IMG/VR virus record: IMGVR_UViG_3300031999_001882
Span: 64,001 to 128,000 of that record
DNA from: a virus
Reading direction: 5' to 3' (one strand)
Length of the DNA: 64,000 nucleotides
Made by a program: the position numbers and the translations under genes
The notes under the pieces: model-generated
Seen by the model: the letters and a program-made list of their open reading frames with translations, nothing else
The model's database searches: none
Told to the model about the DNA's origin: nothing
Part shown: positions 1 through 64,000 of the stretch, one piece after another
Position numbering within the stretch: position 1 is the first letter of the stretch
Layout of the letters: each line of letters opens with the position of its first letter

Positions 1-1062
1 ATTGTCCAAATAACCGTAATACAGGTTAGTTGCCTGTCCTAAAAAAGTGATCGTGACAGGGTTTATCCCAGCCATGACATCCGCAGAACCCTTGCGAATA
101 CCGTTAACATACGCCGACTCGGTGTTCAGCAAATTATTGATGTTGATGAAATCATTGCCCGGATCAACCACGATAACCTGCGGAAACAACGCCGACAAAA
201 CGGTGGCAACATCCTGCGTTTCGATTTTATTGTTCTGCGTCTCCTTGGCGTACAGCTCGTTCAAAGGCTCTAAACTCGACACCACGCCTAAGTCTGCCAG
301 CGTCAGTCCGTGCGGGTTGACGGGCGTAAGTATCAGAGCAGTCCCTCGCGCTTTGATATGGTCATCTACCGTATGAAGCTCAGCCCCACCATATACCGTC
401 ACGGCATCCGAGCGGTCATCCTTGGGAGTCTTGACTTTAACCGTGTTAAACTTGGTCAGTGCATACTGGCGATTAGTCAGACTGATATTAGATGGAGGAA
501 TGGGATTTCCCGCGCCCTGCCCCAGCACCGTTCCCAAAAAAACGGCATTGGTAAGTGGATTAGAGACGGGGTGATGTGTCGTATCAACGATAATCCAATA
601 ACCGTCTGTGTCACGGGTGAAAAACTTTTCAGAGGTGATCGGATGAATGGCGAACTGCGTTATGTCGATGGTTTGAAGATACTGAATCCAGAAATAATTA
701 GCCGTTCCTGTCGTGTAATTGGCGAGAGAAATAGCGATACTCCCGGTGGATTGTGGTGTGGGCTTCCCAGACGAAATATCGGTCTTGGAGGGATTGGTCG
801 GGTCATAGAGCACATTGGAAGCAATCAGAATGCGCTCCCCGCTTGAATAGGACACGCCAAAGCCAACGTCAATCTTGGTCTGATCGAGGATGTTCGGAGA
901 AAGCGGATATTCCAGCGATCCGCCTGTTTCCGAGTGAACGATCCCATCCTGAATAAAGTCCGTGAGGCGTTCTTTGATCGCTTCCTGAGTAAACTCACTC
1001 AGCGATGTGTTGAAATCCTCGACGGCGGGTTCTATCCCAGAGGCAAGTAAAAGTCCCTTCAT
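1..1062 (-). CDS. Baseplate/tail-fibre-associated structural protein, 3'-truncated by the window edge
   Basis: Not in the ORF track. Manual translation from ATG 1062 (MKGLLLASGIEPAVEDFN...) is open to position 1; GGGAG RBS upstream; follows the baseplate genes. Confidence 0.65.
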   Translation of the reverse strand, partial: MKGLLLASGIEPAVEDFNTSLSEFTQEAIKERLTDFIQDGIVHSETGGSLEYPLSPNILDQTKIDVGFGVSYSSGERILIASNVLYDPTNPSKTDISSGKPTPQSTGSIAISLANYTTGTANYFWIQYLQTIDITQFAIHPITSEKFFTRDTDGYWIIVDTTHHPVSNPLTNAVFLGTVLGQGAGNPIPPSNISLTNRQYALTKFNTVKVKTPKDDRSDAVTVYGGAELHTVDDHIKARGTALILTPVNPHGLTLADLGVVSSLEPLNELYAKETQNNKIETQDVATVLSALFPQVIVVDPGNDFININNLLNTESAYVNGIRKGSADVMAGINPVTITFLGQATNLYYGYLDN

Positions 1063-1108
1063 AATAGCGCTCCCACTTTGAGTCGGTTTTCCATATCAGA
1101 CTCCCAAA

Positions 1109-2227
1109 TCATGTCGTAAATACCATTTCCACCTTCGAGTTCGCCGGGATCAACTGGATCACCAACTGCTTGAGATAATCCTGATCGAGCGTCACGCCGA
1201 AGCTGTTGTAAACCGTCAGAATAAACGCATGAGCTTTCTCTGCCTTGGAATAAATAACGATGACAGGACTCAGGTTCGGATAAGCTGGGTCTTTCAAATA
1301 ATAATGCGGTCGATTGGGTTCAGGATCGGTCTTGATAAAAATGCGCCATCCTGTCAGTGACCCGATCTCGGTGATGTCCGGCTCACGACAAGTAAATACC
1401 TTGACGATCCGTTTGACAGCTCCGAAAGTTCCAGAGAACTCATAGGCATCCTTGAGCTGAATGAGTTGTTCGCGGTACTCTTGGAGGGTCTGACTGCGCT
1501 GGGTGAAGCTATAAAGCGTACCGAAGTTATTGTAGAGGGATTCGTCGCGCACAGACACCAAATAAATATCGCGCCTCGCCCTCAGAGCCTCAAATCGCAA
1601 CTCTTCGATCTGGCGTGCGTATTCGTGCGCTAAGACATAAGCGTATGTGCTGTTGACATCCTTAGAATAGACGTTCTCATCAGGATACGTTTCAAAGATT
1701 CGGGTGGTTATTTCATTTTTCGCGCTTGCGTCCCGTGTCAACGTCTGACTGTCCGTCCAAGGACTTTCCAGAGTTTGACTCAATACACGGACCCTCCAAT
1801 AATACGGAATGGATTGATTTTCAGCTCGAATCGGAAACGCGATCTCATATGCGATAACAAGCTGACCCTCACTAAATCCTACAAAGCCTCTAGACCCCCC
1901 GGCAAATCCTCCGATGCCAAATCCGTCCTCTCCGAAGCCGCCAATGCCAAATCCAGTCACCGCATCGGCCCCATTAAAGCACCGCAGGTTCGGGCTGTCG
2001 AAGTTGGCCGAGGTATCAATGCACAGCTCAAAATCATACGCATTGAACGGCGCAGGAAGCCCGCCGATACAGTCCGTACAACAATCCAGCGTCCAGAAAA
2101 AAACATAAGCATTCTCAGAAGTCCCAAGGTACGACCGAGGATTAAGCGGACTCGGCACAAACAGCTTGGGCGAGAAGTTGGTGTTAAAAAGACTGGTGTT
2201 GAATTGAGCTGTATTAAATAAGGCCAT
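1109..2227 (-). CDS. Baseplate wedge protein (Fn3-like segment plus P2 gpI-like C-terminal part)
   Basis: YYWRVRV..SPWT Fn3-like strand; YREQLIQL..SGTFGAVKRIV and QLIPANSKV segments typical of gpI/gp48-type wedge subunits; synteny. Confidence 0.6.
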   Translation of the reverse strand: MALFNTAQFNTSLFNTNFSPKLFVPSPLNPRSYLGTSENAYVFFWTLDCCTDCIGGLPAPFNAYDFELCIDTSANFDSPNLRCFNGADAVTGFGIGGFGEDGFGIGGFAGGSRGFVGFSEGQLVIAYEIAFPIRAENQSIPYYWRVRVLSQTLESPWTDSQTLTRDASAKNEITTRIFETYPDENVYSKDVNSTYAYVLAHEYARQIEELRFEALRARRDIYLVSVRDESLYNNFGTLYSFTQRSQTLQEYREQLIQLKDAYEFSGTFGAVKRIVKVFTCREPDITEIGSLTGWRIFIKTDPEPNRPHYYLKDPAYPNLSPVIVIYSKAEKAHAFILTVYNSFGVTLDQDYLKQLVIQLIPANSKVEMVFTT

Positions 2228-2230
2228 GAC

Positions 2231-3424
2231 TTAGCTGATCGCCTCCCACGAAGCGTCTGCGTTTCCTCCCAGAAGCACCTCGCCGATAATGCTCGGCGTG
2301 ACAACCAGATTAAACCCATTGGCGTTGGCAGAATCCGCGCTAACGCTTGCGACGTTAAGGTTCCCTGTGCCAGCACCAACATTCACAACCGGAGAAGCCA
2401 GCGCCTTACGGCCAGAGAAATGAATCGGCAGATAATAAGGGTTGGTACTGGACGCATAGAAGCGCCACCGCAGATTACTCTGTCGTTCGTAATACCGGAG
2501 ACATCGGTCCACATCGGCAGAGGTCGGAAACGGCTGATAATCCATCGGCTTAGAGCCGTTCACCAATATAGCCGAATCCACAAAAATGTCACTCAAACTC
2601 GGCGAAATGTCCAAAAACCCAACTCCAATAATGAGCTGGGTCGATGCACCCGGAACGGTATAAGTGCAAGTCAGTCGTTGCCATGTTCCGCCGCCCACAT
2701 GGGCCACCGAAAGCGACGTGGCCGGAGTTCCGTTCGAGATGAACGCTTTGATACCCGGTACGCTCGAATTGATCCAGACTGAGAGCGAAACGATCTTTCC
2801 GATGTAATCTTTATAGTTCTCAACGTATTGCCGGATGGAGAACGTCGTCGCTCCGCCCGTGGCTGTGATTTGGTTTTCCAGCGAATAGCTCCCAAGATTC
2901 ACGACTGTAGATCGACTAACAGTAAAAGTCGGCGTATTGGTGTAATTAGCGACCCAGCGATCCGCCAGATATTGCGTATCCGACGGCGGATTGAGGATAA
3001 CTAGCGCGTTTGACCAGCATTCCAAGCCCGGATTGACAAGGAGATTCGGGTAAGCATTCAGCCGAATTCCATTGATGAGATCGTCCTCAGTCGCCTCAAT
3101 CTCGTTCTTGAGGACGTTATGGTGAGCGGCGACGAATTCCAAACTGACCGCCACGCCGCTTACATGAGTCGTAGCCTGCGTATTGTCGTAACCTCGCGTG
3201 TACCCGGTCAAATTATTGCCGATAATTGAGGTATAGCGGATCACCTCGTTCTCAATAGTTACAACGCCAGAAACCGGGAAATTGACCGTTGATATCAGAG
3301 CGATGCCATTGCCCACCGTGTTATCGCCGGATGTATTCAGGTTCCCGTTTAACGTCGTAGCAAGATTGTTAAAAGCCGGGAGGAGAGAGGTGTCATCCGC
3401 GACGGAGTTAGGATAAATTGCCAT
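2231..3424 (-). CDS. Tail fibre / receptor-binding protein with carbohydrate-binding-like domain
   Basis: NLLVNPGLE..W jelly-roll-type start; DVDRCLRYYER motif seen in phage fibre proteins; lies in the baseplate cluster. Confidence 0.6.
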   Translation of the reverse strand: MAIYPNSVADDTSLLPAFNNLATTLNGNLNTSGDNTVGNGIALISTVNFPVSGVVTIENEVIRYTSIIGNNLTGYTRGYDNTQATTHVSGVAVSLEFVAAHHNVLKNEIEATEDDLINGIRLNAYPNLLVNPGLECWSNALVILNPPSDTQYLADRWVANYTNTPTFTVSRSTVVNLGSYSLENQITATGGATTFSIRQYVENYKDYIGKIVSLSVWINSSVPGIKAFISNGTPATSLSVAHVGGGTWQRLTCTYTVPGASTQLIIGVGFLDISPSLSDIFVDSAILVNGSKPMDYQPFPTSADVDRCLRYYERQSNLRWRFYASSTNPYYLPIHFSGRKALASPVVNVGAGTGNLNVASVSADSANANGFNLVVTPSIIGEVLLGGNADASWEAIS

Positions 3425-3542
3425 ATTGAATCTCCTTTTTTGATTCTCTAAACTTTTTAATCGCGTCCATCAATAGCTCCTCGAAAGAATCTTTTTTCGC
3501 ATCGAGCGCATATCTTGAAATTGTATTTTTCTTAATTTTCAT
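3408..3542 (-). CDS. Small hypothetical protein (44 aa)
   Basis: Manual translation MKIKKNTISRYALDAKK...; ATGA overlap with the upstream stop; fills the gap exactly. Confidence 0.35.
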   Translation of the reverse strand: MKIKKNTISRYALDAKKDSFEELLMDAIKKFRESKKEIQYGNLS

Positions 3543-4300
3543 TGCACGCGCAGTTGCAAATTTGTCGTCACGGGCTGAAATGTTCCAACCAAAACTTCGA
3601 TCACGATATCCACCAGCCGGGGGTCTTGCTCGTTCACGTTGATGTTGATGTTGTTCAGCCCAAGAATGATCTCGTCCGCCGGAAGCGTATCGACCTCCTG
3701 AGCCTGAATTTCAATCAACCCCTGAATTGCGTTGACCACCGTCTGTTGCAACTTAAAAAAAATCGTCGGAGTCAGCTTCTCGCCAATAGCCGAGCTAAGC
3801 GTGCTTCCATAATTCGGATTGAAAACATTATTTCCGATCACCGTCAAAAGAACCTTGGAGACGTTCTGCCGCACTCGATTTATCCCCCGCACGTTGGATA
3901 ATTGCCCCACCTGATTGAACCCAATATCATTCAAGGCTTTTGAACTCAAGCACTTGGGGCAATCGAGAATCGTCGTAATGTAGCTCCCCATATAAATCCG
4001 ATTCGGAACAACGAAGGTGCTTCCCTCTACATAATTTACTCCCGGCGTAAAGTTCATCTGATTAAAATTTAAGCGCTGACCGTTATTAACCAGAGCAAAA
4101 TCCGTGATACCGTCAAGCGTATAAACGTAATTCTGGTTATCTTCCGTCTCATAATGTTCACGAACCTGCACTTCATTCTTGTTTTTATTCGACGGAAACC
4201 GTAAATCGGTATAGTAATAAGGAGTCAACCCCTGCAAAATTAGGGTTTCATCCACGATCCGATGGTCGCACACCCGGCCAAGCGTTAAATCAAATGGCAT
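3539..4300 (-). CDS. Baseplate wedge protein with gp25/gpW-like C-terminal domain
   Basis: VRQNVSKVLLTVIG..FNPNYGSTL..IGE pattern; adjacent to baseplate J. Confidence 0.75.
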   Translation of the reverse strand: MPFDLTLGRVCDHRIVDETLILQGLTPYYYTDLRFPSNKNKNEVQVREHYETEDNQNYVYTLDGITDFALVNNGQRLNFNQMNFTPGVNYVEGSTFVVPNRIYMGSYITTILDCPKCLSSKALNDIGFNQVGQLSNVRGINRVRQNVSKVLLTVIGNNVFNPNYGSTLSSAIGEKLTPTIFFKLQQTVVNAIQGLIEIQAQEVDTLPADEIILGLNNININVNEQDPRLVDIVIEVLVGTFQPVTTNLQLRVQ

Positions 4301-5745
4301 CAGATCACCACGATCCCCGTTAAGCTGTTGTTATCCAAGCGGAAATACTCAGTCAGTTGAGCCTGCAAAAACTGATTGCTTCCGCTCGATCCGCGCCGAG
4401 CCAATGTTGTAAACGGCAAGATGATCGAGGATACGCCCTGAACGGTGTTTCTGATTTGGAACACCAAATCGCTCTGCTCAACCCGCGCTCCAAGGCCCCC
4501 GGTATTGATGATCGTGGTCAGCGCCGCGATGATTTGGGTCTGCACCGTCGTCTTGTCGTAGCCACCTGTGGCTGTCGCCGTAAAACCGATGTCGATAAAA
4601 ACCTCAGTGGCTTCTTTCGCCAACACATCCGCCGTCAGTACCTTGTTATCTTCAAGCTCCAAAAGATTTTGAGTATCCGGCACGTTTTTGTCATAGACAT
4701 AAGCGACTGTGAACAATGATCCTGTATCCGGCTTAGCTCCCAAAACAGTCCATGCCAGCTTATCCGAAGCCAACACGGATTTCGCATAAGGCGTGGTGAT
4801 ATCCAACGATAGGCTATAATCCGCGCCCTGAGAGAAGGTAAACGGAACGGCGTTAGACAAACCAATCACACCAATGATCGAAGTCACCGGACGATTGTCG
4901 ATGAGGTATTGGAGTTGCCCGTTATAGAAGGTCGTAACCTGCTGAGCCTGAGCCGGATTCGTCCCAAGAATATAGATGTCCACTTCATTACCGAACTGAT
5001 TTCTCACGGCCTCCGAGTCATTCGGACCGACCACCGAAGCATCCAAAATGCCCGGCTGAGAAATGACGAGACTCCGGTATCCGGCCTTGGTGTCGAGGTT
5101 CCGGGCCTGAGCCTTGGCAATGATTCGCTGGGCCAGCGCCGCATTGGACTCAATATCGGTTCCACCGGATGTCGCCAGTCGGTTAGTAGATGTGTTGATG
5201 CCGGGGATGGGTTGCTGAATCACGACGATGTTGTTCGCGCCCACATTCCCAGAGATTCCGGCGAACAGCGCCACGACCGGAGCCGTCACGTCGAAGGTTC
5301 CATAAGTCGGGTCTTGGACGGATGTGGACCGCAGAAAAACGGTCTGAGTGGTCACAAACTGAACCACCGATCCGTCATCCAGAGTCCGGGTGGTGACGAT
5401 CACGCCGCCGGAGCCGTCTCCTGCGCCGATCTGAATGTCCGAGCTGGGCTGGCTGAACGAGGAGAAGGTCACAAATCCCGTGGAATAGGTCGCGGCCTTG
5501 CGGGTCAAATCAAAATTGGCGGCCAAATCATCCATCTGCTGAACGGTCAGATCATTGGCGTAATTGACGGATTGCGCTTTCTCAAGTGTCGAAATTTCCG
5601 TGTAAGCGTTAGCAATTTCTTGCGACACGGCCTCGATCACGATGTCACGCAGGACCGTACCCTCAAGCGTATCGGCATCAGGCCGTTTCAGCTTGATGTA
5701 GTTAATCATGTCGCTTACGATGTCAGCAAAAGTTAGGATTGCCAT
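4300..5745 (-). CDS. Baseplate J-like wedge protein
   Basis: LTRKAAT.STGFVTF, G.SGNVGANNI and SGGTDIESNAALAQRI motifs. Confidence 0.9.
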   Translation of the reverse strand: MAILTFADIVSDMINYIKLKRPDADTLEGTVLRDIVIEAVSQEIANAYTEISTLEKAQSVNYANDLTVQQMDDLAANFDLTRKAATYSTGFVTFSSFSQPSSDIQIGAGDGSGGVIVTTRTLDDGSVVQFVTTQTVFLRSTSVQDPTYGTFDVTAPVVALFAGISGNVGANNIVVIQQPIPGINTSTNRLATSGGTDIESNAALAQRIIAKAQARNLDTKAGYRSLVISQPGILDASVVGPNDSEAVRNQFGNEVDIYILGTNPAQAQQVTTFYNGQLQYLIDNRPVTSIIGVIGLSNAVPFTFSQGADYSLSLDITTPYAKSVLASDKLAWTVLGAKPDTGSLFTVAYVYDKNVPDTQNLLELEDNKVLTADVLAKEATEVFIDIGFTATATGGYDKTTVQTQIIAALTTIINTGGLGARVEQSDLVFQIRNTVQGVSSIILPFTTLARRGSSGSNQFLQAQLTEYFRLDNNSLTGIVVI

Positions 5746-5754
5746 AAATATCCT

Positions 5755-6108
5755 TTATATCGGTATCGTCGGTATCGTCGGAACTGACGGTATCGGCGGA
5801 GTCGGCACATACGTTAATGGAGCTACTTTTTGCTCAAACACCGTGACCCCGTCTTGTTTCACTTTGAGCGTAATTGTCTGTGCGGCGGCAAACGCACTAA
5901 CCTGATTCATTGCGTTCTGCATCACGCCAAGCACCTTCTGAACCTTCGGCACAAGCCCTACAATCACCTTCTGAATTTTGACGATAGACGCAGGCATCTT
6001 CGGAATTTTGATCGACGGCAATGCCGGAGGAAACCCGCCTTTAGTAGTCGTCGCCGCAGGTTTAACTTTTGGCTTCGGTATCGGTACGACAATATCTAGG
6101 TTCGCCAT
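5755..6108 (-). CDS. Proline-rich hypothetical baseplate-associated protein
   Basis: 117-aa ORF between the spike and baseplate J genes. Confidence 0.55.
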   Translation of the reverse strand: MANLDIVVPIPKPKVKPAATTTKGGFPPALPSIKIPKMPASIVKIQKVIVGLVPKVQKVLGVMQNAMNQVSAFAAAQTITLKVKQDGVTVFEQKVAPLTYVPTPPIPSVPTIPTIPI

Positions 6109-6111
6109 AAA

Positions 6112-7437
6112 TTATTCCGAAATCGCCACCGTCGATGAAATCTGCACGGGTGTCACCGGGATTGCCGGAACCACAGGCGGCGGTGTCGGCGTTGGGCCGC
6201 CCGGCCCCGGACTGTAAATATGCGTATGCGTGTTGAATGCCAGCACCAAGTTATTGAATGCTACCGCCATCAAATCGGAAACTGTAAGCGGGTGCGAGGC
6301 CGCTTGTCCCAGCGCGATATTGCCGCTATTGACCACCACGTTCTGCGCGGTAACGCTCACTTGCATGGTAACGTCATCTACCACTACGCCAGTTCCGCCC
6401 GATGTCGTCAACTGAATATTGTTATCTTCCACATCCACGCTCGTCCCATTTGGTGACGTGAGGCTGATCGCGCCCGCGCCATCCAGCGTTACCGTAGACC
6501 CAAATCCATCGCTCATGGTGATCGAGCCATCTTCGTTCAAAGAAATAGTGACCGTGCCTTTCGCGCCGTTAACGACCATCGTGTAGCCTTTAGTCGCCAT
6601 ATGGACTTCTTCGCCTGCCGCATTAGTGGCTACATCTTTTGGGCAATTAACGGACAAACTGCCTTCGGTGTCCACCTGCGTGTTGAAGCCGGACATATGA
6701 GAAGCGTCAAAATTAACCTCTTTCCCATTGAAGGAAATCTTTTTTACGTCCTTCTTCTCGATTCCTCTCTTACTGTCTACCTCATTCGGAGAAATCAAAA
6801 ACAAGTCATTCTGTCGAGCTGTTCCCAGAGTAATGTCCCAGATTCCTGCGTTCTCTGTCACATCCGCCAGCGTTAGCTTGTTCGGATTGTTGATCTCATT
6901 GTCGTTGCGCGGCAAGCGCACGATAAACCGCATATTGGCGAAACGATCCATATAAAGCTCAGCGCCCTGAAACGACTTGAAGAACAGCTCGCCGCCCGTT
7001 AGATACCGGGTCGGACGGTACAACACTTCTCCGCCACCTGTGGCCTGTGGCGGGTAACGCTTACCCGTGATGGCTTCTCCTTGGGCGATTGGAACGAGCG
7101 ACCCCAGCTCATAATAGGGATTGCCCTGCAAATAGGCGAAAATCACCGGATATCCGCCGGAACGAAAGCCCGCCACCATGATGTCTCCGGCGCGGGGCAT
7201 GGTATAGATGCCCCAGCCTTGGCCTGAAATCGGATAGGCCAACGGCACTTGGTCAAGAATGCCGAGGCGCGTGTCCATCCATTGAATCGTGCCCGTGCCA
7301 TAGGTTTGCCGCCGCCCTGCGCCGCCCTGCTGAGGCGTGTTGTAGTCGATGGAAATGATCGTGCCGACACGGAAAAACTCATAGAAGTTCGAGCTTTCCG
7401 CGCCTTCAAAGGCCGATGTGTCGAGGTCAAGAATCAT
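6112..7437 (-). CDS. Baseplate central spike (gpV/gp138/gp5-like)
   Basis: N-terminal OB-like MPRAGDIMVAGF segment, beta-helix-like repeats, C-terminal HTH(IY) HxH apex motif. Confidence 0.8.
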   Translation of the reverse strand: MILDLDTSAFEGAESSNFYEFFRVGTIISIDYNTPQQGGAGRRQTYGTGTIQWMDTRLGILDQVPLAYPISGQGWGIYTMPRAGDIMVAGFRSGGYPVIFAYLQGNPYYELGSLVPIAQGEAITGKRYPPQATGGGEVLYRPTRYLTGGELFFKSFQGAELYMDRFANMRFIVRLPRNDNEINNPNKLTLADVTENAGIWDITLGTARQNDLFLISPNEVDSKRGIEKKDVKKISFNGKEVNFDASHMSGFNTQVDTEGSLSVNCPKDVATNAAGEEVHMATKGYTMVVNGAKGTVTISLNEDGSITMSDGFGSTVTLDGAGAISLTSPNGTSVDVEDNNIQLTTSGGTGVVVDDVTMQVSVTAQNVVVNSGNIALGQAASHPLTVSDLMAVAFNNLVLAFNTHTHIYSPGPGGPTPTPPPVVPAIPVTPVQISSTVAISE

Positions 7438-9716
7438 GCCGTGGGAACCCTCGTCAACATATCCATCTTGTCGTAATTGGCCGATGGCGGCAAGCTCGGA
7501 ACCAGCGAAGTCTGCGTCTGCTGGCTCTTGGTGTCCGCGCTGGTCTGCGCCGTGGTGAACGCCGTCTCGGTTGCTAATGCCTTGGCAAAGTCTATGTCCA
7601 CGCCGAACTCCCAGATATAGCCGTTGTAATAAAACAGTTGAAGATTGGCCGCAATATCCGTCGGAGACGATGACCCCTTGGGGTTATAAATCCTCTGAAT
7701 CTCGTCCTCGCTATAGCCATCCGTTTTGAGAAATGCCGTGACCCCGGCATAAGCCAGCATAATGTCCGACCCCTGCATAATCGTAATTCGGCCATTCTGC
7801 TTGATATCGTAATTGAGTGACTGCACGGCCACGGCGCGTTGCGCGTCCTGCGTCGGCGCAAACCCGGAAGGAATACGTCTTTGGGAAAGAAGGAGAGCCA
7901 GATCAAAGACAGGCAAGCGCCGATAGGTGAGGTTCAGCCGCATGGTATAGCGCTGGCCCGGAGAGACGCTGTGCTCGATAGAATCCACATAATAGAGCGC
8001 GTTCGTGCCTTGCAGATAAACGTAGCTCCCGACACGAATCTGCGAATTGCCGACGATCTCCACCGATCCGCCCGCATACGCCTTTCGGTTGATTCGGGTC
8101 AAAACCGAGGTTGCCCAGACGTTCAGGCTGGCGTTGGTGGTCAACCCGATCACGGGTTGCAGGTTCAGCATTTTCTCACCGTACTTCTTGATGAGGCGGT
8201 TGTCCTTGATATAGCCGAAGATGCCGATGGCATCCAAACCGCTTCCAAAGCGTTGCTTCCAGTTGCCGACGACCACAGCGATATTGGCGATGTCCGAATT
8301 ATTCTCGTAGGTCGTCTCCCGGTAAACATCGGTGTCCTTGATGACGTTGAGATCGCTGGTCACCAAATGGCTCAGGCCAAGATTGATCGGGCGGAACCGA
8401 ATGATGCCGTCCTCGTTGGAGAAGAATTCAAAATAAATGACGTTGGCAAATTCCTGAATGAGCTTGTTGGTTTCCTTCCACTCCGACATCCAAAGATCAA
8501 ATCCGTTTCGGAAAGCGATCTGATAAGCAGGCTGATCCGTGCCTTCGATGACCATGATCGGCTTCTTATAAAAATTGGCGCTCTGAGCTGTGACCAATGA
8601 CTTGGTGTTCCGGTAAACCGACGCAGACCCGGCGATAATTTTCCACACTGTCTGACTCGGAGGTGTGTCGATATATTGGTTGATGGAATTCGAGCGCTCT
8701 GTCTCGATTGATTTCCGAGCGGCCTGCAATTCCGAGGCGAGTTCATTGCCGCTCGATCCGACAACGCCCGGACCCTTTTGAGTCGGGTTTGGCTCTGTCG
8801 AGAAGAAATTTCGCTTCTTAAACAGCGTCGTATAAGTGTTGATGGTATTGACCAGATTGGGGAGATCGTTGATCGTAGACATGGCAAGCGCCGTCACGTT
8901 CGAGACGACCTTCTGAACCGCCTCGGCTCCGCCGCCTTCGCCCTGCACCCACGGAAAGATGAACGCGCTCAGCGAAGCGAACTGCGCTTCCGGGTCACGG
9001 TCAATCAGCGCCTTGCGGATCGCGGTGCGCGAGAACCGAAGGCGCTTGGTCACATCCTCGCATTCCAGATTGATGATGTTCTGGGCTGGCGCACGCTGAC
9101 GCTCCACGGCATTCACAAAGCCCACAAAGCTGTTGTGCGGCTGATTGTCTTTGTCCGGCAACCGGACCACCACGATGTCGTCAGGCTCAAAGATCGTGCG
9201 CCCGGCCAACAACGAGTTTTTCTTAAAGGTAAATTTGTCGGTGTCGTTCTTAATCGAGATGGATGCTGTGCCGACCCCGGTTGTCGAGATTCGGCACGAT
9301 ACCGACAGCACATCCTCGATTCCGTTCATCTTGGAGGACTGCACGCGCACCGTCCATGCTGGCCGCGCCAGATTGATGATGCCAAGCGCAATCACGTCGA
9401 TGTACCGGGCATTGGCGAATAGAGGTTTGACCGAAGCATCTGTCCCGACTGAGGCGATAGGCACGAACGCATTGCCGGGGCTGTAGGAGATGATCGGTTG
9501 CAGGATGACTGCATTGCGCGTCAGCACATAATCCAGAGCGCCGCGAATGGTGGACAAAAATTCTTGGTACTTGAGCGTGAACTCTTTGTATTCGGTGTCC
9601 ACCTCAAGGCGGCTGGTTTTGAGCTGTTTGATGACAAACACATCCACATCACGGTCGAGAGCGACCATGTTCTGAACGAGAGCGCCGTCACCTCCGGCTG
9701 GAAATGTTAAGCCCAC
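7434..9716 (-). CDS. Baseplate hub protein (gpD/gp27-like)
   Basis: FVGFVNAV...LECEDVTKRL, EFFSNEDGIIRFRP and IVGNSQIRVG...YYVDSIEHSV motifs; lies between tape measure and spike. Confidence 0.75.
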   Translation of the reverse strand: MGLTFPAGGDGALVQNMVALDRDVDVFVIKQLKTSRLEVDTEYKEFTLKYQEFLSTIRGALDYVLTRNAVILQPIISYSPGNAFVPIASVGTDASVKPLFANARYIDVIALGIINLARPAWTVRVQSSKMNGIEDVLSVSCRISTTGVGTASISIKNDTDKFTFKKNSLLAGRTIFEPDDIVVVRLPDKDNQPHNSFVGFVNAVERQRAPAQNIINLECEDVTKRLRFSRTAIRKALIDRDPEAQFASLSAFIFPWVQGEGGGAEAVQKVVSNVTALAMSTINDLPNLVNTINTYTTLFKKRNFFSTEPNPTQKGPGVVGSSGNELASELQAARKSIETERSNSINQYIDTPPSQTVWKIIAGSASVYRNTKSLVTAQSANFYKKPIMVIEGTDQPAYQIAFRNGFDLWMSEWKETNKLIQEFANVIYFEFFSNEDGIIRFRPINLGLSHLVTSDLNVIKDTDVYRETTYENNSDIANIAVVVGNWKQRFGSGLDAIGIFGYIKDNRLIKKYGEKMLNLQPVIGLTTNASLNVWATSVLTRINRKAYAGGSVEIVGNSQIRVGSYVYLQGTNALYYVDSIEHSVSPGQRYTMRLNLTYRRLPVFDLALLLSQRRIPSGFAPTQDAQRAVAVQSLNYDIKQNGRITIMQGSDIMLAYAGVTAFLKTDGYSEDEIQRIYNPKGSSSPTDIAANLQLFYYNGYIWEFGVDIDFAKALATETAFTTAQTSADTKSQQTQTSLVPSLPPSANYDKMDMLTRVPTA

Positions 9717-10391
9717 TTACCCTCCCGCCGTCAAGAAGCCCGGCGCACTTGTGATCCCAGAAACCGTCTTACCAAGTCCCAGCTTGAGGTTGTCTGGAAA
9801 ATTCACCAACAACTGCCGCGCAATATAGTCCGTCGAAGAAAAAGTCACCACAAACTCAAAGGCATAGTCGTACACGCGAGGGCGGTCGATCTGCTCCGAG
9901 TACGAGAACGACGTGAAAAATCCAAGGTACAGCGTGTACCGATAGACGATGAACGATTGACTGAGTACCTTGAGGTTCGAGGTCTGCTGACCCGTGATCT
10001 GGTTCTTCATGGCTTTGTCGCCGCTATTGAGGTTCACGACATCAGACCCCTGCGGCATATTCTTGGTGTTGAGCGTTTTCAGAAGGCTCACCATGCGCTC
10101 TTTGTCCAGCTTAAAAATCTGTTGAAGCCGCAAAATCTGGAAGTCCACCTTGGCAAAATCTCCGGCACTCCCGACCTTTCGCGTGGTCCATCCGACACAT
10201 TGAATGGTATCCGGGCGATTGCCCCAATGCTCATAGACCCACGATCCGAGCGTCTGGGCCTCGCTGAACGACTTGCGCGAGTTCACCCGGAAGTTCTGCG
10301 GGTTCGGACTCATCAGCAAGATGAACGGGACGTTGGCATTGCCCACGATCATCTGCGACGTTAAATCTCGAAGGCTTGGAATAATCGGCAT
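9717..10391 (-). CDS. Tail tube initiator / baseplate protein
   Basis: PNPQNF...QTLGSWVYEHWG...YLGFFTSFSYSE...YAFEFVV tube-like pattern; directly downstream of the tape measure. Confidence 0.65.
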   Translation of the reverse strand: MPIIPSLRDLTSQMIVGNANVPFILLMSPNPQNFRVNSRKSFSEAQTLGSWVYEHWGNRPDTIQCVGWTTRKVGSAGDFAKVDFQILRLQQIFKLDKERMVSLLKTLNTKNMPQGSDVVNLNSGDKAMKNQITGQQTSNLKVLSQSFIVYRYTLYLGFFTSFSYSEQIDRPRVYDYAFEFVVTFSSTDYIARQLLVNFPDNLKLGLGKTVSGITSAPGFLTAGG

Positions 10392-12415
10392 TATTGTCGT
10401 CCCTTGACCTTCTGGCTTTTCAAAGCTTTGCTCAGTTCTTCGGCTGTGCGCCGGACTAACCCATCGGTGTCATCCCCGGTCAGCCCGATTTGGATATTGA
10501 TGGTTCCCGGCGTTCCGCCGCCACCCATTGCTGTTCCGGTGGACTTCCCGCCAGAGAACGAAGAAGGCACTTCGCCGCGAGCCTGCGTCCTCATATTGGT
10601 GGCGGCCATTGCCGACACAGGCGGCGCAAACTCTACGCCTTTGAGCTTGGCTATCGCCTCTTGAGTGACATAATTCTGGGCCTCATCCCGGCGCATTCCT
10701 TGAGCCATCAAACCAACAACTTCCTCTTGCCGATGCTGTTTGCCTATCTTCATCTGAGCATCTGCCTCGGCTCGCTCGCGCCCGCGCAGGCCCACGACAG
10801 GCATTTTCAGGCCCTTGGTCTTTTCCAACATCCGATCCCCTTCTTGGCCGACCGATGCCGGGAGTTCAAACGTCACCTTAAAAGCATCAGCTTGAATCGT
10901 TTTCAAAATTGCGTCGGCAAGCGGCATGATCGAAGTTCCAATACCTCTGGCAACTCCAATCAAGTCCTCCATCTGCTTGGCCGAGTCTGGCGGCGCATTG
11001 GCTCTTATCTCATCCTGAATCACCTTCAAATCTGGAATTCCGCCAAGAACTTTCTCCATCGTATTGTTGGATAGACCCTGCAAGCCTTTGAGCGCCGGGA
11101 ACTCCTGCGATACCAGCCGCATGGCCCCCATCTTCTCGTTCGGGGTGGCTCCCGGCCCGGCGACTTGCTCGGCCAGCGCCTTCATGGTTTTCACTTGAAT
11201 ATCGAGCATCTGGGCTTCCTTATCACGCCCGCCGATCATGCCAATGGCTCCAAGCGGGCTTATTCCTGCCGGAGCGCCTGTTTTGACCCCCATTTGAGTT
11301 GCCAGAGCGATAATTCCAGCCTGTCGGCCAAAGTCTGCCTGCCGCATGGCCGTCGCCATCTGAGCGAATTGCTGGATGGATAGCTGGCCTTCGTTCAGCT
11401 CTTTACCGAACTTTTTGACCACGGCCTGAGCGAAAGTGATGTCTGAACTATATGTCCGGGTCGCCTGCGAAAGCTCCGTCACCCAACTGGTGTAATTCTG
11501 GGTGGACATCCCGGTTGCCCGCGCCGCCCGGTCAAAGCCAATCAGGGTTGCGGCGGCCCGTTCCGCCGACATTCCGAACTTCTGAATGAGGTTGACCGTG
11601 GCGCTCCGGGCTACTTCCTCGGATACCCCGGCGGCCAAAGCAAAAGCGCTGGCGATCTGGGTTGCCTTCATGCTGAGCAAAGCACCCATTCCCATGAAAT
11701 TCGCGCCGAAAACTTGTGTCATATTGCGTATTTCGGCGGCGGCCTGCTCAGAAGTCTTGCCCATGAGCATGAGGCTTCCGATGGCTTTTCCGGCGGCATA
11801 CTGCATCTCAGCGCCCGGCTGGTACTGCCGAACTCCCATCCCTGCCGCGCCGCCCTGCATCCCGCCGCCAATCCCCATCAGGCCGATGGTGGCTTTCCGG
11901 GTCTGAATATCAATCTGTTCAAGACCCTTTGCGAGATCAAGCGCCACGCCAGCCCAGCCGTACTTCATATTGGCGAACTGTCCAGCCACAGCTTTCCCAA
12001 GATCGTTTATTCCGATAATTCCGCCGTGCATCTTCTGTTGAAGATCGCGGAAGCTCAGACCAAGGATATTTAGCTCGCCGCCAACGCTCTTGAGGCTGTC
12101 TTGAAAAACAGCCGTTGCCTTGCGAATCTGCTCACCGCTCAAGCTCGTCTTGCCAAGCTCTTTCTGAAAATCCGCAATAGCTCCCTTAGCATCCGAAGCA
12201 CTTTTGGCTTGCTCGCGGTATTTGAAAATAAGCTCTTTAACTTTTTCGCCAGCTTTTTCGGTTCCATCACCAATGTTATCAAGCGACTTAAAGAACTCAC
12301 CCAGATCACGCGTAGTACGACCTGTTTGACGCGAAATGGCTTCAATGCTTTTCGTCAGCGCGATCAGCGCTGTCGCGGCATCTATTATTTGCTTGTTTGG
12401 ATCAGGCTCAACCAT
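10391..12415 (-). CDS. Tape measure protein (short, 674 aa)
   Basis: Ala/Gly/Met-rich helical protein directly after the frameshifting chaperone pair. Confidence 0.8.
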   Translation of the reverse strand: MVEPDPNKQIIDAATALIALTKSIEAISRQTGRTTRDLGEFFKSLDNIGDGTEKAGEKVKELIFKYREQAKSASDAKGAIADFQKELGKTSLSGEQIRKATAVFQDSLKSVGGELNILGLSFRDLQQKMHGGIIGINDLGKAVAGQFANMKYGWAGVALDLAKGLEQIDIQTRKATIGLMGIGGGMQGGAAGMGVRQYQPGAEMQYAAGKAIGSLMLMGKTSEQAAAEIRNMTQVFGANFMGMGALLSMKATQIASAFALAAGVSEEVARSATVNLIQKFGMSAERAAATLIGFDRAARATGMSTQNYTSWVTELSQATRTYSSDITFAQAVVKKFGKELNEGQLSIQQFAQMATAMRQADFGRQAGIIALATQMGVKTGAPAGISPLGAIGMIGGRDKEAQMLDIQVKTMKALAEQVAGPGATPNEKMGAMRLVSQEFPALKGLQGLSNNTMEKVLGGIPDLKVIQDEIRANAPPDSAKQMEDLIGVARGIGTSIMPLADAILKTIQADAFKVTFELPASVGQEGDRMLEKTKGLKMPVVGLRGRERAEADAQMKIGKQHRQEEVVGLMAQGMRRDEAQNYVTQEAIAKLKGVEFAPPVSAMAATNMRTQARGEVPSSFSGGKSTGTAMGGGGTPGTINIQIGLTGDDTDGLVRRTAEELSKALKSQKVKGRQ

Positions 12416-12801
12416 TACTCAATGACCTCCATCTGTCCCTCTTGATCGACCACTTCCGACTCGGAATCATCCTCGTCGTCGAACACAATGCTGTCCATAT
12501 TGATCTTGGTGACATCAATGCCTTGCGACCGCAAAAGGTCCAGATACTCCGCTTTCCTGTCAGCCAAATTTCTCGTTTTGGCTTCTTTTGCTTTTTCTAT
12601 CGACGACCACAGCTCATAGTTGACCCACGGCAACAGACTCTTGACCTTCTTTGACAGCTCCTCCTCGTCGGCGATGAGGTTTGCTTGGGACCAGCCCCAA
12701 TGAATGTCCTCGAAGGTAGCGACTAAGCTACCGGGACTTTCGCCGAGCTTGGTGCAGATTTTCCAAAGGATTCTGCCTGCTGGACCCTTGAGGAGTTTTT
12801 T
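12415..12801 (-). CDS. C-terminal (-1 frame) part of the long tail assembly chaperone (lambda gpGT-like)
   Basis: The -1 frame from the slippery site reads KKLLKGPAGRILWKICTKLG... with no stop into the 12415..12633 ORF. Confidence 0.85.
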   Translation of the reverse strand, partial: KKLLKGPAGRILWKICTKLGESPGSLVATFEDIHWGWSQANLIADEEELSKKVKSLLPWVNYELWSSIEKAKEAKTRNLADRKAEYLDLLRSQGIDVTKINMDSIVFDDEDDSESEVVDQEGQMEVIE

Positions 12802-13178
12802 AGTGAATCAAGCTCCTTAATCCGTTCCGTCACCAGATCGGAGTAGCAGTTGTTAAAAAGATAATCGACGATGCCCCAATCCAGATCGTAGAGAGTTTTC
12901 TCCACGGCCCGGAAAGGGTGCATTGTCGGATCAGCTCTCAACATCTCCCGAACTTCGGGATGGGACTCTAACGGTGACTTATTGACAGACACGATGGACC
13001 TTGCCAGTATTGGCACTTTTGCGGCCTCGGATTGGGCGGCGAGGTCATAGCCAGAGATCGAACGAGCGATCTCAGCCTGTTCTCCTGCGGTTAGCGTTTG
13101 AAGCATCACCGTGCTATCTCCGATCTGATACGCCTTTGTCTTGCGCTGTCCCAACAGCGCGTCTATGAGCTTCTGCAT
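12723..13178 (-). CDS. Tail assembly chaperone (lambda gpG-like)
   Basis: Lies between tube and tape measure; carries the slippery site. Confidence 0.85.
   Translation of the reverse strand: MQKLIDALLGQRKTKAYQIGDSTVMLQTLTAGEQAEIARSISGYDLAAQSEAAKVPILARSIVSVNKSPLESHPEVREMLRADPTMHPFRAVEKTLYDLDWGIVDYLFNNCYSDLVTERIKELDSLKNSSRVQQAESFGKSAPSSAKVPVA
12795..12801 (-). promoter_or_regulatory. Programmed -1 ribosomal frameshift site A_AAA_AAC
   Basis: Minus strand reads CTA AAA AAC, an X_XXY_YYZ heptamer near the end of the chaperone gene. Confidence 0.85.
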
Positions 13179-13232
13179 ATGACCTCCTCAGTCAGTTTCA
13201 GTTTTCTGGGCTATCTAAAACAGCCCTTCTAT

Positions 13233-13763
13233 TTAGAATCCCTGCGAGGCAAGCGCCGGGGTTTCAACTTGGCCGTACACCACGGTCGCTGTTTCAGACT
13301 CACGGATGTCAGCCGTCACGTCGCGGGTCGAACCATAGCGGCTGATCCAAGCGTCTTTATAGACCTTCTGGACCGCTTCAACGGCTGGCGCGGAGACGTT
13401 CGGTGTCCCGTCCTGATTGAACTGCGGCGTGGTGACGATTTCGTGAATCTCGAACGGCTTGTCCATTTCAAAGAGCGTCTGAGTGCCTGTGGCGGCTCCC
13501 AACGCTTCCATGAGATTGGACCGATAAAGCCGAAGTCGCTTGACTTCCAAGCTCTTTTCTCGAACCAGACCGGGAACCATCTCGAATGGCTCTCCGATCC
13601 GCTTCCCAAGCGACTGCCCGATTTCAAACGAGGCGGTTACGTCCCTCGTCTCCGACGGATTGATGCTCTGAATAGCGCCCACATCCACCAACTGTCCCGC
13701 TTGGTTGACAATTCGGATGATGTAGGAGGTCGCTAACTGAATGCGTGTCGATGCTGGTTTCAT
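13233..13763 (-). CDS. Tail tube protein
   Basis: 176 aa directly after the sheath; VGAIQSINPSE.R..FEIG and YKDAWISRY..E.ATV patterns. Confidence 0.85.
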   Translation of the reverse strand: MKPASTRIQLATSYIIRIVNQAGQLVDVGAIQSINPSETRDVTASFEIGQSLGKRIGEPFEMVPGLVREKSLEVKRLRLYRSNLMEALGAATGTQTLFEMDKPFEIHEIVTTPQFNQDGTPNVSAPAVEAVQKVYKDAWISRYGSTRDVTADIRESETATVVYGQVETPALASQGF

Positions 13764-13793
13764 TTGACTTTAATCCTCCTTAGTGCCCGGCGC

Positions 13794-15155
13794 TTAGAGC
13801 GCGGTATTTACGAAAATGCTGAACGATACATTGATGAACCGCAACGGAAACACAGGCGAAACTTCAAACGACACATTCACCTGTCGCGGATCAACGGTGT
13901 CCAACTTGGCCGTGATGTTACGGAACGCTGTGATGATGCTGGAATTCAGGAAGTTGCTCAGAATGGCTTGAGTGCTGGCTTCGATATTTCTCAAGCTTCC
14001 GCCGAGTAACTTGGTCCCGATGTAGCGCGTATCTAGCGTGGAACGAACCTGCTTCCGCAACAAGTCTTTGATTCTCCGAATACTCGGCTCCACCGTCTCA
14101 ATACTGCCTGTGTCGGTGGTGGACGCTTCCTTCACATACACGCCGTTCGTATCCGATTGCAGGATCGTCACGCCGCCACGGAGCATGAACAGCACTTCGC
14201 TCCGAATGTATTTGAAGTTGTTAGCGTCCATACGACTCGGCAAGCGCTTCCGAAGAAGCGGGGTCGCCACGTCATTTGCCGACTCAACTCCGGCCAAGGC
14301 CGCTCCCCCATAAACCGAGGAAAGGACCAACCGTGCGTCGTTGCCTGTACCCACGTCTTTCACCGTGATGCCCATTGAAGGAGGCGCGATTAAATTAACG
14401 CGATCACTCCCGATTTGAGCCGCCAGATTTCCGATGGTGGTCACCGTGTCATTAAGATTCGCCGAAGGAATCCACGCATGACGTTCCTTCTGGTTGAAGT
14501 CGGTGGACATCGACTCGACGTGATTGATGACTTCTTGACGAACCTGCGTATTGGTTGCGCCAACCACGATCAAGGTATCAATGTCCTCGCGTTCAAACTT
14601 CTGGATTGCGTCGATGTAAGAACTCGTTGCTCCATTGATTGCCTGACACGCCATAACAACCGTGCCATCGCCGCCCGCCTCAAATGCCAAGAGAGCCGCC
14701 AACGTAATTTCGCTGACCACTCCATTGCTCAGCTCAGGACCGTAAAGCTGTCGGCAATCGTCGATAGAGAACAGAGTCACCGGATTGAAATAAGCCGGAT
14801 CAACCTTGTTCTTGTTGTAAGAGGCATAATACGTCGCCCCTGTCGTCGGCTGTAAGCCTGATCCAAGCCATTGCACCGTATTATCAACTTGGTTAAAGTC
14901 CGTACCCGCAATGAAGTTGAAATACCCCGGAGCGGCCCCGACTCCAATGATGGACGCAACATCTCCGCTCACCGTATTTGGAAGCGCATCGGCTCCGTTG
15001 GTCAAACCCTTCACCACCTCGACGTTATCTACTTCGATGGTTGAACTCGCCGTCCCAACAATCCCTGTGATGTTAATGACCCCCGGCCCCAAGGCCAAGG
15101 ATGGATTTGCGACTTCTGAAACAACTACACCGGACTCTCTGACGCTGATTGTCAT
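13794..15155 (-). CDS. Tail sheath protein
   Basis: HVESMS..KER and IRRIKD..R segments; C-terminal DPRQVNVSFEVSPVFPLRFINVSF. Confidence 0.92.
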   Translation of the reverse strand: MTISVRESGVVVSEVANPSLALGPGVINITGIVGTASSTIEVDNVEVVKGLTNGADALPNTVSGDVASIIGVGAAPGYFNFIAGTDFNQVDNTVQWLGSGLQPTTGATYYASYNKNKVDPAYFNPVTLFSIDDCRQLYGPELSNGVVSEITLAALLAFEAGGDGTVVMACQAINGATSSYIDAIQKFEREDIDTLIVVGATNTQVRQEVINHVESMSTDFNQKERHAWIPSANLNDTVTTIGNLAAQIGSDRVNLIAPPSMGITVKDVGTGNDARLVLSSVYGGAALAGVESANDVATPLLRKRLPSRMDANNFKYIRSEVLFMLRGGVTILQSDTNGVYVKEASTTDTGSIETVEPSIRRIKDLLRKQVRSTLDTRYIGTKLLGGSLRNIEASTQAILSNFLNSSIITAFRNITAKLDTVDPRQVNVSFEVSPVFPLRFINVSFSIFVNTAL

Positions 15156-15173
15156 GTTATTTGCCTCCTCCTC

Positions 15174-15851
15174 TTAGAAATTCGGGTCTGTGATTCCATC
15201 AATGTTCGTTATCAGACCATTGATGTCTGGTATTTGTATCTTGTCAATCAATTCAGCTTCGGCAATGGACAATGTTTCTTCAAATTCCGTGTAAATATCG
15301 ACGCTCAACTCATGGGTCGAAACGGGATCGTTCCCGATTGTTTCCGTTCCCTCCGCCCCAAGAGAAATGTCGAGTATTTCAATGCCTGCGACCCGAAATT
15401 TCTCAAAAATCCAGAACCGCAACCCGGAGATCGTGCGATCCACGATCCGCTCCACCTTCTTCGGGTTGTAGTCGTAAAATTTCAGGTTGACAGTCAAGTT
15501 CAGAGGCCCGCCGTAGCGTTCCCCCAACACCCCCGTCTGCGTCACTCCGTTGATGAGCACAGGCCCCATGACCTGTTCTTGGAACTCCCTGTTCAGCGAC
15601 CGAAAAAACCCCCGCCCGGACACGACATCCACAATGACGATAGGGTAAATCCTGAACTGCACAGGGAAGTGCTCGTACACCGTGATTCCCGTTATCTTGT
15701 TGTCGGCATTCCATACAAAATTCACGTCCTGCGGGTTGAGCGGCGGCGCTTGCTCTGGGAACTGCGGGTCTGGCATTCCATAGACCTGATAGAACTGCCG
15801 AAGCAGGTCTACAAAGACCAGTCGCGTATACCGCTTAGCTCGCAGAATCAC
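15174..15851 (-). CDS. Putative tail completion/terminator protein
   Basis: Immediately upstream of the sheath; YPIVIVDV segment. Confidence 0.55.
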   Translation of the reverse strand: MILRAKRYTRLVFVDLLRQFYQVYGMPDPQFPEQAPPLNPQDVNFVWNADNKITGITVYEHFPVQFRIYPIVIVDVVSGRGFFRSLNREFQEQVMGPVLINGVTQTGVLGERYGGPLNLTVNLKFYDYNPKKVERIVDRTISGLRFWIFEKFRVAGIEILDISLGAEGTETIGNDPVSTHELSVDIYTEFEETLSIAEAELIDKIQIPDINGLITNIDGITDPNF

Positions 15852-15861
15852 CGTTCACTCC

Positions 15862-16743
15862 TCAACATGGCGCAGGGTACGGCGCAAGAGGCCCCGGCAC
15901 GACCAACTGCGGGTGCACATAGGCTTTGTCCGTCCGCTCCAACTGGTTCATCTCAAAATCTTGGTGCGTAATCAGGTTCCGCCAAAAATACGGCGTGACG
16001 TTGATGATCTCGAAGCGCCGATTCTCTCCGTCAATCACAATATCGTGGTCGTGCAGGCGAGGACTCCACACCGTCCATGACCGGGGAACACGCTTGATCC
16101 GCCAGCCATAGGTCGCCAATTCCTTCATGGCCTGCATATTGTAGTAGCGGATTTTTACCTTCACGGGCATGAAGTACGTCACATCTCCCGGCCCGCGCCC
16201 ATAATCCTCGCTCGTATCGGCGTTGATATCCTTCTGCTTCCTCTTAAAGAGCCAGAATTCGCCGCCATCCTGCTCCAAAAGCCAGATGTTCCTGCGCCTG
16301 ATCTCATCGAAATAATACTGGCTCTGCAAATTTGACGGGTACAAACTGCTCTGCGACTTGAGCGCCGTGATATTGACCGTTGGCGCAGGAGCCGTGAACG
16401 TCATATTGATGTCTCCAAACGGCGATACCCCAAAGGCGCTCGTATTCTCATAGGTCTGCGGCGTTGATGGGGCGCTCTCTCCCATGATGTTCACCGATGT
16501 CACCGAATAATACGGATCGGTGTCTATGATGATCGGCACGCTGGTGTCCACGAAGCCCGTAGACTGAATCAAAGACGTATTGACCCGGACAAAATCGCCG
16601 TAAGGCGTGAAGTTCCGGTACACATTGAATCCGCTCACCCCGTTCAGGTTATCCCAAAGGAGCTGGACCTCGGTTTCGGGGATGTTTACCCCCGTCACCA
16701 GCAGGTTGCGGACCATGATGTTGCCCGGCGGAACACACGCCAT
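15862..16743 (-). CDS. Neck / head-closure protein with N-terminal Fn3-like domain
   Basis: LLWD..GFNVYR...YYSVTSVN..GES Fn3 pattern; C-terminal SWTVWSPRLHDHDIVI...RFEI. Confidence 0.6.
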   Translation of the reverse strand: MACVPPGNIMVRNLLVTGVNIPETEVQLLWDNLNGVSGFNVYRNFTPYGDFVRVNTSLIQSTGFVDTSVPIIIDTDPYYSVTSVNIMGESAPSTPQTYENTSAFGVSPFGDINMTFTAPAPTVNITALKSQSSLYPSNLQSQYYFDEIRRRNIWLLEQDGGEFWLFKRKQKDINADTSEDYGRGPGDVTYFMPVKVKIRYYNMQAMKELATYGWRIKRVPRSWTVWSPRLHDHDIVIDGENRRFEIINVTPYFWRNLITHQDFEMNQLERTDKAYVHPQLVVPGPLAPYPAPC

Positions 16744-17223
16744 CTATATACCTACCTTAACCAATTTTTCGCTCGATGCCAATTCATTCGGACTCGCCAG
16801 AGTTTCCGTCGATGGAGACAAGGGAAACCCAGCCTCTTTGAACGCCGCATCCACCCATGTCGAGCACACCTTATACGACTGCGCGATCTTGAGATAGCCC
16901 AAGAGCATATTCAGGAAGCTGTAATGGTCGTTGATGTTCATGTAGCACCAATAAAGCGCCCTGATTTTGAACTTGTCATCGCACGCTGGCCGGAACACTT
17001 GATATGCCCTTGTGTCATCCACCAGCATCCGAAATCGCGGGCGCGGCCAGACCATTTCTACCACCAGATCAGGCTCCGTCGAGATCATGGCGGCGTGCGT
17101 GTAAATCGGCGATTTCACCGATCCCAGCTCGCCGAACAGCTTTTGAAGCACCGCGAAAAAGTGGTGCTTCCATAACCCGTCATCCGGGTAAAGCAGGATG
17201 TCGCCCGGTTTCAGCTCCATCAT
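16744..17223 (-). CDS. Permuted NlpC/P60 (YiiX/YebB-like) papain-fold enzyme
   Basis: LKPGDILL..YTHAAM (His) precedes KVCSTWV..AF..AG (Cys), then SPNEL. Confidence 0.8.
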   Translation of the reverse strand: MMELKPGDILLYPDDGLWKHHFFAVLQKLFGELGSVKSPIYTHAAMISTEPDLVVEMVWPRPRFRMLVDDTRAYQVFRPACDDKFKIRALYWCYMNINDHYSFLNMLLGYLKIAQSYKVCSTWVDAAFKEAGFPLSPSTETLASPNELASSEKLVKVGI

Positions 17224-17849
17224 TGAAAGAACTCCACCATGACGTTATGCGTTCGCACAGCCGTCTCGCTGACTCCATCCGGGCAAGAGATCGACAACCT
17301 GAGCTTGTAATAGTTCGGGAATGCCATCGACTCATCGCTCAAAAACGGGATCATCATGCCGGATGAAATCGGAACAGCGTCGATCATCTTTGGCATGAGA
17401 ACAGAATCATTGGTCGCCAACAAAACATCGGCTGACAGCATATCGTCAATGTCGGCATCGTTGGTGTAGAGATGCCCGCCACGGAAATAAACTGTCGTCG
17501 GAAACTGAACATCTACAAACGTAAATGTCGCACCCGGCGGCATGGTCATCTGGTAACCCTTCCACTTGTTGTAGGTATTCAAGGGTTGAGGAGACATGGA
17601 GAAGCGCTCTGGCCTGCTCACTCCGGCCTTCACTTCCAATGGCGCGTTGGCTTTGGCTTTATAGTTCGTCTCAAAATCCGTCTGATCGGAGCCGCTATCC
17701 TTGAGAAGAACCGTATGCCACAAAAAGGTCCGAGCCTCTGGCGCATAAATCTGGTAACGGTCGCCCAGATCGCTATACTGGATCAAGAGCGCTTTGCTTG
17801 TGACAAGGCTCTTGAAATCAGCCCAAGTCGCTATATCCATCATGTTCAT
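17220..17849 (-). CDS. Virion structural protein; N-terminal domain paralogous to 17846..18874
   Basis: Shared TW...QY..DRY.IYAPEA.TFLWH..LL.D.G.D.TDFETNYK. Confidence 0.65.
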   Translation of the reverse strand: MNMMDIATWADFKSLVTSKALLIQYSDLGDRYQIYAPEARTFLWHTVLLKDSGSDQTDFETNYKAKANAPLEVKAGVSRPERFSMSPQPLNTYNKWKGYQMTMPPGATFTFVDVQFPTTVYFRGGHLYTNDADIDDMLSADVLLATNDSVLMPKMIDAVPISSGMMIPFLSDESMAFPNYYKLRLSISCPDGVSETAVRTHNVMVEFFQ

Positions 17850-18874
17850 AGCGTCACCTCCCGCCCATTCATTCCGGCTTCAAAATCACCAGCCGACGCT
17901 TGTTTGTTGGTGACGCTTACGACGATACGATGCCCTGCCGGAACAGAAACAGGAACCGGAAATATGTGATTGTATGGCGAGTTTGCGGCGCTGAAAAAAT
18001 GGTCAATTTCAGAACTGTCGCCAAGAGTTAGAGTTCGTAGCGCGTCAAAATGAAATTCTCGGTTAGCCGTTTTAGACACAAAAATGTCAATCTTGGAAAC
18101 CGCCGTTTTGTCGAATGTCGTGATCTCGGAAAGATCAAAATGAAAATCTGTCCAAGCCAACCCCAAAGCTTGTTGAGAAAACGCATAAGTAGTCGCCGCT
18201 TGCGTGACGCGAATCCAAATTTTTGGTCCGTTAGTGAGAGAGCTTGCCTTGGCCCACAAAACAATCTCTGCTTCCGATGCCCAATTCTGCGTCGGGCTGA
18301 CTGTCTTAGTAAGAATGGCTGTTGCTCCACTCCCTCCGGTAGCGTTGATCTTGAGAGAGCCTGTGCCTTCTTTCTTGTCAACCGTGTCAACAGTCAGAGT
18401 TCCCGGCCCGGAGGAAATAGCCCATCCCGTCGCCGAGTCCATTGAATCCCGCATTGTCTCAGTTTGAGTCCCGAAAAGCTCAATCAGCTCGTAATATCCG
18501 CTATTGGTCCCAGACGCATCCCAAGCTGAAATCTCCCATCGCTTTCCGGCTGGAACTTCGAGATCAATCACTCTGGCTGTTTTGTTGGCCGCGATATTCA
18601 CCAAGGCAATCGGAATGTTGTCGCCCAAATCCTTAAAATTCTGGACCCTCGGAATCAGGGCTGAGTTGGCCGTTGGTTTATAGTTCGTCTCAAAATCGGT
18701 TACATCAGGCCCGGCATCTCTGAGCAAAGTAATGTGCCACAAAAACGTCGCCGCTTCTGGGGCATAGATGTCATACCGATCCGGCATCTCTGTATATTGA
18801 ACGGTCAAGACCTTAGAGTTGATGAGATTTGTCAACCCACCCCACGTCGATAATTCCATGTTTTGCATAGTCAA
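17846..18874 (-). CDS. Virion structural protein with carbohydrate-binding-like domain
   Basis: DSATGW...DKKEGTGSLKI...NW...W.K...WTDFHFDL pattern. Confidence 0.6.
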   Translation of the reverse strand: MTMQNMELSTWGGLTNLINSKVLTVQYTEMPDRYDIYAPEAATFLWHITLLRDAGPDVTDFETNYKPTANSALIPRVQNFKDLGDNIPIALVNIAANKTARVIDLEVPAGKRWEISAWDASGTNSGYYELIELFGTQTETMRDSMDSATGWAISSGPGTLTVDTVDKKEGTGSLKINATGGSGATAILTKTVSPTQNWASEAEIVLWAKASSLTNGPKIWIRVTQAATTYAFSQQALGLAWTDFHFDLSEITTFDKTAVSKIDIFVSKTANREFHFDALRTLTLGDSSEIDHFFSAANSPYNHIFPVPVSVPAGHRIVVSVTNKQASAGDFEAGMNGREVTL

Positions 18875-18880
18875 TATCCC

Positions 18881-21445
18881 TTACGGAGTAGTCTCAGCAT
18901 ATTCAATGCTCGTCGCCAAGATTCTATTGTTGGCATCGCCGACTCCGGTAATCAACAAATTAGTGTTGGGGGCCAACACGATCCCATAACCTACATCAAC
19001 AAGCATGGAATTAGCGTCTTTTCCGGTTGATAAAGTTTTGATTTTAGTTCCAAACGCAGTAGTCGTCGGAAGCGTGTAAAACTTCATTACGCTGGTTGCT
19101 GGCGATGTTTTGATATACCCAGAGACAGGCGCGACAGACGTTCCGTTGGCGGTGATCGTCGGACTGATATAAAAACGTGGCTCAATGCTCCCGCCCTTAG
19201 TCACACAATCCATATAGATTCTGCGAATCCACATCGTTCCTCCCGATGCGTTTGGATTATTGATGAGCATGAGAGAGGTTTCGGCGGTGGTAGCGGAGTT
19301 CTGCTCCAAGGCCACATGAAAAAATTGTCCTGTAAAAGTGAACTCTGCCTCCGCAGGAATAGACGCGACATACATGGCATTTTCGCCAACCACATTGCTA
19401 TCGACGGAAACATTATGAAATGTCAGGCCATCCAAACCGCCAATTTGCAGGGCGCGGGTTGGTATGGTTATCGTCGAACCATCCTGCCCGGTATAGGAAC
19501 TGAGCTGGGCGATCTCTTGGGCTACGGCGGTATTCAGATTCGATAGCTGAGTGACTTCCTGCGATCCGTAAAGCTCAATGGTTGTGAGCTGGGTGATTTC
19601 AGTCGAAAGTTGGGAGTTTACCGTCGTAAGTTGCGTCACCTCAAGAGCAACGGCGGCGTTTAAGTTCGATAACTGAGTTACCGCCTGCGATCCATAAAGC
19701 TCGATGGTCGTCATCTGCGTCGTCTGAGCAGAGAGCTGAGCATTGACCGTCGTAAGTTGAGTGACTTCCAGAGCCACGGCAGAGTTCAGGTTTGAAAGCT
19801 GAGTAATTTCCTGCGAAAGCTGGGACAAATTATTGTTGATGAGCGTCGTCAGCTCTGCCGCTAATTGCGCCGCCGTCGTGTTCAAATTAGTGAGCTGGGT
19901 TATCTGTTGGCTTTCATAAAGCTCAATCGTGGTCATCTGCGTGGTTTGCGCCGAAAGATTGGCGTTGACCGTCGTAAGCTGTGTTACTTCCAAAGCGACC
20001 GCCGCATTGAGATTCGATAGCTGAGTGACTTCTTGCGCCAATACCGTAATTTGCGCGGTCTGGTTTGCGGCGGTTGATACGGCTGAGTTCAGCGAAGAAA
20101 GCTGGGCCGCTTCCTGCGCCAGAGTCACATTCACGGTGGAGAGTTGAGTCACTTCCAGAGCTACAGCCAGATTCAAATTACTGAGCTGGATAACTTCTTG
20201 AACGGATAAATAGGTATCCGCATCCGTGGAAGTATTGGTAATGATCTGGCTGAGTTGACCGACCTCCTGCGATCCATAAAGTTCCAGCGTCGAGAGTTGA
20301 GTAATTTCCTGAGAATGATATGGACGGTAATCTACTCCGGTGATGGCTGTGTTTGTGATGATGCTCGATAACTGAGCGACCTCTTGAGTTAAAAGAGCGA
20401 CCGTTGATGTCGAAACGGTGCGGACCTCTCCGCCCGTGAACGTAAATTGGCTGAGTTGTGTAATTTCCTGAGCCAAGGACACCAAAACGTCCGTCAACTC
20501 AGTCACTTGCTGGGAAGCCAGCGTAATCTGGGCATTTTGTCCAGCAGATGTCGCTCCGGTCGATGAAGTCACATTCAAATTTCCGCCAGAGAATGTGAAC
20601 TGACTCAGTTGCGTGACTTCTTGCACCTCATAAAGCTGTAGCGTCGAAAGCTGAGTAATTTCCGCGCTCAACTGATTGCTGACGATGGTGAGCTGATTCA
20701 CCGTCTGGTTGATGACCACTCCTGACAAGGTGTTGGTAATGATTTGGCTAAGCTGGGCAACTTCTTGGCCTAAAATTACCGTCTGCGCGTCCTGCTTGAC
20801 CTGCACATTGGTGAGCTGGCTCACTTCTTGCCCCAAAAGCAGAAACACATTGGTGAACCCGGTCGCGGCTGAGATCATTATGTTTGTCATCCCGGTCGCG
20901 TTCGAGGCAAGCAAGTCTCTGGTCAAATCTTCGAGCTGGTCCGTGTTGACGTTCACATCGCCAATGGTGATCGACAGCCCTTGAAGCTCAGCGATGATCG
21001 CCGAGAGCTGACCGACTTCAAAACTGACATTGGGCGACACCAGATCGGTGTTGATGATGACGGTCGAAAGCTGATCCACCATCTGAGTCAATGCCGGGGA
21101 GGTGACCACGGCAGTATTGGTCAGCGAAGCAATGAAATAGGTAATCCGAACATTGTTGGCCGGAGACGACGGGATAGCCTGTGTCGTCGTAATCACATAC
21201 CCAGCGACCGTAAAGGCTGAAAAAGTGGTCCAATTTGTTCCATCTGCCGTAATTTCGACAAAAACATTGGATGAGACAGGCAGATGAGCCAGCGTAAATT
21301 GCTGACCGATAGCGTTGTTACCCGTGAACTTCTCCTGAACGGAAAAGAACGCTCCAATAACTTGAAGCGAATCTTCGCGGACGCGAGCCGCCTGTTTCGT
21401 TAAAGGATCGCGGATGAAAAGGTCTGACGATTGACCGCTAAACAT
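18881..21445 (-). CDS. Coiled-coil fibre protein with 14-aa QEVTQLS repeats
   Basis: Many AQEVTQLS-type repeats; beta-rich C-terminal domain. Confidence 0.7.
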   Translation of the reverse strand: MFSGQSSDLFIRDPLTKQAARVREDSLQVIGAFFSVQEKFTGNNAIGQQFTLAHLPVSSNVFVEITADGTNWTTFSAFTVAGYVITTTQAIPSSPANNVRITYFIASLTNTAVVTSPALTQMVDQLSTVIINTDLVSPNVSFEVGQLSAIIAELQGLSITIGDVNVNTDQLEDLTRDLLASNATGMTNIMISAATGFTNVFLLLGQEVSQLTNVQVKQDAQTVILGQEVAQLSQIITNTLSGVVINQTVNQLTIVSNQLSAEITQLSTLQLYEVQEVTQLSQFTFSGGNLNVTSSTGATSAGQNAQITLASQQVTELTDVLVSLAQEITQLSQFTFTGGEVRTVSTSTVALLTQEVAQLSSIITNTAITGVDYRPYHSQEITQLSTLELYGSQEVGQLSQIITNTSTDADTYLSVQEVIQLSNLNLAVALEVTQLSTVNVTLAQEAAQLSSLNSAVSTAANQTAQITVLAQEVTQLSNLNAAVALEVTQLTTVNANLSAQTTQMTTIELYESQQITQLTNLNTTAAQLAAELTTLINNNLSQLSQEITQLSNLNSAVALEVTQLTTVNAQLSAQTTQMTTIELYGSQAVTQLSNLNAAVALEVTQLTTVNSQLSTEITQLTTIELYGSQEVTQLSNLNTAVAQEIAQLSSYTGQDGSTITIPTRALQIGGLDGLTFHNVSVDSNVVGENAMYVASIPAEAEFTFTGQFFHVALEQNSATTAETSLMLINNPNASGGTMWIRRIYMDCVTKGGSIEPRFYISPTITANGTSVAPVSGYIKTSPATSVMKFYTLPTTTAFGTKIKTLSTGKDANSMLVDVGYGIVLAPNTNLLITGVGDANNRILATSIEYAETTP

Positions 21446-22887
21446 TAAAATCCCCCATTGGCGTAAATTTGGAGATTGGCCGCAACGCCATTGGTCGAAA
21501 CGTATATCCGATGAGCGTTCTGATTGCTAAACCCAAACGTCCCATTGGTAAGGCTCATCACCGAATTTGCGACAGACTCAAATCTCACGTTTATGTTTGC
21601 ATCGGATGTCAGATAAACGTCCTCCATCCGAAGCCCGCCAAAATCATAGAGCACGTCAGAAAGTCCGGTCGCCTGCGTACCCTCAAAAACATAGTATTGG
21701 CCGTGCGGCGGAGTCTGCGTAATCGACAACCCTTCCACCGCCGTCAGCACGCTGAGTTGGGTGACCTCTTGATTGAGCGTAGCCGAATTGATATTGACGC
21801 ACAACCCTGCAATTTCTTGGAGGATACTGAGCTGGGTCACCTCTTGAGCCAATGAGCCGGAATTGATATTGACGCACAGCCCGGCCAGCTCTTGAAAGAT
21901 GCTGAGCTGGGTTTCTTCTGTCGCCAGCCGCGCCTGCAAATCGGAGAGCTGAGCTACTTCCTGAGCCATCAAAAACTCGGTGTCTGTGAATCCGCCCGCA
22001 ATGGTGGCCGTCTGAATCCGGGTCAATTCCTCAAGCTGATCCGTGTTGACATCCACCTTGCCGATTGAGACGGATAGATTAGACAGCTCGTAAAGAACGC
22101 TGAGCTGGGTCACTTCCTGCGCCAGCGCATTCGAGTTGATGTTGACGCACAGCCCTTGAAGTTCTTGCAGGATGCTGAGCTGAGTAATCTCGGTGGCCGC
22201 CCGGAGTTGCAGGTCGGACAGTTGCGTGATTTGCTGGCTGATTAAGGATTCCAGCGTCGAAAGCTGGACCACTTCTTGAGCCACCAGCGTCACGATATTG
22301 GTCATGCCCTCCAACAGCTCAATCTTGAGATCGGTCAGCCCATCCTGAATGGAGATGGTCGAGGACTGGATCGCGGCAAGCATCAGCGTCATGCCATCGG
22401 CCATCGTCGCCGTGTTCAGGCGCATCAGCAATTCCAGCTCATCGGTGTTCACGTTGATGTCGCCAATCGTGATCGACAGGCCGTTCAGGGCATTGATGAT
22501 GTTGGTCATGCCCTCGCTGTTGGAGATGATGAGATTCTGGATCAGGCCAATCTCGGTGAGCTGGCTGGCTTCGCTCGCCAAGGTCGGGCTGGTGATGCTC
22601 ATGCTCCATGTGCCGTCCGGGTTCGGCGTAGCTTGGATGTCGTGCTTGGCCCCGCCATAATCCACACCCTGCACAACTACCTTCCCAATGGTGATGGGCG
22701 GAACAGAAATTTCAGTATTGGCCGCAAGCGCATACTGGTTCGTTGTTCCATCGACGAGCGACACCGAAATAGGAACAATAACGCCATCATCGCGCTGTCC
22801 GGCAAGTACGGCAACCCATTCTGAATCAGCACTTCGCGGGAAGTGCTTTTTATTCAGATTAGGATTCCATGTGGGAAATATCTCCAT
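21445..22887 (-). CDS. Coiled-coil fibre protein, paralog of 18881..21445
   Basis: Shared GLSITIGD(I/V)NVNTD(E/Q)LE and QEVTQLS repeats; GLCVNINS repeats. Confidence 0.7.
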   Translation of the reverse strand: MEIFPTWNPNLNKKHFPRSADSEWVAVLAGQRDDGVIVPISVSLVDGTTNQYALAANTEISVPPITIGKVVVQGVDYGGAKHDIQATPNPDGTWSMSITSPTLASEASQLTEIGLIQNLIISNSEGMTNIINALNGLSITIGDINVNTDELELLMRLNTATMADGMTLMLAAIQSSTISIQDGLTDLKIELLEGMTNIVTLVAQEVVQLSTLESLISQQITQLSDLQLRAATEITQLSILQELQGLCVNINSNALAQEVTQLSVLYELSNLSVSIGKVDVNTDQLEELTRIQTATIAGGFTDTEFLMAQEVAQLSDLQARLATEETQLSIFQELAGLCVNINSGSLAQEVTQLSILQEIAGLCVNINSATLNQEVTQLSVLTAVEGLSITQTPPHGQYYVFEGTQATGLSDVLYDFGGLRMEDVYLTSDANINVRFESVANSVMSLTNGTFGFSNQNAHRIYVSTNGVAANLQIYANGGF

Positions 22888-25344
22888 TTACGCCAGAACC
22901 CCCACTACCTGTTTATTTTTTTCCGCATCCTTGAGCCTCTGAAACATCGTCTCAATCGCCCGGAGATTGTCGTCGATCTTCTTGACGTGATCCGGGTGAC
23001 TGTTCGGACTGATATTGGCCTTGGCCTTTTCAAAAGCGTCCTTGGCTCCCTGATATTCCTTCTTGTTGAACAGGATCACGCCGATGTCATTCCACGCGCC
23101 CCAGAGCTTCGGGTCCAGCTCAGTCGTCTTGTTGTAAAGCTCCAAAGCCTCCTCATACTTCTTGTTGTGGTAGAGGTGGATCGCCCGGACAAAGAACGGG
23201 CGCGGGTCTTTGGGTGTCAGCTCACATTGTTTCTCAGCCAGCTTGTAATACCAGTCGTGCTTTTCCGCCAGCGCGTGCTTTTCCTTGAGATACCCGAAGT
23301 GGTAGAGCGGCACAGGAGTTCGCACGATATTGACTTTGCGAGTCTTGCCCAGCTCAACCAAACTGTCGTCGATGTCCTCATGGATGAGCCGGGTATAGAA
23401 CACGCGCTCATCGTTGATGAACATTCGCAGGGTTTCCGACAACACCCACTTGGCATCCCAGCCCTTCTCATAGGGGTTTTCCTGATAGTTGCGTATGGGA
23501 AACAAGTACGCATCCACAGCTTCGACCTGCGCCAGCTTCCAGACGTTCATAAGCTGATCGCGGGGAACCATCTCGTCAGCATCCAATCTGAGAATCCACG
23601 GCTTTGTGCAGGCTCGAATGGCCTTATTGCGCGGCTCCGCAAACCCTTGGGTCGGGATGTCCCAAGGAAATTCCACCACCTTGGCTCCCAAGCTCTTGGC
23701 GATTTCCACGGTCTTGTCCGTGCTTCCGGTGTCGCAGACCACGACTTCATCCACGATAGGGAACGCCGATTTGATGGCGCGGGCGATATTGGCTTCCTCG
23801 TTCTTCGCCATGATGCAGAGCGAGACTTGGTTATACCGGGGAAGCTTGGCTCGCCATTCCGAGAACTTTTTGACTTCTTCATCGAACTTCTTGTCAGCTT
23901 CCAGCGCGGCCTTGGTCTTTTGCTCCGGCGTTAAACTCTCCTCTTTCTCCACATGATCCGGGGTAAAAAAGGTATCCGCCCAGAGCTTGTAGCCCGCGCA
24001 GGTCGCCCGCACGCAGAAATCCCGGTCCTCGCCGCGCATATCGCGGGGAAGATTCGGAACCCGTGCATAGCTCACACCCTTTTTGACGATCTCCTTAGAG
24101 ATATAGGTGCACGCGCCAAGTCCGCCCACCGGGTACATACCGGGCCGCCGGAGCATGGTCAGGAACTCCGCGCTGATCTCGTAGCCGCCCCTAATCCAGA
24201 CGTTCGGAAGCGGCTGAGCCGTGGTATGGCCCCAGAGCGCCCAGAACACCTCAGAGACAATCGGACGCTCCAAACCGACCATATGCTTCAAAATGCGGGG
24301 GTGGCGGATGATGATGTCCGAGTCCACCATGAATACGCCTTCGGCATCGAACTGCTGAAACATGGACCCTAGCACCCGATTCCGCATGAAGGCCATATTC
24401 GCAAGCTTCTGGTCCTCCCAATGGTGCTCTTTGTTATCCATATTGCCGAAACTCAGCGTCTCAATTTCGATCCGCTTATAAGCCTTGTCATTGCGGGCCG
24501 ACCATTCCTTGATCTTATCGAGCGTCGCATCGGTTGAATCGTTGACGATAAAATAGAAGGAAAGCTTCTCCTTGGGATAATCCAAGCTGTCCATTCCAGC
24601 CAGCCAGCGATCAATGACCCATGCCCGGTCACGCACCAGAGTCGCCACCACGACGTTCGGCCATTCGATCTGATCCTTAAAATCCTTCAAGGTCGCGGGC
24701 ATGAAAATCGAATGCGCGTGCTCCAAGTTGATGCCCGTCGCCCGTTGGAGGTAAAATTCATATTTGCGCTCTTTGTCGTCCTGCCGCGCCCATCCCCAAT
24801 GATTCAGGAACAGGTCAGACCGCGCCGTGCCGTTATTGTTCTTGCCGACAAAGGCAGGCACACATCCGCAATGGATATTGCCCACATAACCGAAGGATTC
24901 ATTCTTGAACCGAAACAAGCGCGTGATAAGCGGACTCCAATAGCCGTCTACCCGGTACTGAGTCTCGCTCCACATATCCAAAAGCCGCACGCAGTACCAG
25001 TCAAACTTGCCCGCCATGAGCGCCGGAAGCTCCTTGATGAAGGAGTCCGAGAACGTCTCGTCGGCATCCTGCGAAATGATCCAGTCGCCTTCCTTAGCGA
25101 TCTTGCGCGTCATCTCCCATTGGAGGTTGCGAAGCTGGGACTCATCCACCCCGAACATCGGTTTATCGAAAGGCGACTTGTGAAATTCCACCTTGGGATA
25201 CGACCGACAAATCTCCTCGGTTTTATCGTCGCTCAGATCATCCAGCACCATGATCTTGTCGGCGAACTTCGAGGCGTTATCCAGCATCCGGGTCAGGTAG
25301 CGATCCGCTTCGTTTCTAACCATGAGTTGACAAATTACCGACAT
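22888..25344 (-). CDS. Multi-domain glycosyltransferase: three GT-A (GT2-like) domains plus C-terminal TPRs
   Basis: Three DxD-type domains (SQDADE, MVDSDII, RLDADE), VVCDTGSTDKT, GEDRDFC, then TPR repeats. Confidence 0.9.
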   Translation of the reverse strand: MSVICQLMVRNEADRYLTRMLDNASKFADKIMVLDDLSDDKTEEICRSYPKVEFHKSPFDKPMFGVDESQLRNLQWEMTRKIAKEGDWIISQDADETFSDSFIKELPALMAGKFDWYCVRLLDMWSETQYRVDGYWSPLITRLFRFKNESFGYVGNIHCGCVPAFVGKNNNGTARSDLFLNHWGWARQDDKERKYEFYLQRATGINLEHAHSIFMPATLKDFKDQIEWPNVVVATLVRDRAWVIDRWLAGMDSLDYPKEKLSFYFIVNDSTDATLDKIKEWSARNDKAYKRIEIETLSFGNMDNKEHHWEDQKLANMAFMRNRVLGSMFQQFDAEGVFMVDSDIIIRHPRILKHMVGLERPIVSEVFWALWGHTTAQPLPNVWIRGGYEISAEFLTMLRRPGMYPVGGLGACTYISKEIVKKGVSYARVPNLPRDMRGEDRDFCVRATCAGYKLWADTFFTPDHVEKEESLTPEQKTKAALEADKKFDEEVKKFSEWRAKLPRYNQVSLCIMAKNEEANIARAIKSAFPIVDEVVVCDTGSTDKTVEIAKSLGAKVVEFPWDIPTQGFAEPRNKAIRACTKPWILRLDADEMVPRDQLMNVWKLAQVEAVDAYLFPIRNYQENPYEKGWDAKWVLSETLRMFINDERVFYTRLIHEDIDDSLVELGKTRKVNIVRTPVPLYHFGYLKEKHALAEKHDWYYKLAEKQCELTPKDPRPFFVRAIHLYHNKKYEEALELYNKTTELDPKLWGAWNDIGVILFNKKEYQGAKDAFEKAKANISPNSHPDHVKKIDDNLRAIETMFQRLKDAEKNKQVVGVLA

Positions 25345-25883
25345 ACAGCCTCCCTTTCAGTTTTCTGATATTCAGCTTCGGTTTTTTGATGGCACGACTT
25401 ACAAAGAGTTTTTAAGTTGTTAAGGTCATTGTTGTGCGAAATCCTCCACGGAACAATATGGTGAACATCTAAAATCGGATGATGGTTGCTGGCGTTTCTT
25501 TGGCACTTATAGCCATCTCTTTCAAGGCACATTGCCTTTTGATCGTCCCAATCTTCTCCACGATAAAAACTTATTCCGCCAAGCCATCGGCCATTGCCGC
25601 TACCACTTATTTTTTTGGAATGCTCTGGTCTAAATTCTCCTCGCGCCGCAGTAGCCATCGGGCGAATGCGATCCAGCCATTGAGACGACCATTTCCTATG
25701 CGCCTTTGTATGGTTGCATGGCTTACCCGTCTTGGCGACGCTGATTTTGTCGCCCCAAGTAACGGGTCTTTGCTTCGCCAAAATACTCACCTTTTTGCGC
25801 CACGAAAGGTCATGTGAATTTATATTGTTGCGATGCCATCTCTTGAATTCCGGCGATGACTTTGGCATACATTGTGGCCTCAT
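25335..25883 (-). CDS. HNH endonuclease (free-standing)
   Basis: RDGYKCQ...LDVHHIVPW...NDLNNLKTLCKSCH; basic N-terminal repeats. Confidence 0.88.
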   Translation of the reverse strand: MRPQCMPKSSPEFKRWHRNNINSHDLSWRKKVSILAKQRPVTWGDKISVAKTGKPCNHTKAHRKWSSQWLDRIRPMATAARGEFRPEHSKKISGSGNGRWLGGISFYRGEDWDDQKAMCLERDGYKCQRNASNHHPILDVHHIVPWRISHNNDLNNLKTLCKSCHQKTEAEYQKTEREAVCR

Positions 25884-26530
25884 GGCTTGTCCTTTTCAGT
25901 TTCTTTTTCGAGGACCATGCCATAAACCGCAAGCTGGTCCACATGACAATCAATGTCAAATTCACGGCTCCGTAGGATGTCTGGTGGGATGACAGGAGCG
26001 ACCCCCCAATTCCCCGCGAACTTCAAGAACTTCTCCATCGGGAAATCGTAAGGACTCGGCTCAATGCTCACATCCACCGTCAGATAAAATTTCCCTCCCG
26101 GTTTAAGAACCCTCATGCACTCGTTCACGCTTTCCAACGGATCATCGCCGACGTGCTCCAAAACGCTGATACAGTAAACTGCGTCGAAGGAAGCGTCTGG
26201 GAAAGGCATCTTGCGAATGTCGGCCACCACCGCCGTCAAATTCGCAAACTCCTTTTCATGCGATGTCACCGCCGGGTCGATATCCACGTTGAACACTTTT
26301 TTGACCTTCTTGCAGAGATACTTCTGCAAGCAAGAATGACCCGCGCCAGCGTCCAACACAACCATGTCGTCCTTGAGTTCTCCGCTTTGCAAGAGCACCC
26401 ACGGATATTCCCATTGACGACTCCACGCCAGACGACCCTTGTTCAAGGTTTCCAAGTCCCTTTTCAGGTTCTTGAATTCCGGCTTGTCGAGGTCTGTTTT
26501 CAGACCGTATGTGTAGGCCACTAATTTCAT
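25880..26530 (-). CDS. Class I SAM-dependent methyltransferase
   Basis: VLDAGAG motif I; MPFPDASFDAVYCISVLEHV; RVLKPGG. Confidence 0.9.
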   Translation of the reverse strand: MKLVAYTYGLKTDLDKPEFKNLKRDLETLNKGRLAWSRQWEYPWVLLQSGELKDDMVVLDAGAGHSCLQKYLCKKVKKVFNVDIDPAVTSHEKEFANLTAVVADIRKMPFPDASFDAVYCISVLEHVGDDPLESVNECMRVLKPGGKFYLTVDVSIEPSPYDFPMEKFLKFAGNWGVAPVIPPDILRSREFDIDCHVDQLAVYGMVLEKETEKDKP

Positions 26531-27435
26531 ATGCCTCGTTCAGTCACCGTCAATTCATGCGCCCAATAAGCGCCTTCCTTGCCGTCGTCCCATTTCACGA
26601 TGAATGAGCCGTCCTTGTTTTTCTTGGAAACAACGCCCTTGTGTCCGGCCTTAACGACGTGCGCCCGGCGAGACACGGGTTGATAGGACTCGTCCTTGGG
26701 AATTGTCACCGACGCTTTGCGCTCCATCTTCGGAAGGCTCAGAACCGAGAGCACCGCGCTGGCAATACGAAGCGATGCTTCGCGCCGCTTGTTTTTCTCG
26801 ATGAACTGATCGAGCGTGGTTTTTTCCTCGGTCGCCGCGCCGTATTTACGAAACGTGCAGTAATCCTTCTTCGTCGCCGTCTGATAGAACGGGCAGGACT
26901 CCCCGGTAGTCGTCCCGCGACACGCATGAATCTCGATCCGCTTGTCGTCGATAGGGCATACCGGATGCTCGTCTTTCAGCTCGGCGGCCACTTCAATGCC
27001 AGCCTTCGGATGCTTCATCTGCGCGAGCTGGACAATCGCCACACCGCTTTCCCAATCCAAATCAAGAATGTTGGCCTGCTTCTGACCGTATTTCTTGGTG
27101 ATGTGGGCGAGCACGTCTCGCTTGACCGTCTCCGCATTCCAATCCTGATTGTTTTCATCAATCAAGTCCCATTGAGCCGCGATAAATAAGGAATCATCGT
27201 CGGAAGAATAGTGCGACCATTGCTCCGTCACCTTTCCGGCTGACACGACCGCAGGAACTTCGTTAGGTTCTTGCGCCGCCGGACGAGCCTCCCACGTCAT
27301 TGACCCGTCGGGAAGTTTTGAGAGCTTCCATTTCTTGCCTGCGCCGGGATCGCTGGATGGCTTGGGCGAAATGTTCTGAGCCGCCTTGCTGGTTTGTTGC
27401 TCCTTTAATGTTTGGAGCCGTTCTTTTATGTTCAT
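26527..27435 (-). CDS. Hypothetical multi-module protein (Cys cluster; C-terminal SH3-like segment)
   Basis: 302-aa ORF with GGAGG RBS. Confidence 0.6.
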   Translation of the reverse strand: MNIKERLQTLKEQQTSKAAQNISPKPSSDPGAGKKWKLSKLPDGSMTWEARPAAQEPNEVPAVVSAGKVTEQWSHYSSDDDSLFIAAQWDLIDENNQDWNAETVKRDVLAHITKKYGQKQANILDLDWESGVAIVQLAQMKHPKAGIEVAAELKDEHPVCPIDDKRIEIHACRGTTTGESCPFYQTATKKDYCTFRKYGAATEEKTTLDQFIEKNKRREASLRIASAVLSVLSLPKMERKASVTIPKDESYQPVSRRAHVVKAGHKGVVSKKNKDGSFIVKWDDGKEGAYWAHELTVTERGI

Positions 27436-27472
27436 GTGTGAGCCTCCTCCTTGAAATCTCGGAAAATCATCG

Positions 27473-29452
27473 TCACTCTGATTGGCAAAGTGATCGTCGC
27501 TTCAAATAATCATCCAACGACAAAATATCCATATCCGTCGCATCCTTGGGATCGAAGTTGACGATCACACGCCACTCGTTCCTTGGAGGACTCCACACCG
27601 AATACGCCTCGTCAAACTGCCTGCACGTTCCTGTCTTTTCATCACCCACAAGCAGGAATCCATTACGATCACGGTTTTCTTCTGACGGTGCGCCGGGCGG
27701 CAAATCAGGTTTTTTCGATTCAGGTTTCGTTTCCTTCTTCGTCGGCTTTCCGGGTTCTTGAGGAGCTTGCTGAATGCGCTTGCCATGCGCCTGCTCCTTC
27801 AACGCCTCATAGCGCGGCTGGACGACCTGCCAAATCTCGCCAGACGCATGGGCGACCTGCTCCTCGACTTCCGGCGGATTCATGTATGCCCCGATATACT
27901 CCCGAAATTCGTTGGTGGCTTCGTCGGCGATCTCTTGCGGGTCCACAAACTGAAACTCGCCGTCATCGGTGTCGTTGTTCAGACCCCACCACATCGTCTC
28001 ATCGGCCCATTGAAGCGTTCCGGCGGCTTCGTACAGGCCCGTGCTTTCGACGAAATTCTCCTTCACGATCACAGGGGAATAATTCTCCGCTTTGCGCGTG
28101 ATGCCATAGTCCAGCCGGGACTTGAGCGCTTTGGACTCGTCGTAATAGCGGTAGTCCACATCCTTCAAAACCTCGGCCTCGGTTTTGTGCCGGACAAATT
28201 CGATCTCGTTCGGGTGAACCTCGAAGATGCTCTGGCCGTTGATGGGCTTTTCCCAGCGCACCACGATGTCGATGTCGGCCTCATGGTGAATTTTGGAGAT
28301 GGCAATGACCTCGCCTTCGGTGGCCGTATTGATATCCTTCACAATGTCGCCCACGGTCAGGGTGAGGGTCTTGCCGACTTCGGTACTGTGCTTGACCAGC
28401 GCATAGTTGCCGAAGCCATCCTGAACCATCGCGCCTTTGCGGATGAGGCCAAAGAGATGATCCATTGGGTAGCGCAGGCCGGACTTCTTGAACAGCTCCA
28501 CCAAATAAGGGGTGGCCCGGCGCATGAACTCGCGTTGCTGGCGCGGCGCGACCTCGCCATTGGCCTGTACCAAGAGCTTCAAAGCGGCCAACTCGGTCCG
28601 GTCCTTGACCACGGGCAGTAAATCTTCCAAGGCAAAGGCCAGACTGTGCCCGGTAACCTTGAACTGGCGGCGAATCCACGGGTTATAAACGGCCCGAACG
28701 AATAGGGGTGAAATATGGGCTTTTGGGGCGAAAAAAGCCACATGGAGGTTGTCGTTGTCCGGTAGTTCTTCCAACATAGAGGCCGGAACGCGCAGGGCCG
28801 CGATTTGGTAGCCCCTGTGTCCCGCCGCCGTACCCAGCGTGTCGGTCAGGGCCTCGCCTTCCCCGATGCCATTGGTCACCGGGTCAGCGAAGCGATCCAC
28901 CGCCGCATAGACCGTCACCAAGGCGGCCCGCGCCGGAACAGGGTCATCATTAAGCGCATGGTGAGGCAAGCCCAAGAATGCCTCCACCAAAGACCAAGCC
29001 TGATCTGCCTTTCCCTCGTCCAAAAGACGCTTGAAGCGCTGGATATGCTCATCGTCAGCCCTCTGGATGAACTTGGCCGTCTCCATGACCCCCATCCATC
29101 CGGGGTAAAAGAGCGACCAGCGCCGAACGCTGGCCCTGATCTCTCCCTGAACGCTGGAAATGCCCTTGATATGCTCCGGCGCGATGACGGCCTTGGCGAA
29201 GGCTCCAAGCGGCTCCACGATAACCACCGCCGACTCCGGCACATCCACCTCTACGACCACGGCATTGCCGCCCAAGACCTCTGGGAAAGCTTGCCGGAAG
29301 GCATTGCTGGCATTCACGCGCAGGCTGGCAAAGAACGCCGCCTCGCCCCGCGAAGCGGTGAGCCAAGCGGGTTGTCGGTACTCCCAATCGTAGAGGCCAT
29401 GCGCCTTGATCTTGTCGATGGCCTGATCTGTGGTTCCGTGATAAAGTTTCAT
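27473..29452 (-). CDS. Multi-domain protein with N-terminal ADP-ribosyltransferase-like domain
   Basis: KLYHGT...GL...WLT...A..FA...VVVEVDVP ART-fold pattern. Confidence 0.6.
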   Translation of the reverse strand: MKLYHGTTDQAIDKIKAHGLYDWEYRQPAWLTASRGEAAFFASLRVNASNAFRQAFPEVLGGNAVVVEVDVPESAVVIVEPLGAFAKAVIAPEHIKGISSVQGEIRASVRRWSLFYPGWMGVMETAKFIQRADDEHIQRFKRLLDEGKADQAWSLVEAFLGLPHHALNDDPVPARAALVTVYAAVDRFADPVTNGIGEGEALTDTLGTAAGHRGYQIAALRVPASMLEELPDNDNLHVAFFAPKAHISPLFVRAVYNPWIRRQFKVTGHSLAFALEDLLPVVKDRTELAALKLLVQANGEVAPRQQREFMRRATPYLVELFKKSGLRYPMDHLFGLIRKGAMVQDGFGNYALVKHSTEVGKTLTLTVGDIVKDINTATEGEVIAISKIHHEADIDIVVRWEKPINGQSIFEVHPNEIEFVRHKTEAEVLKDVDYRYYDESKALKSRLDYGITRKAENYSPVIVKENFVESTGLYEAAGTLQWADETMWWGLNNDTDDGEFQFVDPQEIADEATNEFREYIGAYMNPPEVEEQVAHASGEIWQVVQPRYEALKEQAHGKRIQQAPQEPGKPTKKETKPESKKPDLPPGAPSEENRDRNGFLLVGDEKTGTCRQFDEAYSVWSPPRNEWRVIVNFDPKDATDMDILSLDDYLKRRSLCQSE

Positions 29453-30159
29453 TGTTTTAGCCCCGAAGTTCCCACTAAGAACTCCTCGCCCGGCGGAACC
29501 TGCTCCACCTGCGGCTGTGTCATTGGCCCGGTCACCCTTCTGAATGCCTCTGGGTCGATCTCCAAGACCATCAATTCCTCATCTGTCAGCGATTTGAGCC
29601 AGCTCAGCGTCTCTTGGTCAGTCTTTTGGACCAGATCAAGGACTGCTTCATCCTCCGGGGTCACATCTTCGGCATCGCCCCCGGCCAGACCCCAGCTATC
29701 CACTCGAACTACCGGAACATCGTCACGGCCATCGCAATAAACCAGCACCGAACACATCTTGTCGCCCGGATGACTGCGCTCAAAGAGCGGCGCGTCATGG
29801 GCCAACCCCTGCAAAAATTGGTTTAAGGTCCAGCGCTGGCCGCCCAGCGCCAAACACACATCATGGGTCGAAACTCCGCTATCCCATTCCACCGTGTCAT
29901 AGCCCCGGTGCAACAGGGTTTGGAGAAGGGGCCGCGATTTGTCCTTGCGGCGGTTCCCCGGCCCCGGACCCTCATAATTCGGCCCCGGAGCATCGCGGTG
30001 ATCCGGCCATGTCGACAGCCCAACAGGGGCCGGAGCCTTCGGCGCAACCGCCGGAGCACCCTGCCATTGCTCCAAACGCTTCCTGAACTGCCCGGCGCTT
30101 TCGCCCGGCTTTTTGCGCGGAATCTTGCTCTTTGGTTGCGCGATCACTACCCAGCCCAT
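29449..30159 (-). CDS. MuF-like minor head protein
   Basis: VEWDSG..HDVCLALGGQRW...SHPGDKMCS resembles the MuF W..C..L.G...HP.C.C motif. Confidence 0.5.
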   Translation of the reverse strand: MGWVVIAQPKSKIPRKKPGESAGQFRKRLEQWQGAPAVAPKAPAPVGLSTWPDHRDAPGPNYEGPGPGNRRKDKSRPLLQTLLHRGYDTVEWDSGVSTHDVCLALGGQRWTLNQFLQGLAHDAPLFERSHPGDKMCSVLVYCDGRDDVPVVRVDSWGLAGGDAEDVTPEDEAVLDLVQKTDQETLSWLKSLTDEELMVLEIDPEAFRRVTGPMTQPQVEQVPPGEEFLVGTSGLKQ

Positions 30160-30191
30160 AAAACCCCTCTAAAAATCAATCCGTTTTGTTG

Positions 30192-30220
30192 TTCACAAAA
30201 ACGGCCATCCCAACGTAATC
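30192..30220 (+). promoter_or_regulatory. Putative sigma70-type promoter TTCACA-17-TAATCT for the only plus-strand gene
   Basis: Near-consensus hexamers with 17-bp spacer, followed by AGGAGG RBS; overlaps the CCGTTTTG/CAAAACGG inverted repeat. Confidence 0.4.
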
Positions 30221-30239
30221 TTAGTCAGGAGGGCCGAAT

Positions 30240-30686
30240 ATGAAACGAGTCTGGTTTCCCCAATTAGAAAAATACGTTGATGTCATTGAGCCAGTCAAAA
30301 TTCAGGCTGAACGCGCCAAAGAGTCTTTCCTCGGCCAAATCAACGTCATTGATCTTCTTTTTCGGGTTATCGTTCTCATTTTCGTTGCCCTGCCACTTTC
30401 AACTTGGGTGCTCTACGTCTTTTTCACAACTTTCACGCTCAAAGGCGGACTGCTGATCCTTGCTATCGCGTGGTTCCTGATTGTCATGTGCGTCCTGTCC
30501 AACTGCAAACCGGGCGAAATCTCCGTCACCTTCGGCACTCTGCTCCAAGCCGCCCTGCTCCTGCCGTTCACTCTGCTCGCCACCGTTCTTCTGGCCGGGA
30601 CTCAGATCGGAACGGCCACCGCCATAGGCGGCGCTTATTCCATCCTCAATGAAGCTGTCCGCAAAGCCACCGACAAAAACATCTAA
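30240..30686 (+). CDS. Integral membrane protein (about 3-4 TM helices), antisense to the operon
   Basis: Strong AGGAGG RBS; long hydrophobic segments; no competing minus-strand gene. Confidence 0.8.
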   Translation: MKRVWFPQLEKYVDVIEPVKIQAERAKESFLGQINVIDLLFRVIVLIFVALPLSTWVLYVFFTTFTLKGGLLILAIAWFLIVMCVLSNCKPGEISVTFGTLLQAALLLPFTLLATVLLAGTQIGTATAIGGAYSILNEAVRKATDKNI

Positions 30687-31093
30687 GCGCTGTCCCTTGG
30701 CGGCTGAGTGTAGCGCTCGCCCTGCTCCGAATGCGGCGGTCCCTGCTGTCCGGGGTCTGTCAAAGGCTCGTTCTTCTTGATCTTAGGCCGTAGCCTGTCA
30801 CGTTCCCTTGTAAACCCGGTGGCCGCATCTTCCTCGCTTGCCGGGTCAGCGCCCATCGCACTTGGAGCCTCGCCCTCGCCATCATCAGTCACGTTGTCGC
30901 CTGTCTGCGTCACGGCATTGGCGGCTAACGCCCATCGCCCGCTTTCAAGGTCCGCTATGCGAATCACCATATGCGAGTCCAAGCCATACATCTTGCTCAT
31001 CAGGCCGATCTTCTCACCCTGAATCCAGCGCACGGTTCCCGACTGGACACCGCCGCGCTTGATGAGAAGATCACCCAGCTTTGGGCTGTTCAT
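30683..31093 (-). CDS. Hypothetical protein
   Basis: ORF in track; start at MNSPKLGD preferred to reduce overlap. Confidence 0.55.
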   Translation of the reverse strand: MNSPKLGDLLIKRGGVQSGTVRWIQGEKIGLMSKMYGLDSHMVIRIADLESGRWALAANAVTQTGDNVTDDGEGEAPSAMGADPASEEDAATGFTRERDRLRPKIKKNEPLTDPGQQGPPHSEQGERYTQPPRDSA

Positions 31094-31283
31094 TTCGCTG
31101 AGCCTTGAACGCGAGCATTTGACCCACATTATCGAACCTCGGACACTTGCCTCTGACCATTGCCTTCGTGCTGATAAAACAATGACACACCGTACAGCGC
31201 AATACCCCGATGTGAACCCCGACGATATCCTCTGTGCTGAGTGAACATTGGCTACAAACCTCCGTCGAAACTACGAACGGCAT
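31071..31283 (-). CDS. Small Cys-rich zinc-binding protein
   Basis: CxxC...CxxCxC...C; GGAGG RBS. Confidence 0.6.
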   Translation of the reverse strand: MPFVVSTEVCSQCSLSTEDIVGVHIGVLRCTVCHCFISTKAMVRGKCPRFDNVGQMLAFKAQRNEQPKAG

Positions 31284-31503
31284 TGCTGGCCTCCTGTTTC
31301 TCTTTCTGTTTTCGGCGCTTCTTCATCAAGTGTGATTTGCAAACGACATGACCCTGCGCGGCCTTTTTCTTACAGAGCGGACAAAGGCCAAACCGTTTCA
31401 TCGCCTCGTACATGGATTCTGAACGAGGCTTCTTACTTATTTTTTCTGAAAGTCCGATGGCACTAACCCCTTTTCGATATTGCCGATGATTGCGTCGTAG
31501 CAA
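31252..31503 (-). CDS. Small basic zinc-finger protein (true start probably near 31413)
   Basis: CPLC...CKSH followed by a basic tail. Confidence 0.45.
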   Translation of the reverse strand: MLRRNHRQYRKGVSAIGLSEKISKKPRSESMYEAMKRFGLCPLCKKKAAQGHVVCKSHLMKKRRKQKEKQEASNAVRSFDGGL

Positions 31504-32879
31504 CCAGCGCAGTCGAATCGGTAATTCGCCAGCCGAATCAAGTCCACGTTATCGCCGAGCTTGGCAAGCTTCTGTGCCAGCTCCACGCACACCGCACTCA
31601 CATCCTTGTCGCCTTTGATAGCGGCAAATTTGCCAGCGAATTCCTTGTCCTTCGCCAGCCGAGCCATGAACGACTCCACCAAGACCTTCGCCAAGTTCGC
31701 TTCTTTGTCTGTCGAGACAACTTCCTTGACGGCGGCAGGAACTTTCACCGCGCCCATGATGGATTTCGTGCAGATGGCAAACGCCGATTCCTTCTTGGTG
31801 CGACCCTTCTGAGGCTTGAACGACTGATCGCCCATCTTGGATTCAACGCACCGATCAATCTTCCCGGCTTCCTCTTTGTCTTTTGCCAGCACGGTCAGCG
31901 TTCCTTCGCGCTTGTAATAGCCGCCAATGGCTTCACGCCAGCCAGACAATTCACGGGGTTTGACCCGATCCAGCGTCCGGGCGATGGTAGTGATGATCCT
32001 GTCGATCTTGTCCACCATCGAGTTCGAGGTCTGCAAGCCAATGTGCGCCAATGCTTTGCCGAACATCTCCGTATCCACACTCTCGCCTGTAGCCTGCGTA
32101 TAGAAGCCAAAGAGCGTCGCATACTCATCCGCCATGTCCGAGAACGAGGCGTAGCGCTCTGGGAGCGCCGGGTTTACCGGACCATCGTAAACCACGGGAT
32201 TTTTAAGCCATGCGCTAAGTCTGCCAAGACTGGCATCCTTCGGGCTGATTTTCTTGGCCCCATCTTCCTTATATTCCTCACCAGAAACATCCGATTCGTG
32301 CGTCTCGGACTTCACGGGCTTCTGGTCACCTTCGGGCGCGTCTGTTTTTTCCTGATTGCCTTCCTCTTTGTATTCCTCGCCGATCTTGTTATCGGTCGTG
32401 GTTTTCTGAGGAACGGCTTTCTGGTCGCCTTCCGGCTCGTCGAGAACTTTGGTCTTTTCGCCTTCGTTCTCCTTATATTCGTAGCCGATGGCCTCATCCG
32501 TGGTTCCGGGCTTGGTCTTGTTCGGCGTGCCGGGCGTAGCATCCGCCTTCTTCAACCATGCCTTTGGCCCCATCGTAATGTTGTCTGCCAGCGTGTCCTT
32601 GGCCGGAGCCTCGACGTGAGTTTTCTGAGGAACCTTTTTCTGGTCACCCTCTGGCGCATCCGTCTTATCTTGATTGTCGGTGCGCTTATATTCCCCGCCA
32701 ATGGCCTCGTCAGGCTTGGTCGTCTCCTTGGGTTCTTTTTGATCGCCCTTGGGTTCGTCCATGATCTTGGGCTTATCTTCTTCTTTGTAGTTCTTCCCGA
32801 TGCCGGAATCCGTCGTGCCCGGCTTAATATCCGTGTTCTTGTCACCGGGGGTTACATCAGCCTGCTTAGTCCATTGCAT
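31437..32879 (-). CDS. Putative internal head protein with charged repeats
   Basis: Repeated D(E/A)P(K/E)GDQK and IG.EYK units; begins MQWTKQAD. Confidence 0.65.
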   Translation of the reverse strand: MQWTKQADVTPGDKNTDIKPGTTDSGIGKNYKEEDKPKIMDEPKGDQKEPKETTKPDEAIGGEYKRTDNQDKTDAPEGDQKKVPQKTHVEAPAKDTLADNITMGPKAWLKKADATPGTPNKTKPGTTDEAIGYEYKENEGEKTKVLDEPEGDQKAVPQKTTTDNKIGEEYKEEGNQEKTDAPEGDQKPVKSETHESDVSGEEYKEDGAKKISPKDASLGRLSAWLKNPVVYDGPVNPALPERYASFSDMADEYATLFGFYTQATGESVDTEMFGKALAHIGLQTSNSMVDKIDRIITTIARTLDRVKPRELSGWREAIGGYYKREGTLTVLAKDKEEAGKIDRCVESKMGDQSFKPQKGRTKKESAFAICTKSIMGAVKVPAAVKEVVSTDKEANLAKVLVESFMARLAKDKEFAGKFAAIKGDKDVSAVCVELAQKLAKLGDNVDLIRLANYRFDCAGCYDAIIGNIEKGLVPSDFQKK

Positions 32880-32959
32880 TGTCGTCTCCTCCTCTTAAAA
32901 TAACTTTGTAAGTTCGTTGATCGGAAAATCTGTTACTCTGACCCATTCAATTTCGTTTT

Positions 32960-33460
32960 TCATTGCGCCGGGACAAACTGCTCGCTCGGCGCTGGATTCT
33001 CAACAGGAGGTTCCGAAGGTACAGGCGCAATCTGGTCATATGGCACGCCCGGAATCGTCATCTCCGCGCTAGACTGAGCCGCAACAACTTCCAGCGCGGC
33101 CAGTTTCTTCCTCATCCTCCCGACATTCTTCCACAGCAAATAAATTTCGTATTTGTCGTCCTTGATCGCCTTCCAACTATCAACGTGCTTCTGATCCAAG
33201 TCCTCGGCGACTTTCTGTAAGTCAACCACCCTCACAGACAAGTCCTCCAAGGGTTTGGACAAGTCCGGGGCGATCTTGGCCGCGATCTGTGTCGTCAGCT
33301 CGTCTTTGACCCGCATCAGCCTTGAGTCATACGACGAACTGATCCACCAAAGGCCACCACCCGAAAGTACCAGAGCCGCCACCGTTCCAATAATGACCGC
33401 CATGATCCATGACGAATCGCCTTCGGGCGGCTCCGACGTAAAGGTTTGAGGATCAGCCAC
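32960..33460 (-). CDS. Membrane-anchored coiled-coil protein
   Basis: N-terminal TM helix then coiled coil. Confidence 0.6.
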   Translation of the reverse strand: MADPQTFTSEPPEGDSSWIMAVIIGTVAALVLSGGGLWWISSSYDSRLMRVKDELTTQIAAKIAPDLSKPLEDLSVRVVDLQKVAEDLDQKHVDSWKAIKDDKYEIYLLWKNVGRMRKKLAALEVVAAQSSAEMTIPGVPYDQIAPVPSEPPVENPAPSEQFVPAQ

Positions 33461-34221
33461 TATCGCCCCATGCTGTTGAAAATATCCAAGATATTTGACA
33501 CGCCGCGACTCACAGACCCGCCGATGCCGACGGGGAGTTGCAGGGTTCCCACCGACGACCCCGTGAAAGCAAATTCCAGCTTAATGATCGCCAGCAGATC
33601 ATTGACGATCTTCTGAACATTGGCAATCGCCACATTGATCTTGGCTCCGCGATCAATGTTGAGCGAGATGCCGTTGTCCGAATAATTGAAGTCGTTGATA
33701 GAGAACCCAAGATACAGGTTCATCATCGTGAATAGCTGAGCCAAATACAGGAGCATGACTTGGTAACAATGCGGAAAATTATCAGCCGTAAAATCTGTGA
33801 CAGGCGGATAAATATTGAACGCACAGATGCCCATGTTGATGCCCATGAGTAATTCCTGATCGGTGAGCGGCTGTCCGGTCATCGGGTTCACGGTCATCAC
33901 AGAACCGAGCATAGAGCGGAGCTGATAGACCAGTCGCGTCTGGACAGGCGACATCTCCGGGGCGGCGGGGATCAGCGTAGTTTCTTGGCTCGCCGTCGAG
34001 TCAAAAAACCGCACGTTGTAGAACTTATCCCCGCCGTTCCCAGAGGTCGTATCTGCAAAAGACGTGACAAAGGCTGGCGGACAATTCGCCACCCCAGACT
34101 GGATCGTACCGATCAGCGTGTAGGGGCCGGGTTCAGCATCCGCCCGGTAGATGTGAATTTGATCGTACTGCGGCTGGCCCGCCACCATCGCTGGAATGGG
34201 CCAAGTAATGAGTGTGCTCAA
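33460..34221 (-). CDS. Putative head-tail adaptor
   Basis: Helical C-terminal domain with FNIYPPVT and FNYSDNGISLNIDR; downstream of the capsid gene. Confidence 0.6.
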   Translation of the reverse strand: MSTLITWPIPAMVAGQPQYDQIHIYRADAEPGPYTLIGTIQSGVANCPPAFVTSFADTTSGNGGDKFYNVRFFDSTASQETTLIPAAPEMSPVQTRLVYQLRSMLGSVMTVNPMTGQPLTDQELLMGINMGICAFNIYPPVTDFTADNFPHCYQVMLLYLAQLFTMMNLYLGFSINDFNYSDNGISLNIDRGAKINVAIANVQKIVNDLLAIIKLEFAFTGSSVGTLQLPVGIGGSVSRGVSNILDIFNSMGR

Positions 34222-34823
34222 GCGCTTTCCTCCGAACCAGCATTGCCGTTATTCCGTTCCTCTCTGACAAGAGGTGAAAGCATCACGCGCCGCTTGCCGT
34301 CCTTGATCTCCTCCGGGTTTAAGATCACCACGGGGATTCCCATGATTCCGTTATGCTCGACCAAGGGCATCTTGAACCACTTGCGCCGAGCCGTTGAGTA
34401 GCCGTACATATGCTCGTTTTTGCGGCTGTCATCTTTCTCATAGGGCGGGAGCACCCCATAGGAATGGACCTTGATCCGCGCTTCAAGCTGGTCGGCAGGA
34501 ACATCATCGGCTCCAAAGATGACCTTGAACCAATAATCCTCTGCCGCCGACATCTTGTTTTCTTCATGGCGAACCAATGCCATGTCCGTCTCGGCGATTT
34601 CCAGCCTGATCCCCTCCCCCGAAGCCGTCCCATATTTCACGGGACGATATCGGGCCACTCCCTGCTCCTCATCCTCTACAGAGATGATGATGTGATCTCG
34701 CTGGTTCTGCGTTAATCCTTTGGTATCCCACAAGAGCGAGATCAACTCCTGCGTCCGCCGATACACCCGAAGGCGAATCGGCGGTTTTTGAACTTGGTTT
34801 GAAGTCGGCGTAGTCATTGTCAT
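34218..34823 (-). CDS. Hypothetical virion protein
   Basis: ORF in the head-completion region. Confidence 0.55.
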   Translation of the reverse strand: MTMTTPTSNQVQKPPIRLRVYRRTQELISLLWDTKGLTQNQRDHIIISVEDEEQGVARYRPVKYGTASGEGIRLEIAETDMALVRHEENKMSAAEDYWFKVIFGADDVPADQLEARIKVHSYGVLPPYEKDDSRKNEHMYGYSTARRKWFKMPLVEHNGIMGIPVVILNPEEIKDGKRRVMLSPLVREERNNGNAGSEESA

Positions 34824-34841
34824 TTTCAGATTTCTCCCTCG

Positions 34842-36149
34842 TTAAGCTATTTGTAATTGAGCAATTCGTTCGTCCAGCATCCGTCGCACAGGCTGATCGG
34901 CGGCTACAAACTGCGCCAATTCCTGCAACTTCTCAACGCTGTTGGTTCGAGCGATATGGAATTTCTGCTCGTTTGACTTTGACGAGAGAAACTTACTGAC
35001 GTGCGCTGGCGCTCCTTTAGGAACCGCCGGAGTCTCCGGGGTCTGTGTCTTGGCTTTGAGCCGATCACGATAGCGGAGGTTATATTCCCGCTTCTTGGCG
35101 GCGCGAGCCTGCTCTTTGGTCAGAGATTTCACCGTGTCGCGCACTAAGCGCTGAGGTGTAACCTCGGCTCCATCAAGCGGATTATTCTTGGGAGCGCTCA
35201 CAATGATCGTCCCGCGATCCTCGTCGGCCTCCGTCTGATCCGTCGGAGAATCCGAAATCTCGATTTCCGGCAACGGCTGTGTCCGGCCATGCAACTTGTC
35301 CGATACCAGCGTCTCCGAGTTTACGATCTGCTGGTTCGGCATCATAATCTCGACTCCACCTTCCACCGGGGGTCGGCCCTTCACTTCATCCGTGGTAAAG
35401 CGCCTGCCGCTTACTGCCGCACCTTCGTCCGGTCGAGCGGGCTTTCCCTGCAACTGGCTGGCCGGGGTCGAGGTGCGGTTCCGCATCACGGCATCGGCGC
35501 TCATGCGCTTGTCCGTGACCTGAGCGAAACGTCTCTGCTTATCCGGCGTGACAATGTTCCGCTTGAGCACTTCCGAAGCGGAGAGCGTCGTCTTGGTTGG
35601 TTCGGCGGGCGAGCTGACTGCATACTGATCGACGGTGAGCATGGACTCCTCATAGGCATAAGCCACGCGCCCGTCTTGAAGCTGAACCTGCCACCGCCCG
35701 TCCGATTTGCGGCTGGAAATGCGACCGGACAAACCGGATGGCCCTTTCAAATGGACGAAATCACCCACCGCAAACAGGGGATTCACAAACTCCGTTCCTT
35801 GAGACGAGATGTAGCTGTTTCCCTTTTCGTCAATGCTCTGCACATCCACGCCATCAGGAATGGCCGCTCTCCGGCGCACCGGAGGCTGATTGACTGATTC
35901 CGGCAGGATTCTGGCCGGGATACTTCGGCGAAGCGGCGGAAGCACGTCGGGCGGAGTTTCCTCCTGCGTCAAAATGCCCAGCTCATAAAAACGCCGCAAG
36001 TCCGAGGACTGCCGGACCTCATCAGGGGTAAAGCTTCGAGACACCTGTCGCGGGCCAATAGAGGCCGGGCGCGTCAGGTCATTCACGATGATCGTGCTGT
36101 CTGTCGTGTTGCGAAACCAGTAATAGTCTTGATCTGCGTTCGGATTCAT
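34842..36149 (-). CDS. Hypothetical protein following the major capsid gene
   Basis: 435-aa ORF with AAGGAG RBS; internal SH3/KOW-like segment. Confidence 0.65.
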   Translation of the reverse strand: MNPNADQDYYWFRNTTDSTIIVNDLTRPASIGPRQVSRSFTPDEVRQSSDLRRFYELGILTQEETPPDVLPPLRRSIPARILPESVNQPPVRRRAAIPDGVDVQSIDEKGNSYISSQGTEFVNPLFAVGDFVHLKGPSGLSGRISSRKSDGRWQVQLQDGRVAYAYEESMLTVDQYAVSSPAEPTKTTLSASEVLKRNIVTPDKQRRFAQVTDKRMSADAVMRNRTSTPASQLQGKPARPDEGAAVSGRRFTTDEVKGRPPVEGGVEIMMPNQQIVNSETLVSDKLHGRTQPLPEIEISDSPTDQTEADEDRGTIIVSAPKNNPLDGAEVTPQRLVRDTVKSLTKEQARAAKKREYNLRYRDRLKAKTQTPETPAVPKGAPAHVSKFLSSKSNEQKFHIARTNSVEKLQELAQFVAADQPVRRMLDERIAQLQIA

Positions 36150-36229
36150 TTTGATTCTCCTTTTCGTTTTCGTTTTATCGGCTTTCAGTTTCGGTGTAGC
36201 CGATTCCTGTTTTTTCTGGTGAAGGATGT

Positions 36230-36259
36230 GGGGAGGAGGGCTGTTACACCCTCCTCCCC
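36230..36259 (-). other. Strong stem-loop downstream of the major capsid gene
   Basis: GGGGAGGAGGG-loop-CCCTCCTCCCC, 11-bp perfect stem; no clear U-tract on the minus strand, so it may stabilise RNA rather than terminate. Confidence 0.6.
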
Positions 36260-36289
36260 TACCCTTTAATTCTTTTTCGAGTCCTTGAC

Positions 36290-37291
36290 TTACACGATGT
36301 CTAGTTCAACCACGCCAGCCGTGTTATGGATTCCCATTCCGATCTGTTCCCAGCCGTAGATGTCATACTGACCTTGAGGGACGTTATCGAAGATTTTGAC
36401 TTCGACTTTCTTCCGCTCAGGTAGACGGCCAAGTTTGTCAGGGGTGGTAACCACGAACACTTTGTTGACAGGGTTGCGTGTGCTAACGATCAACTTCATC
36501 CCGAAGATCGACCCAAAATATCCCGTTTCAACGACAGTGTTCAGGGTGACCTGATCTATGTCATTGGAGGGGAATTTCAGGAGGTCTGAGTAGTTCTTAG
36601 GGTTCATCAGAACCGTGGAAGCGATGAGCTGATTCTGCGTGATGCTCCCCACCATGTCGGCCAATACGGTCTTGGTGACCGCGCTGGACGAGAATGGCGT
36701 ATTCGGCGAAACTGCACTCGCCGCTTGGAGCACTCGATAGAATTCGTCATCCTCGGCAATCGCCATCGCAATCGCTACGCGCTCTTTAGCGCGGTCGAAG
36801 ATTGGATAACGACGGATTTGGATGTCCTCATACTTCACGACTTCATCAATCCCTAGAACGAACGTCGGGAATTGCACGCGACGAACATTCGTTTCAAACG
36901 TGGTCGGTGAACCCAAAGCGGCCAACTTCACCGCTCCGAATTCAGGGATGTCCACGTCATAGATCGGAAAATCTCCCTGTGGCATTTCATCCACAAGCAG
37001 AACTTTCCGGTCCACCGAAACGTAGTCCAAACGAGTTTTCAAGGGCAACTGCATGGAGTACGCCAACCGCCTGAACCCGTTAGGGCCAGACAGGATTTGC
37101 GACAGCGCATCTTCCATTTGCTGTGGCGGGACGGTCGGAAGGAGAGGCGCATTACCCGCAGAGCGAGCAAAGCCACCTGTTCCAAGCTGACCCGAACCGC
37201 CAACAGTATTCGCCGCTTTCAGAATTTGCGCGATGAAGCGATCCTTCTGAACTGGCGATAAATCACCCATCAGGTTTTGTCCCGGTAGCAT
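36290..37291 (-). CDS. Major capsid protein (HK97 fold)
   Basis: RLAYSMQLPLKTRLDY..RKVLLVD..PQG..PIYDVD, VLMNPKNYSDL, GWEQIGMGIHN; follows protease, scaffold and decoration genes. Confidence 0.88.
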   Translation of the reverse strand: MLPGQNLMGDLSPVQKDRFIAQILKAANTVGGSGQLGTGGFARSAGNAPLLPTVPPQQMEDALSQILSGPNGFRRLAYSMQLPLKTRLDYVSVDRKVLLVDEMPQGDFPIYDVDIPEFGAVKLAALGSPTTFETNVRRVQFPTFVLGIDEVVKYEDIQIRRYPIFDRAKERVAIAMAIAEDDEFYRVLQAASAVSPNTPFSSSAVTKTVLADMVGSITQNQLIASTVLMNPKNYSDLLKFPSNDIDQVTLNTVVETGYFGSIFGMKLIVSTRNPVNKVFVVTTPDKLGRLPERKKVEVKIFDNVPQGQYDIYGWEQIGMGIHNTAGVVELDIV

Positions 37292-37324
37292 GATGTTTCT
37301 CCTGTTAGTTAAGTTCGTGTCCCG

Positions 37325-37795
37325 TTAAGCCAGTAACCCAAGACGAATTTCCATGTTTGGATTTGTGATCGTCGGGGGCACATTGACCCTACCAACAAAG
37401 TTGGTAAGACCATTAGCAACACCAGCATCGTTGGTGAGAAGGCCCGCCGAGGTTGCCCACAGCGTGTCATTCACCAAGTACGTCTTAGACGAGTCATACA
37501 CATCCACCGTGGTCGTGCCATTGACGGTCGAATAGAGAGACGGTGCTACGGTCACAATGCCTGCTTTGACGACATTGATTTTTCCAGACCCGAAAGCGCC
37601 AAACTCTCCATAGGTGTCATCACGATAAGAGTTCTTATCGTTTTTGGACAGACCATAAACAAGCGTGGAGGCAGAGGCGGCAACCACAGTAGCGGCAGAA
37701 TCCAACGCGACAGCGCGGCCAGCATAGACCACGGCGGTTGCATTCGCTACTTTTGTGGAATCTTCCTCGACTCGACGATCCGTATTGATACTCAT
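37325..37795 (-). CDS. Capsid decoration/cement protein
   Basis: Small beta-rich Gly/Ala/Thr protein directly upstream of the capsid gene. Confidence 0.65.
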   Translation of the reverse strand: MSINTDRRVEEDSTKVANATAVVYAGRAVALDSAATVVAASASTLVYGLSKNDKNSYRDDTYGEFGAFGSGKINVVKAGIVTVAPSLYSTVNGTTTVDVYDSSKTYLVNDTLWATSAGLLTNDAGVANGLTNFVGRVNVPPTITNPNMEIRLGLLA

Positions 37796-37849
37796 GTTAT
37801 GTTCCTCCGATTGGAGTTCGTTTTGGTACTGCGACTAACCTTTTTGAGA

Positions 37850-38905
37850 TTAGCCGCGATTCAGCGTGTCCTGAGTCCACAGATTCGAGAGACGTTCGAC
37901 CGCGCTTCCCTGCGAGGTTTTTTCAGGACCAAGCACCACAGGGGGCACATCTCCTTCACCTTCGTCAAGACTGCTGAATGTTTCAACACCTTCGGGTTTC
38001 GGTAATCCTTCGGATTTCGGTAGTCCTGCACCAGAAACTTTTGACTGGACCTTTTCGATGACACTTTCCAGCGCGGCAAGCGCCTTGTCGTCAAGTTCGG
38101 CCAGTTCTTTGCGGCAAGCTTCAAGATCAGCTTCCTCGATACCGATTTCGGTCAGCTCATGGAGAATCGCGTCAATGGCGGTAGCCTTCTCCCTCTGAAC
38201 TTCCTCCTCGGCTTTCTTCTGTAGCGCGGCCTTGGCTTCGGCGGCTTCCTTCTTTGCCGCTTCCACCGCTTTCAGGGCTTCGCCACGTTCATCGAGCGCT
38301 CTTTTCAGCAACTTCATGGGGCCGCTCAAATTTTTTGATTTGAGGTCAATGGCCTTGGTGGGTTCACCAACACCCGCCGGGTCCGGCAGACGATTGAAGA
38401 AGTCTTTGATCTTCCGGCCATGTCCCGGCACGGGAGAGATTTTGCCAGCCAAATCTCGATTGGCTTTGGCTTCTTCTTCGCTGACAGCTTCGGTCGGTCT
38501 TTCTTCCTTGCTGGCATCCTGCCGGGGCACTTCTTTTTCATTCAGCGCCCAATTCGCATAGTCAAAGTCCTTGTCGCCGGACGTGGCGATCTTTTTGAGT
38601 CCCGCTTTGACCACGGTCTTTTGCGCCGTCACCCATTTCAGGTAACCATCGAAGGTTCCACCACATTCCTTCTTAATCAGATCACAGATTTGTTCAGGTT
38701 CAATGACCTCGGACTGCTTGCCCTTGACAATCAATTTCTGAATCTCAACGGGCACGACATCTGCGGCCTTCACGACCTTGAGCTTCCCGGCCCCTTCTCT
38801 TGCAAGGAAAAAGGAACGCAGGAACGAATCACGGGCGTTCGAGCCTTCACGAATCATGTATTTCAGCGAGAATTCCATTGTAGATAGCCTCCTATTGGCA
38901 TTCAT
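37850..38905 (-). CDS. Putative scaffolding protein
   Basis: Charged, coiled-coil C-terminal half; lies between protease and decoration/capsid genes. Confidence 0.6.
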   Translation of the reverse strand: MNANRRLSTMEFSLKYMIREGSNARDSFLRSFFLAREGAGKLKVVKAADVVPVEIQKLIVKGKQSEVIEPEQICDLIKKECGGTFDGYLKWVTAQKTVVKAGLKKIATSGDKDFDYANWALNEKEVPRQDASKEERPTEAVSEEEAKANRDLAGKISPVPGHGRKIKDFFNRLPDPAGVGEPTKAIDLKSKNLSGPMKLLKRALDERGEALKAVEAAKKEAAEAKAALQKKAEEEVQREKATAIDAILHELTEIGIEEADLEACRKELAELDDKALAALESVIEKVQSKVSGAGLPKSEGLPKPEGVETFSSLDEGEGDVPPVVLGPEKTSQGSAVERLSNLWTQDTLNRG

Positions 38906-40577
38906 ATTTCGGCGTTTCCGCCGTGTCAGATTTCCTATCTAAGCCCAGCGACTCCCGCCAATAGGCGATCTTCTGCGTTTCAGGCATCTCAGTTTTCGTG
39001 CGTTCGAGCAAGACTTGGGTCGCTTGTCCGCCCCGGTAGAGCCGGAGCAAATTGGTTTGTGCATCTGCCTTGAGAGTCAGGCCCGGTCCGATTTCGATGC
39101 CGATTTCTTCCGGCTTCGGCTGGATCACGGCATAGAGCGCCTTCAAATAGGCCCCTTGGCGCGTGTCGCCCTCAAGAGACTGCCGAACGGCCTTGTCCAA
39201 GAGAATGGTTGCCATGACCTGCGGACCATAGACCAGCTCCGGGGATACCATCGGCGGGCAGGCGGTTTCCGGCGGATTGGCGATCTCCTCCTGCATCCTC
39301 TGGACTTCCTGCTGGGCATCTTGGCGGTGCTCTTGGACAGCTTGGCTGACTTCGTTGATGATCGGAAGCTGGACTTGGGCCATCATCTCGGCCAACAGCA
39401 CGTCCACCTGCTTCATCACCTCTTGGGACACTAGCCCGTCGATCTTGTTCTTGATCGCGTCCTTGATCGTTTCGTCGATCTTGGTGGAAATGGGCTTGGT
39501 TTCTTCCTGAATCTGGTCCAAAAGCGGGGTTGGAGGCACTTCGCCCACCAGCGCATCGGCCTTTACCACCTTGGAAATGGGGGCGATATCCGCCGGGTTG
39601 AAGGAAGCCGGGCCACGGCGCTCTTTGCGGCGCTTTTCCACGAAATCCCCGCCCCCGGTCATGCTGGGGGCGGCATCCATGACCTTTTTGGGGTTGGCCG
39701 CGCCGCTATCCACGGCGGGGTTGCCCTGAAAGGTCGAAGGCGACTGAGCGTTGAGCGCGGACTTATCCAGCGCAGAGCGGAGCGCCACGCGCTCCTCTGG
39801 CGACAGATTGGACAGCGCCATGTCCAGCGTGCACTTCCCGTCCGGGCATCCGGCGGCCTTGGCCTTCCTGTTCTGGTACTGGACGGCATGGGTCAAAAGG
39901 TTCTTCTGGACCGAAGCAAACACTTCAAAGACGTGCGCCTCGATGTCGGCGGGCTGGGCCACGCCGGACAGCTCCGAGAAGGTCACTTTGCGGTTGATCT
40001 CATAGGCTTTGACCCCATCCGACTGCGTGCGGCCCTTGCAGTAGGTGGGCGACATAGGGTTCATATGGGCGCACAGCTCATGCTGGTTGCGGGCGATGTT
40101 GCGGCAGATCGAGCACTCCGCTTCTTCCACGACGCATCCCATCGACACGCTGTTGAGGATTCCGGCTTCGATCTGGCGGGCGATGTCTTGATAAGCTTTC
40201 CGGTCTACAGCGACAAGACACTCAATGTATTTGCCTTCGGGATACCACACCGAGTCCAAGATGATGCCCTTGGCCTTCTCGATGGAGTCCGAGTCATGCT
40301 CGATGTAGAAACCCTTGCCCACGAAGGACTTATAGGAAGCCTCAAGCTCTTTGTCCTCAAAGAAATCCCCGTTGCCATTGGCGATGTTGGCCGTGATCGA
40401 GCGAGCGCGGAAATAAACAAAATTATCGGGGTCATAGTCGAAGGCTTCCGCCGGGAGGAAATCGCTCTTTTTAAGGAGCGTGGATTTCTTCACGACTTCC
40501 TGCCATGTCCATGTCTTGTTGTCGTTCTGCTTTAAGATGTCCGAAATCTCGATGGTCGCTTTTCTGTAAAACATCAA
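38892..40577 (-). CDS. Prohead (capsid maturation) protease with C-terminal extension
   Basis: NGNGDFF..EL..YKSFVGK..IEHD (His), SVSMGC (Ser), CSIC..CAH insert, FSELSGVAQPAD. Confidence 0.85.
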   Translation of the reverse strand: MMFYRKATIEISDILKQNDNKTWTWQEVVKKSTLLKKSDFLPAEAFDYDPDNFVYFRARSITANIANGNGDFFEDKELEASYKSFVGKGFYIEHDSDSIEKAKGIILDSVWYPEGKYIECLVAVDRKAYQDIARQIEAGILNSVSMGCVVEEAECSICRNIARNQHELCAHMNPMSPTYCKGRTQSDGVKAYEINRKVTFSELSGVAQPADIEAHVFEVFASVQKNLLTHAVQYQNRKAKAAGCPDGKCTLDMALSNLSPEERVALRSALDKSALNAQSPSTFQGNPAVDSGAANPKKVMDAAPSMTGGGDFVEKRRKERRGPASFNPADIAPISKVVKADALVGEVPPTPLLDQIQEETKPISTKIDETIKDAIKNKIDGLVSQEVMKQVDVLLAEMMAQVQLPIINEVSQAVQEHRQDAQQEVQRMQEEIANPPETACPPMVSPELVYGPQVMATILLDKAVRQSLEGDTRQGAYLKALYAVIQPKPEEIGIEIGPGLTLKADAQTNLLRLYRGGQATQVLLERTKTEMPETQKIAYWRESLGLDRKSDTAETPKYECQ

Positions 40578-40885
40578 TGCCCCCCGTTTTTAGCGGCCAG
40601 CCGTTTGGCTTTCTGGCTGTCCCACGCATACTCACGACCGCATTCGCACCGCATCTCGCTCTTGCCGCCAATGAGTAAAAATCCGTTTGTCGCTTCCAGC
40701 ACGCCATGAGAGTATCGGCCCAACGACCTGCCGCACGGACAATTCACCACGGTCGCGTCATCCACCACAAAGGCCCCTTTGTGGGTGATGGGTTCCGGCG
40801 ATCCTTGGCGCTGAAAGCTCATTTCTTTGTAAGCCTCTCCAAAAATCCTTCGGTCACTTGGCGCTCCGCCTCTTGCCACGCCCAA
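40574..40885 (-). CDS. Small zinc-ribbon protein
   Basis: CPCG...CECG; true start probably MSFQRQG. Confidence 0.6.
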   Translation of the reverse strand: MGVARGGAPSDRRIFGEAYKEMSFQRQGSPEPITHKGAFVVDDATVVNCPCGRSLGRYSHGVLEATNGFLLIGGKSEMRCECGREYAWDSQKAKRLAAKNGGH

Positions 40886-41106
40886 TAAGTCGCCAAAGCT
40901 ACTCGCTCCTGCTCTTTACTCGTCCGCTTCATTGCCCGCCGCACCAGCCGACTCAGCTCAAGCGTCGGCACTTTGAAAGCATCTTTGCCAGCCCGCACCT
41001 TGGCGAGTCCGTGGTCTGGCCGATCATCGCCGAACATCGCATCAATCGAGTGATGCAGAAACAGGCTGATCGCTGGGAGAAAAGCGCGGGGTACGCGAAT
41101 TTGCAC
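40819..41106 (-). CDS. Hypothetical protein
   Basis: C-terminal part of the 155-aa track ORF; GTG start with AAGGGA upstream. Confidence 0.45.
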   Translation of the reverse strand: MQIRVPRAFLPAISLFLHHSIDAMFGDDRPDHGLAKVRAGKDAFKVPTLELSRLVRRAMKRTSKEQERVALATYWAWQEAERQVTEGFLERLTKK

Positions 41107-41383
41107 GCTGTCCCTTAGCACTTCTTTGGCTAAGAGCCGCGCTCTCTCGATGGGCTTCTTCGTCGATTTCGCGGAGGACTCTCTGTTGTTCTTGCTGGAC
41201 ATACCGAGCGATGTTCTCCCCGAAGCGTGCGATCCCATTGGACACTTCCCCAATCTCCCGATACAGCAATCCCATTTCTCGGTCATTAAGAACCCTCTTT
41301 AACTGCGCCAGCGCCCGATCCACCTGCGCCAGATAGTGCCCTGCGTCATTTTCAAATCCGTTTAACGATTCGAGATCGCTCAT
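41042..41383 (-). CDS. Hypothetical helical protein
   Basis: Starts 6 nt after the portal stop. Confidence 0.55.
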   Translation of the reverse strand: MSDLESLNGFENDAGHYLAQVDRALAQLKRVLNDREMGLLYREIGEVSNGIARFGENIARYVQQEQQRVLREIDEEAHRESAALSQRSAKGQRANSRTPRFSPSDQPVSASLD

Positions 41384-41388
41384 TCAAG

Positions 41389-43269
41389 CTATACCGCCGG
41401 GCCTTCCGCGCCCGGAGTCACAGGTAACTTCTCTTTTTCTTCCGGTGCGCCAGCGCCCGGCTTGGCTTCTTCGGGCTTACCCGGAGGCGGCCCAAGGCTC
41501 GGACCCTTCATCGGTCCGCCGCCTGCGGGCGCTTTGGTATCCATCAAATCTTTGAGTGGCTTGGGGCGCGAAGGCTTTTCCTCGACAGGCTTGGAATCTT
41601 CCGATGCCTTTTCCTTCATGGCGATGTCTTTCAAGATGTCCTTCATCTTGTCGCCGCGCAGGAAGCGGTCGCGCAACTCTTTGTTCTGCTCATCCGTGAG
41701 ATACGCCTTCTTGAGTTCCTGCCAATCAGGATCGAGGTAAGTGGCTTCCTCTGTCTCGAACTGCTTGGTGACGATCTTAGATGACAGCCCAAAGACATCG
41801 TTGATGATCTCCTGCGGAATGCGGCCATCGGTTCGCATTCGGAGCAACATCTCCTGCTCCTGCGTGTTGTTGAGCAAATTGAGCTTCTGCCAAATGAAGG
41901 TCGGCAGATAATAGCGGTCGTCCGGCACATTCTCTTTGAAGTTGTTGCGAACCTTGTGGTCGATCTCGGCCTTGGTTCGGCGGATGAGCTTCTGCTCACG
42001 GGCGATGGGCAGGAAAATCTTGTATTTGAAAATCTTTTCGATCTCGGCCCGCTCGGTGATATAGCGATGGAACAGCATTTTGAGGTTGACCGTCTGCCCG
42101 GCGTAGCTCGGCGCTTCGCCGCCCAACAGCGCTTCGTTGGCGAACAGCCCGGTCATAATGCGCTTGCCCACCCAATCGAACCACGGAATGAGGTTTTCAA
42201 TCTTGTCCTTGGTCCCGACATAATCCACCTGCACGCCAAAGTGGTAGATGATGTTGTAGTCCGGGTCATTCGCCGCGCTGACCAAAAGCTGTTTGAACTT
42301 GTCAAAATGCTTCTTCGACGGAATCCAGCCCTTCGCCTCGGAACCGAGCTTGAAAATCTTGATCGGGAACATATGCCGATCTACGAAGGTGTATTGGAGA
42401 TACCGAAGCTTGTCCTCGAACAGCAAATCCTTGAGCACACGCTTGACCAAGGACAGGCCGCGCAGGGTGTATTTCGATGTCCGGTTAGCGAAGTGGATCA
42501 CCCGGTTGGCATCGAGCATATAGGGTTTCCCCCGACCCACAGACTCCACGAAATGCTTAGGCATCAGGCCCACGATGGCCCGGTCCACCGGGTCATTGGA
42601 GCCGACGACTTTCTGCAACTCAGGATCGGGCAGGAGGAAATAGGCGGCGGAGTTCGAGACATAGGTGCGCTTGATGTCGATGTATTCCGGTGGATACTGG
42701 TTCCACTCGGACCATTCGAGATTGTTCTTGTCCCACATCCCATACCACATCGACTCGCCCAAAAGATGCTTGTCACGGAGCATCCAGACCGCCATTTGCA
42801 GGAGGTCCAGCTTTTCCTTGATATAGTTGAACTTGGATTTTACGGATGGCTCATCGACATGAAGCTCGAAGTCGGAGAGCGGAAAGGTCGAATGGATGTC
42901 AATGATCGAGCCGACGTAAGGCTGAAATTTGTAGTAGTGACGTAGCCGCTTATTGACCTCTTTGAGATTGTCCTCTGGGAACAGGAGGAGAACGGTATCC
43001 CAAAGCGGATCAACATAGAGAAGCGGAGTGCGTACTGTGTCTTGGGTGGAGGAGGACTGAAACAACTGCTGAAAGTCAGCTTGGCGCTTAAAGCCTTTTC
43101 CGTCACCCAACTGGCCGCCGCGCCGTGTGCCTGTGCCATCGGCTTGCGCGATCTCCGCCAGAGCTTCGCCCGCCGACTCCAACAGCTCGGACTGCTGGGC
43201 AGAGCGATGGAAGGCCCCGGAGAAGCCTACTGGCTCGAATGATTCGTCTGGATTACTATTTTTCGCCAT
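41389..43269 (-). CDS. Portal protein
   Basis: 626 aa; VIHFAN...RGLSLVKRV and IMTGLF..ALLGGE..SYA segments; upstream of the protease. Confidence 0.85.
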   Translation of the reverse strand: MAKNSNPDESFEPVGFSGAFHRSAQQSELLESAGEALAEIAQADGTGTRRGGQLGDGKGFKRQADFQQLFQSSSTQDTVRTPLLYVDPLWDTVLLLFPEDNLKEVNKRLRHYYKFQPYVGSIIDIHSTFPLSDFELHVDEPSVKSKFNYIKEKLDLLQMAVWMLRDKHLLGESMWYGMWDKNNLEWSEWNQYPPEYIDIKRTYVSNSAAYFLLPDPELQKVVGSNDPVDRAIVGLMPKHFVESVGRGKPYMLDANRVIHFANRTSKYTLRGLSLVKRVLKDLLFEDKLRYLQYTFVDRHMFPIKIFKLGSEAKGWIPSKKHFDKFKQLLVSAANDPDYNIIYHFGVQVDYVGTKDKIENLIPWFDWVGKRIMTGLFANEALLGGEAPSYAGQTVNLKMLFHRYITERAEIEKIFKYKIFLPIAREQKLIRRTKAEIDHKVRNNFKENVPDDRYYLPTFIWQKLNLLNNTQEQEMLLRMRTDGRIPQEIINDVFGLSSKIVTKQFETEEATYLDPDWQELKKAYLTDEQNKELRDRFLRGDKMKDILKDIAMKEKASEDSKPVEEKPSRPKPLKDLMDTKAPAGGGPMKGPSLGPPPGKPEEAKPGAGAPEEKEKLPVTPGAEGPAV

Positions 43270-43678
43270 TACTGAACACGCCAGCCTTTTGTAATCGTTC
43301 GACTTCCTGCGCCTTGCTCGTCAGACCCGTCATCAAAAGAACCGTGATCTTCCGGCCTGCGTCCGCCTGCTCATTCCATAAGACTCGCAACTGCTCCTTG
43401 CGCTCATCTTGGAACAGGTCAGTCATATACTCGTAAGGGACCGCGACCTGACTCCGCAATCCCGACTTGGCGAAGGCCACGAACACGAATTGAGTCTTGG
43501 GCACATCGTCAAAGAGTCTGAGCGCCCATCCGCCATCTACCAGCTTCATCAAATCCTGCAACTGGTTCACGATTTCCGGCAACGGCAACCTCGGTAAGTT
43601 AATGACATCCACTCGATAACGCTCCCGCCCGCCCTGTATCATGGCGGCATCAGTTGAACAGAATTTCAAACCCGCCAT
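43256..43678 (-). CDS. Hypothetical protein
   Basis: ORF coupled to the portal gene. Confidence 0.5.
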   Translation of the reverse strand: MAGLKFCSTDAAMIQGGRERYRVDVINLPRLPLPEIVNQLQDLMKLVDGGWALRLFDDVPKTQFVFVAFAKSGLRSQVAVPYEYMTDLFQDERKEQLRVLWNEQADAGRKITVLLMTGLTSKAQEVERLQKAGVFSNGEK

Positions 43679-44120
43679 ACGGCCCGCCGCGCCATTTCCC
43701 GGCCTGCCAGTCTCTTGCGCTCCACATCCCGATGGCGGTGTATTTCAGGAGGCCGCTTGTAATGACCCCGGACTGCGCCAAGGTCTTAAAGAAGTCCACC
43801 CGATCCACCAGCAATTCCCCGGCATAAAGTCGAAGCCCGCCCATCGCCAATGCTCCGCTTGAATCACCCGTGATAGGCTTGACCGCGCCAAGGTCCGCCG
43901 AGATGTAGTATTTCTTGTAGAGGGTCGTTACGCCGCCCGCGAGCCATTGCCCTTGAGCGATGTCGTAGAACGATCCGGGTGTCAAGTTGTCGAGAACGTG
44001 ATAAGTGTCGGCGATTCGGGCCACCCCGGTCGGAGTCGATGTGCTGAGCACCACCGGATCAGCCTGCGCCACACTACACAGCCCAGCCACCAAAGCCACG
44101 ACGATCATTTTCATTTTCAT
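43650..44120 (-). CDS. Exported protein with signal peptide
   Basis: MKMKMIVVALVAGLCSVAQA cleavage-type leader; GGAGG RBS. Confidence 0.65.
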   Translation of the reverse strand: MKMKMIVVALVAGLCSVAQADPVVLSTSTPTGVARIADTYHVLDNLTPGSFYDIAQGQWLAGGVTTLYKKYYISADLGAVKPITGDSSGALAMGGLRLYAGELLVDRVDFFKTLAQSGVITSGLLKYTAIGMWSARDWQAGKWRGGPYGGFEILFN

Positions 44121-44132
44121 GTTCGGGCCTCC

Positions 44133-44444
44133 TTAGCTCGCCATCTCTACACAGCCCTTATCCTTGCGGAAGTAGAACTGTGTGTTGCACGGAAACGTCT
44201 TGATGCCTTGTCCACGGCGCGGATCGAAAATCGTTCTCACCGCATGAGAAATCGACTTTTTACCATACACCTGCTCCGCGCTCATCTGAATGTCTGCGTA
44301 GCACTTCGGGCACGAAATGATGGCTTCCGGCCCGAATGAACCGTCTGTTTTTGTCATCCACGCCCATGTCCCAGACGGCATCGAGTCTTTGCGCCACCCT
44401 GCGAGGCCGATTGGCGCTCGCTGGATAGGAAAGACGGTCGGCAT
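44133..44444 (-). CDS. Small zinc-binding protein
   Basis: CPKC...H...C. Confidence 0.55.
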   Translation of the reverse strand: MPTVFPIQRAPIGLAGWRKDSMPSGTWAWMTKTDGSFGPEAIISCPKCYADIQMSAEQVYGKKSISHAVRTIFDPRRGQGIKTFPCNTQFYFRKDKGCVEMAS

Positions 44445-44795
44445 CTAGCGGAAATTGCCGCTTGCGCCGCTATTTTCGGTGGCCGGAGCCGCCGTATTGC
44501 CCAAATCGCCCGGAACTTTGGACGCGCCCGGATTGGTCGCATCCAGCAAGGACGGACCCCAAGAGTTCATTCCGCCATAAGCCGGAACCTGAACGCTCTT
44601 AGTCTGGTGCGTGATAACGCCCACGCCTGTGGGTTCGCCAATGACAGCACTCTCATTGAGCGTGTCGCGGGAAACCGCAACAGTCTTGACGGGAGCATCT
44701 GCCGCCAAAGGGATACCATTGCCTGCGCCCGGATATGACTGTTTGGGCGCGGGCGCTCCTGCCACCAATCCACCTGTGAAATCTAAATTAGCCAT
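44445..44795 (-). CDS. Small virion-type protein (ESAVIG family)
   Basis: AAGGAGG RBS; TLNESAVIGE motif. Confidence 0.6.
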   Translation of the reverse strand: MANLDFTGGLVAGAPAPKQSYPGAGNGIPLAADAPVKTVAVSRDTLNESAVIGEPTGVGVITHQTKSVQVPAYGGMNSWGPSLLDATNPGASKVPGDLGNTAAPATENSGASGNFR

Positions 44796-44818
44796 TGAAT
44801 CCTCCTTTGATAGTTCTG

Positions 44819-45010
44819 TTACGACGCTGACTGTGCCGGGGTTTCCGGCGCGGCTGGCGCTTCTGCCGGAGCCACTTCGGGCGCTGTCTCCGCTACTGGC
44901 GCTTCAACCGGGGCTGGCGCTTCGGGCGCTGTCTCCGGCACAACGGTCGGTTCGGCTGTCGGCGCTTCTGGTTTCACTTCTGGTTCGGGTACTGGCGTTT
45001 CATCGTTCAT
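44819..45010 (-). CDS. Pro/Ala/Glu low-complexity peptide
   Basis: AGGAGG RBS; ETAPE repeats. Confidence 0.55.
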   Translation of the reverse strand: MNDETPVPEPEVKPEAPTAEPTVVPETAPEAPAPVEAPVAETAPEVAPAEAPAAPETPAQSAS

Positions 45011-45038
45011 GGTAGCCTCCTAAAAACAGTCACCCAAC

Positions 45039-45100
45039 AAAAAGGGGGCTGGCTCAGACCAACGACAACAAAATTCGTTATCGGTCTGGAACCAGCCCCC
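45039..45100 (-). terminator. Long stem-loop followed by U-tract (terminator or structured RNA)
   Basis: GGGGGCTGG..CAGACC...GGTCTG..CCAGCCCCC then TTTTT on the minus strand. Confidence 0.6.
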
Positions 45101-45189
45101 AAAGGCTGTTGGGCTATGCTACGGCCAAGGTTTTGGGCCTTGTGCGCGGGGATCAGCCGCTACCGCAAAAACGACATGAAAAAGATCGG

Positions 45190-45483
45190 TTACTGTTGTT
45201 CTTCGGGCTTTACTACTGGCTTGTCCGAAGGAACTCTCATCAAGATGACTTTATCATCTATACGCAGGTCCGTAAATGGAACCTCGGCCTTGCCTCGAAC
45301 ACACATCACGTCTTTGTCCACAGGAAACGTGAACAAGTCGCCGTCCTTATTCTGAATCGTGACGATTGACTTCTTGAAGTCGAGGGCTTTGACTTCGCCC
45401 CTGAATCTTGTCCATTGAATTTCGGTGGCCTGAGAAAGCGCCGGGATCGACACCATCAGCAAAAGAGCCGCTAAGCGCTTCAT
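45190..45483 (-). CDS. Exported OB-fold-like protein
   Basis: Signal peptide; RGEVKALD..K.IVTI...DLRIDDKV. Confidence 0.6.
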   Translation of the reverse strand: MKRLAALLLMVSIPALSQATEIQWTRFRGEVKALDFKKSIVTIQNKDGDLFTFPVDKDVMCVRGKAEVPFTDLRIDDKVILMRVPSDKPVVKPEEQQ

Positions 45484-45824
45484 GCGTCTTTCACCACGGC
45501 AAGCGTTTTCTCGGCTTCAACCGGAATCTGGCTCAGGCCCTTCACGTTGTTCACGCCGCCGCGAGTCTGTTCGACAGCAATGCTTTCAGGCGTGACGGTG
45601 ATGGCTGGGTAAGGCGGAAGCTGGCCGATGGCGGTGGTATCGCGGAGCGTGTTGACGGTCTGAACTAAAATCCTGCTTTCGAGTTTCGGGGCTACGCTTC
45701 TCGGCGTAGCGGCTAAATTCTCATACGAAGGAGTGAATAAAATATCCAGCTTCGGCGCGTCTAAGGGTGCGGCTCTCTGTCCATCTAGGAAATATCCCAT
45801 CTTAACCCTCCCTATGTATAGCAA
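45480..45824 (-). CDS. Small protein (ESAVIG family paralog)
   Basis: TAIGQLPPYPAIT...TRGGVNNV. Confidence 0.55.
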   Translation of the reverse strand: MLYIGRVKMGYFLDGQRAAPLDAPKLDILFTPSYENLAATPRSVAPKLESRILVQTVNTLRDTTAIGQLPPYPAITVTPESIAVEQTRGGVNNVKGLSQIPVEAEKTLAVVKDA

Positions 45825-45894
45825 ATCGGGGATTGTCGCTCATCGAAAACGACAATCCCAAGTGGCGTGCAGGCGTTGAGGCTTAAATTTCTCA

Positions 45895-46209
45895 TCAGGT
45901 TCCTGCGTGTCTATAGACGAGCGACGCACTCACATCATTAACCCCGGCGCGGATCGTCTGGATCAAACTGTCTCGGATCACGGTCGTGATTGGCGGAAGC
46001 GGCGGGAGCTGTCCAATCACCGCCGACTCGCTCAGCATCGTCACTTCCTGCATCACGCTTCCCAAGCTGATACTGTTCTCCGTGTACGGTTGTGTGAACT
46101 GCAACTGCGTCGCTTCCGTGATATGGAGAAACGAAATGTCTGAAATCGGTATCGGCTGAGACTCTTTGGGGGCGGCCCCACCTCCAAAATTTATAAGGTC
46201 ATCAGCCAC
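45895..46209 (-). CDS. Small protein (ESAVIG family paralog)
   Basis: ESAVIGQLPPLPPIT...IRAGVNDV. Confidence 0.6.
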   Translation of the reverse strand: MADDLINFGGGAAPKESQPIPISDISFLHITEATQLQFTQPYTENSISLGSVMQEVTMLSESAVIGQLPPLPPITTVIRDSLIQTIRAGVNDVSASLVYRHAGT

Positions 46210-46861
46210 AGGCGGCTCCGTTATGTCTCCGCGAATCTAAAACATCCCTGATTTCATATCCGCGCTTAATTCTGTGCGCTAAAGTATCAGCCGTCAAGCC
46301 AACCTCCTTGGCCCAATCTTGAAGAATCATTTTTCTTCCATCAAACTCAATCCAAACATTATCGCTTCTATTGCGAGCTTGCTCTGCAATCGTCGCCCAG
46401 CGAATGTTGCCGGGAACATAACCCTTGGAATTATCAATGCGATCTATGGAATGCTGTGGTGATGGCCTTCGGCCAATGGTACTTAAAAGATATTTCAAAA
46501 ATTCTGGATAAGAATTGCGCCATAGCTTATACACCTGAATGCCTTTTGCGCCATATTTTTCATAGCCCCCAGAATTTTTGCTGTGACATCTTTTTTTAAT
46601 ACCCATCCACAATGAATACTCTCGCGTGCTTTTGCCTACCTTTTTCTCTCCATGAATTGTAGCTCGCTTAGATGATACCTCTCTCCTTAAACACCCGCAT
46701 GACCGAGAATGACAAGTTATTAAATTCGACTGCATGACGACTACGGACTTGCCGCATTCGCACTTACACAGCCATAATTGCCTTTTTCCACATTTATAGC
46801 GGATTAACTTGTCTTTCCCGATAACAACGAGCCGACCAAAAACATCACCAGTCTTAATCAC
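46202..46861 (-). CDS. HNH homing endonuclease
   Basis: FGRLVV...WLCKCECG...SCGC...HSIDRIDNSKGYVPGNIRWAT..EQARN; GTG start with GAGG RBS; AT-richer than flanks. Confidence 0.9.
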   Translation of the reverse strand: MIKTGDVFGRLVVIGKDKLIRYKCGKRQLWLCKCECGKSVVVMQSNLITCHSRSCGCLRREVSSKRATIHGEKKVGKSTREYSLWMGIKKRCHSKNSGGYEKYGAKGIQVYKLWRNSYPEFLKYLLSTIGRRPSPQHSIDRIDNSKGYVPGNIRWATIAEQARNRSDNVWIEFDGRKMILQDWAKEVGLTADTLAHRIKRGYEIRDVLDSRRHNGAACG

Positions 46862-46952
46862 GATTCCTCTGGTTCCACTTTTCCGCCGCCCACCACCAAG
46901 CTCCCAGCACCCACGACAACGGCACAGCAATGATCTTGAGCAACAGCCTCAT
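46854..46952 (-). CDS. Small hydrophobic peptide (32 aa)
   Basis: Manual translation MRLLLKIIAVPLSWVLGAWWWAAEKWNQRNRD; ATGA-coupled to the upstream gene. Confidence 0.45.
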   Translation of the reverse strand: MRLLLKIIAVPLSWVLGAWWWAAEKWNQRNRD

Positions 46953-47134
46953 CCTTGTGTTTGGAGAGGTTTGACGGTGACCCGGTACTCTTGGCCCCTA
47001 AAGCTGACCGTACCCTCGGCTCCATCTGCAAGATAGTTCGAGTTCGTAAGCCCACCACCAACTCCTTCTGCCAAAGCGTCAAGGCATTCCCTGACGTGCG
47101 TCTCCTGAATCTCGGCCACTTTGGTCCAGCTCAT
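46949..47134 (-). CDS. Small protein with N-terminal WTKxA tag
   Basis: MSWTKVAE...; GGAGG RBS. Confidence 0.65.
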   Translation of the reverse strand: MSWTKVAEIQETHVRECLDALAEGVGGGLTNSNYLADGAEGTVSFRGQEYRVTVKPLQTQG

Positions 47135-47232
47135 CGGCCCCTCCCCACAAACCACGCCCCGACACACGCCACCATCCCGCCCAAAAACGGGAGGAGTTGT
47201 TCAAGAGGACACAAAACGCAGTAGAACTTCAT
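47131..47232 (-). CDS. Small hydrophobic peptide (33 aa)
   Basis: Manual translation MKFYCVLCPLEQLLPFLGGMVACVGAWFVGRGR; ATGA overlaps at both ends. Confidence 0.45.
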   Translation of the reverse strand: MKFYCVLCPLEQLLPFLGGMVACVGAWFVGRGR

Positions 47233-47711
47233 CCTCTGAAATAAACAATGCCCTGCCGTGTCTGGGCAAAGCGTCCATCCGTCAAATAGGTATCCCAACC
47301 ATCAGCAATCACAAGCTCCTGCGCGGCTTCCTGCGCGTTAATGAGCGAGCTTTGGATAGAGATGATCCATGCTTGGTCAAACGATTCGGGGGTGGCTTCC
47401 AGCATCTTCTGGACGTGCGCCACCGCGACACGCTCTGCCTTATAGGTGTCCCAGAAGAAGCGGTACTCTTGGGCGCGGCAGGTGAATGTGCCGCCGTCCT
47501 TGTCCGCTTGGAAGTTTTCGATGTCCGTAGCCCGGCAACGAAGCGAACTCGCCAGATCAGCGCGGACGCTTTCATCGCTCAGCTCAGAGGCATCACGGAT
47601 CAGACGGATTGCGTCGCGGGTTTCAACCCCACGTTCCGCGAGCCGTTCAAGCCGTTCCAGCTTATCCTCGTATTGAGGTTCCATAATTTTCCGTTGAGTG
47701 TTCTCTCTCAC
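47229..47711 (-). CDS. Hypothetical protein, shorter paralog of 47712..48461
   Basis: Shared LERLAE.GVET..AI.LIR.ASELS and YRFFWD...AERV segments. Confidence 0.7.
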   Translation of the reverse strand: MRENTQRKIMEPQYEDKLERLERLAERGVETRDAIRLIRDASELSDESVRADLASSLRCRATDIENFQADKDGGTFTCRAQEYRFFWDTYKAERVAVAHVQKMLEATPESFDQAWIISIQSSLINAQEAAQELVIADGWDTYLTDGRFAQTRQGIVYFRG

Positions 47712-48461
47712 TCAGTTCTCTCTGAAATAGACCAGACCCTTGGGGGTCGTCTCGTAATTGCCGTCGTAATGGCTGACGAAATGCGGCCAGCCATCTGTGG
47801 ACACCGCATCCTGCGCCGCTTCGTCGGTGTCGATCATAATGAAGTTGGCCTTCATCAAATCTTCGATTGAATACATCCCGCGATCATGCACGAAATACTG
47901 AATCGGGTCGGCCAACTCTTTTTCCAGCTCCTCGGACTTTGTGCCGCGCACTTCTTCCTTGGCTTCTTCGGCAATAGTCACCATCCGAGCTTCATCCCCG
48001 GCGGTCTGTGCCTCCGCATACTCATCGGCCTTGCCCGCTTCTTCGATCAGCGTGGCTTCGTCAGCCACATTGTCCACATAATCGTCGGCTTCTTCGCCCG
48101 CGATGATCCGACGGTCGGTATCCGAGATCGTGATATAACTCTGCAACCAGTCCTGATTGAAAATCTCAGGCTCAGACTCAAGATCATTCTTAACCTGTTC
48201 GACGGTCACGCGCTCCGCCGTATCCTCATCCCAGAAAAATCGGTATTCAAAGCCGCTCTTAAATGTACCCCCATCTTGGTCCATTTCAAGGTCGGTGATC
48301 TCGTCAACTTCAACGCCAAGGGCCGCCGCCAAGTCCGCGATGGTTTCTTCCTCGGACAATTCAGAAGCGTGCCGGATCAGGTCGATAGCCTCATCCGTCT
48401 CCACGCCCTTCTCGGCCAGCCGTTCCAACTGCGCGAGTCGCTTCTCTGCGGTGTTTTCCAT
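47712..48461 (-). CDS. Acidic phage protein
   Basis: Start MENTAEK; very Asp/Glu-rich; DGWPHFVSHYDG C-terminus. Confidence 0.75.
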   Translation of the reverse strand: MENTAEKRLAQLERLAEKGVETDEAIDLIRHASELSEEETIADLAAALGVEVDEITDLEMDQDGGTFKSGFEYRFFWDEDTAERVTVEQVKNDLESEPEIFNQDWLQSYITISDTDRRIIAGEEADDYVDNVADEATLIEEAGKADEYAEAQTAGDEARMVTIAEEAKEEVRGTKSEELEKELADPIQYFVHDRGMYSIEDLMKANFIMIDTDEAAQDAVSTDGWPHFVSHYDGNYETTPKGLVYFREN

Positions 48462-48462
48462 T

Positions 48463-48639
48463 TTATTTCCCTGTGTCCGGCTTCTCGTCCTTATAGAAGT
48501 AGTCCCGAACAAAATTAGTCAGCACTTCATTCGTCAAATCGTCGTAACCCTTACCCATCTCCCGCGCAATCTGGCTGAGCTGTTGGTCCAGCCATGTCGT
48601 GATCGGGACATACGCCCGCTTACGACGTTCTTCCGGCAC
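48463..48639 (-). CDS. Putative ribbon-helix-helix DNA-binding protein (58 aa)
   Basis: Manual translation MPEERRKRAYVPITTWLDQQLSQIAREMG..DDLTNEVLTNFV; coupled on both sides. Confidence 0.5.
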   Translation of the reverse strand: MPEERRKRAYVPITTWLDQQLSQIAREMGKGYDDLTNEVLTNFVRDYFYKDEKPDTGK

Positions 48640-48773
48640 TACTTCGCCGCTTTAACCGTCCCGGTCGAAATCTCTACGGTCTGAACAGCCACCTTCGCCG
48701 CTCTGTGCTTCTTGACCACAAACAGCAATGCGATTGCGGCCACCACTACGACTGCGATAACGATTTTCTTCAC
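48639..48773 (-). CDS. Small membrane-anchored peptide (44 aa)
   Basis: GTG start with AAGGAGG RBS; KKIVIAVVVVAAIALLFVV TM helix. Confidence 0.6.
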   Translation of the reverse strand: MKKIVIAVVVVAAIALLFVVKKHRAAKVAVQTVEISTGTVKAAK

Positions 48774-48783
48774 TCGACCCTCC

Positions 48784-49887
48784 TTAAAGCCGTGCGTCCG
48801 CCGCCCAATGCCCATCTCCACCATTACGATCAGTTAGGACGGCTGTTTGAAACAAAATAGAGGTGTTCTCTCCGATTGGATTTGCTGATGTCGGATGATC
48901 TGTCCTTGTTGCTGTCGTATTACTCCACCAACCCCAAGACCCAGATACTCCTGCCACCGTATAAGTATTGAAGTTTGTTGGAACTGCTCTCTTTGGAACT
49001 TTATAAATGACCATCACATCAACCTCATCGCCAATAACAAATACAGGTGCAAGACGATACATATTTATAGAAGTATTAGTCCCCGGCACAGTATCAAGCG
49101 CATAGCTTTTCTCAAAATACCTCTGACAAAGCTGAACCTCTATCGGGAACGGTCGATACTCGAACGGGGTCGCCGAAGAACCAAGCTCAAGCTGGACCCC
49201 GGTGATGTCAAAAGTGTTGCTGATTGTCGCCATCCAATTAACTTGATTTATTGAATTGGGTCGTCCGCTTGCGTTCCATTGATTCGGCGTGTCTGCAATA
49301 CCTGAATCTCTAGCTAAAACAAAATGGACCGCAAACCCCGCATTTACATCAGTCGCCCATGTGCCAGATGTATCGCCCGGATAAGTCAATGTGACGAGTT
49401 GCCACACATTTGCGCTTGTGATCGTATACTCTCGGATAAAACTTCTATTGGGCGATCCATTTTGAAGTGCCACGCAATAAGTTCCGGCCAAACTTGAGCG
49501 AACCCAAAACTGCAAAGACAATGTTTTCGCATTTACTGAACCGAATAAAAAATCCCTAACATTTAATCCTTCAATGCGTTGCTGAAACGTATAGTTGTCG
49601 TTGGATGTCAAGGGAGTACGAGCCGTCGATACAGTTGCTCGCAAATAGTAAGGAAATCCTGTTGGCGGAGTAGCCGTAGCGCGTTGAAGGGTAAAAACCC
49701 CCGCCGCACTACGTCCATTCGCTATCCACATATCAGTAGAGCGAAAATCAGCAGTACCATTTACTGTTAAAGCTGTCCCGCCGTTGGCTTGGTCAATCGC
49801 CATCTCGCCATTGATGAGCCGATTGCGGCCCATCGACGGGAAGGCCGTTGTGTTAAAATCCAACGCTGGATTCAGTTGAGTGACCAT
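48784..49887 (-). CDS. Fibre / receptor-binding-like protein outside the tail module
   Basis: RNRLINGEMAIDQ...ITGVQLELGSSATPFE.R...LCQRYFEKSY; same family as 2231..3424. Confidence 0.7.
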   Translation of the reverse strand: MVTQLNPALDFNTTAFPSMGRNRLINGEMAIDQANGGTALTVNGTADFRSTDMWIANGRSAAGVFTLQRATATPPTGFPYYLRATVSTARTPLTSNDNYTFQQRIEGLNVRDFLFGSVNAKTLSLQFWVRSSLAGTYCVALQNGSPNRSFIREYTITSANVWQLVTLTYPGDTSGTWATDVNAGFAVHFVLARDSGIADTPNQWNASGRPNSINQVNWMATISNTFDITGVQLELGSSATPFEYRPFPIEVQLCQRYFEKSYALDTVPGTNTSINMYRLAPVFVIGDEVDVMVIYKVPKRAVPTNFNTYTVAGVSGSWGWWSNTTATRTDHPTSANPIGENTSILFQTAVLTDRNGGDGHWAADARL

Positions 49888-49889
49888 AG

Positions 49890-50051
49890 TTATTTACCCA
49901 CCCATTTGCCGCTTGCCTTGCGCGGCTCTCCGCCGCCCTTCTTCCGGCTCCCGCAGGCTTGGTGATATTTGCCAAGCGACCCCGGCGTGCTCATGGCTTC
50001 CACGCCACATTTGTCGCACACAACACGGATCGCCGCTTGGCTGACGCTCAT
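49890..50051 (-). CDS. Small basic zinc-binding protein (53 aa)
   Basis: Manual translation MSVSQAAIRVVCDKCG...HQAC; ATGA-coupled. Confidence 0.5.
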   Translation of the reverse strand: MSVSQAAIRVVCDKCGVEAMSTPGSLGKYHQACGSRKKGGGEPRKASGKWVGK

Positions 50052-50290
50052 GCAGGCTCCTGCGGCGGCATCTGGCTCCGCGCCCCGCTATCTGGCGGCT
50101 CCGGCAGATCAGAACCCAACAACGCCAAAGCATCATCAATCAAATCCCGCACCGCTTCGTTGCATTCGTCGGTGGTGTTATGGGCGCACTCGCCCGCCGT
50201 GTGCTTGTAGGCTTCCACCAACACCCTGATCGCCTGTCGTGTTTTCGGTTCGTTAGAAGCAGATGGCCCGGCTGTCTTGGTCCAGCTCAT
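50048..50290 (-). CDS. Small protein with N-terminal WTKxA tag
   Basis: MSWTKTAG; AGGAGG RBS. Confidence 0.7.
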   Translation of the reverse strand: MSWTKTAGPSASNEPKTRQAIRVLVEAYKHTAGECAHNTTDECNEAVRDLIDDALALLGSDLPEPPDSGARSQMPPQEPA

Positions 50291-50487
50291 TGAAATCCTC
50301 CTGCTACCGATCCCACAACCGCTTCGGCGGCTTCGATAGCCTCTATCACTTCGTCAAAATGATCGCCTTCCGGGTCTTTAATCAGGCCCCGGTCAACCAA
50401 ATTTCGCATGGCCGCCAGCGAAATCACCAACGCATTTTCGAGACTCTTTTCGCGGCCTGCTTCTGGTGCGGCTGTCTTAGTCCACAT
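50287..50487 (-). CDS. Small protein with N-terminal WTKxA tag
   Basis: MWTKTAA; AGGAGG RBS. Confidence 0.7.
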   Translation of the reverse strand: MWTKTAAPEAGREKSLENALVISLAAMRNLVDRGLIKDPEGDHFDEVIEAIEAAEAVVGSVAGGFQ

Positions 50488-50648
50488 TATCGAAATCCTC
50501 CTAGTATGATTTTTTCTATCCCGCAATCACATCGACAAAGCCATTGAGTCGAAGTCGAACTGCCATACCGAACAGACGGCATCTTCTGTAAAACAAGCCA
50601 TCTCCCATAACGCTGTTTAGGATGAATGTAGCTGGATCGTCCAATCAT
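50487..50648 (-). pseudogene. Truncated HNH endonuclease remnant (N-terminal DNA-binding part only)
   Basis: Manual translation ...RYGRWLVL...WLCRCDCGIEK matches the N-terminus of the 46202 HNH; stops after 53 aa. Confidence 0.65.
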
Positions 50649-52039
50649 AAATGTCCGAGTTCAGTATCATGGCTCTGCTGTCGCTCTCTATAGAACAGCT
50701 TTCCAAGACCTTCTTCTGTAAGGGCCATGATTTTGTTTTCATCCGACTTAAAAGTATCGTCAAAAACAATGCTTCCGTCGGCGATCACAAAAACTAAAAG
50801 ACCAGCCTTTGTTCCTATGTCGGCAGATAGCGTATTGTCAACGATATCGACGATCACCGACATAATGGCGTTTGCCGAGAAGAATTGTTCGATATCTTCT
50901 CCCGGCACTTGGACTTCGTTCTCTATTTTCTCAGCCAATTCTCTGCCATGATATTTGAAGCTCGATATTCGTAACGAAAAATTACGCAGAACTGAATTCT
51001 TCTGACGGATGTATTCGAGAATCTTGGAGACATTCTCGGTCATCGCCTTGTCCACATCCACTTCGTCGCGCTCTGCTTCAAAATACTCAGAAGGCGTGAC
51101 CTGCTTGCGCTCGTCCTCAAACGGTTGCTTCTTCACATCTGTCTCGGCATCCATCAGCTTCTCAGAGAGGCCCGTCTCCATCGCTCTCTGCTGGGAATCG
51201 CCCGCAGGTTGCTCAGTCGGGGTGGCTTCGGTCGGCGTAAGCGCCACGCGAATCCACTCCGATTCCTTGGACGAGATATGACCCATTTCTTCCGCGCCCT
51301 TGAGCATCGTGTCGATCTCGCGGTTGTCGCGTGCGTGCCGATATAAGTGCGTGTAGATGGCCGAAGCCCGCTCGCCCAGCTCTGCGGCCTGCAACAGAAT
51401 GCTGGGGTTGTTCGAGTCCAGCGTGCTCAGCGCTTCGCCATCGTCCTTAAAGTCCTTCATCTGGTCTTTGGTGAGCGGTGCGTCAAAGAGCATTGCTTCC
51501 TTCACATGATCCTTGAGTCCTTTGATCGCGTGATCGGAAGTCAGATACATCTCGACGACATCTCGCTGAGTATCGCCCTTCTGACCAAAAAGAGCGAAGC
51601 CCCAATTAAACGGATTTATGAAAAAATAATCGTACTTTTCTTTGCCCTTGGCTTCGCCCCATCCCATCGAGATTCCGGGGATGGTCGGAGGCGTGCTCAA
51701 GAACTTCGCCGGGTTCAGGAGATCGTAGGGGTGGATGCCCGTGAGATGCTTAAAAGCCCGCACGATCTCATCTCGCTGATAGCCGAGAGAAATCAGGTAG
51801 CCTTCCATGAACTTGTAAGCAAAGCGGCCCTCATTGATGAGACGCTTTAAGTTTCTCTCAAGCTCAATGCGCTCCGGGCGCGTGTTGGTCCCGGCGTAAT
51901 AGACATCAGCGTATTGATGGCTGATATTCCAGTCACGGGCGGAGGCGGTTCGTTTGGTCTTTTCCAATGCGTTAAGAACGGGGTCGAAGTCTCCCCCTTC
52001 AAAGTCGGTCACTTCATTTTCCAGCCAATTTTTAGACAT
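50645..52039 (-). CDS. Acidic hypothetical protein (possible internal head protein)
   Basis: 464 aa; AGGAGG RBS; KRTAS motif near the N-terminus. Confidence 0.7.
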   Translation of the reverse strand: MSKNWLENEVTDFEGGDFDPVLNALEKTKRTASARDWNISHQYADVYYAGTNTRPERIELERNLKRLINEGRFAYKFMEGYLISLGYQRDEIVRAFKHLTGIHPYDLLNPAKFLSTPPTIPGISMGWGEAKGKEKYDYFFINPFNWGFALFGQKGDTQRDVVEMYLTSDHAIKGLKDHVKEAMLFDAPLTKDQMKDFKDDGEALSTLDSNNPSILLQAAELGERASAIYTHLYRHARDNREIDTMLKGAEEMGHISSKESEWIRVALTPTEATPTEQPAGDSQQRAMETGLSEKLMDAETDVKKQPFEDERKQVTPSEYFEAERDEVDVDKAMTENVSKILEYIRQKNSVLRNFSLRISSFKYHGRELAEKIENEVQVPGEDIEQFFSANAIMSVIVDIVDNTLSADIGTKAGLLVFVIADGSIVFDDTFKSDENKIMALTEEGLGKLFYRERQQSHDTELGHL

Positions 52040-52055
52040 TAACCTGCCCTCCTAA

Positions 52056-52084
52056 AATATATGCTATTTTTATGCGCTTTACAA
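52056..52084 (-). promoter_or_regulatory. Putative sigma70-type promoter TTGTAA-17-TATATT
   Basis: AT-rich intergenic gap upstream of 52039; very close to the RBS, which weakens the call. Confidence 0.4.
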
Positions 52085-52111
52085 CTGGTGGTGTTCTTTT
52101 TTAACACACCC

Positions 52112-52339
52112 CTACCCGTTGCGTTGCCCGTTACTGCTTGCCACGGCTCTTAACGCCTTCAAAGTATCTTCATCCAGACGTGATCCTAAGCTGAAATCCA
52201 ACCTCTCTGGCCGGGCTTGCGCCGGGCGCTCTTGTCTTACAAACGCCTGCGGCTGACGACGAACGACCTTCTGCATCGGCCTTACGGCCTGAGTCTTTCG
52301 ATCTAAGAGTTCTACAGCCCGGTCGAGACTTCCCATCAT
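52112..52339 (-). CDS. Small hypothetical protein
   Basis: ATGA-coupled to the giant gene. Confidence 0.55.
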   Translation of the reverse strand: MMGSLDRAVELLDRKTQAVRPMQKVVRRQPQAFVRQERPAQARPERLDFSLGSRLDEDTLKALRAVASSNGQRNG

Positions 52340-55300
52340 TTCGTTGGTTCGAGTTCTTTCTCAGCGATAGTAAATTGCGATCCAGTACGCTGGCCGTAAG
52401 AATCCAGCGTAATCACTTCATAGCTTTTGTCCGCAGAGATCGCAGAAGCCACACGCTTGATGATCTCGGCTTTGTCACCGGACACCAACCAGACGTGAGA
52501 GCCTTCCGCGAAGCGATACCCGGCGTTCTTGAAGAAGTCGGCTGTCGATTGAAGCTTCATAGAGAGCTTTTTGCGGCGAAGCTTCTTGGATTCTTTGTCC
52601 AGCTCCCACGCGCTTCCTACAAGGTCCGAGGACTTGAACTGATCGAAGTAGCGGGCCGCACGCTGGGCGGCTTGCGCTGGCGGCAGATCGGACTTGGTAG
52701 CGATCTGATCCAAGAGCGCAGTAACGGCGGCTTTGACATCGCCGCCTCTCAGGTAAGCTTCTTCGCCAGCCTTCCAGACCTTTGAAATGTCCATCATATT
52801 GATCTGGTAGCCATACACCGCATCTTGAATGAGGTGCGCCATCTCATCCTTTTGCTTGCGCGTAATCTTGCCGGGAACTGCCGCCTGTTTCTCCACAGAT
52901 GTGTCGCCGCCGATAATCCCGTTCTCAACAAACTCGTCCTTCAATTCAGGGAACCGCTCGGCGAGCTGTTCAAAATAAGCCCCCCATTCAGCGAGTTCGC
53001 CGTAGCTGAGGTTCTGCTGACTCACCCAATTCTGCCAGCCTATCGCATAATCTCTGGCTTCTTGGGCAGTCTTGAGGACAGCATAGGGAGCCTTCTTGAG
53101 TTCTTTGGCCGCCGTGACTTCGGCAGTCGCAGGAGTGGCTTCGGCTTCCTTGGCCTTCTCCTCTTTGCGCTTGGCCCGGTCCTCCTGCTGTTCCTTGAGC
53201 CGCTTCTCCATCTTCTCAAGCGCGTCCACGGTTGACGCGATCTCTGAGGGGTCGGCTTTGTCCACATCCAAATCCTTGAGCTTGCGCCGGAGCGACTTCA
53301 CCTGATCCGACAATCCTGATTCGACTTCCATGCTGGCCTCCTTTAACTCGAACGGTTCTTCTCCTGCATAGGTGAAGATGGTTTTGCCAGTCTCCGCCAA
53401 GTCCTCTAAAGGAGAACGCAACTCATACTGCGGATACCACCAAAACTTTGGCTTGCTTCCGAAATCAATCTCTCCGTTGTCATCCAAGCTTCCATCGGAG
53501 ATGATGAGCGAATCAGTCAAAGCGCCGATCTGCTCTGGCCGAACTAACATATAGCCGTTGCCAAACATCGGCTCAAGATAATCCAGCAAACGCGAATCGC
53601 TCTGATCCTCAACATCCTGTCGGATTTCCTCTAAATCATCACCCGTTGCGGTGATCTCAAGATTCTTATTTGGCAGAACCTTCCAGCTTATACCGCCGCG
53701 AGCCTTCTTCTCCATTGACCCAAACGCACTCCCGGTCATAATACCCAGCGCCGCCTGCACGCCTCCGGCATCTGCCCCGGCCCCGATAAGCGCCTGCGAG
53801 ATGATGTGAAGCATCACCTTGCCTTGGCTCTTATACTGGTCCAAGACCCCCATGTAATCGCCGTAGTGCCCCTTGGTGGTGGCGGGCTTGCTCTCGATGT
53901 GCTTGACCATCTCGATGATGTCCGGGTCTTTCGACAGCATATCAATGGCCTGCTTAATCTTCTGCTCTCTGGACACTTCCGGCCCGCCGAAGCGATCTAA
54001 GCTGGCCGCCATCTCCATCGGCTCCTCCGGTTGTGCTTTGGCCTTGCCGATTTCCTCCGCATTGGCATCTTGCGCCTGCTGGATCGCGGCCTTGATTCCG
54101 GCCTCGTCGCCCTCAGTCGCATCACTCAAATAGCGGCGAATCTGGGTCTGAATCTTGGAGGTGGTCACCGAATACTTCTGCGTGTTGAAGAAGGTTTCTC
54201 CGGTGTTGCTTCGGAACACGATGGGGGTCGCATAGTTCACCAGCGCCCAGCCACCCGGATACTTCTGGATGGTCAAGTGCTCTGTGCCCCAGCGATCCCG
54301 CTTGTCTTTGGGGAACGAATCGTGCGCGAACATCTCAATAACCTGCTCGTTGGAGGCGGCCTCAACCTTCATTGCGGCGGTCGGCTTGCCCGGCCACTCA
54401 TCGCCTTCGGACATCGCCACGCAGTTCGCGTGCGCGAAAGAAGTCGGCATCACTTCCCCCGGCTCAGATTTGGAATCCACGATCATATCCCCGGCCTCGA
54501 TTGCGTTGCCGCATATCGGGCACGTCTCTCCGATCTCTCCTTCTTCGGCAGATCGCGCCTCTAGCTTGGAATAACACTCGTTACACAACGCTTCGTTAGG
54601 GTCATCGCCTTCGCCCCAGCCTTCCGGCATCTCCACGGGCTTCCCGCATTGAGGACACGACACGCGCTGAGCGGCCTTCTGCTTGCGCCAGCTCTTGAAC
54701 TCCTCGCTGTTGCGAACTTCGTCGCTTTCCTTCTTCTCCGGCGACTCGCGCCACTTCTTGTCCTCGTCTTGGAGCCGCTTCACGTCCTTCTGATTCTTGG
54801 GATTGTGTTCCAGAGGAGGCCAGCCAGAAGCGTCAACCTTGGTCGGCATATTGTCCGGGTCACAGCCGCATTCGTTGACGATATCATTCATCTTGCCGCA
54901 GGTCGGGCACTTGTGAATCCCGGCTTTGCGGTCATGCTTCTCGGCCAGCTCCTTCTCGAAATCCGCCAGCTCCTTACAATCCTTGCACCAGCGCGAGCCT
55001 TTCTCGGCATCGGCCTTGTGACAGAGCGTGCACTTCTGGGCGGAGGTCACCACTTGAAGGCCGCCGTGGTCATCCAAGAACCAGATGGTCGGATAGAAAT
55101 TGCCCTGATCCACCGCTTTGACGGCGGCAATCAGCTCGTCCCACTCCGGCGACTCGGCGAGCTTCTTACCGCTCTGATAAGCGGCGTACATCCCGCCAAG
55201 CTGTCCTTCGGTCTGGATCACGATATCGTCCTCGGCAGGCTCCTGCATCTCCTCCGAGTCAAACTCCTCCACCTCGGCTTCGGCTGTGCGCTTGCTGGCT

Positions 55301-58300
55301 TTCTTCTCTGATTTCTTTTGTTGCAGGATGGCTTCTGCTTCCTTGATTCGCTTGGCAACATACGCCTGCGTGCCCTTATCGGTCACATCGTTCATGCGAC
55401 TCATCCAGTTATCAATGAGCGCTTCCAGCTCGGCTACTGATTTATCCTTGAGATCGCTGGCTGTGCGCTTGCTGGCGATGGTGTCTTTCCAATAAACCCA
55501 AGCGACCGTCACCTTGTCATTCTCCACTTCGTCGATCTTGACGGCATAACCCGCCGAAGCATAAGCGCCCTTCACGCCGTTAAAGCCCAGCTTCGCCAGA
55601 TCACCATTGGGTTCCACAACCTCGAACTCGCCCAGATCAAAGATGTTCCCGTCATACCGGAAGAAGTCGCCCTCTCCGTTCTCGACGTAATCCAGCTCCT
55701 TCTTCTCCTCGTCAGTCAGTTGAGAATAATCCATGAGCGGAACAGTCTGCTCGTTCTTAACCACCAATCCAGTCGGCCCCGCTTGGTCATCGGCCTTCTT
55801 TTCAAGGGGTGGTTTCCGGTGCTTAACCGGGATATAGTGATGTTCGTCATCCAAGCATTTGTCGCATTGTCCACGTCGTTCGCGTGTCTCGTTGTCGTGA
55901 TTTTTGAGCGGGTGTCTGCATACGGCACATGGCGGGGCATCAACATTCTCTTTGAGCGGAGCATCAGCCTTGCGTCTGGCGGCCTGCGTCGGCGGCTTGC
56001 CCTGTAGCTCGGCAATGCCTGTGCTGATCCCTTCGCCCACGCCACGGTCGTACTCCTCCCACAGCTCATCAGCATTCTCGGCCTTGTTAAAGGCGCTGGC
56101 AAGAAACTCGAAGGGCGTATATTGCCGACCATTCTGCTCGGCCTCAAACGCTTCGTCGGCGATCTTTTCCACGTCGAGATTGCCTTGGGCATCTTTATAG
56201 CCTTGGAATTCGCCCTTGTTCGTGATGATGATGTTGAATCCCTCGTCATAGCCCATGCGGTACGCTTCATCCGGCATGATCGGTTCTTCTGCGCCCCGGC
56301 GACCCAGCGCCGAATAGAGACGCACCTTGGCTTCTTTGGAGAGCGGCTTGAGCGAGGACTGCTTGGTGGGTGGAATGTCGCCTTCTTCCAGATGCTCGAT
56401 CTCGCCGCTCTCGGTGAACGCCAGATCATTGGCCTCCGCATCCTCTTTGATGTATTCGTCGGACTGCTGGTACTCAAGCTCGGCATAGCCGTCCTTCTCA
56501 AGCTGACTACACAACTCCTGACGAACCTCGTCGATATACTGGATGAACTCGACGTACAGCTTCTCAAATTCCTCCGTGGACATCCCGGCTTCTGCGGCCA
56601 GATCATCCATGCTTCCGGGGGTATTGTCCTCCACCTTGACGGTGTATTTGTGGGAGTAATGATGGTCGATGCTCTTGAGGTCGATGTAAAGCGACTCATA
56701 GAACTTGGCGAAGATATTGAACCGCTCGTTCGGGTGCGCTTGCAGGAACTTCGCCACGTCCATGTGCGCGGTAAAGCTCACGCCGGAACCCTGCGTCGAG
56801 CTGAGATCGTAATTCACCTTCGGGTTCACAAACCCGTGCTCTTGCAAATCGCTCTCGGCATTCTCTTTCCAGAAATCAACGTCCGCCATTTCGTAATACT
56901 TATAGCGCACCTTGTCCTTGGCCTTCTCATCCAGATCATCGAAGGTAAAGAGATCGACCTTCCGGTAGAAGGTGTGCTTGGGCTTGCGCGGCTCGTCGGC
57001 AAATCGCTTCATAAAGCTCTCCTTGGCGGCGAGGCGCGAAGCCTCTTTGCTGATATTCTTGGCATAGGCCATCGCTTCTTCGCGTGAATCAAATGTCTTG
57101 TTGCCAGCGCCGGACTTATCCCGCTCGCCGCCGTGCTGAATGCCATCCACCAGCACCATGAACTTTCCGCCCAAAGCTTCCTTGATCGAAACATTCTCAG
57201 GCATCGACGACTTCCTTGTGCGCCGCCCGACGCGCTGTTCCGTCGGATTCACATAGACATTGTTATCCTGATCCTTGAAGAAGTCAGCGCCAAAAGAATC
57301 GAACTGGCCGCCGTTACGTTCATAGGGATCGAGAAACACCAGCTTGAAGTCCGTCGCCAAATCGCTGGCCGACATATAAAGGAACTCTGTGTTCGGCTCC
57401 TCGTCCTCTTTAAGCGGCTCGCCCGTCAGCGCTTGGTAATCCTCTTTGCTCCAATCGTTCGCATAGACCCGGAGAACCATCTCTGCCGTCTCGACTTCTC
57501 CACCCGGCGGGACCAGCATATAGACTCGATGGCCGCTCTGCATATCGGTGTCGGTCAAAAGAGTCCAGCCCGTGCGAATCTCTCCGATGTTCTCTACCGC
57601 ATTCCAGTCCACCTGAGTCTTGAGCGCTTCGCCATCGCCTTGAGTCAGCTCGGCGGGCAATGTCTTGAGCATTGCCACGGCTTCCGCGCCACTACCTTCC
57701 GCATATTCGGTCAGGGTAGCCGAGTAATTCACCTCGGTCCGCGCCCAATCCAAGAGGAATGCCAACTGCTCATCAGTCAGCGCGGCGGCTTTGCGGCTCA
57801 CCTTCTTAGCTTCAAACTCTTTGCGGTGTTCTTTCTCCTGCGAGATGGCGTGGTCCAGCACTTCCTTGAGCGCTGGGCTGGCATCTTCCTTCTGCCCGCG
57901 ATACTCGTCGATAGCGGCCTGCTCCTGCTCCACATCGCGCTTGACGATCTCAGCATCCCGGTCGGCTTTGCGCTTGGACGCGAAGGGCATCTTCATCTGC
58001 GCGGGGTTCTCTGGCGGTGTCAGCTCTTGTTTGATCGCTTGGTGAACGCCGGAGTCCTCGGCATACTTCAACAGGTCTTTGGCATCCATAAAAGCTTCAC
58101 CGTTGTTTTCAAAGGACGACTCCACAGCTTCCCATAAGAGTTGAAGCACGCGCTCGGAAGGCTCATACGCTTCGAGTGCTTCCTGCTTCTCCGCCGGAAG
58201 CTCCTTCGCCAAATCTTCCTTGACCCATTTCAGGGCTTCATCCTTACCCCATACGTCAAACGATTCCCGGTATTCCTGCTGTTCTGCATTCGTAAGAGCT

Positions 58301-59670
58301 TCCTCATCAAGCACCGGATAATCGGCCATGTCGCGCTCAATGCCTTCGGCAATCGCTACCTTGTCGGCGGCATCTTTATGGACCAGCAAGAATTCAACCC
58401 AGCCCACCGCCCAATGACCTGACTTTGCCACGACCACGCCATTGCCTTCGCCGCCCAAAGCTTTGAGCGCCGCATCGAAATTGGTTTTCTCAAGCGCTTC
58501 GGAGTCCCGGTTCTGCGTGAGCACGACATAATAATCGGAGTAGTCGTCGCCCATATAATTCTCGGCAGGCTTCCACAGTTCGAGCGCCTTGCGCTTTAAG
58601 CTGGCCGTGTCATAACGACCCTTGATGGGCGGCGCGGTCTTTTTGCCTGTGCCTTTGCAATAGGGGCACGTCTCCAAAGGCCCGGCTCCGGTGCGTGACT
58701 TCCCATAACCAGCGCAATACTCACACTCTGCTCCGTCTGCCGCCTTCGCTGTCATGCCGCCCTCCAAATAGACGTTGCCATCGTCGCCAACAATAGCATC
58801 GCAGTTCCCGAAGGCTCTGGCAATGTCGCTCAGCTTCTCACCCACATCGCCCAGCCCGCGATCCCAGAAGCCCGCGCCATGCCCACAGCGCGTCAGCCAG
58901 AAGTCATGGCCCGCCTGCTCATCGTCAATCTCATTTAAGAGATCGCCTGCTTGCTGGCGAAACGCCGCGCAATCGGCCTTGGCCTTCTCGATGCTCTCCG
59001 GGGCAATATCCTCGATCCCGAAGTTCTGATCCAGAGGTTCGCCGCCCGTCTCCGGGTCAGAGTTGTCGTTCGACGACCATAGCGCCGCTTCGAGATAGGC
59101 CGACACAAAGGGATCAAGCCCTGCGGCTTGCCGAGATGTCTTGGCCTGCTCATCGACCAGCCGCTTGTTGTGCTCGCCCTGCATATGCTCGAACGACTCC
59201 TCAGATTCATTTAAGGGTTCGCCCTTGGCTCGCTTGGCTTTGATCTTGGCTTCCATCTCCTCCTGCCACGCTACAGTCCCGAACTGAGCCGCCGACTTGG
59301 TTGCGGGCTTAACCTTGGCCCAGCACGCATCACACAGCGCCCCAAAATTCTGTTCGTTGAACATCCGCTCTCTGGCAGGCTGGCCGTCGTTCTTGCATTG
59401 GCGAGCCGCATCCCGGTTCCCGAAGTCCCGCTCTAAGATGCCCGTCTCGCAGGAGTCGCACAGCCCAGCCGCCGCGCCATAGGTATTGATGATGGTGTCC
59501 TTGCCACACTTCTTACACTTGCCTTGGGCGGCAGAGCGCTTGGAAGCCGCGCACGCGCAGGTTCCCCCGCAGGCGCACGTCTCCGACTCTTGACGAATTT
59601 TTGAAGGAGCTTTTTTGTCTTTTGGCTCCACGATATCTGTCCAATGATTTTTCAATACCGCTTTATCCAT
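52336..59670 (-). CDS. Giant mosaic (polyvalent-type) protein, 2444 aa
   Basis: Concatenated unrelated acidic modules, CxxC fingers and a ferritin-like helix pair, separated by basic [KR]-x-A linkers. Confidence 0.85.
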   Translation of the reverse strand: MDKAVLKNHWTDIVEPKDKKAPSKIRQESETCACGGTCACAASKRSAAQGKCKKCGKDTIINTYGAAAGLCDSCETGILERDFGNRDAARQCKNDGQPARERMFNEQNFGALCDACWAKVKPATKSAAQFGTVAWQEEMEAKIKAKRAKGEPLNESEESFEHMQGEHNKRLVDEQAKTSRQAAGLDPFVSAYLEAALWSSNDNSDPETGGEPLDQNFGIEDIAPESIEKAKADCAAFRQQAGDLLNEIDDEQAGHDFWLTRCGHGAGFWDRGLGDVGEKLSDIARAFGNCDAIVGDDGNVYLEGGMTAKAADGAECEYCAGYGKSRTGAGPLETCPYCKGTGKKTAPPIKGRYDTASLKRKALELWKPAENYMGDDYSDYYVVLTQNRDSEALEKTNFDAALKALGGEGNGVVVAKSGHWAVGWVEFLLVHKDAADKVAIAEGIERDMADYPVLDEEALTNAEQQEYRESFDVWGKDEALKWVKEDLAKELPAEKQEALEAYEPSERVLQLLWEAVESSFENNGEAFMDAKDLLKYAEDSGVHQAIKQELTPPENPAQMKMPFASKRKADRDAEIVKRDVEQEQAAIDEYRGQKEDASPALKEVLDHAISQEKEHRKEFEAKKVSRKAAALTDEQLAFLLDWARTEVNYSATLTEYAEGSGAEAVAMLKTLPAELTQGDGEALKTQVDWNAVENIGEIRTGWTLLTDTDMQSGHRVYMLVPPGGEVETAEMVLRVYANDWSKEDYQALTGEPLKEDEEPNTEFLYMSASDLATDFKLVFLDPYERNGGQFDSFGADFFKDQDNNVYVNPTEQRVGRRTRKSSMPENVSIKEALGGKFMVLVDGIQHGGERDKSGAGNKTFDSREEAMAYAKNISKEASRLAAKESFMKRFADEPRKPKHTFYRKVDLFTFDDLDEKAKDKVRYKYYEMADVDFWKENAESDLQEHGFVNPKVNYDLSSTQGSGVSFTAHMDVAKFLQAHPNERFNIFAKFYESLYIDLKSIDHHYSHKYTVKVEDNTPGSMDDLAAEAGMSTEEFEKLYVEFIQYIDEVRQELCSQLEKDGYAELEYQQSDEYIKEDAEANDLAFTESGEIEHLEEGDIPPTKQSSLKPLSKEAKVRLYSALGRRGAEEPIMPDEAYRMGYDEGFNIIITNKGEFQGYKDAQGNLDVEKIADEAFEAEQNGRQYTPFEFLASAFNKAENADELWEEYDRGVGEGISTGIAELQGKPPTQAARRKADAPLKENVDAPPCAVCRHPLKNHDNETRERRGQCDKCLDDEHHYIPVKHRKPPLEKKADDQAGPTGLVVKNEQTVPLMDYSQLTDEEKKELDYVENGEGDFFRYDGNIFDLGEFEVVEPNGDLAKLGFNGVKGAYASAGYAVKIDEVENDKVTVAWVYWKDTIASKRTASDLKDKSVAELEALIDNWMSRMNDVTDKGTQAYVAKRIKEAEAILQQKKSEKKASKRTAEAEVEEFDSEEMQEPAEDDIVIQTEGQLGGMYAAYQSGKKLAESPEWDELIAAVKAVDQGNFYPTIWFLDDHGGLQVVTSAQKCTLCHKADAEKGSRWCKDCKELADFEKELAEKHDRKAGIHKCPTCGKMNDIVNECGCDPDNMPTKVDASGWPPLEHNPKNQKDVKRLQDEDKKWRESPEKKESDEVRNSEEFKSWRKQKAAQRVSCPQCGKPVEMPEGWGEGDDPNEALCNECYSKLEARSAEEGEIGETCPICGNAIEAGDMIVDSKSEPGEVMPTSFAHANCVAMSEGDEWPGKPTAAMKVEAASNEQVIEMFAHDSFPKDKRDRWGTEHLTIQKYPGGWALVNYATPIVFRSNTGETFFNTQKYSVTTSKIQTQIRRYLSDATEGDEAGIKAAIQQAQDANAEEIGKAKAQPEEPMEMAASLDRFGGPEVSREQKIKQAIDMLSKDPDIIEMVKHIESKPATTKGHYGDYMGVLDQYKSQGKVMLHIISQALIGAGADAGGVQAALGIMTGSAFGSMEKKARGGISWKVLPNKNLEITATGDDLEEIRQDVEDQSDSRLLDYLEPMFGNGYMLVRPEQIGALTDSLIISDGSLDDNGEIDFGSKPKFWWYPQYELRSPLEDLAETGKTIFTYAGEEPFELKEASMEVESGLSDQVKSLRRKLKDLDVDKADPSEIASTVDALEKMEKRLKEQQEDRAKRKEEKAKEAEATPATAEVTAAKELKKAPYAVLKTAQEARDYAIGWQNWVSQQNLSYGELAEWGAYFEQLAERFPELKDEFVENGIIGGDTSVEKQAAVPGKITRKQKDEMAHLIQDAVYGYQINMMDISKVWKAGEEAYLRGGDVKAAVTALLDQIATKSDLPPAQAAQRAARYFDQFKSSDLVGSAWELDKESKKLRRKKLSMKLQSTADFFKNAGYRFAEGSHVWLVSGDKAEIIKRVASAISADKSYEVITLDSYGQRTGSQFTIAEKELEPTK

Positions 59671-60145
59671 TGCAATTACTCCTTGATTTCAAATTCGCCA
59701 AAGCGCTTTGATATGCCTTACTCGCCCTATGTTCGTCAGCGAACATCCCAAGATGATGACACTTGCCATCAAATTTAATTGCGGCCTTCCATCGTCTATT
59801 ATGCTTATCCCATGAAATGCCAACGAATTTTGACGAGAGCTTCCCTTCCTTTTTTCTTTTCTGATTGGATACGTTTTCTCTATTCGTGACGATCTGTAGA
59901 TTCTCTCGCTGATTGTTCAAGCCATTGCCATCCTTGTGATCGGTAACAAACCCTCGTTGCGGAACACCTGCGACACAATGGTGCATCAGTCGCCTTCGCC
60001 GCAAGCCATCTCCAAGAATTTCATTTCTGGACGCATAAAAAACATTGTGAGTGCGACAAGCACTCCACTTAAATTGATTAAGCTCGTTAAATATATCGTC
60101 ATCGACAAAAGCTACCCTGCCTTGAGATAATTTAATCTTCTTCAT
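59663..60145 (-). CDS. HNH-AP2 homing endonuclease
   Basis: TDHKDGNGLNNQRENL (HNH) plus SSKFVGISW...WKAAI...HLGMF (AP2). Confidence 0.9.
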   Translation of the reverse strand: MKKIKLSQGRVAFVDDDIFNELNQFKWSACRTHNVFYASRNEILGDGLRRRRLMHHCVAGVPQRGFVTDHKDGNGLNNQRENLQIVTNRENVSNQKRKKEGKLSSKFVGISWDKHNRRWKAAIKFDGKCHHLGMFADEHRASKAYQSALANLKSRSNCNG

Positions 60146-60160
60146 TGCCGACCTTCTCCT

Positions 60161-60535
60161 TCAAAATTTCTTCATAGACTCGTAAAGAGACACCCGCGCA
60201 ATGATCCTCTCAATAGCAAGCTCAGCGTTCTTTTCGTTGATACCCATAAATTCTTCGTGCGACACGCCATGATCCCATGCCGTGTCAATGCAGATGGTTT
60301 CCTTCCCTTCTCGGCAATCAAACAGGAGCGTAATCATCACCCGCCACCGCATGAAGATAAAGCGGGCGAAGCGATCATGGAAAATCTGGTGTTGATGCCA
60401 GCCCTTGAGCTGGTGCGAAATTTTCTCAGCGATGGCCTTGCATGGCGCGAGACTCTGATCGCTACAGACACAGCCCTCGTTACAACACTTCCCGTCACAA
60501 TGTTTTTCGTCCACCGTTTCCTTATGCAAATTCAA
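60161..60535 (-). CDS. Hypothetical protein
   Basis: 124 aa; AAGGAG RBS; Cys-rich N-terminus. Confidence 0.55.
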   Translation of the reverse strand: MNLHKETVDEKHCDGKCCNEGCVCSDQSLAPCKAIAEKISHQLKGWHQHQIFHDRFARFIFMRWRVMITLLFDCREGKETICIDTAWDHGVSHEEFMGINEKNAELAIERIIARVSLYESMKKF

Positions 60536-60552
60536 ACTCCTTATTTTTTTTC

Positions 60553-60879
60553 CTAAAAAAGTGAAAGTTCCTCGATGACAGTCGCTCGCGCAATAGCACT
60601 TTTAATCGCTTTTTCAGCGCCGACAGACGTAAATCCTCGGTAAGAGTCACGGCAGAAACCCGAAGGCCAGTCAGCGTGCACCTCGAAACCTTCTTCCCCT
60701 TCTCGGACTGAAAGATAGACGGAGATAGAAGAAGCTTTTTTGGCGAACCTAATTTTTCTGATAGCAACGTCGATTTCAACAGTTTCCTCTTTCCACGTCG
60801 GCAATTCTTTTTTCAGGGCCACCAACATCACCGCCGTTGAATGGTCCAGCTTCCTGATCGCGCCTGTATTGTCGGGCAT
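60553..60879 (-). CDS. Hypothetical protein
   Basis: 108 aa; AGGAG RBS. Confidence 0.55.
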   Translation of the reverse strand: MPDNTGAIRKLDHSTAVMLVALKKELPTWKEETVEIDVAIRKIRFAKKASSISVYLSVREGEEGFEVHADWPSGFCRDSYRGFTSVGAEKAIKSAIARATVIEELSLF

Positions 60880-60940
60880 TGTCTATTAAACTCCTGCAAT
60901 TAAATTCACCGCTTCTCCATTTCATATTTTCAGCTCAATA

Positions 60941-63900
60941 CTACGAAACAGACAACACTTGATCGAGGACATCCATCGCCTGAGCTTCTGTGAGCTTGAA
61001 CTCACGCATCAAATCCTCGGCAATTTCATCCTCATTGGCCTGACCCAGCCGAACAAGATCACGGGCCAAATCAAGAGCGCTGTTCGTAGGAATATCCGGC
61101 TCGGTCGGTCCTCGCTTCGGATATACGTCGCGTGTTCCAGTTTCTACAGCATCTTCAAATTGATCGCGGTAAGTGGCCGGGGCGCTTTGCCCCGGTGCTT
61201 CTGTCGGGCCGCCCTTCTCTGCGTCCGTGTCGGTATGCGCGTGCATATCGTTGGTCTTGAGACTGAACGGTTTGACCCAGCCCCAAGACACCATGCGCCC
61301 ATAAATCTCCGTGGCAGACATCCCTGTGCCGCCGCCTGTCTCCGCCGCATAGCGCTGTGCCAGTACCTCTGCCTGCTTCTCATCAAGGAACGCATGATCC
61401 GGTTCGATGTCTGTGCCAAGAAATTCGCGGGCCAAGACCAGCAAAGACTCCTGCTCGTCCTCCGCCCGGCGCTTGATCTCGGCCACCTTCTCGTTGCCGG
61501 AGAGCGAGGCTTCCAGCTCAAGGAGCCGGACAAAAGCCGGAGCGCCCTTCGCGGAAGCCGCAACCCACTCAAACCCACTATTGGATTTAGCGGTGCGCCA
61601 GCCGGGGTTGCCCTGAACCAGCGAGCGCCATTCATCGAACTCCGTGGCTTTCACAAAGCCAGCGCCAGACTTCACAAATATGATCCGGCCAATGACCTTG
61701 GGGGCCGGGCGCGGCGTTGGGGCTGAGGGCGGCGTGCGGACCACAGGCTCCTCGCCGGGGGCCGGGTTAGACTCCGGCTCTGGCTCGGCGGCGGGCGCAG
61801 GCTTCGGCGCTTCGCCTTTAATCTGATCCACCGGGGTCGGAGGCATGACTGGCCCGCCAGCCGGGGCAGATTCGTCCGGCTTCGGTTCCTTCGGGGGCGG
61901 CTCCTCAATCCCGGTCTGCTTGGATAGCTGGTCGTGAATCTTCCGCACGTCCTCTTTGGTGTATTTGAGCTGGTTGCGAGAAAGCCATGTGTAGATTTCG
62001 TGCTGGATTGCGTCGAACTCCATGCCTTTGAGCTTTTCTAAGGTCACCAGCTCAAGGATTCGGTTCGCCACATAGACAGGTTGGAGGGAGATCGCGGCCT
62101 TCACAGTCCCGCCGCGCTTGCCGGAGCCGCCACAGTCCGGGCAATCCACGAAATGCCAGCCATCCTCGGAATGCTCCTTGGCCTCTTGCTCGGCCCATAG
62201 CTTCTTGAACACTTCCCGGCTGTCGTCCGCCTTGACCGGAACAAAGCCCGTGCCTTCGCAATGGCCTTGGCACATGGTCGCCGGGTCAGGCAAAGCCATG
62301 CCCAGCGCCTCGTAGCGGTCCGATGCCTTTTTGCCGGGAAGCCTTGCCTGCACCACCAGATAGCCGCCGTCACCATCCTCGCCAATCACCTGAGCGCCGG
62401 AGCCAAAATTCACTTCCGTGGCTTCGCCATAGCGCCGCGCATCTGCCTTGGCCTTGGTCACCCACATGGCATTGATCGCCGGGATGCCTTCAAACTTGGC
62501 CCATTGGTCTTGGCCGATGTAGCTGGCCGCCGGGTTGCCCAGCTCCTCGACTTCGTGGCGCACGACATCGGCCACGCTCTCCTTGCCATGCTGATACCCG
62601 GTGTCGGCGCGGTACGCCTTGCCGTTCCAAGGGTAAGGGAACTTACCGGGAATCCCGGTGTCTCCGGCCACGGCCCCATTTCCCGGTATGCCAGCCGCCG
62701 CCTTGATATCGGCCCACGTCATCAGGTCCGCAGGAATGTCCGGCAAAATGTCCGGGGCTTTTGGTTGTAAAGACAATGCTTTCTTGGTGTTCTGCATCGG
62801 GATGATGGCGGCGGACTTGTCCACAGTATCCACAGACTTACCCACATTGCCGACCTTAAAAGATAGTTTCGTTTCTTGTGGAACAATTCTTGGAGCTAAG
62901 CTGTCGGGGTATGCGCTCTCAGGTTGCACAGGTGGCACATCCAAACCACCATGAACGGGTTGCTGTAATTCGTGTGACGCATCTCTGAATTTTGGCTCCC
63001 GCACTTGGCGCACGGTTCCTTCTTTATCAGACCCTTTTTGACGTAATATCTCGACAGCTTCCTCATGCTCACCTTCTCCGCTTGCGCCGGAGTGAGGGGC
63101 TTTTTCGTTCGTGGTTGTCGAGGGAGAGTTCTTAAAATCTCTTGATGGTGTGCGTGATGGCATGGACGACACAGCCACACTATTTCCAGAGGCTTGCTGT
63201 GATCTGGATGGTGCATTTGAGAGATCGGATTCCCGCACAGAGCGCAAGGCTCCATCACTTTCTCCTTGCCTCGCCGAAGATGATTCCAAGCAATCTGCCG
63301 CGCTTTTTTTCTCATCTTCTGCGCTTCCGTCAGAGGGCGACCCTTGCTCCACACCAGCATATACTCCCTCATGTATTTCCGATGACACATGAGGCAACGT
63401 CCATTGCCGCGCATTCTCTTTTGGCCGCACAAGCACAGAGTCGAATCCATGATCGTCAATTATAGACCACTTTTTAAGGCTACTCCAAACTTTCAAATCC
63501 TCAATGGACACATCCACGTTGGTCAAATTCTCCCAGAACTCCTTGCCCTCCGGCTCATACTCGATGCCGGACTCGATCTCGGCGCTCAGATTCAGCTTCA
63601 TCTCGCCGTCTTTCACGCCCGTGGCCTTGTTCACCAGCTCTACAAAGACCTCGGCAAACACCAGCCCCTCGTCCTGATCCATCCCGGTCACGATGATGTT
63701 CGGCTTGAACGCCGCGAAATCTAGCTCCAAATAGCTCGACACCAGATCGGGCAACACATCAAGCGTGTGAAATTCCACCTGCTCCGACCAGCGCCATGCC
63801 GCGCCCTCGCGCTCGCCTTCGGCTGGCGTAGGGGTGCGTGGATCGTCAACCTTCATGGTCTTAACGCTAGGCCCTTTGGCCTTCTCTGGTAAACTTGCGC

Positions 63901-64000
63901 CACCAGCCTCCGGCGGCTTCGCCGCACGGGGAGGCTCCGCCTCCGCATCGCCGCTCTCAGGTTGATTCGCCTTATCTGGCGAATCGTTTTTGATCTTGGT
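60941..64000 (-). CDS. Second large mosaic protein, 5'-truncated (>1019 aa), with ART-like and CxxC modules
   Basis: Frame stays open from 63856 to the window edge; KAYRAD...MWVT...ARRYG segment; modules bounded by KKAS and VKAA linkers. Confidence 0.75.
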   Translation of the reverse strand, partial: TKIKNDSPDKANQPESGDAEAEPPRAAKPPEAGGASLPEKAKGPSVKTMKVDDPRTPTPAEGEREGAAWRWSEQVEFHTLDVLPDLVSSYLELDFAAFKPNIIVTGMDQDEGLVFAEVFVELVNKATGVKDGEMKLNLSAEIESGIEYEPEGKEFWENLTNVDVSIEDLKVWSSLKKWSIIDDHGFDSVLVRPKENARQWTLPHVSSEIHEGVYAGVEQGSPSDGSAEDEKKSAADCLESSSARQGESDGALRSVRESDLSNAPSRSQQASGNSVAVSSMPSRTPSRDFKNSPSTTTNEKAPHSGASGEGEHEEAVEILRQKGSDKEGTVRQVREPKFRDASHELQQPVHGGLDVPPVQPESAYPDSLAPRIVPQETKLSFKVGNVGKSVDTVDKSAAIIPMQNTKKALSLQPKAPDILPDIPADLMTWADIKAAAGIPGNGAVAGDTGIPGKFPYPWNGKAYRADTGYQHGKESVADVVRHEVEELGNPAASYIGQDQWAKFEGIPAINAMWVTKAKADARRYGEATEVNFGSGAQVIGEDGDGGYLVVQARLPGKKASDRYEALGMALPDPATMCQGHCEGTGFVPVKADDSREVFKKLWAEQEAKEHSEDGWHFVDCPDCGGSGKRGGTVKAAISLQPVYVANRILELVTLEKLKGMEFDAIQHEIYTWLSRNQLKYTKEDVRKIHDQLSKQTGIEEPPPKEPKPDESAPAGGPVMPPTPVDQIKGEAPKPAPAAEPEPESNPAPGEEPVVRTPPSAPTPRPAPKVIGRIIFVKSGAGFVKATEFDEWRSLVQGNPGWRTAKSNSGFEWVAASAKGAPAFVRLLELEASLSGNEKVAEIKRRAEDEQESLLVLAREFLGTDIEPDHAFLDEKQAEVLAQRYAAETGGGTGMSATEIYGRMVSWGWVKPFSLKTNDMHAHTDTDAEKGGPTEAPGQSAPATYRDQFEDAVETGTRDVYPKRGPTEPDIPTNSALDLARDLVRLGQANEDEIAEDLMREFKLTEAQAMDVLDQVLSVS
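62896..63450 (-). CDS. Tandem HNH-like endonuclease nested out of frame inside 60941..64000
   Basis: Two copies: PCALCG...HHPDHSKPLEIVWLCRPCH and PCAKCG...RHTNYSNPFMVVWMCHLCN; track start TTG 63459, ATG at 63450. Confidence 0.8.
   Translation of the reverse strand: MDSTLCLCGQKRMRGNGRCLMCHRKYMREYMLVWSKGRPLTEAQKMRKKARQIAWNHLRRGKEKVMEPCALCGNPISQMHHPDHSKPLEIVWLCRPCHHAHHQEILRTLPRQPRTKKPLTPAQAEKVSMRKLSRYYVKKGLIKKEPCAKCGSQNSEMRHTNYSNPFMVVWMCHLCNLRAHTPTA
63459..63488 (-). promoter_or_regulatory. Putative internal promoter (TTGGAG-18-TATAAT) for the nested HNH gene
   Basis: Perfect -10 hexamer 8 nt before the ATG, consistent with a leaderless mRNA; weak -35. Confidence 0.4.

Follow-up and report, generated by a model that had tools for sequence, protein, structure and literature searches.

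Why should otherwise unrelated genes of one phage begin with the same few amino acids? In an uncultured phage known from a 144,307-bp record (IMGVR_UViG_3300031999_001882), six genes share the seven-residue start M-S-W-T-K-x-A. The window, by which we mean the whole stretch of 64,000 nucleotides that was analysed (positions 64,001 to 128,000 of the record), holds four M-(S/Q)-W-T-K-x-A starts, and a scan of the whole record places two more just beyond its end, at genome positions 130111 and 130379 (window 66111 and 66379); all have good ribosome-binding sites (RBSs). The first-pass annotation had reported tagged starts with strong RBSs at 50487, 50290, 47134 and 32879. All four positions are confirmed, on the minus strand, and each is preceded by an AGGAGG/GGAGG-type site. 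The genes are as follows.

50287..50487, minus strand: tagged small gene, 66 aa, starting M-W-T-K-T-A-A-P; AGGAGG 10 nt upstream, coding score
50048..50290, minus strand: tagged small gene, 80 aa, starting M-S-W-T-K-T-A-G-P; start, RBS and coding score
46949..47134, minus strand: tagged small gene, 61 aa, starting M-S-W-T-K-V-A-E; start, RBS and coding score
31437..32879, minus strand: conserved tagged protein, 480 aa, starting M-Q-W-T-K-Q-A-D; start, RBS and 10 homologues

The scan of the full genome that had been proposed for this tag gives a result far above background: among 877 RBS-supported candidate starts in the six frames of the 144,307-bp record, M-x(0,1)-W-T-[KR]-x-A occurs six times, against 0.02 expected from composition. 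Inside other proteins W-x-[KR]-x(0,2)-A is at background (8 observed, 6.5 expected). The tagged genes share their strand with the head genes and cluster around the head module, within the late structural block, and their products are small and mostly acidic (the pI of the 66-aa protein is 4.5). The five small tagged ORFs score as coding in the tagged frame, at 0.11-0.35; true genes reach 0.22 +/- 0.10 and shifted frames -0.36. Two similar strings are not gene starts: ATG-TGG-ACN-AAR at genome position 14381 is in frame within a glycosyltransferase-like ORF and lacks an RBS, and M-W-T-K-P at 53267 is out of frame inside the gene for a 2444-aa protein, where it derives from an in-frame V-D-K-A-D. 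The looser M-W-V-K-C-S at 31129 probably does not begin a gene either, because a conserved ORF in another frame spans the position.

One short N-terminal peptide is thus common to otherwise unrelated proteins of one phage. To speak of four unrelated genes was a slight overstatement, since the neighbours starting at 50487 and 50290 are weakly related to each other as tandem paralogues (30% over 60 aa, E 2e-5). The 61-aa protein shows no significant similarity to p160 and p266, which lie next to it, and homologues of its body, or of that of the 66-aa protein, were not found in related phages. Pfam and PHROGs searches covering the tagged proteins and their neighbours yielded no match to any tagged protein, and none of 50,697 phage records matched the region at the DNA level.

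A shared start might have no function at all, being a relic of common descent, the trace of recombination at a gene-start cassette or an RNA-level translation element. The adjacent pair fits such an origin, for the DNA likeness noted earlier around two starts is real for 50487 and 50290: these weak paralogues share both RBS and early coding DNA. Across 20 tags from five genomes, however, the DNA upstream differs between starts. The constant residues are encoded freely, with all four codons used for Thr, both for Lys together with three for Arg, and all four for Ala. The synonymous-site conservation of an RNA translation operator was not found at the T, K/R and A positions, which use all synonymous codons. 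Because all Thr and Ala codons are used and Lys and Arg are exchanged, selection acts on the peptide and not on the RNA, and we conclude that the tag is under protein-level selection. It also persists on unrelated bodies in genomes whose head genes are 50-80% identical. A functionless start is therefore largely refuted and must be considered very improbable.

The first-pass annotation had also proposed a scan of relatives. Phages with 70-81% portal identity retain the tag on small proteins, and no homology could be detected between the bodies of these proteins and those of this phage. In the outgroup L066 the identity of the protease and the major capsid protein (MCP) is about 50%, and nine starts of the form M-x-W-[LN]-... 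fall within 3.5 kb directly downstream of the MCP gene; three of them are in frame inside longer ORFs, each of these with its own SD. In L003 a two-module zinc-ribbon protein has the tag ahead of each module. Clear tags within 10 kb were confined to three clades among the 69 analysable protease-related loci of 72 fetched. A portal-based search for further relatives added one 8.6-kb metagenome contig and none from prokaryote genomes. An exact scan of IMG/VR for the tag DNA returned 13 matches, every one a frame-shifted or chance string on an unrelated contig, with L005 contributing two broken M-[AS]-W-T-K-T-A-N starts. M-(S/Q)-W-T-[KR]-x-A is accordingly a portable linear motif of few residues, which stands at the extreme N-terminus of otherwise unrelated, rapidly exchanged small proteins and heads every module in a few multi-module proteins.

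The module heads are best seen in the 480-aa protein and may be compared with the linkers of the large protein encoded nearby.

32541-32558: second W-x-K site, with K-A-D, of the 480-aa protein (residues 108-110)
32202-32210: third W-x-K site of the 480-aa protein (residues 224-226)
52336..59670, minus strand: multi-module protein, 2444 aa, with linkers that share a [KR]-x-A core with the tag

Residues 1-246 of the 480-aa protein, its N-terminal half, are disordered and precede a folded C-terminal domain for which no meaningful PDB or viral fold match was found (best Z 5.7). Its W-x-K sites fall at residues 3-5, 108-110 and 224-226. The second copy that had been described, W-L-K-K-A-D heading an internal repeat, is present, and a third, A-W-L-K-N-P, stands ahead of the folded domain. 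In 10 homologues M1, W3, K5, A7, W108, K110, A112, W224, L225 and K226 are invariant, and the spacing from K to A ranges from 0 to 2 residues. Copies of the tag thus sit at internal module boundaries both here and in small multi-module proteins. In the 2444-aa protein a linker motif is repeated between modules above chance, [KR][KR]-x-A-[DESA] occurring 10 times against 1.4 expected and S-[KR][KR]-x-A five times against 0.2, while W-x-[KR]-x-A is absent. The K-x-A likeness drawn between tag and polyprotein linkers therefore holds for a core of low information, [KR]-x-A and then a small or acidic residue, but not for the W-T, which is specific to the tags.

The same core recurs in the head module.

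38892..40574, minus strand: prohead protease, 560 aa from ATG, gp21/assemblin fold in a structural model, H93 and S144
37850..38878, minus strand: putative scaffold-like protein, 342 aa from M-E-F-S-L, so called from its position and its coiled, acidic C-half
36290..37291, minus strand: major capsid protein, HK97 type, by sequence match
41389..43269, minus strand: portal protein, by sequence match

The protease matches the PHROG head maturation protease (E 1.8e-22), and a search of its sequence against the PDB gave no match. Its AF2 model (pLDDT >93 over residues 48-220) matches 5jbl, which is T4 gp21, and the herpesvirus assemblins with a probability of 0.99-1.0, so that its modelled fold is that of T4 gp21 and herpesvirus assemblin. 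Both His93 and Ser144 are invariant. The N-terminal arm is disordered and starts M-F-Y-R-K-A-T, the same kind of motif as the tag, with V-V-K-K-S-T / L-L-K-K-S-D within residues 27-38. Its N-terminal 47 residues are disordered, and the motifs that they carry, M-phi-phi-[KR]-x-[AG] together with phi-[KR]-[TK]-A, are conserved across 36 relatives. Conserved sites of the [KR]-x-A type also occur in the scaffold-like protein (V-V-K-A-A-D, residues 35-40), in an N-terminal extension of about 50 residues in the MCP that is missing from phage G gp27 (I-[LM]-K-A-A, residues 23-27) and in the portal (F-x-R-x-A, residues 60-64, at the boundary between a variable N-terminus and a conserved core). A core this poor in information could turn up in MCP, scaffold and portal by chance, although it is kept in three or four close relatives.

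These features of the head module bear on whether the tag is directed to the capsid at all. It might instead dock onto a partner outside the capsid interior (a host target, a chaperone or another part of the virion) or serve as a turnover signal for a host AAA+ protease such as ClpXP, with accessory proteins sharing one regulator. ClpX reportedly recognises N-terminal motifs, to which the short, N-terminal, polar-aromatic-T-basic pattern bears a loose likeness, and small, mostly acidic proteins are what many cytoplasmic anti-defence proteins look like. Yet copies at internal module boundaries would be unexpected of a degron that needs a free N-terminus, the same type of motif begins the prohead protease and scaffold-like proteins, and the tagged genes lie on the head-gene strand within the late structural block. 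A search of the phage genome turned up no further protease (ClpP). We regard a non-capsid partner or a degron as unlikely.

If the tag does lead to the head, it could still remain uncut, as a peptide that docks to capsid or scaffold and leaves the cargo anchored by its N-terminus, in the manner of encapsulin cargo on an HK97-fold shell. The evidence for head association is identical in this case, and the variable K-to-A spacing suits a binding motif better than the fixed register of protease subsites. Against this, a tag ahead of every module is easiest to understand if the modules come apart, the enriched linkers of the 2444-aa protein have the same core as the tag, and those relatives of the protease with solved structures all process head-internal proteins. 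Permanent anchoring consequently seems improbable.

We favour an address-plus-cleavage tag, similar in kind to the capsid-targeting sequence (CTS) of T4 but different in sequence and with a basic-x-Ala site, and would put its probability at roughly 55%. The portable tag for loading the head that the first-pass annotation proposed is to this extent partly supported, by several independent lines at the sequence level. Through the aromatic-x-basic part the nascent protein would bind some component of the procapsid as it assembles, the gp21/assemblin-fold prohead protease would cut at or beside the basic-x-Ala core, and the cargo may then be released inside the head and delivered with the DNA. Because the N-termini of the protease and of the scaffold-like proteins of phage G-like loci carry the motif, the tags on cargo probably copy the signal that would bring core head-assembly proteins into the procapsid.

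In T4 the CTS is found on IPI-III and Alt (Mullaney and Black 1996; reviewed in PMC3012670, PMC5694885), and the internal proteins are diverse, with the CTS alone in common (PMC3012670, PMC5694885). Both systems would have a short N-terminal peptide on diverse, fast-evolving proteins, a candidate protease site at the end of the tag, a prohead protease of gp21 fold and cargo genes that vary between close relatives. They differ in that there is no sequence similarity, the candidate site here being basic-x-Ala and that of T4 L/I-x-Glu; the tag here has 6-7 residues (lost if it is cut after Ala) and that of T4 10-20; and the tag here is also found at internal positions, ahead of modules in polyprotein-like genes. 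This phage, moreover, has a head module of the HK97/phage G type and not of the T4 type. Since M-(S)-W-T-K-x-A has no terminal Glu, the tag is not related to the T4 CTS with its Glu-specific site: it would work like the CTS without being a member of that family by descent.

The maturation and release sites of herpesvirus assemblin are hydrophobic-x-Ala / Ser. Its protease has the same fold, the candidate phi-phi-K-A-A sites of MCP and scaffold resemble sites cut after Ala, and in both systems cleavage would free an anchoring peptide from the shell. The herpesvirus anchor, though, is the C-terminal tail of the scaffold, with sites only in protease and scaffold, whereas the motif here is N-terminal and on many unrelated proteins. 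In phiKZ-like giant phages such as SPN3US, ejection and inner-body proteins bear propeptides (PMC5694885, PMC10052503). There too a gp21-type protease processes many head-internal proteins at a short consensus, but the propeptides are mostly longer than 100 residues, they are not one shared short tag and the site is x-x-Glu. Encapsulin cargo-loading peptides resemble the tag as short terminal peptides on unrelated cargo of an HK97-fold shell, but they are usually C-terminal, uncleaved and of other sequence, and this phage has no encapsulin. Polyvalent proteins occur in phages and conjugative elements, and the neighbouring 2444-aa protein is like them in stringing together many small modules with repeated linkers of [KR]-x-A core; the tags, on the other hand, are on free-standing small genes and have the extra W-T. 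No similar tags came to light in the literature searched, other than those of T4 and phiKZ-like phages.

The cultured Bacillus phage G has a homologous head module (43% identity for the protease, E 1e-35; MCP E 2e-37; portal E 4e-61). At least 30 unrelated proteins of phage G start M-K-R-L-phi-K-K-[AS] (M-K-R-L-I-K-K-A/S), including some with deoxyribosyltransferase-like, ferritin-like and GNAT domains, and in phage G-like loci the scaffold-like gene directly after the protease begins with the tag. The literature search found these tag strings in no paper, and the text of PMC12484599 gives no per-protein virion list. We tentatively suggest, at somewhat below even odds, that a single cargo-addressing system extends through this lineage of HK97-type phages, from the uncultured clade to phage G. 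An N-terminal tag of 6-8 residues would copy the disordered N-terminal signal of protease or scaffold, and dozens of unrelated proteins would be loaded and cut free at basic-x-Ala; the sequence of the tag would drift between clades (W-T-K-x-A, W-L-N-x-K-A, K-R-L-I-K-K-A) and its architecture would stay. Virions of phage G have reportedly been analysed by mass spectrometry already, and with the same architecture in a cultured phage the idea is testable at once.

If the address-plus-cleavage reading is true, a short, removable capsid-targeting tag would be no peculiarity of T4 but a solution that recurs among unrelated lineages of head assembly. The injected proteome of uncultured phages could be read from sequence by listing the tagged genes, and these genes would form a pool of fast-evolving candidate anti-defence proteins. 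The tag would also be a very short handle with which to package foreign proteins in HK97-type capsids. Should the system prove to be lineage-wide, the cargo of phage G would include deoxyribosyltransferase-like, GNAT and ferritin-like enzymes.

Four genes in the window encode proteins that open with the short tag M-(S/Q)-W-T-K-x-A; all four starts are as the first-pass annotation described them, with an AGGAGG- or GGAGG-type site before each. A six-frame scan of the whole source record (144,307 bp, of which the window is bases 64001-128000, with genes nearly all on the minus strand) located two further true tagged starts just past the window's end.

Tagged genes, head module and a neighbouring endonuclease gene (window coordinates unless marked as genome)
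50487, minus strand: tagged gene start, 66 aa
50290, minus strand: tagged gene start, 80 aa
47134, minus strand: tagged gene start, 61 aa
46202-46930: HNH endonuclease (PHROG 374, E 8e-53), flanked on one side by the tagged gene at 47134 and on the other by genes leading up to the portal
41389-43269: portal, head module
38892-40574: prohead protease, 560 aa, head module
37850-38878: scaffold-like protein, head module
156-aa protein, head module, listed between the scaffold-like protein and the major capsid protein
36290-37291: major capsid protein, HK97-type, head module
32879, minus strand: tagged gene start, 480 aa
genome 130111 and genome 130379: tagged gene starts

The strict pattern M-x(0,1)-W-T-[KR]-x-A occurs six times among 877 candidate starts supported by a ribosome-binding site, against 0.02 expected from N-terminal composition; away from protein starts, W-x-[KR]-x(0,2)-A stays at the background level (8 seen, 6.5 expected). 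The five small tagged ORFs have gene-like coding scores solely in the tagged frame. Location of the starts, enrichment and coding scores together confirm the shared tag. The genes had been called unrelated, which holds except for the adjacent pair at 50487 and 50290, which are weak tandem paralogues. M-W-T-K-T-A also lies in frame at residue 136 of a glycosyltransferase-like ORF (genome 13965-14786; window -50035 to -49214) that has glycosyltransferase paralogues in an 818-aa protein (window 22888-25344); this copy lacks a ribosome-binding site, has codons identical to those of the 50487 tag and may be either a coincidence or an internal initiation site.

The six tagged genes span 33.5 kb of the 144-kb genome. 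The gene for the 480-aa protein is found 3.4 kb downstream of the capsid gene, three small ones share a plastic stretch, 4-7 kb upstream of the portal, with the HNH endonuclease and a fibre-like gene, and the two outside the window are just upstream of the gene for a 1436-aa protein. Two neighbouring paralogues of 160 and 266 aa (window 47229-48512) have in common a helix region, L-E-R-L-A-E-[KR]-G-V-E-T, near the N-terminus and a G-x-V-Y-F-R motif at the C-terminus; the resemblance of the 61-aa tagged protein to their C-terminus is non-significant (E 0.023).

Related phages on four contigs, three from IMG/VR and one from a metagenome (portal identity 70-81%), carry the tag as M-W-T-K-T-A, M-S-W-T-K-Q/V-A, M-Q-W-T-K-V-S, M-W-T-R-H/L-A and M-S-W-T-R-V-A. 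Once the first nine residues are removed, for most small tagged proteins no homologue can be detected in the other related genomes, and only four ortholog pairs were found among them. The same pattern of unlike bodies behind a common N-terminal peptide is seen at the internal-protein loci of phage T4, where diverse proteins share only the capsid targeting sequence (CTS) (PMC3012670). In 20 tags from five related genomes, Thr is encoded by ACT, ACC, ACA and ACG, the basic residue by AAA or AAG (Lys) or CGA, AGG or AGA (Arg), Ala by all four of its codons, and the Ser preceding Trp by AGC, AGT or TCT; the DNA upstream is not alike. This free codon use and the differing upstream DNA exclude that the likeness stems from an RNA operator or from a conserved recombination cassette, and indicate that selection acts on the tag peptide itself. 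A tag with no function, or one that acts as an RNA element, is thus very improbable, being largely refuted by the codon variation.

Some small proteins of two relatives (G1 74169 and 74969; G2 98492 and about 97850) have tandem tag-like elements, an N-terminal M-x-W-T-[KR] followed 15-25 residues on by A-W-V-[KR]-[ST], and one ortholog begins directly at the second element. On an unrelated 78-kb contig (IMGVR_UViG_3300029783_000006), starts M-A-W-T-K-T-A-N and M-S-W-T-K-T-A-N occur at 3729 and 11042; a recoded stop does not explain them, as the reading frames are interrupted, after 38 and 18 codons, by stop codons of more than one kind.

A protease-based search yielded 72 further loci. The nearest outgroup, L066, which shares about 50% identity with this phage in protease and capsid protein, has nine M-x-W-[LN]-..K..A starts, each with a strong Shine-Dalgarno sequence, in the 3.5 kb directly downstream of its capsid gene (16346-19950 of IMGVR_UViG_3300031746_000002). 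Three of the nine lie in frame within longer ORFs, which suggests tagged modules strung together, fused or doubly initiated. A pattern search of the whole 139-kb contig returned three array starts near head genes and one elsewhere, against none in the control.

The tag also heads modules inside proteins. All ten homologues of the 480-aa protein (40-90% identity) keep M1, W3, K5 and A7 unchanged. The same holds for W108, K110 and A112 of the second copy that had been noticed at the head of its internal repeat, and for W224-L225-K226 just N-terminal to the folded domain. AlphaFold2 predicts residues 1-246 to be disordered and 247-480 folded, so the layout would be tag, spacer, tag, spacer, tag, domain. 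A 106-aa protein of the related contig L003 consists of two zinc-ribbon modules; M-W-T-R-L-A begins the protein, and S-S-W-T-K-T-A-A-P precedes module two. Such placement would suit a module-separation site; a docking peptide that is not cleaved seems quite unlikely. Between Lys and Ala, homologues of the 480-aa protein have anything from 0 to 2 residues, the number varying alike at both sites of one protein, so sequence does not fix the position of the putative cut.

The catalytic domain of the prohead protease (residues 48-220, model pLDDT >93) best matches T4 gp21 (5jbl) and herpesvirus assemblins in the PDB (probability 0.99-1.0), and its His93 and Ser144 do not vary across 36 relatives. 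Residues 1-47 are predicted to be disordered yet hold two conserved linear motifs. The second is of phi-[KR]-[TK]-A type (phi, hydrophobic), 10-20 residues ahead of the catalytic domain. The first, at the extreme N-terminus, is M-phi-phi-[KR]-x-[AG]-[TS]: M-F-Y-R-K-A-T here, M-F-I-R-R-A-T in close relatives and M-L-I-K-T-A-T, M-I-Y-K-T-A-N or M-I-E-K-T-A-T in others. The protease thus starts with the architecture of the cargo tag: Met, aromatic or hydrophobic, x, basic, x, Ala. That the tag instead serves another common partner, or is a turnover signal, we consider unlikely.

Conserved sites with the same core occur in the N-terminal extension of the capsid protein, in the scaffold-like protein (V-V-K-A-A-D) and in the portal (F-x-R-x-A, at the border of variable N-terminus and conserved core); since [KR]-x-A is a weak motif, their membership of the tag system is suggestive only. 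The capsid extension, about 50 residues long, Gly-rich after residue 30 and missing from the capsid protein of Bacillus phage G, is a candidate propeptide. The tag had also been noted to end in the K-x-A motif of polyprotein linkers, a remark that is partly borne out: the linkers of the 2444-aa multi-module protein (52336..59670, minus strand) are enriched in [KR][KR]-x-A-[DESA] (10 against 1.4 expected) but lack W-T. In four distant proteases (L104, L116, L123 and L131; alignment A4 columns about 255-330) the frame loses its family resemblance directly beyond the catalytic S-M-G-C/A, and the divergent, Cys-led stretch (e.g. F-L-A-G-T-P-V-L) looks like an intein at the active site.

Phage G has a homologous head module (protease 43% identical, E 1e-35; capsid protein E 2e-37; portal E 4e-61), and many of its proteins with annotated starts around the head genes open with M-K-R-L-I-K-K-[AS] or something close to it. 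Its 498-kb genome (NC_023719) has about 30 M-K-R-L-phi-K-K-[AS]-type starts supported by a ribosome-binding site and spread genome-wide (for example at 11937, 16055, 28218, 35181, 73330, 147654, 244460, 254652 and 258975), and exact M-K-R-L-x-K occurs 10 times forward against once in the control. The tagged proteins are unrelated (nucleoside deoxyribosyltransferase-like, ferritin-like, GNAT acetyltransferase, a weak PARP-like match); several have Y-H-G-T-S a few residues past the tag. Directly after the protease, where a scaffold would be expected, phage G and four related loci have an acidic gene of 130-180 aa that begins with the tag (e.g. ..S-R-L-K-K-T-A-L-M-P and M-K-R-L-I-R-K-A-L-M-D-P). 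The phage G protease arm L-V-K-T-A-A / V-V-K-I-A-P aligns with V-V-K-K-S-T / L-L-K-K-S-D here. De novo clustering of N-termini from 69 loci, run with an internal-position control, recovered tags in three clades only: this one, that of L066 and the phage G-like one; the tag sequence therefore differs from clade to clade, while the architecture and the link to this protease family persist. In the literature searched, no account of these tags turned up, either for phage G or for any other system.

What is established is a shared, selected and portable motif near head genes; every later step we infer. The most economical reading, to which we give a probability of roughly 0.55, is an address and release system like the T4 CTS. 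The likeness would be one of operation and not of descent, since sequence, length, candidate P1 residue and head lineage differ. The herpesvirus assemblin offers a second parallel, in its protease fold and in a site consensus that contains Ala, as the candidate site does here. The tag would dock cargo to the procapsid as it assembles, perhaps along the route that the protease and scaffold take, and the prohead protease would cut at or beside the basic-x-Ala core, freeing the cargo into the head. Small, mostly acidic and rapidly exchanged cargo proteins may in this way be delivered with the DNA, and the analogy with T4 IPI and Alt makes them candidates for a role in counter-defence.

Follow-up and report, generated by a model that had tools for sequence, protein, structure and literature searches.

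A giant modular protein of an uncultured tailed phage may be a capsid-loaded polyprotein with protease-cut linkers

The DNA analysed here (the window) is a 64,000-nt stretch of the 144-kb genome of an uncultured contractile-tailed phage. Coordinates are window positions, and all of the features described lie on the (-) strand. An intact reading frame at 52336..59670, preceded by a good ribosome-binding site (AGGAG, 8 nt 5′ of the ATG), encodes a protein of 2444 aa. Its gene is on the same strand as, and near, those for the portal, protease, scaffold and capsid proteins, and is likewise placed in relatives. The protein is a string of approximately two dozen (~24) small, mostly acidic modules, including about eight zinc ribbons, with a net charge of -144 overall and of -13 to -42 in segments of ≥100 residues. 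The original prediction of a string of unrelated modules is borne out, with at least eight modules having free-standing, module-sized homologues encoded by small genes of other phages.

The N-terminal leader (residues 1–43; 59542..59670) contains a Cys cluster, is also N-terminal in relatives, and terminates in the first linker. Residues 184–303 (58762..59121) match the 141-aa stand-alone family phrog_1915 from end to end (E 1e-29; profile positions 5–139 of 141), a family of small hypothetical genes in 325 phage records. A zinc ribbon at residues 312–342 (58645..58737) has two CxxCxGxG motifs and matches phrog_3931. The H-W-A-V-G-W family module at residues 363–560 (phrog_3906; 57991..58584; AF2 pLDDT 89.6) is known from ~60 stand-alone ORFs in viral contigs, mostly of 150–230 aa, that begin at the linker. 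Similarly, residues 900–1095 (56386..56973) match the 201-aa stand-alone family phrog_5162 from end to end, and the same module recurs in a 505-aa protein with a W tag (see below) that adjoins the portal in the L077 locus.

Several further modules have stand-alone homologues, including those at residues 1296–1398 (55477..55785; homologues of 97 and 147 aa), 1895–1980 (53731..53988; 82–104 aa), and 1993–2105 (53356..53694; 105–152 aa). Residues 1772–1885 (54016..54357) have many such homologues, of 106–150 aa, and are also represented in many large modular proteins. Those of residues 2200–2256 (52903..53073) are 60–97 aa long and end exactly at residue 2253; this module also occurs inside the L003 orthologue of the neighbouring 464-aa gene. 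A helical module (residues 2108–2192; 53095..53349) is present in two copies in two relatives and is N-terminal in several large homologues, while the C-terminal module (residues 2334–2444; 52339..52671) is C-terminal in two relatives as well.

The architecture varies from phage to phage. Four related proteins (P0002–P0005) have modules in common with the giant protein in differing order, and the N- and C-terminal modules stay terminal. In the closest relative, the capsid protein is 95% identical and the giant gene is reshuffled. The public phage collection contained no full-length relative of the 2444-aa protein. In a search with residues 1236–2435, 62 of the best 150 of 939 matches were ≤160 aa. 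The nearest cultured capsid proteins, those of Bacillus phage G and cluster C mycobacteriophages, share ~27–29% identity with that of this phage, and no cleavage-site data for these phages were found.

Short basic linkers ending in Ala separate the modules. Linker sites are found at residues 44–47 (59530..59541), 180–183 (59122..59133, directly before the phrog_1915 module), 359–362 (58585..58596, with low pLDDT), 566–569 (57964..57975), 626–629 (57784..57795), 888–891 (56998..57009), 1124–1127 (56290..56301), and 1232–1235 (55966..55977). Others are at residues 1401–1404 (55459..55470, where stand-alone homologues terminate at about residue 1398) and 1460–1463 (55282..55293); these two linkers have 18 identical bases in common. 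The remainder are at residues 1663–1666 (54673..54684, followed by a zinc ribbon), 1986–1991 (53698..53715), and 2261–2264 (52879..52890). At residues 1986–1991, one family of stand-alone proteins ends at ~1983 and the next begins at ~1991, right after Ala1990. All 17 of the linker strings quoted in the original prediction are present in the translation. Its [KR]-x-A linker is real, though the true consensus, drawn from 224 sites, is sharper: (A/G)-S-[KR]-[KR]-x-A.

The motif is strongly overrepresented in the giant protein. [KR][KRQ]xA occurs 17 times as compared to 5.8–6.0 expected from shuffles (z 4.6–4.9), and S[KR][KRQ]xA occurs six times versus 0.4 expected (z 8.8). Reversed motifs are at expectation, and composition was rejected on that ground as the source of the excess. 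In the pooled proteins of the rest of the genome, there are 64 motif sites against 62 expected. In 28 other independent large homologues, by comparison, S[KR][KRQ]xA is found 26 times versus 3.7 expected (~7-fold) and its reverse once versus 3.8 expected, and none of 62 stand-alone homologues contains it. The linker is thus real and directional. It was also considered as a DNA recombination sequence, and this was rejected, as the Ser, Thr, Lys and Ala codons differ among linkers and among the N-terminal tags described below. Since synonymous codons vary among linkers, it is the peptide rather than the DNA that is under selection.

The predicted coincidence of linkers with module borders also held. 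By map reading, 13 of the 17 strict sites are at borders, and the other four (residues 238, 495, 1502, and 2405) are inside conserved modules. In BLAST comparisons within a set of seven related giant proteins plus an N-terminal fragment, 44 of 110 match ends fell near motif sites versus 28.8 by chance (p ~0.0015). When free-standing homologues are mapped onto the protein, their ends lie on either side of the linker Ala at residues 1404, 1990, 2112, and 2263, as would be expected if stand-alone homologues end at linkers. Structural models agree, with pLDDT values of 53–69 at a linker versus 88–98 in a module; the linkers are predicted to be disordered. Some borders carry only a degenerate motif: there is no basic residue near residue 1888, and two residues separate Lys from Ala near residue 1771.

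The gene at 38892..40577 encodes a 561-aa protein with a core at residues ~51–215, invariant His94 and Ser145, and a Cys3His insert. It matches phrog_18299 (E 2e-22), and the best PDB match of its model is T4 gp21 (5jbl; E 3e-4, TM 0.61), followed by herpesvirus proteases; model quality is modest, with a mean pLDDT of 59 and 70–90 in the core. These matches identify it as a prohead protease with a predicted gp21/assemblin fold, in keeping with its original designation as the protease. Its N-terminus reads F-Y-R-K-A, and a conserved basic-basic-Ala motif follows the core. Proteases of this clan read a P3-x-P1 motif (L/I-x-E in T4), and the assemblins cut after Ala.

Related sites occur in the other head-side proteins, where all of those quoted earlier for the portal, protease and scaffold are present in the translations. 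The scaffold-like protein (37850..38905) has a V-V-K-A-A site that reads V-V-R-A-S or V-I-K-A-A at the same place in distant homologues. In the major capsid protein (36290..37291), ~50 N-terminal residues that precede the PHROG-aligned fold hold an F-x-R-x-A-G site, also found in relatives. The portal protein (41389..43269) has F-H-R-S-A at residue 20 and K-R-Q-A-D at residue 62. Conservation of the candidate capsid, portal and scaffold sites does not single out the motif, because the surrounding stretches are conserved as a whole. In the comparison of motif frequency in head versus tail proteins that was originally proposed as a check, no clear difference was found (observed/expected of 1.23 in other head-side proteins versus 1.00 in tail-side proteins). 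The pattern aromatic-x-basic-x-Ala/Gly was tried as a genome-wide head signal and dropped, since a bare count gave 52 sites scattered over the proteome; the reading of single sites of this kind in the capsid and portal proteins is post hoc.

In relatives, such modules are physically linked to the protease and the scaffold. P0005, a distant homologue of the giant protein, is fused to a prohead serine protease, with its residues 50–199 homologous to the protease of this phage (phrog_18299). It has its own linker dialect, [VIL]-[KR]-A-[GSA], with eight sites observed versus 1.4 expected. In another genome (G002), a 956-aa modular protein is encoded between the protease gene and the decoration and capsid genes, i.e., in the position of the scaffold. 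Two further loci (L080 and L081) possess arrays of such modular proteins beside portal or terminase-like genes. The protease-fused and scaffold-position homologues lend sequence-based support to the capsid link that had been proposed.

A second form of the motif is seen at the start of other proteins. Six ORFs of the genome with a strong SD begin with M-(x)-W-T-K-x-A versus an estimated ~0.002 expected, and such tags are present in relatives too. For example, a 66-aa ORF (50287..50487) begins M-W-T-K-T-A and an 80-aa ORF (50048..50290) begins M-S-W-T-K-T-A, both with a strong SD, and a 61-aa ORF (46949..47134) begins M-S-W-T-K-V-A. A 480-aa protein (31437..32879) begins M-Q-W-T-K-Q-A, and a second copy, W-L-K-K-A, heads its internal repeat. 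W-T-K-T-[SA] is also found within linkers of P0002 and P0003, and the W tag was not found among 86 stand-alone homologues. No homology of the tagged small proteins to modules of the giant protein was detected at E < 0.01. The 464-aa neighbour (50645..52039) has a basic-basic-x-A-S site near residue 30 that is kept in orthologues across an indel-rich stretch. Upstream of the giant gene, the 1436-aa ORF P0006 (60941..64000) extends beyond the window and has a nucleotidyltransferase-like N-terminus. Precomputed DarA_C flags on its orthologues are weak or faint, and P0006 itself has no Pfam or DarA match.

Searches for module function returned little. Pfam gave only zinc-ribbon and chance matches for the giant protein and its relatives, and PDB sequence searches with the giant protein and with a 37-sequence profile gave no matches. 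Pfam, PHROG and PDB sequence searches detected no enzymatic or peptidase domain in the giant protein. The high-confidence model of residues 348–572 had no convincing match among solved structures (Foldseek E 0.1 or worse; VIA Z 5.5 or less) and matched only uncharacterised viral proteins by structure, while residues 892–1125 found only unnamed viral clusters in the ESM Atlas. A MAFFT multi-module alignment intended for a beads-on-a-string fold stacked all of the small proteins on one module and was not used for folding. Zinc ribbons are hence the only recognisable domains among the modules tested by Pfam, PDB-sequence and solved-fold comparison. The modules had been proposed as anti-host effectors; none matched a known anti-host family, and the term “effector” is a guess at their role.

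At roughly even odds (about 0.5), the 2444-aa protein is a capsid-loaded cargo polyprotein that is cut at its linkers by the prohead protease and whose modules are ejected with the DNA. As a polyvalent-type virion protein, it would be expressed along with the head genes and incorporated into the procapsid. There, the 38892–40577 serine protease would act on the linkers of consensus (A/G)-S-[KR]-[KR]-x-A, most likely on the C-terminal side of the Ala (a basic P3 and Ala at P1), and would liberate small acidic domains and zinc ribbons, about two dozen in all. The freed modules would remain in the head, exit with the DNA at infection, and act ahead of any phage gene expression. Small neighbouring proteins would use the same code, in the form M-(S)-W-T-K-x-A, as an N-terminal address and cut site. 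We infer packaging, cleavage, the exact scissile bond, ejection and the roles of the modules. From sequence, it is probable that the linker peptide is cut by the head-maturation protease, so that a single gene may stock the capsid with many small proteins. Several points count against this reading: the lack of clear motif enrichment in other head-side proteins, the four strict sites within folded modules, the borders with only a degenerate motif, the modest quality of the protease model, and a proposed basic P3 that differs from those of T4 and herpesviruses. In addition, a protein with a net charge of -144 is an odd partner for packed DNA.

A broader and more tentative proposal is that a lineage of large tailed phages may have a two-part code, consisting of an M-x-W-T-K-x-A address and an A-S-K-K-x-A cut site, both read by the head protease, which could turn any small early gene into a pre-packaged, injected protein. 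Giant polyproteins would then carry most of the cargo, with co-evolution of the protease and the linker dialect.

The chain could instead be packaged and injected whole, as are P1 DarB and N4 vRNAP, with the linker serving, for example, as a basic DNA- or scaffold-contact peptide or as a modification site. Each linker does bring two basic residues to an otherwise very acidic chain, and the motif lacks clear enrichment in other head proteins. Published polyvalent proteins, moreover, are viewed as acting in part as intact polypeptides (PMC5512222). However, a six-residue motif that is strictly directional and whose Ala never varies exceeds the needs of a flexible or basic linker. It is common to dozens of divergent proteins, exactly between independently folding units, recurs at the N-termini of unrelated small proteins, and shifts in dialect in the protease-fused lineage, all of which makes an uncleaved protein unlikely.

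Cleavage by a different enzyme, either a host protease after ejection or another phage protease, draws on the fact that dibasic sites are common targets of cellular proteases. There is also a precedent in staphylococcal phage 80-alpha, where the host Prp protease acts on the N-termini of the capsid and scaffold proteins. Cleavage of the Prp/L27 type was set aside, as no conserved hydrophobic motif lies upstream of the linker. The protease-fused and scaffold-position homologues point to the procapsid interior instead, and dialects that differ by phage lineage are easier to reconcile with an enzyme of the phage than with a conserved enzyme of the host, so that another protease seems very improbable. 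Nor does it seem at all likely, though slightly less remote, that the protein is no virion component and is a late or middle intracellular multi-domain protein among structural genes, its linkers being relics of fused gene starts. Consistent with such an origin, the free-standing homologues have no tag and are probably ordinary cytoplasmic proteins, and phrog_1915 homologues of Caulobacter phages sit in terminal-repeat (early) regions. A relic should decay, yet the linker peptide is conserved with varying codons and is enriched across the 28 independent proteins; the free-standing homologues do not begin with the motif, and the fusions involving protease and scaffold favour a capsid location.

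If the linkers are indeed cut in the head, one gene would deliver about two dozen ready-made small proteins at DNA entry, before any expressed gene could act. This would explain why other phages carry the modules as free-standing genes that are probably early, and would suggest a part in first-minute host takeover or counter-defence for hundreds of small phage families that are as yet uncharacterised. The tag and linker would furnish a simple sequence rule for predicting capsid cargo from genomes alone, as well as a natural peptide with which foreign proteins could be addressed to phage heads and released there.

Among published concepts, polyvalent proteins and the T4 capsid-targeting system come closest. 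Polyvalent proteins occur in phages and conjugative elements and combine at least two, and sometimes fifteen or more, unrelated domains (Iyer, Burroughs, Anand, de Souza, Aravind 2017, PMC5512222). The defining traits of the class are enzymatic effector domains and processing via built-in zincin-type peptidase domains; the word “linker” is absent from the searched text of that paper (PMC5512222). Like them, the giant protein has many unrelated domains in a very long polypeptide, a gene beside packaging and head genes, a mosaic, fast-evolving architecture, and a proposed entry into the host together with the DNA as infection begins. Unlike them, it has no built-in zincin-like or other peptidase domain (P0005 being fused to a prohead serine protease instead), its modules are small uncharacterised phage families and zinc ribbons, and the prohead protease is proposed to process it in trans at a repeated linker.

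The internal proteins of T4 are basic and carry an address peptide of ~10 residues that ends in L/I-x-E. The likeness to T4 IPI-III/Alt and gp21 is found in a protease of the same predicted fold class and perhaps in the short common N-terminal peptide of unrelated small proteins, which ends in a putative cut motif and may serve as an address. The motifs here are W-T-K-x-A and S-K-K-x-A (linker consensus S-K-K/R-x-A) rather than L/I-x-E, a single polyprotein of ~24 modules would make up most of the cargo in place of single-domain proteins, and the modules are acidic. The assemblin cleavage sites of herpesviruses, (V/L/I)-x-A followed by Ser, are similar in that the protease has the same modelled fold and Ala is the proposed P1; the pattern at the assemblin release site closely resembles the P0005 dialect V-K-A-[GSA]. 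In contrast, P3 would be Lys or Arg here, and the substrates would be cargo modules rather than scaffold alone.

Phage P1 packages very large Dar proteins (DarA, DarB, Hdf and others) in its head beside a processed helper. The flagged P0006 orthologues may recall this system, whereas P0006 itself has no DarA match, and the giant protein lacks the methyltransferase and helicase domains of DarB. Finally, in phages phiKZ and SPN3US (gp175/gp245), many internal head proteins are cleaved at a short P3-x-P1 motif, of which one protein may have several copies (PMC10052503, PMC5694885), and the cuts in SPN3US remove N-terminal propeptides that are afterwards degraded (PMC10052503). Cleavage at such a short motif would be a shared feature. 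Here, unlike in SPN3US, every piece between the proposed cuts is a folded module with free-standing relatives, and for this reason cleavage would yield products instead of propeptides to be discarded.

The giant protein is encoded by an uninterrupted ORF of 2444 codons (52336-59670, minus strand), the ATG of which is preceded by AGGAG at a spacing of 8 nt. The head genes share its strand: PHROG matches mark the capsid protein (36290-37291), the prohead protease (38892-40577) and the portal (41389-43269), all minus, and a scaffold-like gene occupies 37850-38905 (minus). The source IMG/VR record, of which the window covers bases 64001-128000, is 144,307 bp long, with an estimated completeness of 83%. 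An HNH gene lies upstream of the giant ORF, as does a 1436-aa ORF extending past the window edge (60941-64000, minus, continuing to G000:C1:129251). HNH homing-endonuclease genes occur among the head and cargo genes at 59663-60145 and 46202-46930 (both minus); the former is missing from the closest relative (locus L002), and an AP2-domain gene takes its place in another related contig, L003. The 1436-aa protein begins with a motif resembling a minimal nucleotidyltransferase (G-S ... D-x-D) and has CxxCxGxG zinc-finger motifs. A 969-aa protein of contig L081 shares this N-terminal part and is homologous in its own C-terminal part to a 266-aa protein of the window. The gene for the latter adjoins a 160-aa paralogue (47712-48512 and 47229-47711, minus), and in L080 and L081 large modular proteins end in a domain homologous to the 266-aa protein; one of them carries a weak DUF7249 flag.

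The presence of a giant modular protein with linkers is confirmed. A word-index search retrieved four large relatives (P0002-P0005, 1407-2320 aa), and BLAST against them revealed the same modules in changed order between fixed ends, namely the N-terminal 49 and C-terminal ~110 residues. In the closest relative, the capsid protein is 95% identical and the giant gene is nonetheless reshuffled, which points to fast turnover of cargo against a stable virion. Gene calling in L003 splits the giant gene into two overlapping ORFs (363 aa, L003:8920-10011; 1970 aa, 10001-15913), with the break inside a module of the 363-560 type; the split reflects either a frameshift or a fault in the assembly.

Several modules were noted to resemble stand-alone small phage genes, and they do. 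Residues 181-301 and 904-1090 match stand-alone phrog_1915 and phrog_5162, respectively, nearly end to end. Residues 1236-2435, used as the query of a full HMMER scan, hit 939 proteins (E ≤0.001); among the best 150, 62 were ≤160 aa and 24 were >900 aa. The module at residues 363-560 corresponds to about 60 stand-alone ORFs in viral contigs, mostly of 150–230 aa, with start codons that align with the linker directly preceding the module. An AlphaFold model of residues 348-572 (37 sequences) has a mean pLDDT of 89.6, with low confidence confined to the linker stretch at either end. Mapping the ends of the short proteins onto the giant one places the end of one family 6–10 residues before the linker Ala and the start of the next 0–10 after it. 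Such bracketing is seen around residues 1404, 1990, 2112 and 2263, as well as at degenerate linkers near 1771, 1888 and 2194, and the alignment of a 60-aa family ends exactly at residue 2253. In a comparison of seven related giant proteins plus an N-terminal fragment, 44 of 110 BLAST match ends fall near motif sites (28.8 by chance). The predicted coincidence of borders with linkers holds at these joints; four strict sites ([KR][KRQ]xA) lie inside modules.

The linker strings quoted originally were all found in the translation, as were the sites in portal, protease and scaffold, and the motif exceeds chance. Relative to shuffles, [KR][KRQ]xA occurs 17 times in the giant protein (about 6 expected) and S[KR][KRQ]xA six times (0.4 expected, z 8.8). 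A Lys/Arg/Ala-rich composition might have produced such an excess, but reversed motifs are at expectation, which rules this out. Selection of a DNA repeat is likewise ruled out, since the Ser, Thr, Lys and Ala codons differ from site to site; it is the peptide that is under selection. In 28 further large homologues (representatives at <50% identity), S[KR][KRQ]xA appears 26 times (3.7 expected, z 11.5) and the reverse motif once, while 62 free-standing homologues contain none. The motif is therefore a property of the joints rather than of the modules. Its consensus from 224 sites is A/G, S, K/R, K/R, x, A, and several proteins repeat A-S-K-K-T-A four or five times. All remaining proteins of the genome, when pooled, have 64 occurrences (62 expected). 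The originally suggested comparison of head with tail proteins gave no clear difference (observed/expected 1.23 versus 1.00); within the first 70 residues, the head-side and tail-side ratios are 1.38 and 1.08. Candidate sites in the capsid protein, portal, scaffold, protease tail and a neighboring 464-aa protein are conserved in relatives, most of them within stretches that are wholly conserved.

Relatives also connect the modules with the capsid. In P0005 (1810 aa), such modules follow an N-terminal domain that is homologous to the window phage's prohead protease and also matches phrog_18299. G002 is a more distant phage, with 33% identity in the capsid protein. Where a scaffold belongs, flanked by the protease gene on one side and by the decoration and capsid genes on the other, it encodes a 956-aa modular protein containing the 363-560 module; the helical, Lys/Glu-rich C-terminal end of this protein is read as a coiled coil. 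A further ORF of G002 (377 aa; L007:4609-5742, minus), which separates the portal and protease genes and runs on the opposite strand to them, looks by eye like a TnpB/IS200-605-type transposon protein. Two other contigs have several modular proteins in a row adjoining portal or terminase-like genes, and module 2195-2258 is found inside another relative's orthologue of the 464-aa gene.

Six ORFs with strong ribosome-binding sites start with M-(x)-W-T-K-x-A (estimated expectation by chance about 0.002), four inside the window (starts at 50487, 50290, 47134 and 32879) and two just outside. Non-homologous small proteins of relatives bear these tags as well. M-x-W-L-x-K-K variants occur between portal and protease in AT-rich distant relatives, and some linkers of P0002 and P0003 contain W-T-K-T-[SA]. 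The W tag is absent from all 86 free-standing module homologues. One tagged protein (480 aa; 31437-32879, minus) is a low-complexity repeat protein with an internal duplication that begins with a second tag copy (W-L-K-K-A-D). Just upstream of the protease is a small zinc-ribbon gene (40574-40885, minus; orthologues at L002:26452, L076:9666, L077:9661 and L079:9175), and in all relatives examined the two products begin alike, with M-(S)-F-x-[KR]-x-G/A.

The protease has no match among Pfam or PDB sequences, and matches a PHROG head-maturation-protease family (E 2e-22). The best PDB match of its model (core pLDDT 70–90) is T4 gp21 (5jbl; E 3e-4, TM 0.61, rmsd 3.2 Å), followed by herpesvirus proteases. 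His94 and Ser145 are invariant in a six-sequence alignment. Inside the catalytic core, a Cys3His insert (Cys-x-x-Cys ... Cys-x-His, residues 155-171) shows no variation across six divergent homologues and probably forms a zinc site. Proteases of the gp21/assemblin clan recognize P3-x-P1: L/I-x-E in T4, S/A/G-x-E in phiKZ, and V/L/I-x-A followed by Ser in assemblin. A [KR]-x-A linker would fit this geometry if cut after Ala. P0005, the protease-fused relative, uses [VIL]-[KR]-A-[GSA] (8 versus 1.4 expected), which is close to the assemblin sites.

Overall, the original interpretation is partly supported. The giant protein is likely virion cargo (probability about 0.7), and the odds that its linkers are cut by the prohead protease are roughly even. 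Less probable than either is a putative injected anti-host function. Counted against the proposal are the lack of a clear head–tail difference, the placement of most conserved candidate sites in wholly conserved stretches, the four in-module sites, the lack of a known function matched by any module, and a net charge of -144.

Among published concepts, the polyvalent protein comes closest (PMC5512222), a class that rests on domains with enzymatic activity and on metallopeptidases built into the chain; the portion of that text searched has no instance of the word "linker". The protease of SPN3US cuts off N-terminal propeptides (PMC10052503), unlike the release of strings of folded modules proposed here. 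The closest mechanism is the T4 address peptide with gp21 processing, from which the giant protein differs in both motif and cargo.

Follow-up and report, generated by a model that had tools for sequence, protein, structure and literature searches.

A putative HNH-family homing endonuclease gene nested out of frame in a mosaic phage gene that is probably translated straight through it

To our knowledge, homing endonucleases have been thought to persist within genes solely by way of self-splicing introns or inteins. In the group I case, the endonuclease ORF is surrounded by ribozyme sequence whose structured, non-coding core takes up about 200 nt or more. HNH genes hidden out of frame have been described in DNA methylase genes of mycobacteriophages, namely the ShiLan domain and the insertion in gp60 of Pacc40 (Gosselin et al. 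2023, PMC9957025; Arsenault, Gosselin & Gogarten 2025, PMC11855218). For the ShiLan domain, read-through without splicing was proposed, which amounts to a third way of persisting within a gene; in the accessible text of PMC11855218 the cases behind it were methylases of actinophages, and the argument was simply that stops were absent.

A comparable arrangement was found in the window analysed here, a 64,000-nt stretch of viral DNA (positions 64,001 to 128,000 of IMG/VR record IMGVR_UViG_3300031999_001882). A nested HNH-like endonuclease gene (62896..63450, minus strand; 184 aa and a TAG stop) lies in the +1 frame of a host gene and entirely within its open frame on the same strand (60941..64000, minus strand), which was delimited by ORF calling and homologues and encodes the C-terminal 1019 codons of the 1436-aa mosaic phage protein P0001. 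This protein begins with a Pol-beta-like nucleotidyltransferase region (outside the window), continues with a central cassette region that is variable, and has a C-terminal part that is conserved. An alternative TTG start at 63459 gives an ORF of 187 aa (62896..63459, minus strand). The preliminary description, made from the sequence alone, had reported an ORF of 184–187 aa with two CxxC/HNH-type repeats out of frame in a large CDS, in a stretch richer in AT than its surroundings; both points were borne out, as two CxxC...CxxC/His-rich repeats were found and the GC content is 0.48–0.545 over 62700–63500 against 0.57–0.66 in the flanks. It had also noted a host frame without stops over about 188 codons that reads as Ser-rich, disordered sequence. 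The host-frame reading of the insert DNA (62894..63463, minus strand) indeed comprises 190 stop-free codons, while the third frame has 11 stops across the nested ORF, and the resulting peptide is 16% Ser and 69% polar or disorder-promoting residues. AF2 modeled it without secondary structure at a pLDDT of 51.6, so that it is predicted to be disordered and may act as a linker between host modules.

The arrangement is of a known kind, published in 2025 as the ShiLan domain (PMC11855218), of which the locus is a new and independent example. As far as the accessible text of that article describes the ShiLan type, the two have in common a complete HNH ORF (160–195 aa in the ShiLan type) that shares the strand but not the frame of its host, an insertion that brings no host-frame stop, about 18–22 nt 5' of the start, the lack of an RBS and of matches to introns or inteins in the searches made (with the limit on Rfam given below), a poorly structured host-frame product and a disjunct distribution among host homologues. 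On the same basis they differ in the host gene (a linker of a 1436-aa mosaic protein here, a methylase loop in ShiLan), in the phage (uncultured, of about 145 kb and with SD-led genes here, temperate actinophage for ShiLan), in the nested start codon (ATG here, GTG in ShiLan) and in the host frame, which is +2 of the nuclease here and +1 in ShiLan as read from the coordinates in PMC11855218. The ShiLan nuclease is described there as recognisable by an HNH domain at its centre, flanked by zinc fingers; the nuclease of our locus, in contrast, has no Pfam HNH match, belongs to phrog_2340 and has tandem beta-beta-alpha modules, which sets it apart from the ShiLan HNH by description. Of 328 tblastn records, neither the tally of ten organisms nor the listed rows included a Mycobacterium phage. 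New here are the nuclease family (kin of I-KsaII, distinct from ShiLan by description), the host gene, and additional members of this family that are nested in genes of other kinds, always in the same relative frame; the codon-level and dN/dS tests presented below are likewise additions, not found in the accessible portion of PMC11855218. With free-standing genes, such as seg and mob of T4, the locus shares a small, self-started nuclease gene of patchy occurrence, but those occupy intergenic positions or divide the host gene into two ORFs, whereas the nested gene lies wholly inside an uninterrupted ORF. The window itself holds a gene of the free-standing type, encoding an HNH_3-AP2 protein (59663..60145).

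The nested protein was compared to profile and structure databases. It matched phrog_2340, annotated as 'endonuclease', in PHROG (5.8e-18), which was its sole profile match, none of the Pfam and NCBIfam HNH models being matched. An exhaustive HMMER profile search returned 14,245 relatives at E<=1e-3. In contrast, a word-indexed search of a catalogue of 5.8 billion proteins gave no match and the nested ORF itself is absent from that catalogue, presumably as gene calling passes over nested ORFs. The AF2 model (pLDDT 94.4) has the order strand-strand-helix twice. An N-terminal Cys4 zinc-ribbon (residues 6–23, CxC...CxxC; 63382..63435, minus strand), recognized from sequence and the AF2 model, is followed by repeat 1, a beta-beta-alpha-metal core with the putative active site (residues 66–102; 63145..63255, minus strand), delimited by the family alignment and AF2. 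Every residue that is invariant or nearly invariant in the family is found in repeat 1 (C69, C72, H80, H81, D83, P87, W92, C94, C97, H98 and H102), where the CxxC...CxxC pair frames a His-His...His motif, as in the HNH/beta-beta-alpha-metal superfamily, and the model places strands at 78–80 and 91–93 and a helix at 95–108. Repeat 2 (residues 144–180; 62911..63021, minus strand), identified from sequence and AF2, is a second, degenerate beta-beta-alpha module in which the equivalents of H80, D83 and H98 are R, N and N, both here and in the related locus L002 introduced below; it is probably a non-catalytic, DNA-binding duplicate. The best structural match with VIA-align was the Gme HNH enzyme (4h9d; Z 5.2, rmsd 3.2 over 66 aligned residues, below the noise guideline of Z 8), followed by the HNH protein of GVE2 (5h0o; Z 4.7, against the same guideline of 8), with many HNH entries lower in the list. 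Foldseek searches of the PDB with the model gave no match at E<=1e-3. A PHD-finger, the only match to the nested protein in the PDB sequence search, was dismissed as spurious (E 0.53). A named homologue is I-KsaII, a putative endonuclease from the polA gene of Kayvirus (phages K and Fi200W; Staphylococcus), with 38% identity over 72 residues of the core (E 3e-14); I-KsaII is a single nuclease module of 170 aa, in contrast to the tandem modules of the nested protein. These features point to a putative HNH-family endonuclease of homing type.

A second copy of the structure was found on an independent metagenome contig, L002, the only contig returned by a metagenome scan. Its host protein is about 50% identical to that of the window, and the nested gene lies at the same site and in the same frame. 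Stops in the host frame of relatives, which the preliminary description had named as telling against its reading, are absent from L002 as well. The two insert copies differ by a single indel of 6 nt, and synonymous sites between window and L002 are nearly saturated. The nested ORF is a real member of the family under purifying selection, and this selection acts on the HNH frame alone: calculated per frame, as had been suggested at the outset, dN/dS against L002 is 0.13 for the nested HNH frame (pS 0.69), and the host-frame reading of the insert gives 1.37.

The host frame, on the other hand, is held free of stops by selection. In the geometry of this locus, host-frame stops could arise only as NNT followed by AA, AG or GA, so that a T-to-C change, silent in the nuclease gene and harmless to its product, could erase every one of them, which offers a simple reason why nested read-through can work. 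When a risk site is defined as a nested-gene codon that could give a host-frame stop if T-ending, T-ending codons were found at 0/48 risk sites and 37/136 other codons within the nested ORF (Fisher p=4.2e-6); for L002 the numbers are 0/50 and 34/136 (p=8e-6). Synonymous resampling gave 4.8 expected stops and a probability of an open frame of 0.006 for the window, and 10.3 expected host-frame stops for L002. In 40 control genes, 16.8% of the codons at risk sites are T-ending, and at that rate the probability of an open frame is ~1.5e-4, which makes the rough chance of about 1e-4 given in the preliminary description a fair estimate. None of 9,510 sliding windows of 185 codons in the control genes was open in the host-type frame, the longest open run being 177 codons. 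These numbers bear on whether the locus could be a product of chance or decay, i.e. a dying HNH pseudogene in an open stretch, or an assembly artefact. Such an origin has in its favor only the prior that long alternative ORFs occur at 50–60% GC, and it is effectively refuted by the strong constraint on the nested frame with all family-invariant residues intact, by the recurrence of the structure on an independent contig, and by chance estimates of 1.5e-4 to 6e-3 per lineage together with the absence of open control windows.

The same observations weigh on the possibility that a group I or atypical intron or another RNA-level route takes the cassette out of the mRNA, in which case the open frame would be irrelevant. 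One point for an intron is I-KsaII, which is annotated as intron-encoded. In addition, an Rfam search at E<=1 found no match in the window or L002, but it also missed the known Kayvirus polA intron with I-KsaII that served as positive control; the negative result thus carries little weight, and an ORF-bearing intron could escape Rfam. However, splicing-out would leave stops in the host frame unselected, and their absence from two nearly saturated lineages, as well as from nested members in other host genes, therefore counts against it. I-KsaII and the nested gene both reside within an essential or large phage gene, but in the Kayvirus intron the non-coding sequence amounts to at least 166 nt upstream and ~135 nt downstream of the ORF, and a stop shuts the host frame (L006:1050). 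At our locus, the non-ORF flank is ~22 nt on the 5' side of the nested ORF and, in L002, ~13 nt on the 3' side before conserved host sequence. Flanks of this size appear too short for a ribozyme core, as had been proposed from the sequence, and the two features of the group I intron-encoded class, a long flanking core and an interrupted host frame, are both lacking. Removal at the RNA level is accordingly regarded as very unlikely. Nor does the locus look like an intein. It resembles inteins, whether of HNH or LAGLIDADG type, in that a selfish nuclease resides in a coding gene without closing the host frame, but an intein nuclease shares the frame of its host and has Hint splicing blocks on its flanks. 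The nested nuclease, in contrast, is out of frame, as the earlier argument against an intein had pointed out, and the peptide read in the host frame is predicted to be disordered and gave no Pfam match, to Hint or otherwise.

Comparison with homologues of the host protein places the insert between conserved modules of the mosaic protein. A conserved host segment (VDVSIEDLK..KKWS; 63466..63520, minus strand) adjoins the 5' junction of the cassette and is also present in insert-free homologues, and in L002 the HNH cassette takes the place of the whole central module. The alignment with insert-free relatives, put forward earlier as a check, came out as anticipated in that the insert falls between modules, and the homologues P0003–P0006, the insert-free ones included, are single continuous ORFs of 1089–1254 aa. 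As the central region varies from cassette to cassette, the homologues offer no clean empty site for the host gene of the window. The swap-prone nature of this region would suit an alternative in which the large ORF is functionally two genes, the N-terminal part ending or being released in the insert and the C-terminal part being started independently. Yet a gene ending in the insert would not need 190 codons without a stop in both lineages, the insert-free homologues are single ORFs, and no SD-led start codon is evident just downstream of 62896, so that we see hardly any likelihood in a division of this kind.

The distribution of the insert among host homologues is patchy and disjunct. It is missing from three of the five comparable homologous loci (P0004, P0005 and P0006), and the HNH-bearing P0003 is 85–92% identical to P0004 and P0005, which lack the HNH gene, while being only ~50% identical to the protein of the window. 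This distribution bears on a further alternative, in which the gene is nested and read through as in our preferred reading but the nuclease has been domesticated as a packaging-associated enzyme, an anti-host HNH or a DNA-binding factor, and is not selfish. A dN/dS of 0.13 would fit any function, and phage HNH proteins with non-homing roles exist, that of GVE2 being the second-best fold match noted above. The gene is nevertheless absent even from close relatives of L002 that are 85–92% identical, occurs in one copy per genome, and has family members in many unrelated host genes, a pattern expected of a mobile, dispensable element; domestication is considered unlikely, if less so than splicing.

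Taken together, we consider it likely that an HNH-family gene under purifying selection occupies the +1 frame of an inter-module linker and that the host gene is read through it without RNA or protein splicing. The preliminary description had likewise suggested a disposable linker between mosaic modules that avoids splicing, a view which gains support from the stop-free host frame, the matching structure in L002 and the short flanks. The host protein would probably be translated straight through the insert, with ribosomes in the host frame crossing the 190 codons, so that a disordered spacer rich in Ser would join the conserved N-terminal part to the conserved C-terminal one. The nuclease would be made at a low level by separate internal initiation at the ATG at 63450, and would presumably spread the cassette by cutting insert-free alleles. 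Entry into the HNH frame by frameshifting from the host frame was rejected because a TAA in the HNH frame immediately precedes the TTG and ATG. A −10-like hexamer (TATAAT; 63459..63464, minus strand) lies 8 nt 5' of the ATG, and a leaderless transcript starting from it is conceivable. Of the earlier claim for this element, the presence of the perfect hexamer stands, while its standing as a promoter does not go far: the evidence for the nested gene's own promoter is weak, because there is just a −10 box, which is degenerate in L002 (TAAAAT at equal spacing). No −35 box passed the promoter scan and a full sigma-70 promoter was not found, nor was a Shine-Dalgarno sequence seen between TATAAT and the nested ATG, unlike the situation for most genes of this phage, which are preceded by one. 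The upstream regions of the nested family members, when compared, showed no common promoter or SD motif.

The locus thus displays a ShiLan-like solution with a different nuclease family and an unrelated host gene, and adds quantitative evidence for selection against stops in the host frame, with amino-acid constraint operating in the nuclease frame alone. Standard gene callers miss such nested genes, with the result that spurious 'disordered linkers' enter the annotation of the host genes. To look at the family as a whole, loci were surveyed using a narrower alignment (A6), as a broader one (A5) was too diverse for the scan. The +2 frame of the nuclease was stop-free over the HNH match in 18 of 80 viral loci, compared with one of 80 for the +1 frame, and in 15 of the 18 the +2 frame is one ORF spanning the whole HNH match. 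Seven loci have an enclosing ORF of at least 300 codons (L008, which is L002 again, L022, L025, L027, L033, L051 and L053). Up to about a fifth of the family members on viral contigs may consequently be nested, with 18 of 80 stop-free and seven clearly nested. The bias at risk sites was pronounced in five nested members (p 4e-5 to 1e-3) and less so in L022, L053 and L033 (p 0.02 to 0.10). The family tree is poorly resolved, with the nested rows scattered in it (8 changes for 9 rows), and favours neither a single nor a multiple origin of the nested forms. On present sequence comparisons we lean slightly towards regarding the phrog_2340/I-KsaII-like family as a widespread class of 'read-through' homing endonucleases with one frame geometry, a third route beside introns and inteins, which may have repeatedly invaded mosaic virion-type proteins, a GT8 glycosyltransferase, a GGDEF-RadC protein and possibly a terminase. 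The clearest further host genes are those of the GT8-like transferase and the GGDEF-RadC protein. L051 and L088 are nested in the former, thousands of whose homologues are without the ~100-aa insert; no nested ORF was recognisable in the other insert-bearing GT8 homologues (P0272 and P0235). In the GGDEF-RadC protein, L025 is nested between the two domains, and the ORF enclosing L027 has a weak match to the terminase large subunit.

The window covers bases 64001-128000 of a 144,307-bp virus record in IMG/VR, which encodes on the minus strand a host protein, P0001, which is called as a single 1436-aa product in public gene calling and whose last 1019 codons form an open frame from 64000 down to a stop at 60941. 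Wholly within this frame, on the same strand and offset by +1, lies a second ORF starting at TTG 63459 (187 codons) or ATG 63450 (184 aa) and ending with a stop at 62896. Over its length, 11 stops occur in the third frame and none in the host frame. The GC content of the insert is 0.48–0.545, compared to 0.57–0.66 in the adjoining DNA, and a TATAAT box (63464..63459, minus strand) is found 8 nt 5' of the nested ATG. The descriptive statements of the preliminary description, namely a same-strand, out-of-frame ORF in a stop-free host frame, an AT-richer composition than the flanks and a TATAAT 8 nt before the HNH start, all hold, and the presence of a complete HNH-like gene nested out of frame in the host gene is confirmed.

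The nested protein had no match in Pfam or NCBIfam but matched PHROG phrog_2340 ("endonuclease") over two stretches (5.8e-18). When 1.8 billion representatives were searched with a profile, 14,245 relatives scored at E ≤ 1e-3, of which 455 reached E ≤ 1e-10; the best 150 listed are small proteins of 74–306 aa. The family consensus comprises a Cys4 ribbon, two helices and a core reading C-x2-C-G...H-H-x-D-Y-x-K-P-L-x-V-x-W-L-C-x2-C-H-x3-H. An AlphaFold2 model (72 sequences, pLDDT 94.4) contained a helix plus strand-strand-helix unit twice. At the top of its structural matches stood the Gme HNH nickase (4h9d), with 66 residues aligned at Z 5.2 and rmsd 3.2, followed by the HNH protein of phage GVE2 (5h0o; Z 4.7) and, lower in the list, many more HNH entries, among them T5 SciA, Cascade-HNH, McrA, I-HmuI and T4 endonuclease VII; these scores are modest, and a Foldseek search returned no significant match. 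Motif and predicted fold together point to a putative, HNH-like nuclease. Repeat 1 retains all family-invariant residues. The H98 equivalent of repeat 2 is missing in both the window and L002, a relative carrying the same nested gene, and this second repeat is therefore probably a non-catalytic duplicate. With tblastn, 328 of 50,697 phage records were matched, among them I-KsaII, annotated as an intron-encoded putative endonuclease of Kayvirus polA (38% identity, pairwise E 3e-14).

L002 (IMGVR_UViG_3300032053_000009, 146,629 bp) is diverged, its host protein sharing only ~50% identity with that of the window in the N- and C-terminal parts. Its 186-aa nuclease copy is 70% identical and found at the same site in the same relative frame, the sole indel between the copies being 6 nt. 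The L002 host ORF, inspected for stops across the insert, runs uninterrupted for 1277 codons. Frame-wise dN/dS between the two loci, a check named in the preliminary description, was 0.13 in the nuclease frame (pS 0.69, near saturation) and 1.37 in the host frame of the insert. The nested ORF is thus a real gene under selection; across the insert, protein-level constraint falls on the nuclease only, and all that is required of the host frame is to remain open.

In the +1 geometry, a host-frame stop requires a T-ending nuclease codon before a codon beginning with AA, AG or GA. At such risk sites, T-ending codons were absent in both the window (0/48) and L002 (0/50), compared to 37/136 and 34/136 at other sites (Fisher p = 4.2e-6 and 8.4e-6, respectively). 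Synonymous resampling predicted 4.8 host-frame stops in the window and 10.3 in L002, with probabilities of an open frame of 0.006 and <1/3000. Across 40 further genes in the window, T was found at 16.8% of risk sites, corresponding to P ~1.5e-4 for 48 sites, and a 185-codon window slid along these genes was open in the host-type frame at 0 of 9,510 positions; these openness tests restate the lack of stops against proper nulls, and their figures are not independent of the original observation. The codon-level evidence at this locus is unusually clean. Since NNT and NNC invariably encode the same amino acid, any host-frame stop can be removed without altering the nuclease, which suggests that silent purging of stops explains why the +1 geometry works.

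Selection against host-frame stops is sensible only if ribosomes read the host frame, which bears on whether the insert could be a group I intron, as harbors the related I-KsaII. Neither the window nor L002 gave an Rfam match at E ≤ 1, a negative carrying little weight because the same search missed the known Kayvirus polA intron. The claim that the flanks are too short for an intron core is supported by the non-ORF sequence, which amounts to ~22 nt 5' of the nested ATG and, in L002, ~13 nt from the stop to conserved host sequence. In contrast, the Kayvirus intron has at least 166 nt of non-coding sequence upstream and ~135 nt downstream of I-KsaII, and a stop closes its host frame, whereas the host frame at the nested gene is open. 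An intein is excluded, as previously argued, by the out-of-frame position of the nuclease, and also by the lack of any Hint match. As a separate observation, the annotated polA intron in Staphylococcus phage Fi200W (104998-108213) went undetected by Rfam 15 at E ≤ 1, which calls for caution when ORF-bearing group I introns are to be ruled out with Rfam.

The host protein was further compared to homologs lacking the insert: P0004, P0005 and P0006 (the latter encoded by L001) are each encoded by one ORF. All host homologs share ...VDV[SA]IED[LM]K... upstream and AISLQPVYVANR... downstream of a variable stretch, which comprises 154 aa with a zinc-ribbon module in L001, 209 aa that are essentially the nuclease cassette alone in L002, and 470 aa with the cassette and a module of ~280 aa in the window. 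These lengths agree with the proposal that the insert falls between modules of a mosaic protein. The window and L002 are similar at the DNA level as far as the 3' end of the nuclease ORF and no further, so that the host gene has no simple "empty site"; the cassette occupies a swap-prone linker between modules. P0003, a host protein with the insert, is 85–92% identical to the insert-free P0004 and P0005, a patchy distribution as is expected if the element is mobile or dispensable. The host-frame peptide of the insert, described earlier as Ser-rich and disordered, indeed contains 16% Ser and 69% polar residues and is predicted to lack structure (pLDDT 51.6 and no secondary structural elements, in a model from two sequences only).

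Regarding the neighboring modules, the ~280-aa module of the window (60941-62893, minus strand) carries two DnaJ-like CxxCxGxG motifs and is replaced by a small zinc-ribbon module in relatives (P0003/P0004), which further on carry a DarA_C-like module (PF18789, 1.6e-6) absent from the window. The host protein N-terminus shows weak Pol-beta nucleotidyltransferase similarity. A free-standing HNH_3 + AP2 endonuclease gene (59663-60145, minus strand; 160 aa; PF13392 2.3e-7, phrog_99 6e-26) overlaps with its 3' end the ATG (59670) of an upstream 2444-aa gene by 8 nt, and in the P0004 contig a 153-aa AP2 gene occupies a comparable place, directly after the host gene.

A similar arrangement has recently been described as the ShiLan domain, a mycobacteriophage methylase insertion that leaves the host frame free of stops and conceals a 195-aa HNH in another frame (Arsenault, Gosselin & Gogarten 2025, PMC11855218, building on Gosselin et al. 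2023, PMC9957025). Neither an intron or intein signature nor an RBS was found in that case, and Pacc40 gp60 is a second one. The window locus is of the same kind, a hidden out-of-frame nuclease in a stop-free host frame, and is new as an example: it differs from ShiLan, as described there, in nuclease family, host gene, phage group and start codon, and also in frame geometry as read from the published coordinates. Overall, the sequence comparisons support the earlier interpretation that the nested nuclease may be tolerated as an inter-module linker without splicing. Most genes of this phage are preceded by a clear Shine-Dalgarno; none was found before the nested gene, nor a full promoter, the only element being the -10 box (TAAAAT in L002). 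Entry by frameshifting is excluded by a nuclease-frame TAA just upstream. A leaderless transcript starting at the nested ATG is possible, as likewise proposed for ShiLan (PMC11855218).

Among 80 IMG/VR loci with members of the nuclease family, the +2 frame relative to the nuclease, i.e. the host-frame geometry, was stop-free across the match in 18 and the +1 frame in one; in 15 the +2 frame was a single ORF across the whole match. GC content does not explain this bias, as the corresponding counts in the 0.5–0.6 GC bin were 9/41 and 0/41. Clearly nested members were found in L053 (host ORF of at least 1625 codons), L022 (948 codons) and L025 (649-5286, plus strand), where a single-module member (~2498-2806) lies out of frame in the part of a host protein of at least 1546 aa that separates its GGDEF (residues 418-550) and RadC JAB (residues 1373-1473) domains. 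L051 (2101-3120, plus strand) and L088 (1501-2523, plus strand; nested member 1850-2236) encode 340-aa GT8-like glycosyltransferases, 57% identical, with a family member in the same relative frame within a ~100-aa insert at one surface loop; the L051 nested ORF lacks an ATG where the aligned start falls. The best 120 of 3,644 homologs of this host are mostly ~240 aa, and those aligned lack the insert. In L027 (1-1173, plus strand), the host frame is open across a 102-codon member (290-598) and weakly matches a terminase large subunit (phrog_5653, 2.8e-7); if it is a terminase, an essential gene would be read through an insert. Risk-site p values were 4e-5 to 1e-3 in five nested members (L051, L088, L025, L027, L011) and weaker, 0.02 to 0.10, in L022, L053 and L033. 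The host-frame reading of all nested members contains a recurring motif, roughly ...APSRLRQA..., a by-product of the conserved nuclease core. Nested members are scattered over a poorly resolved family tree, and the survey hints that the whole family uses this read-through nesting route.

Other GT8-like homologs, P0272, P0235 and P0246 (L090, 601-1557; L091, 601-1662), carry different 70–110-aa inserts at the same loop, in which no nested ORF was recognizable and which may be either remnants or unrelated insertions into the loop. In L010 (2128-2826, plus strand), the frame of an upstream small protein, ribbon-helix-helix by eye, crosses the whole downstream HNH ORF as a C-terminal extension and stops 8 codons past the HNH gene.
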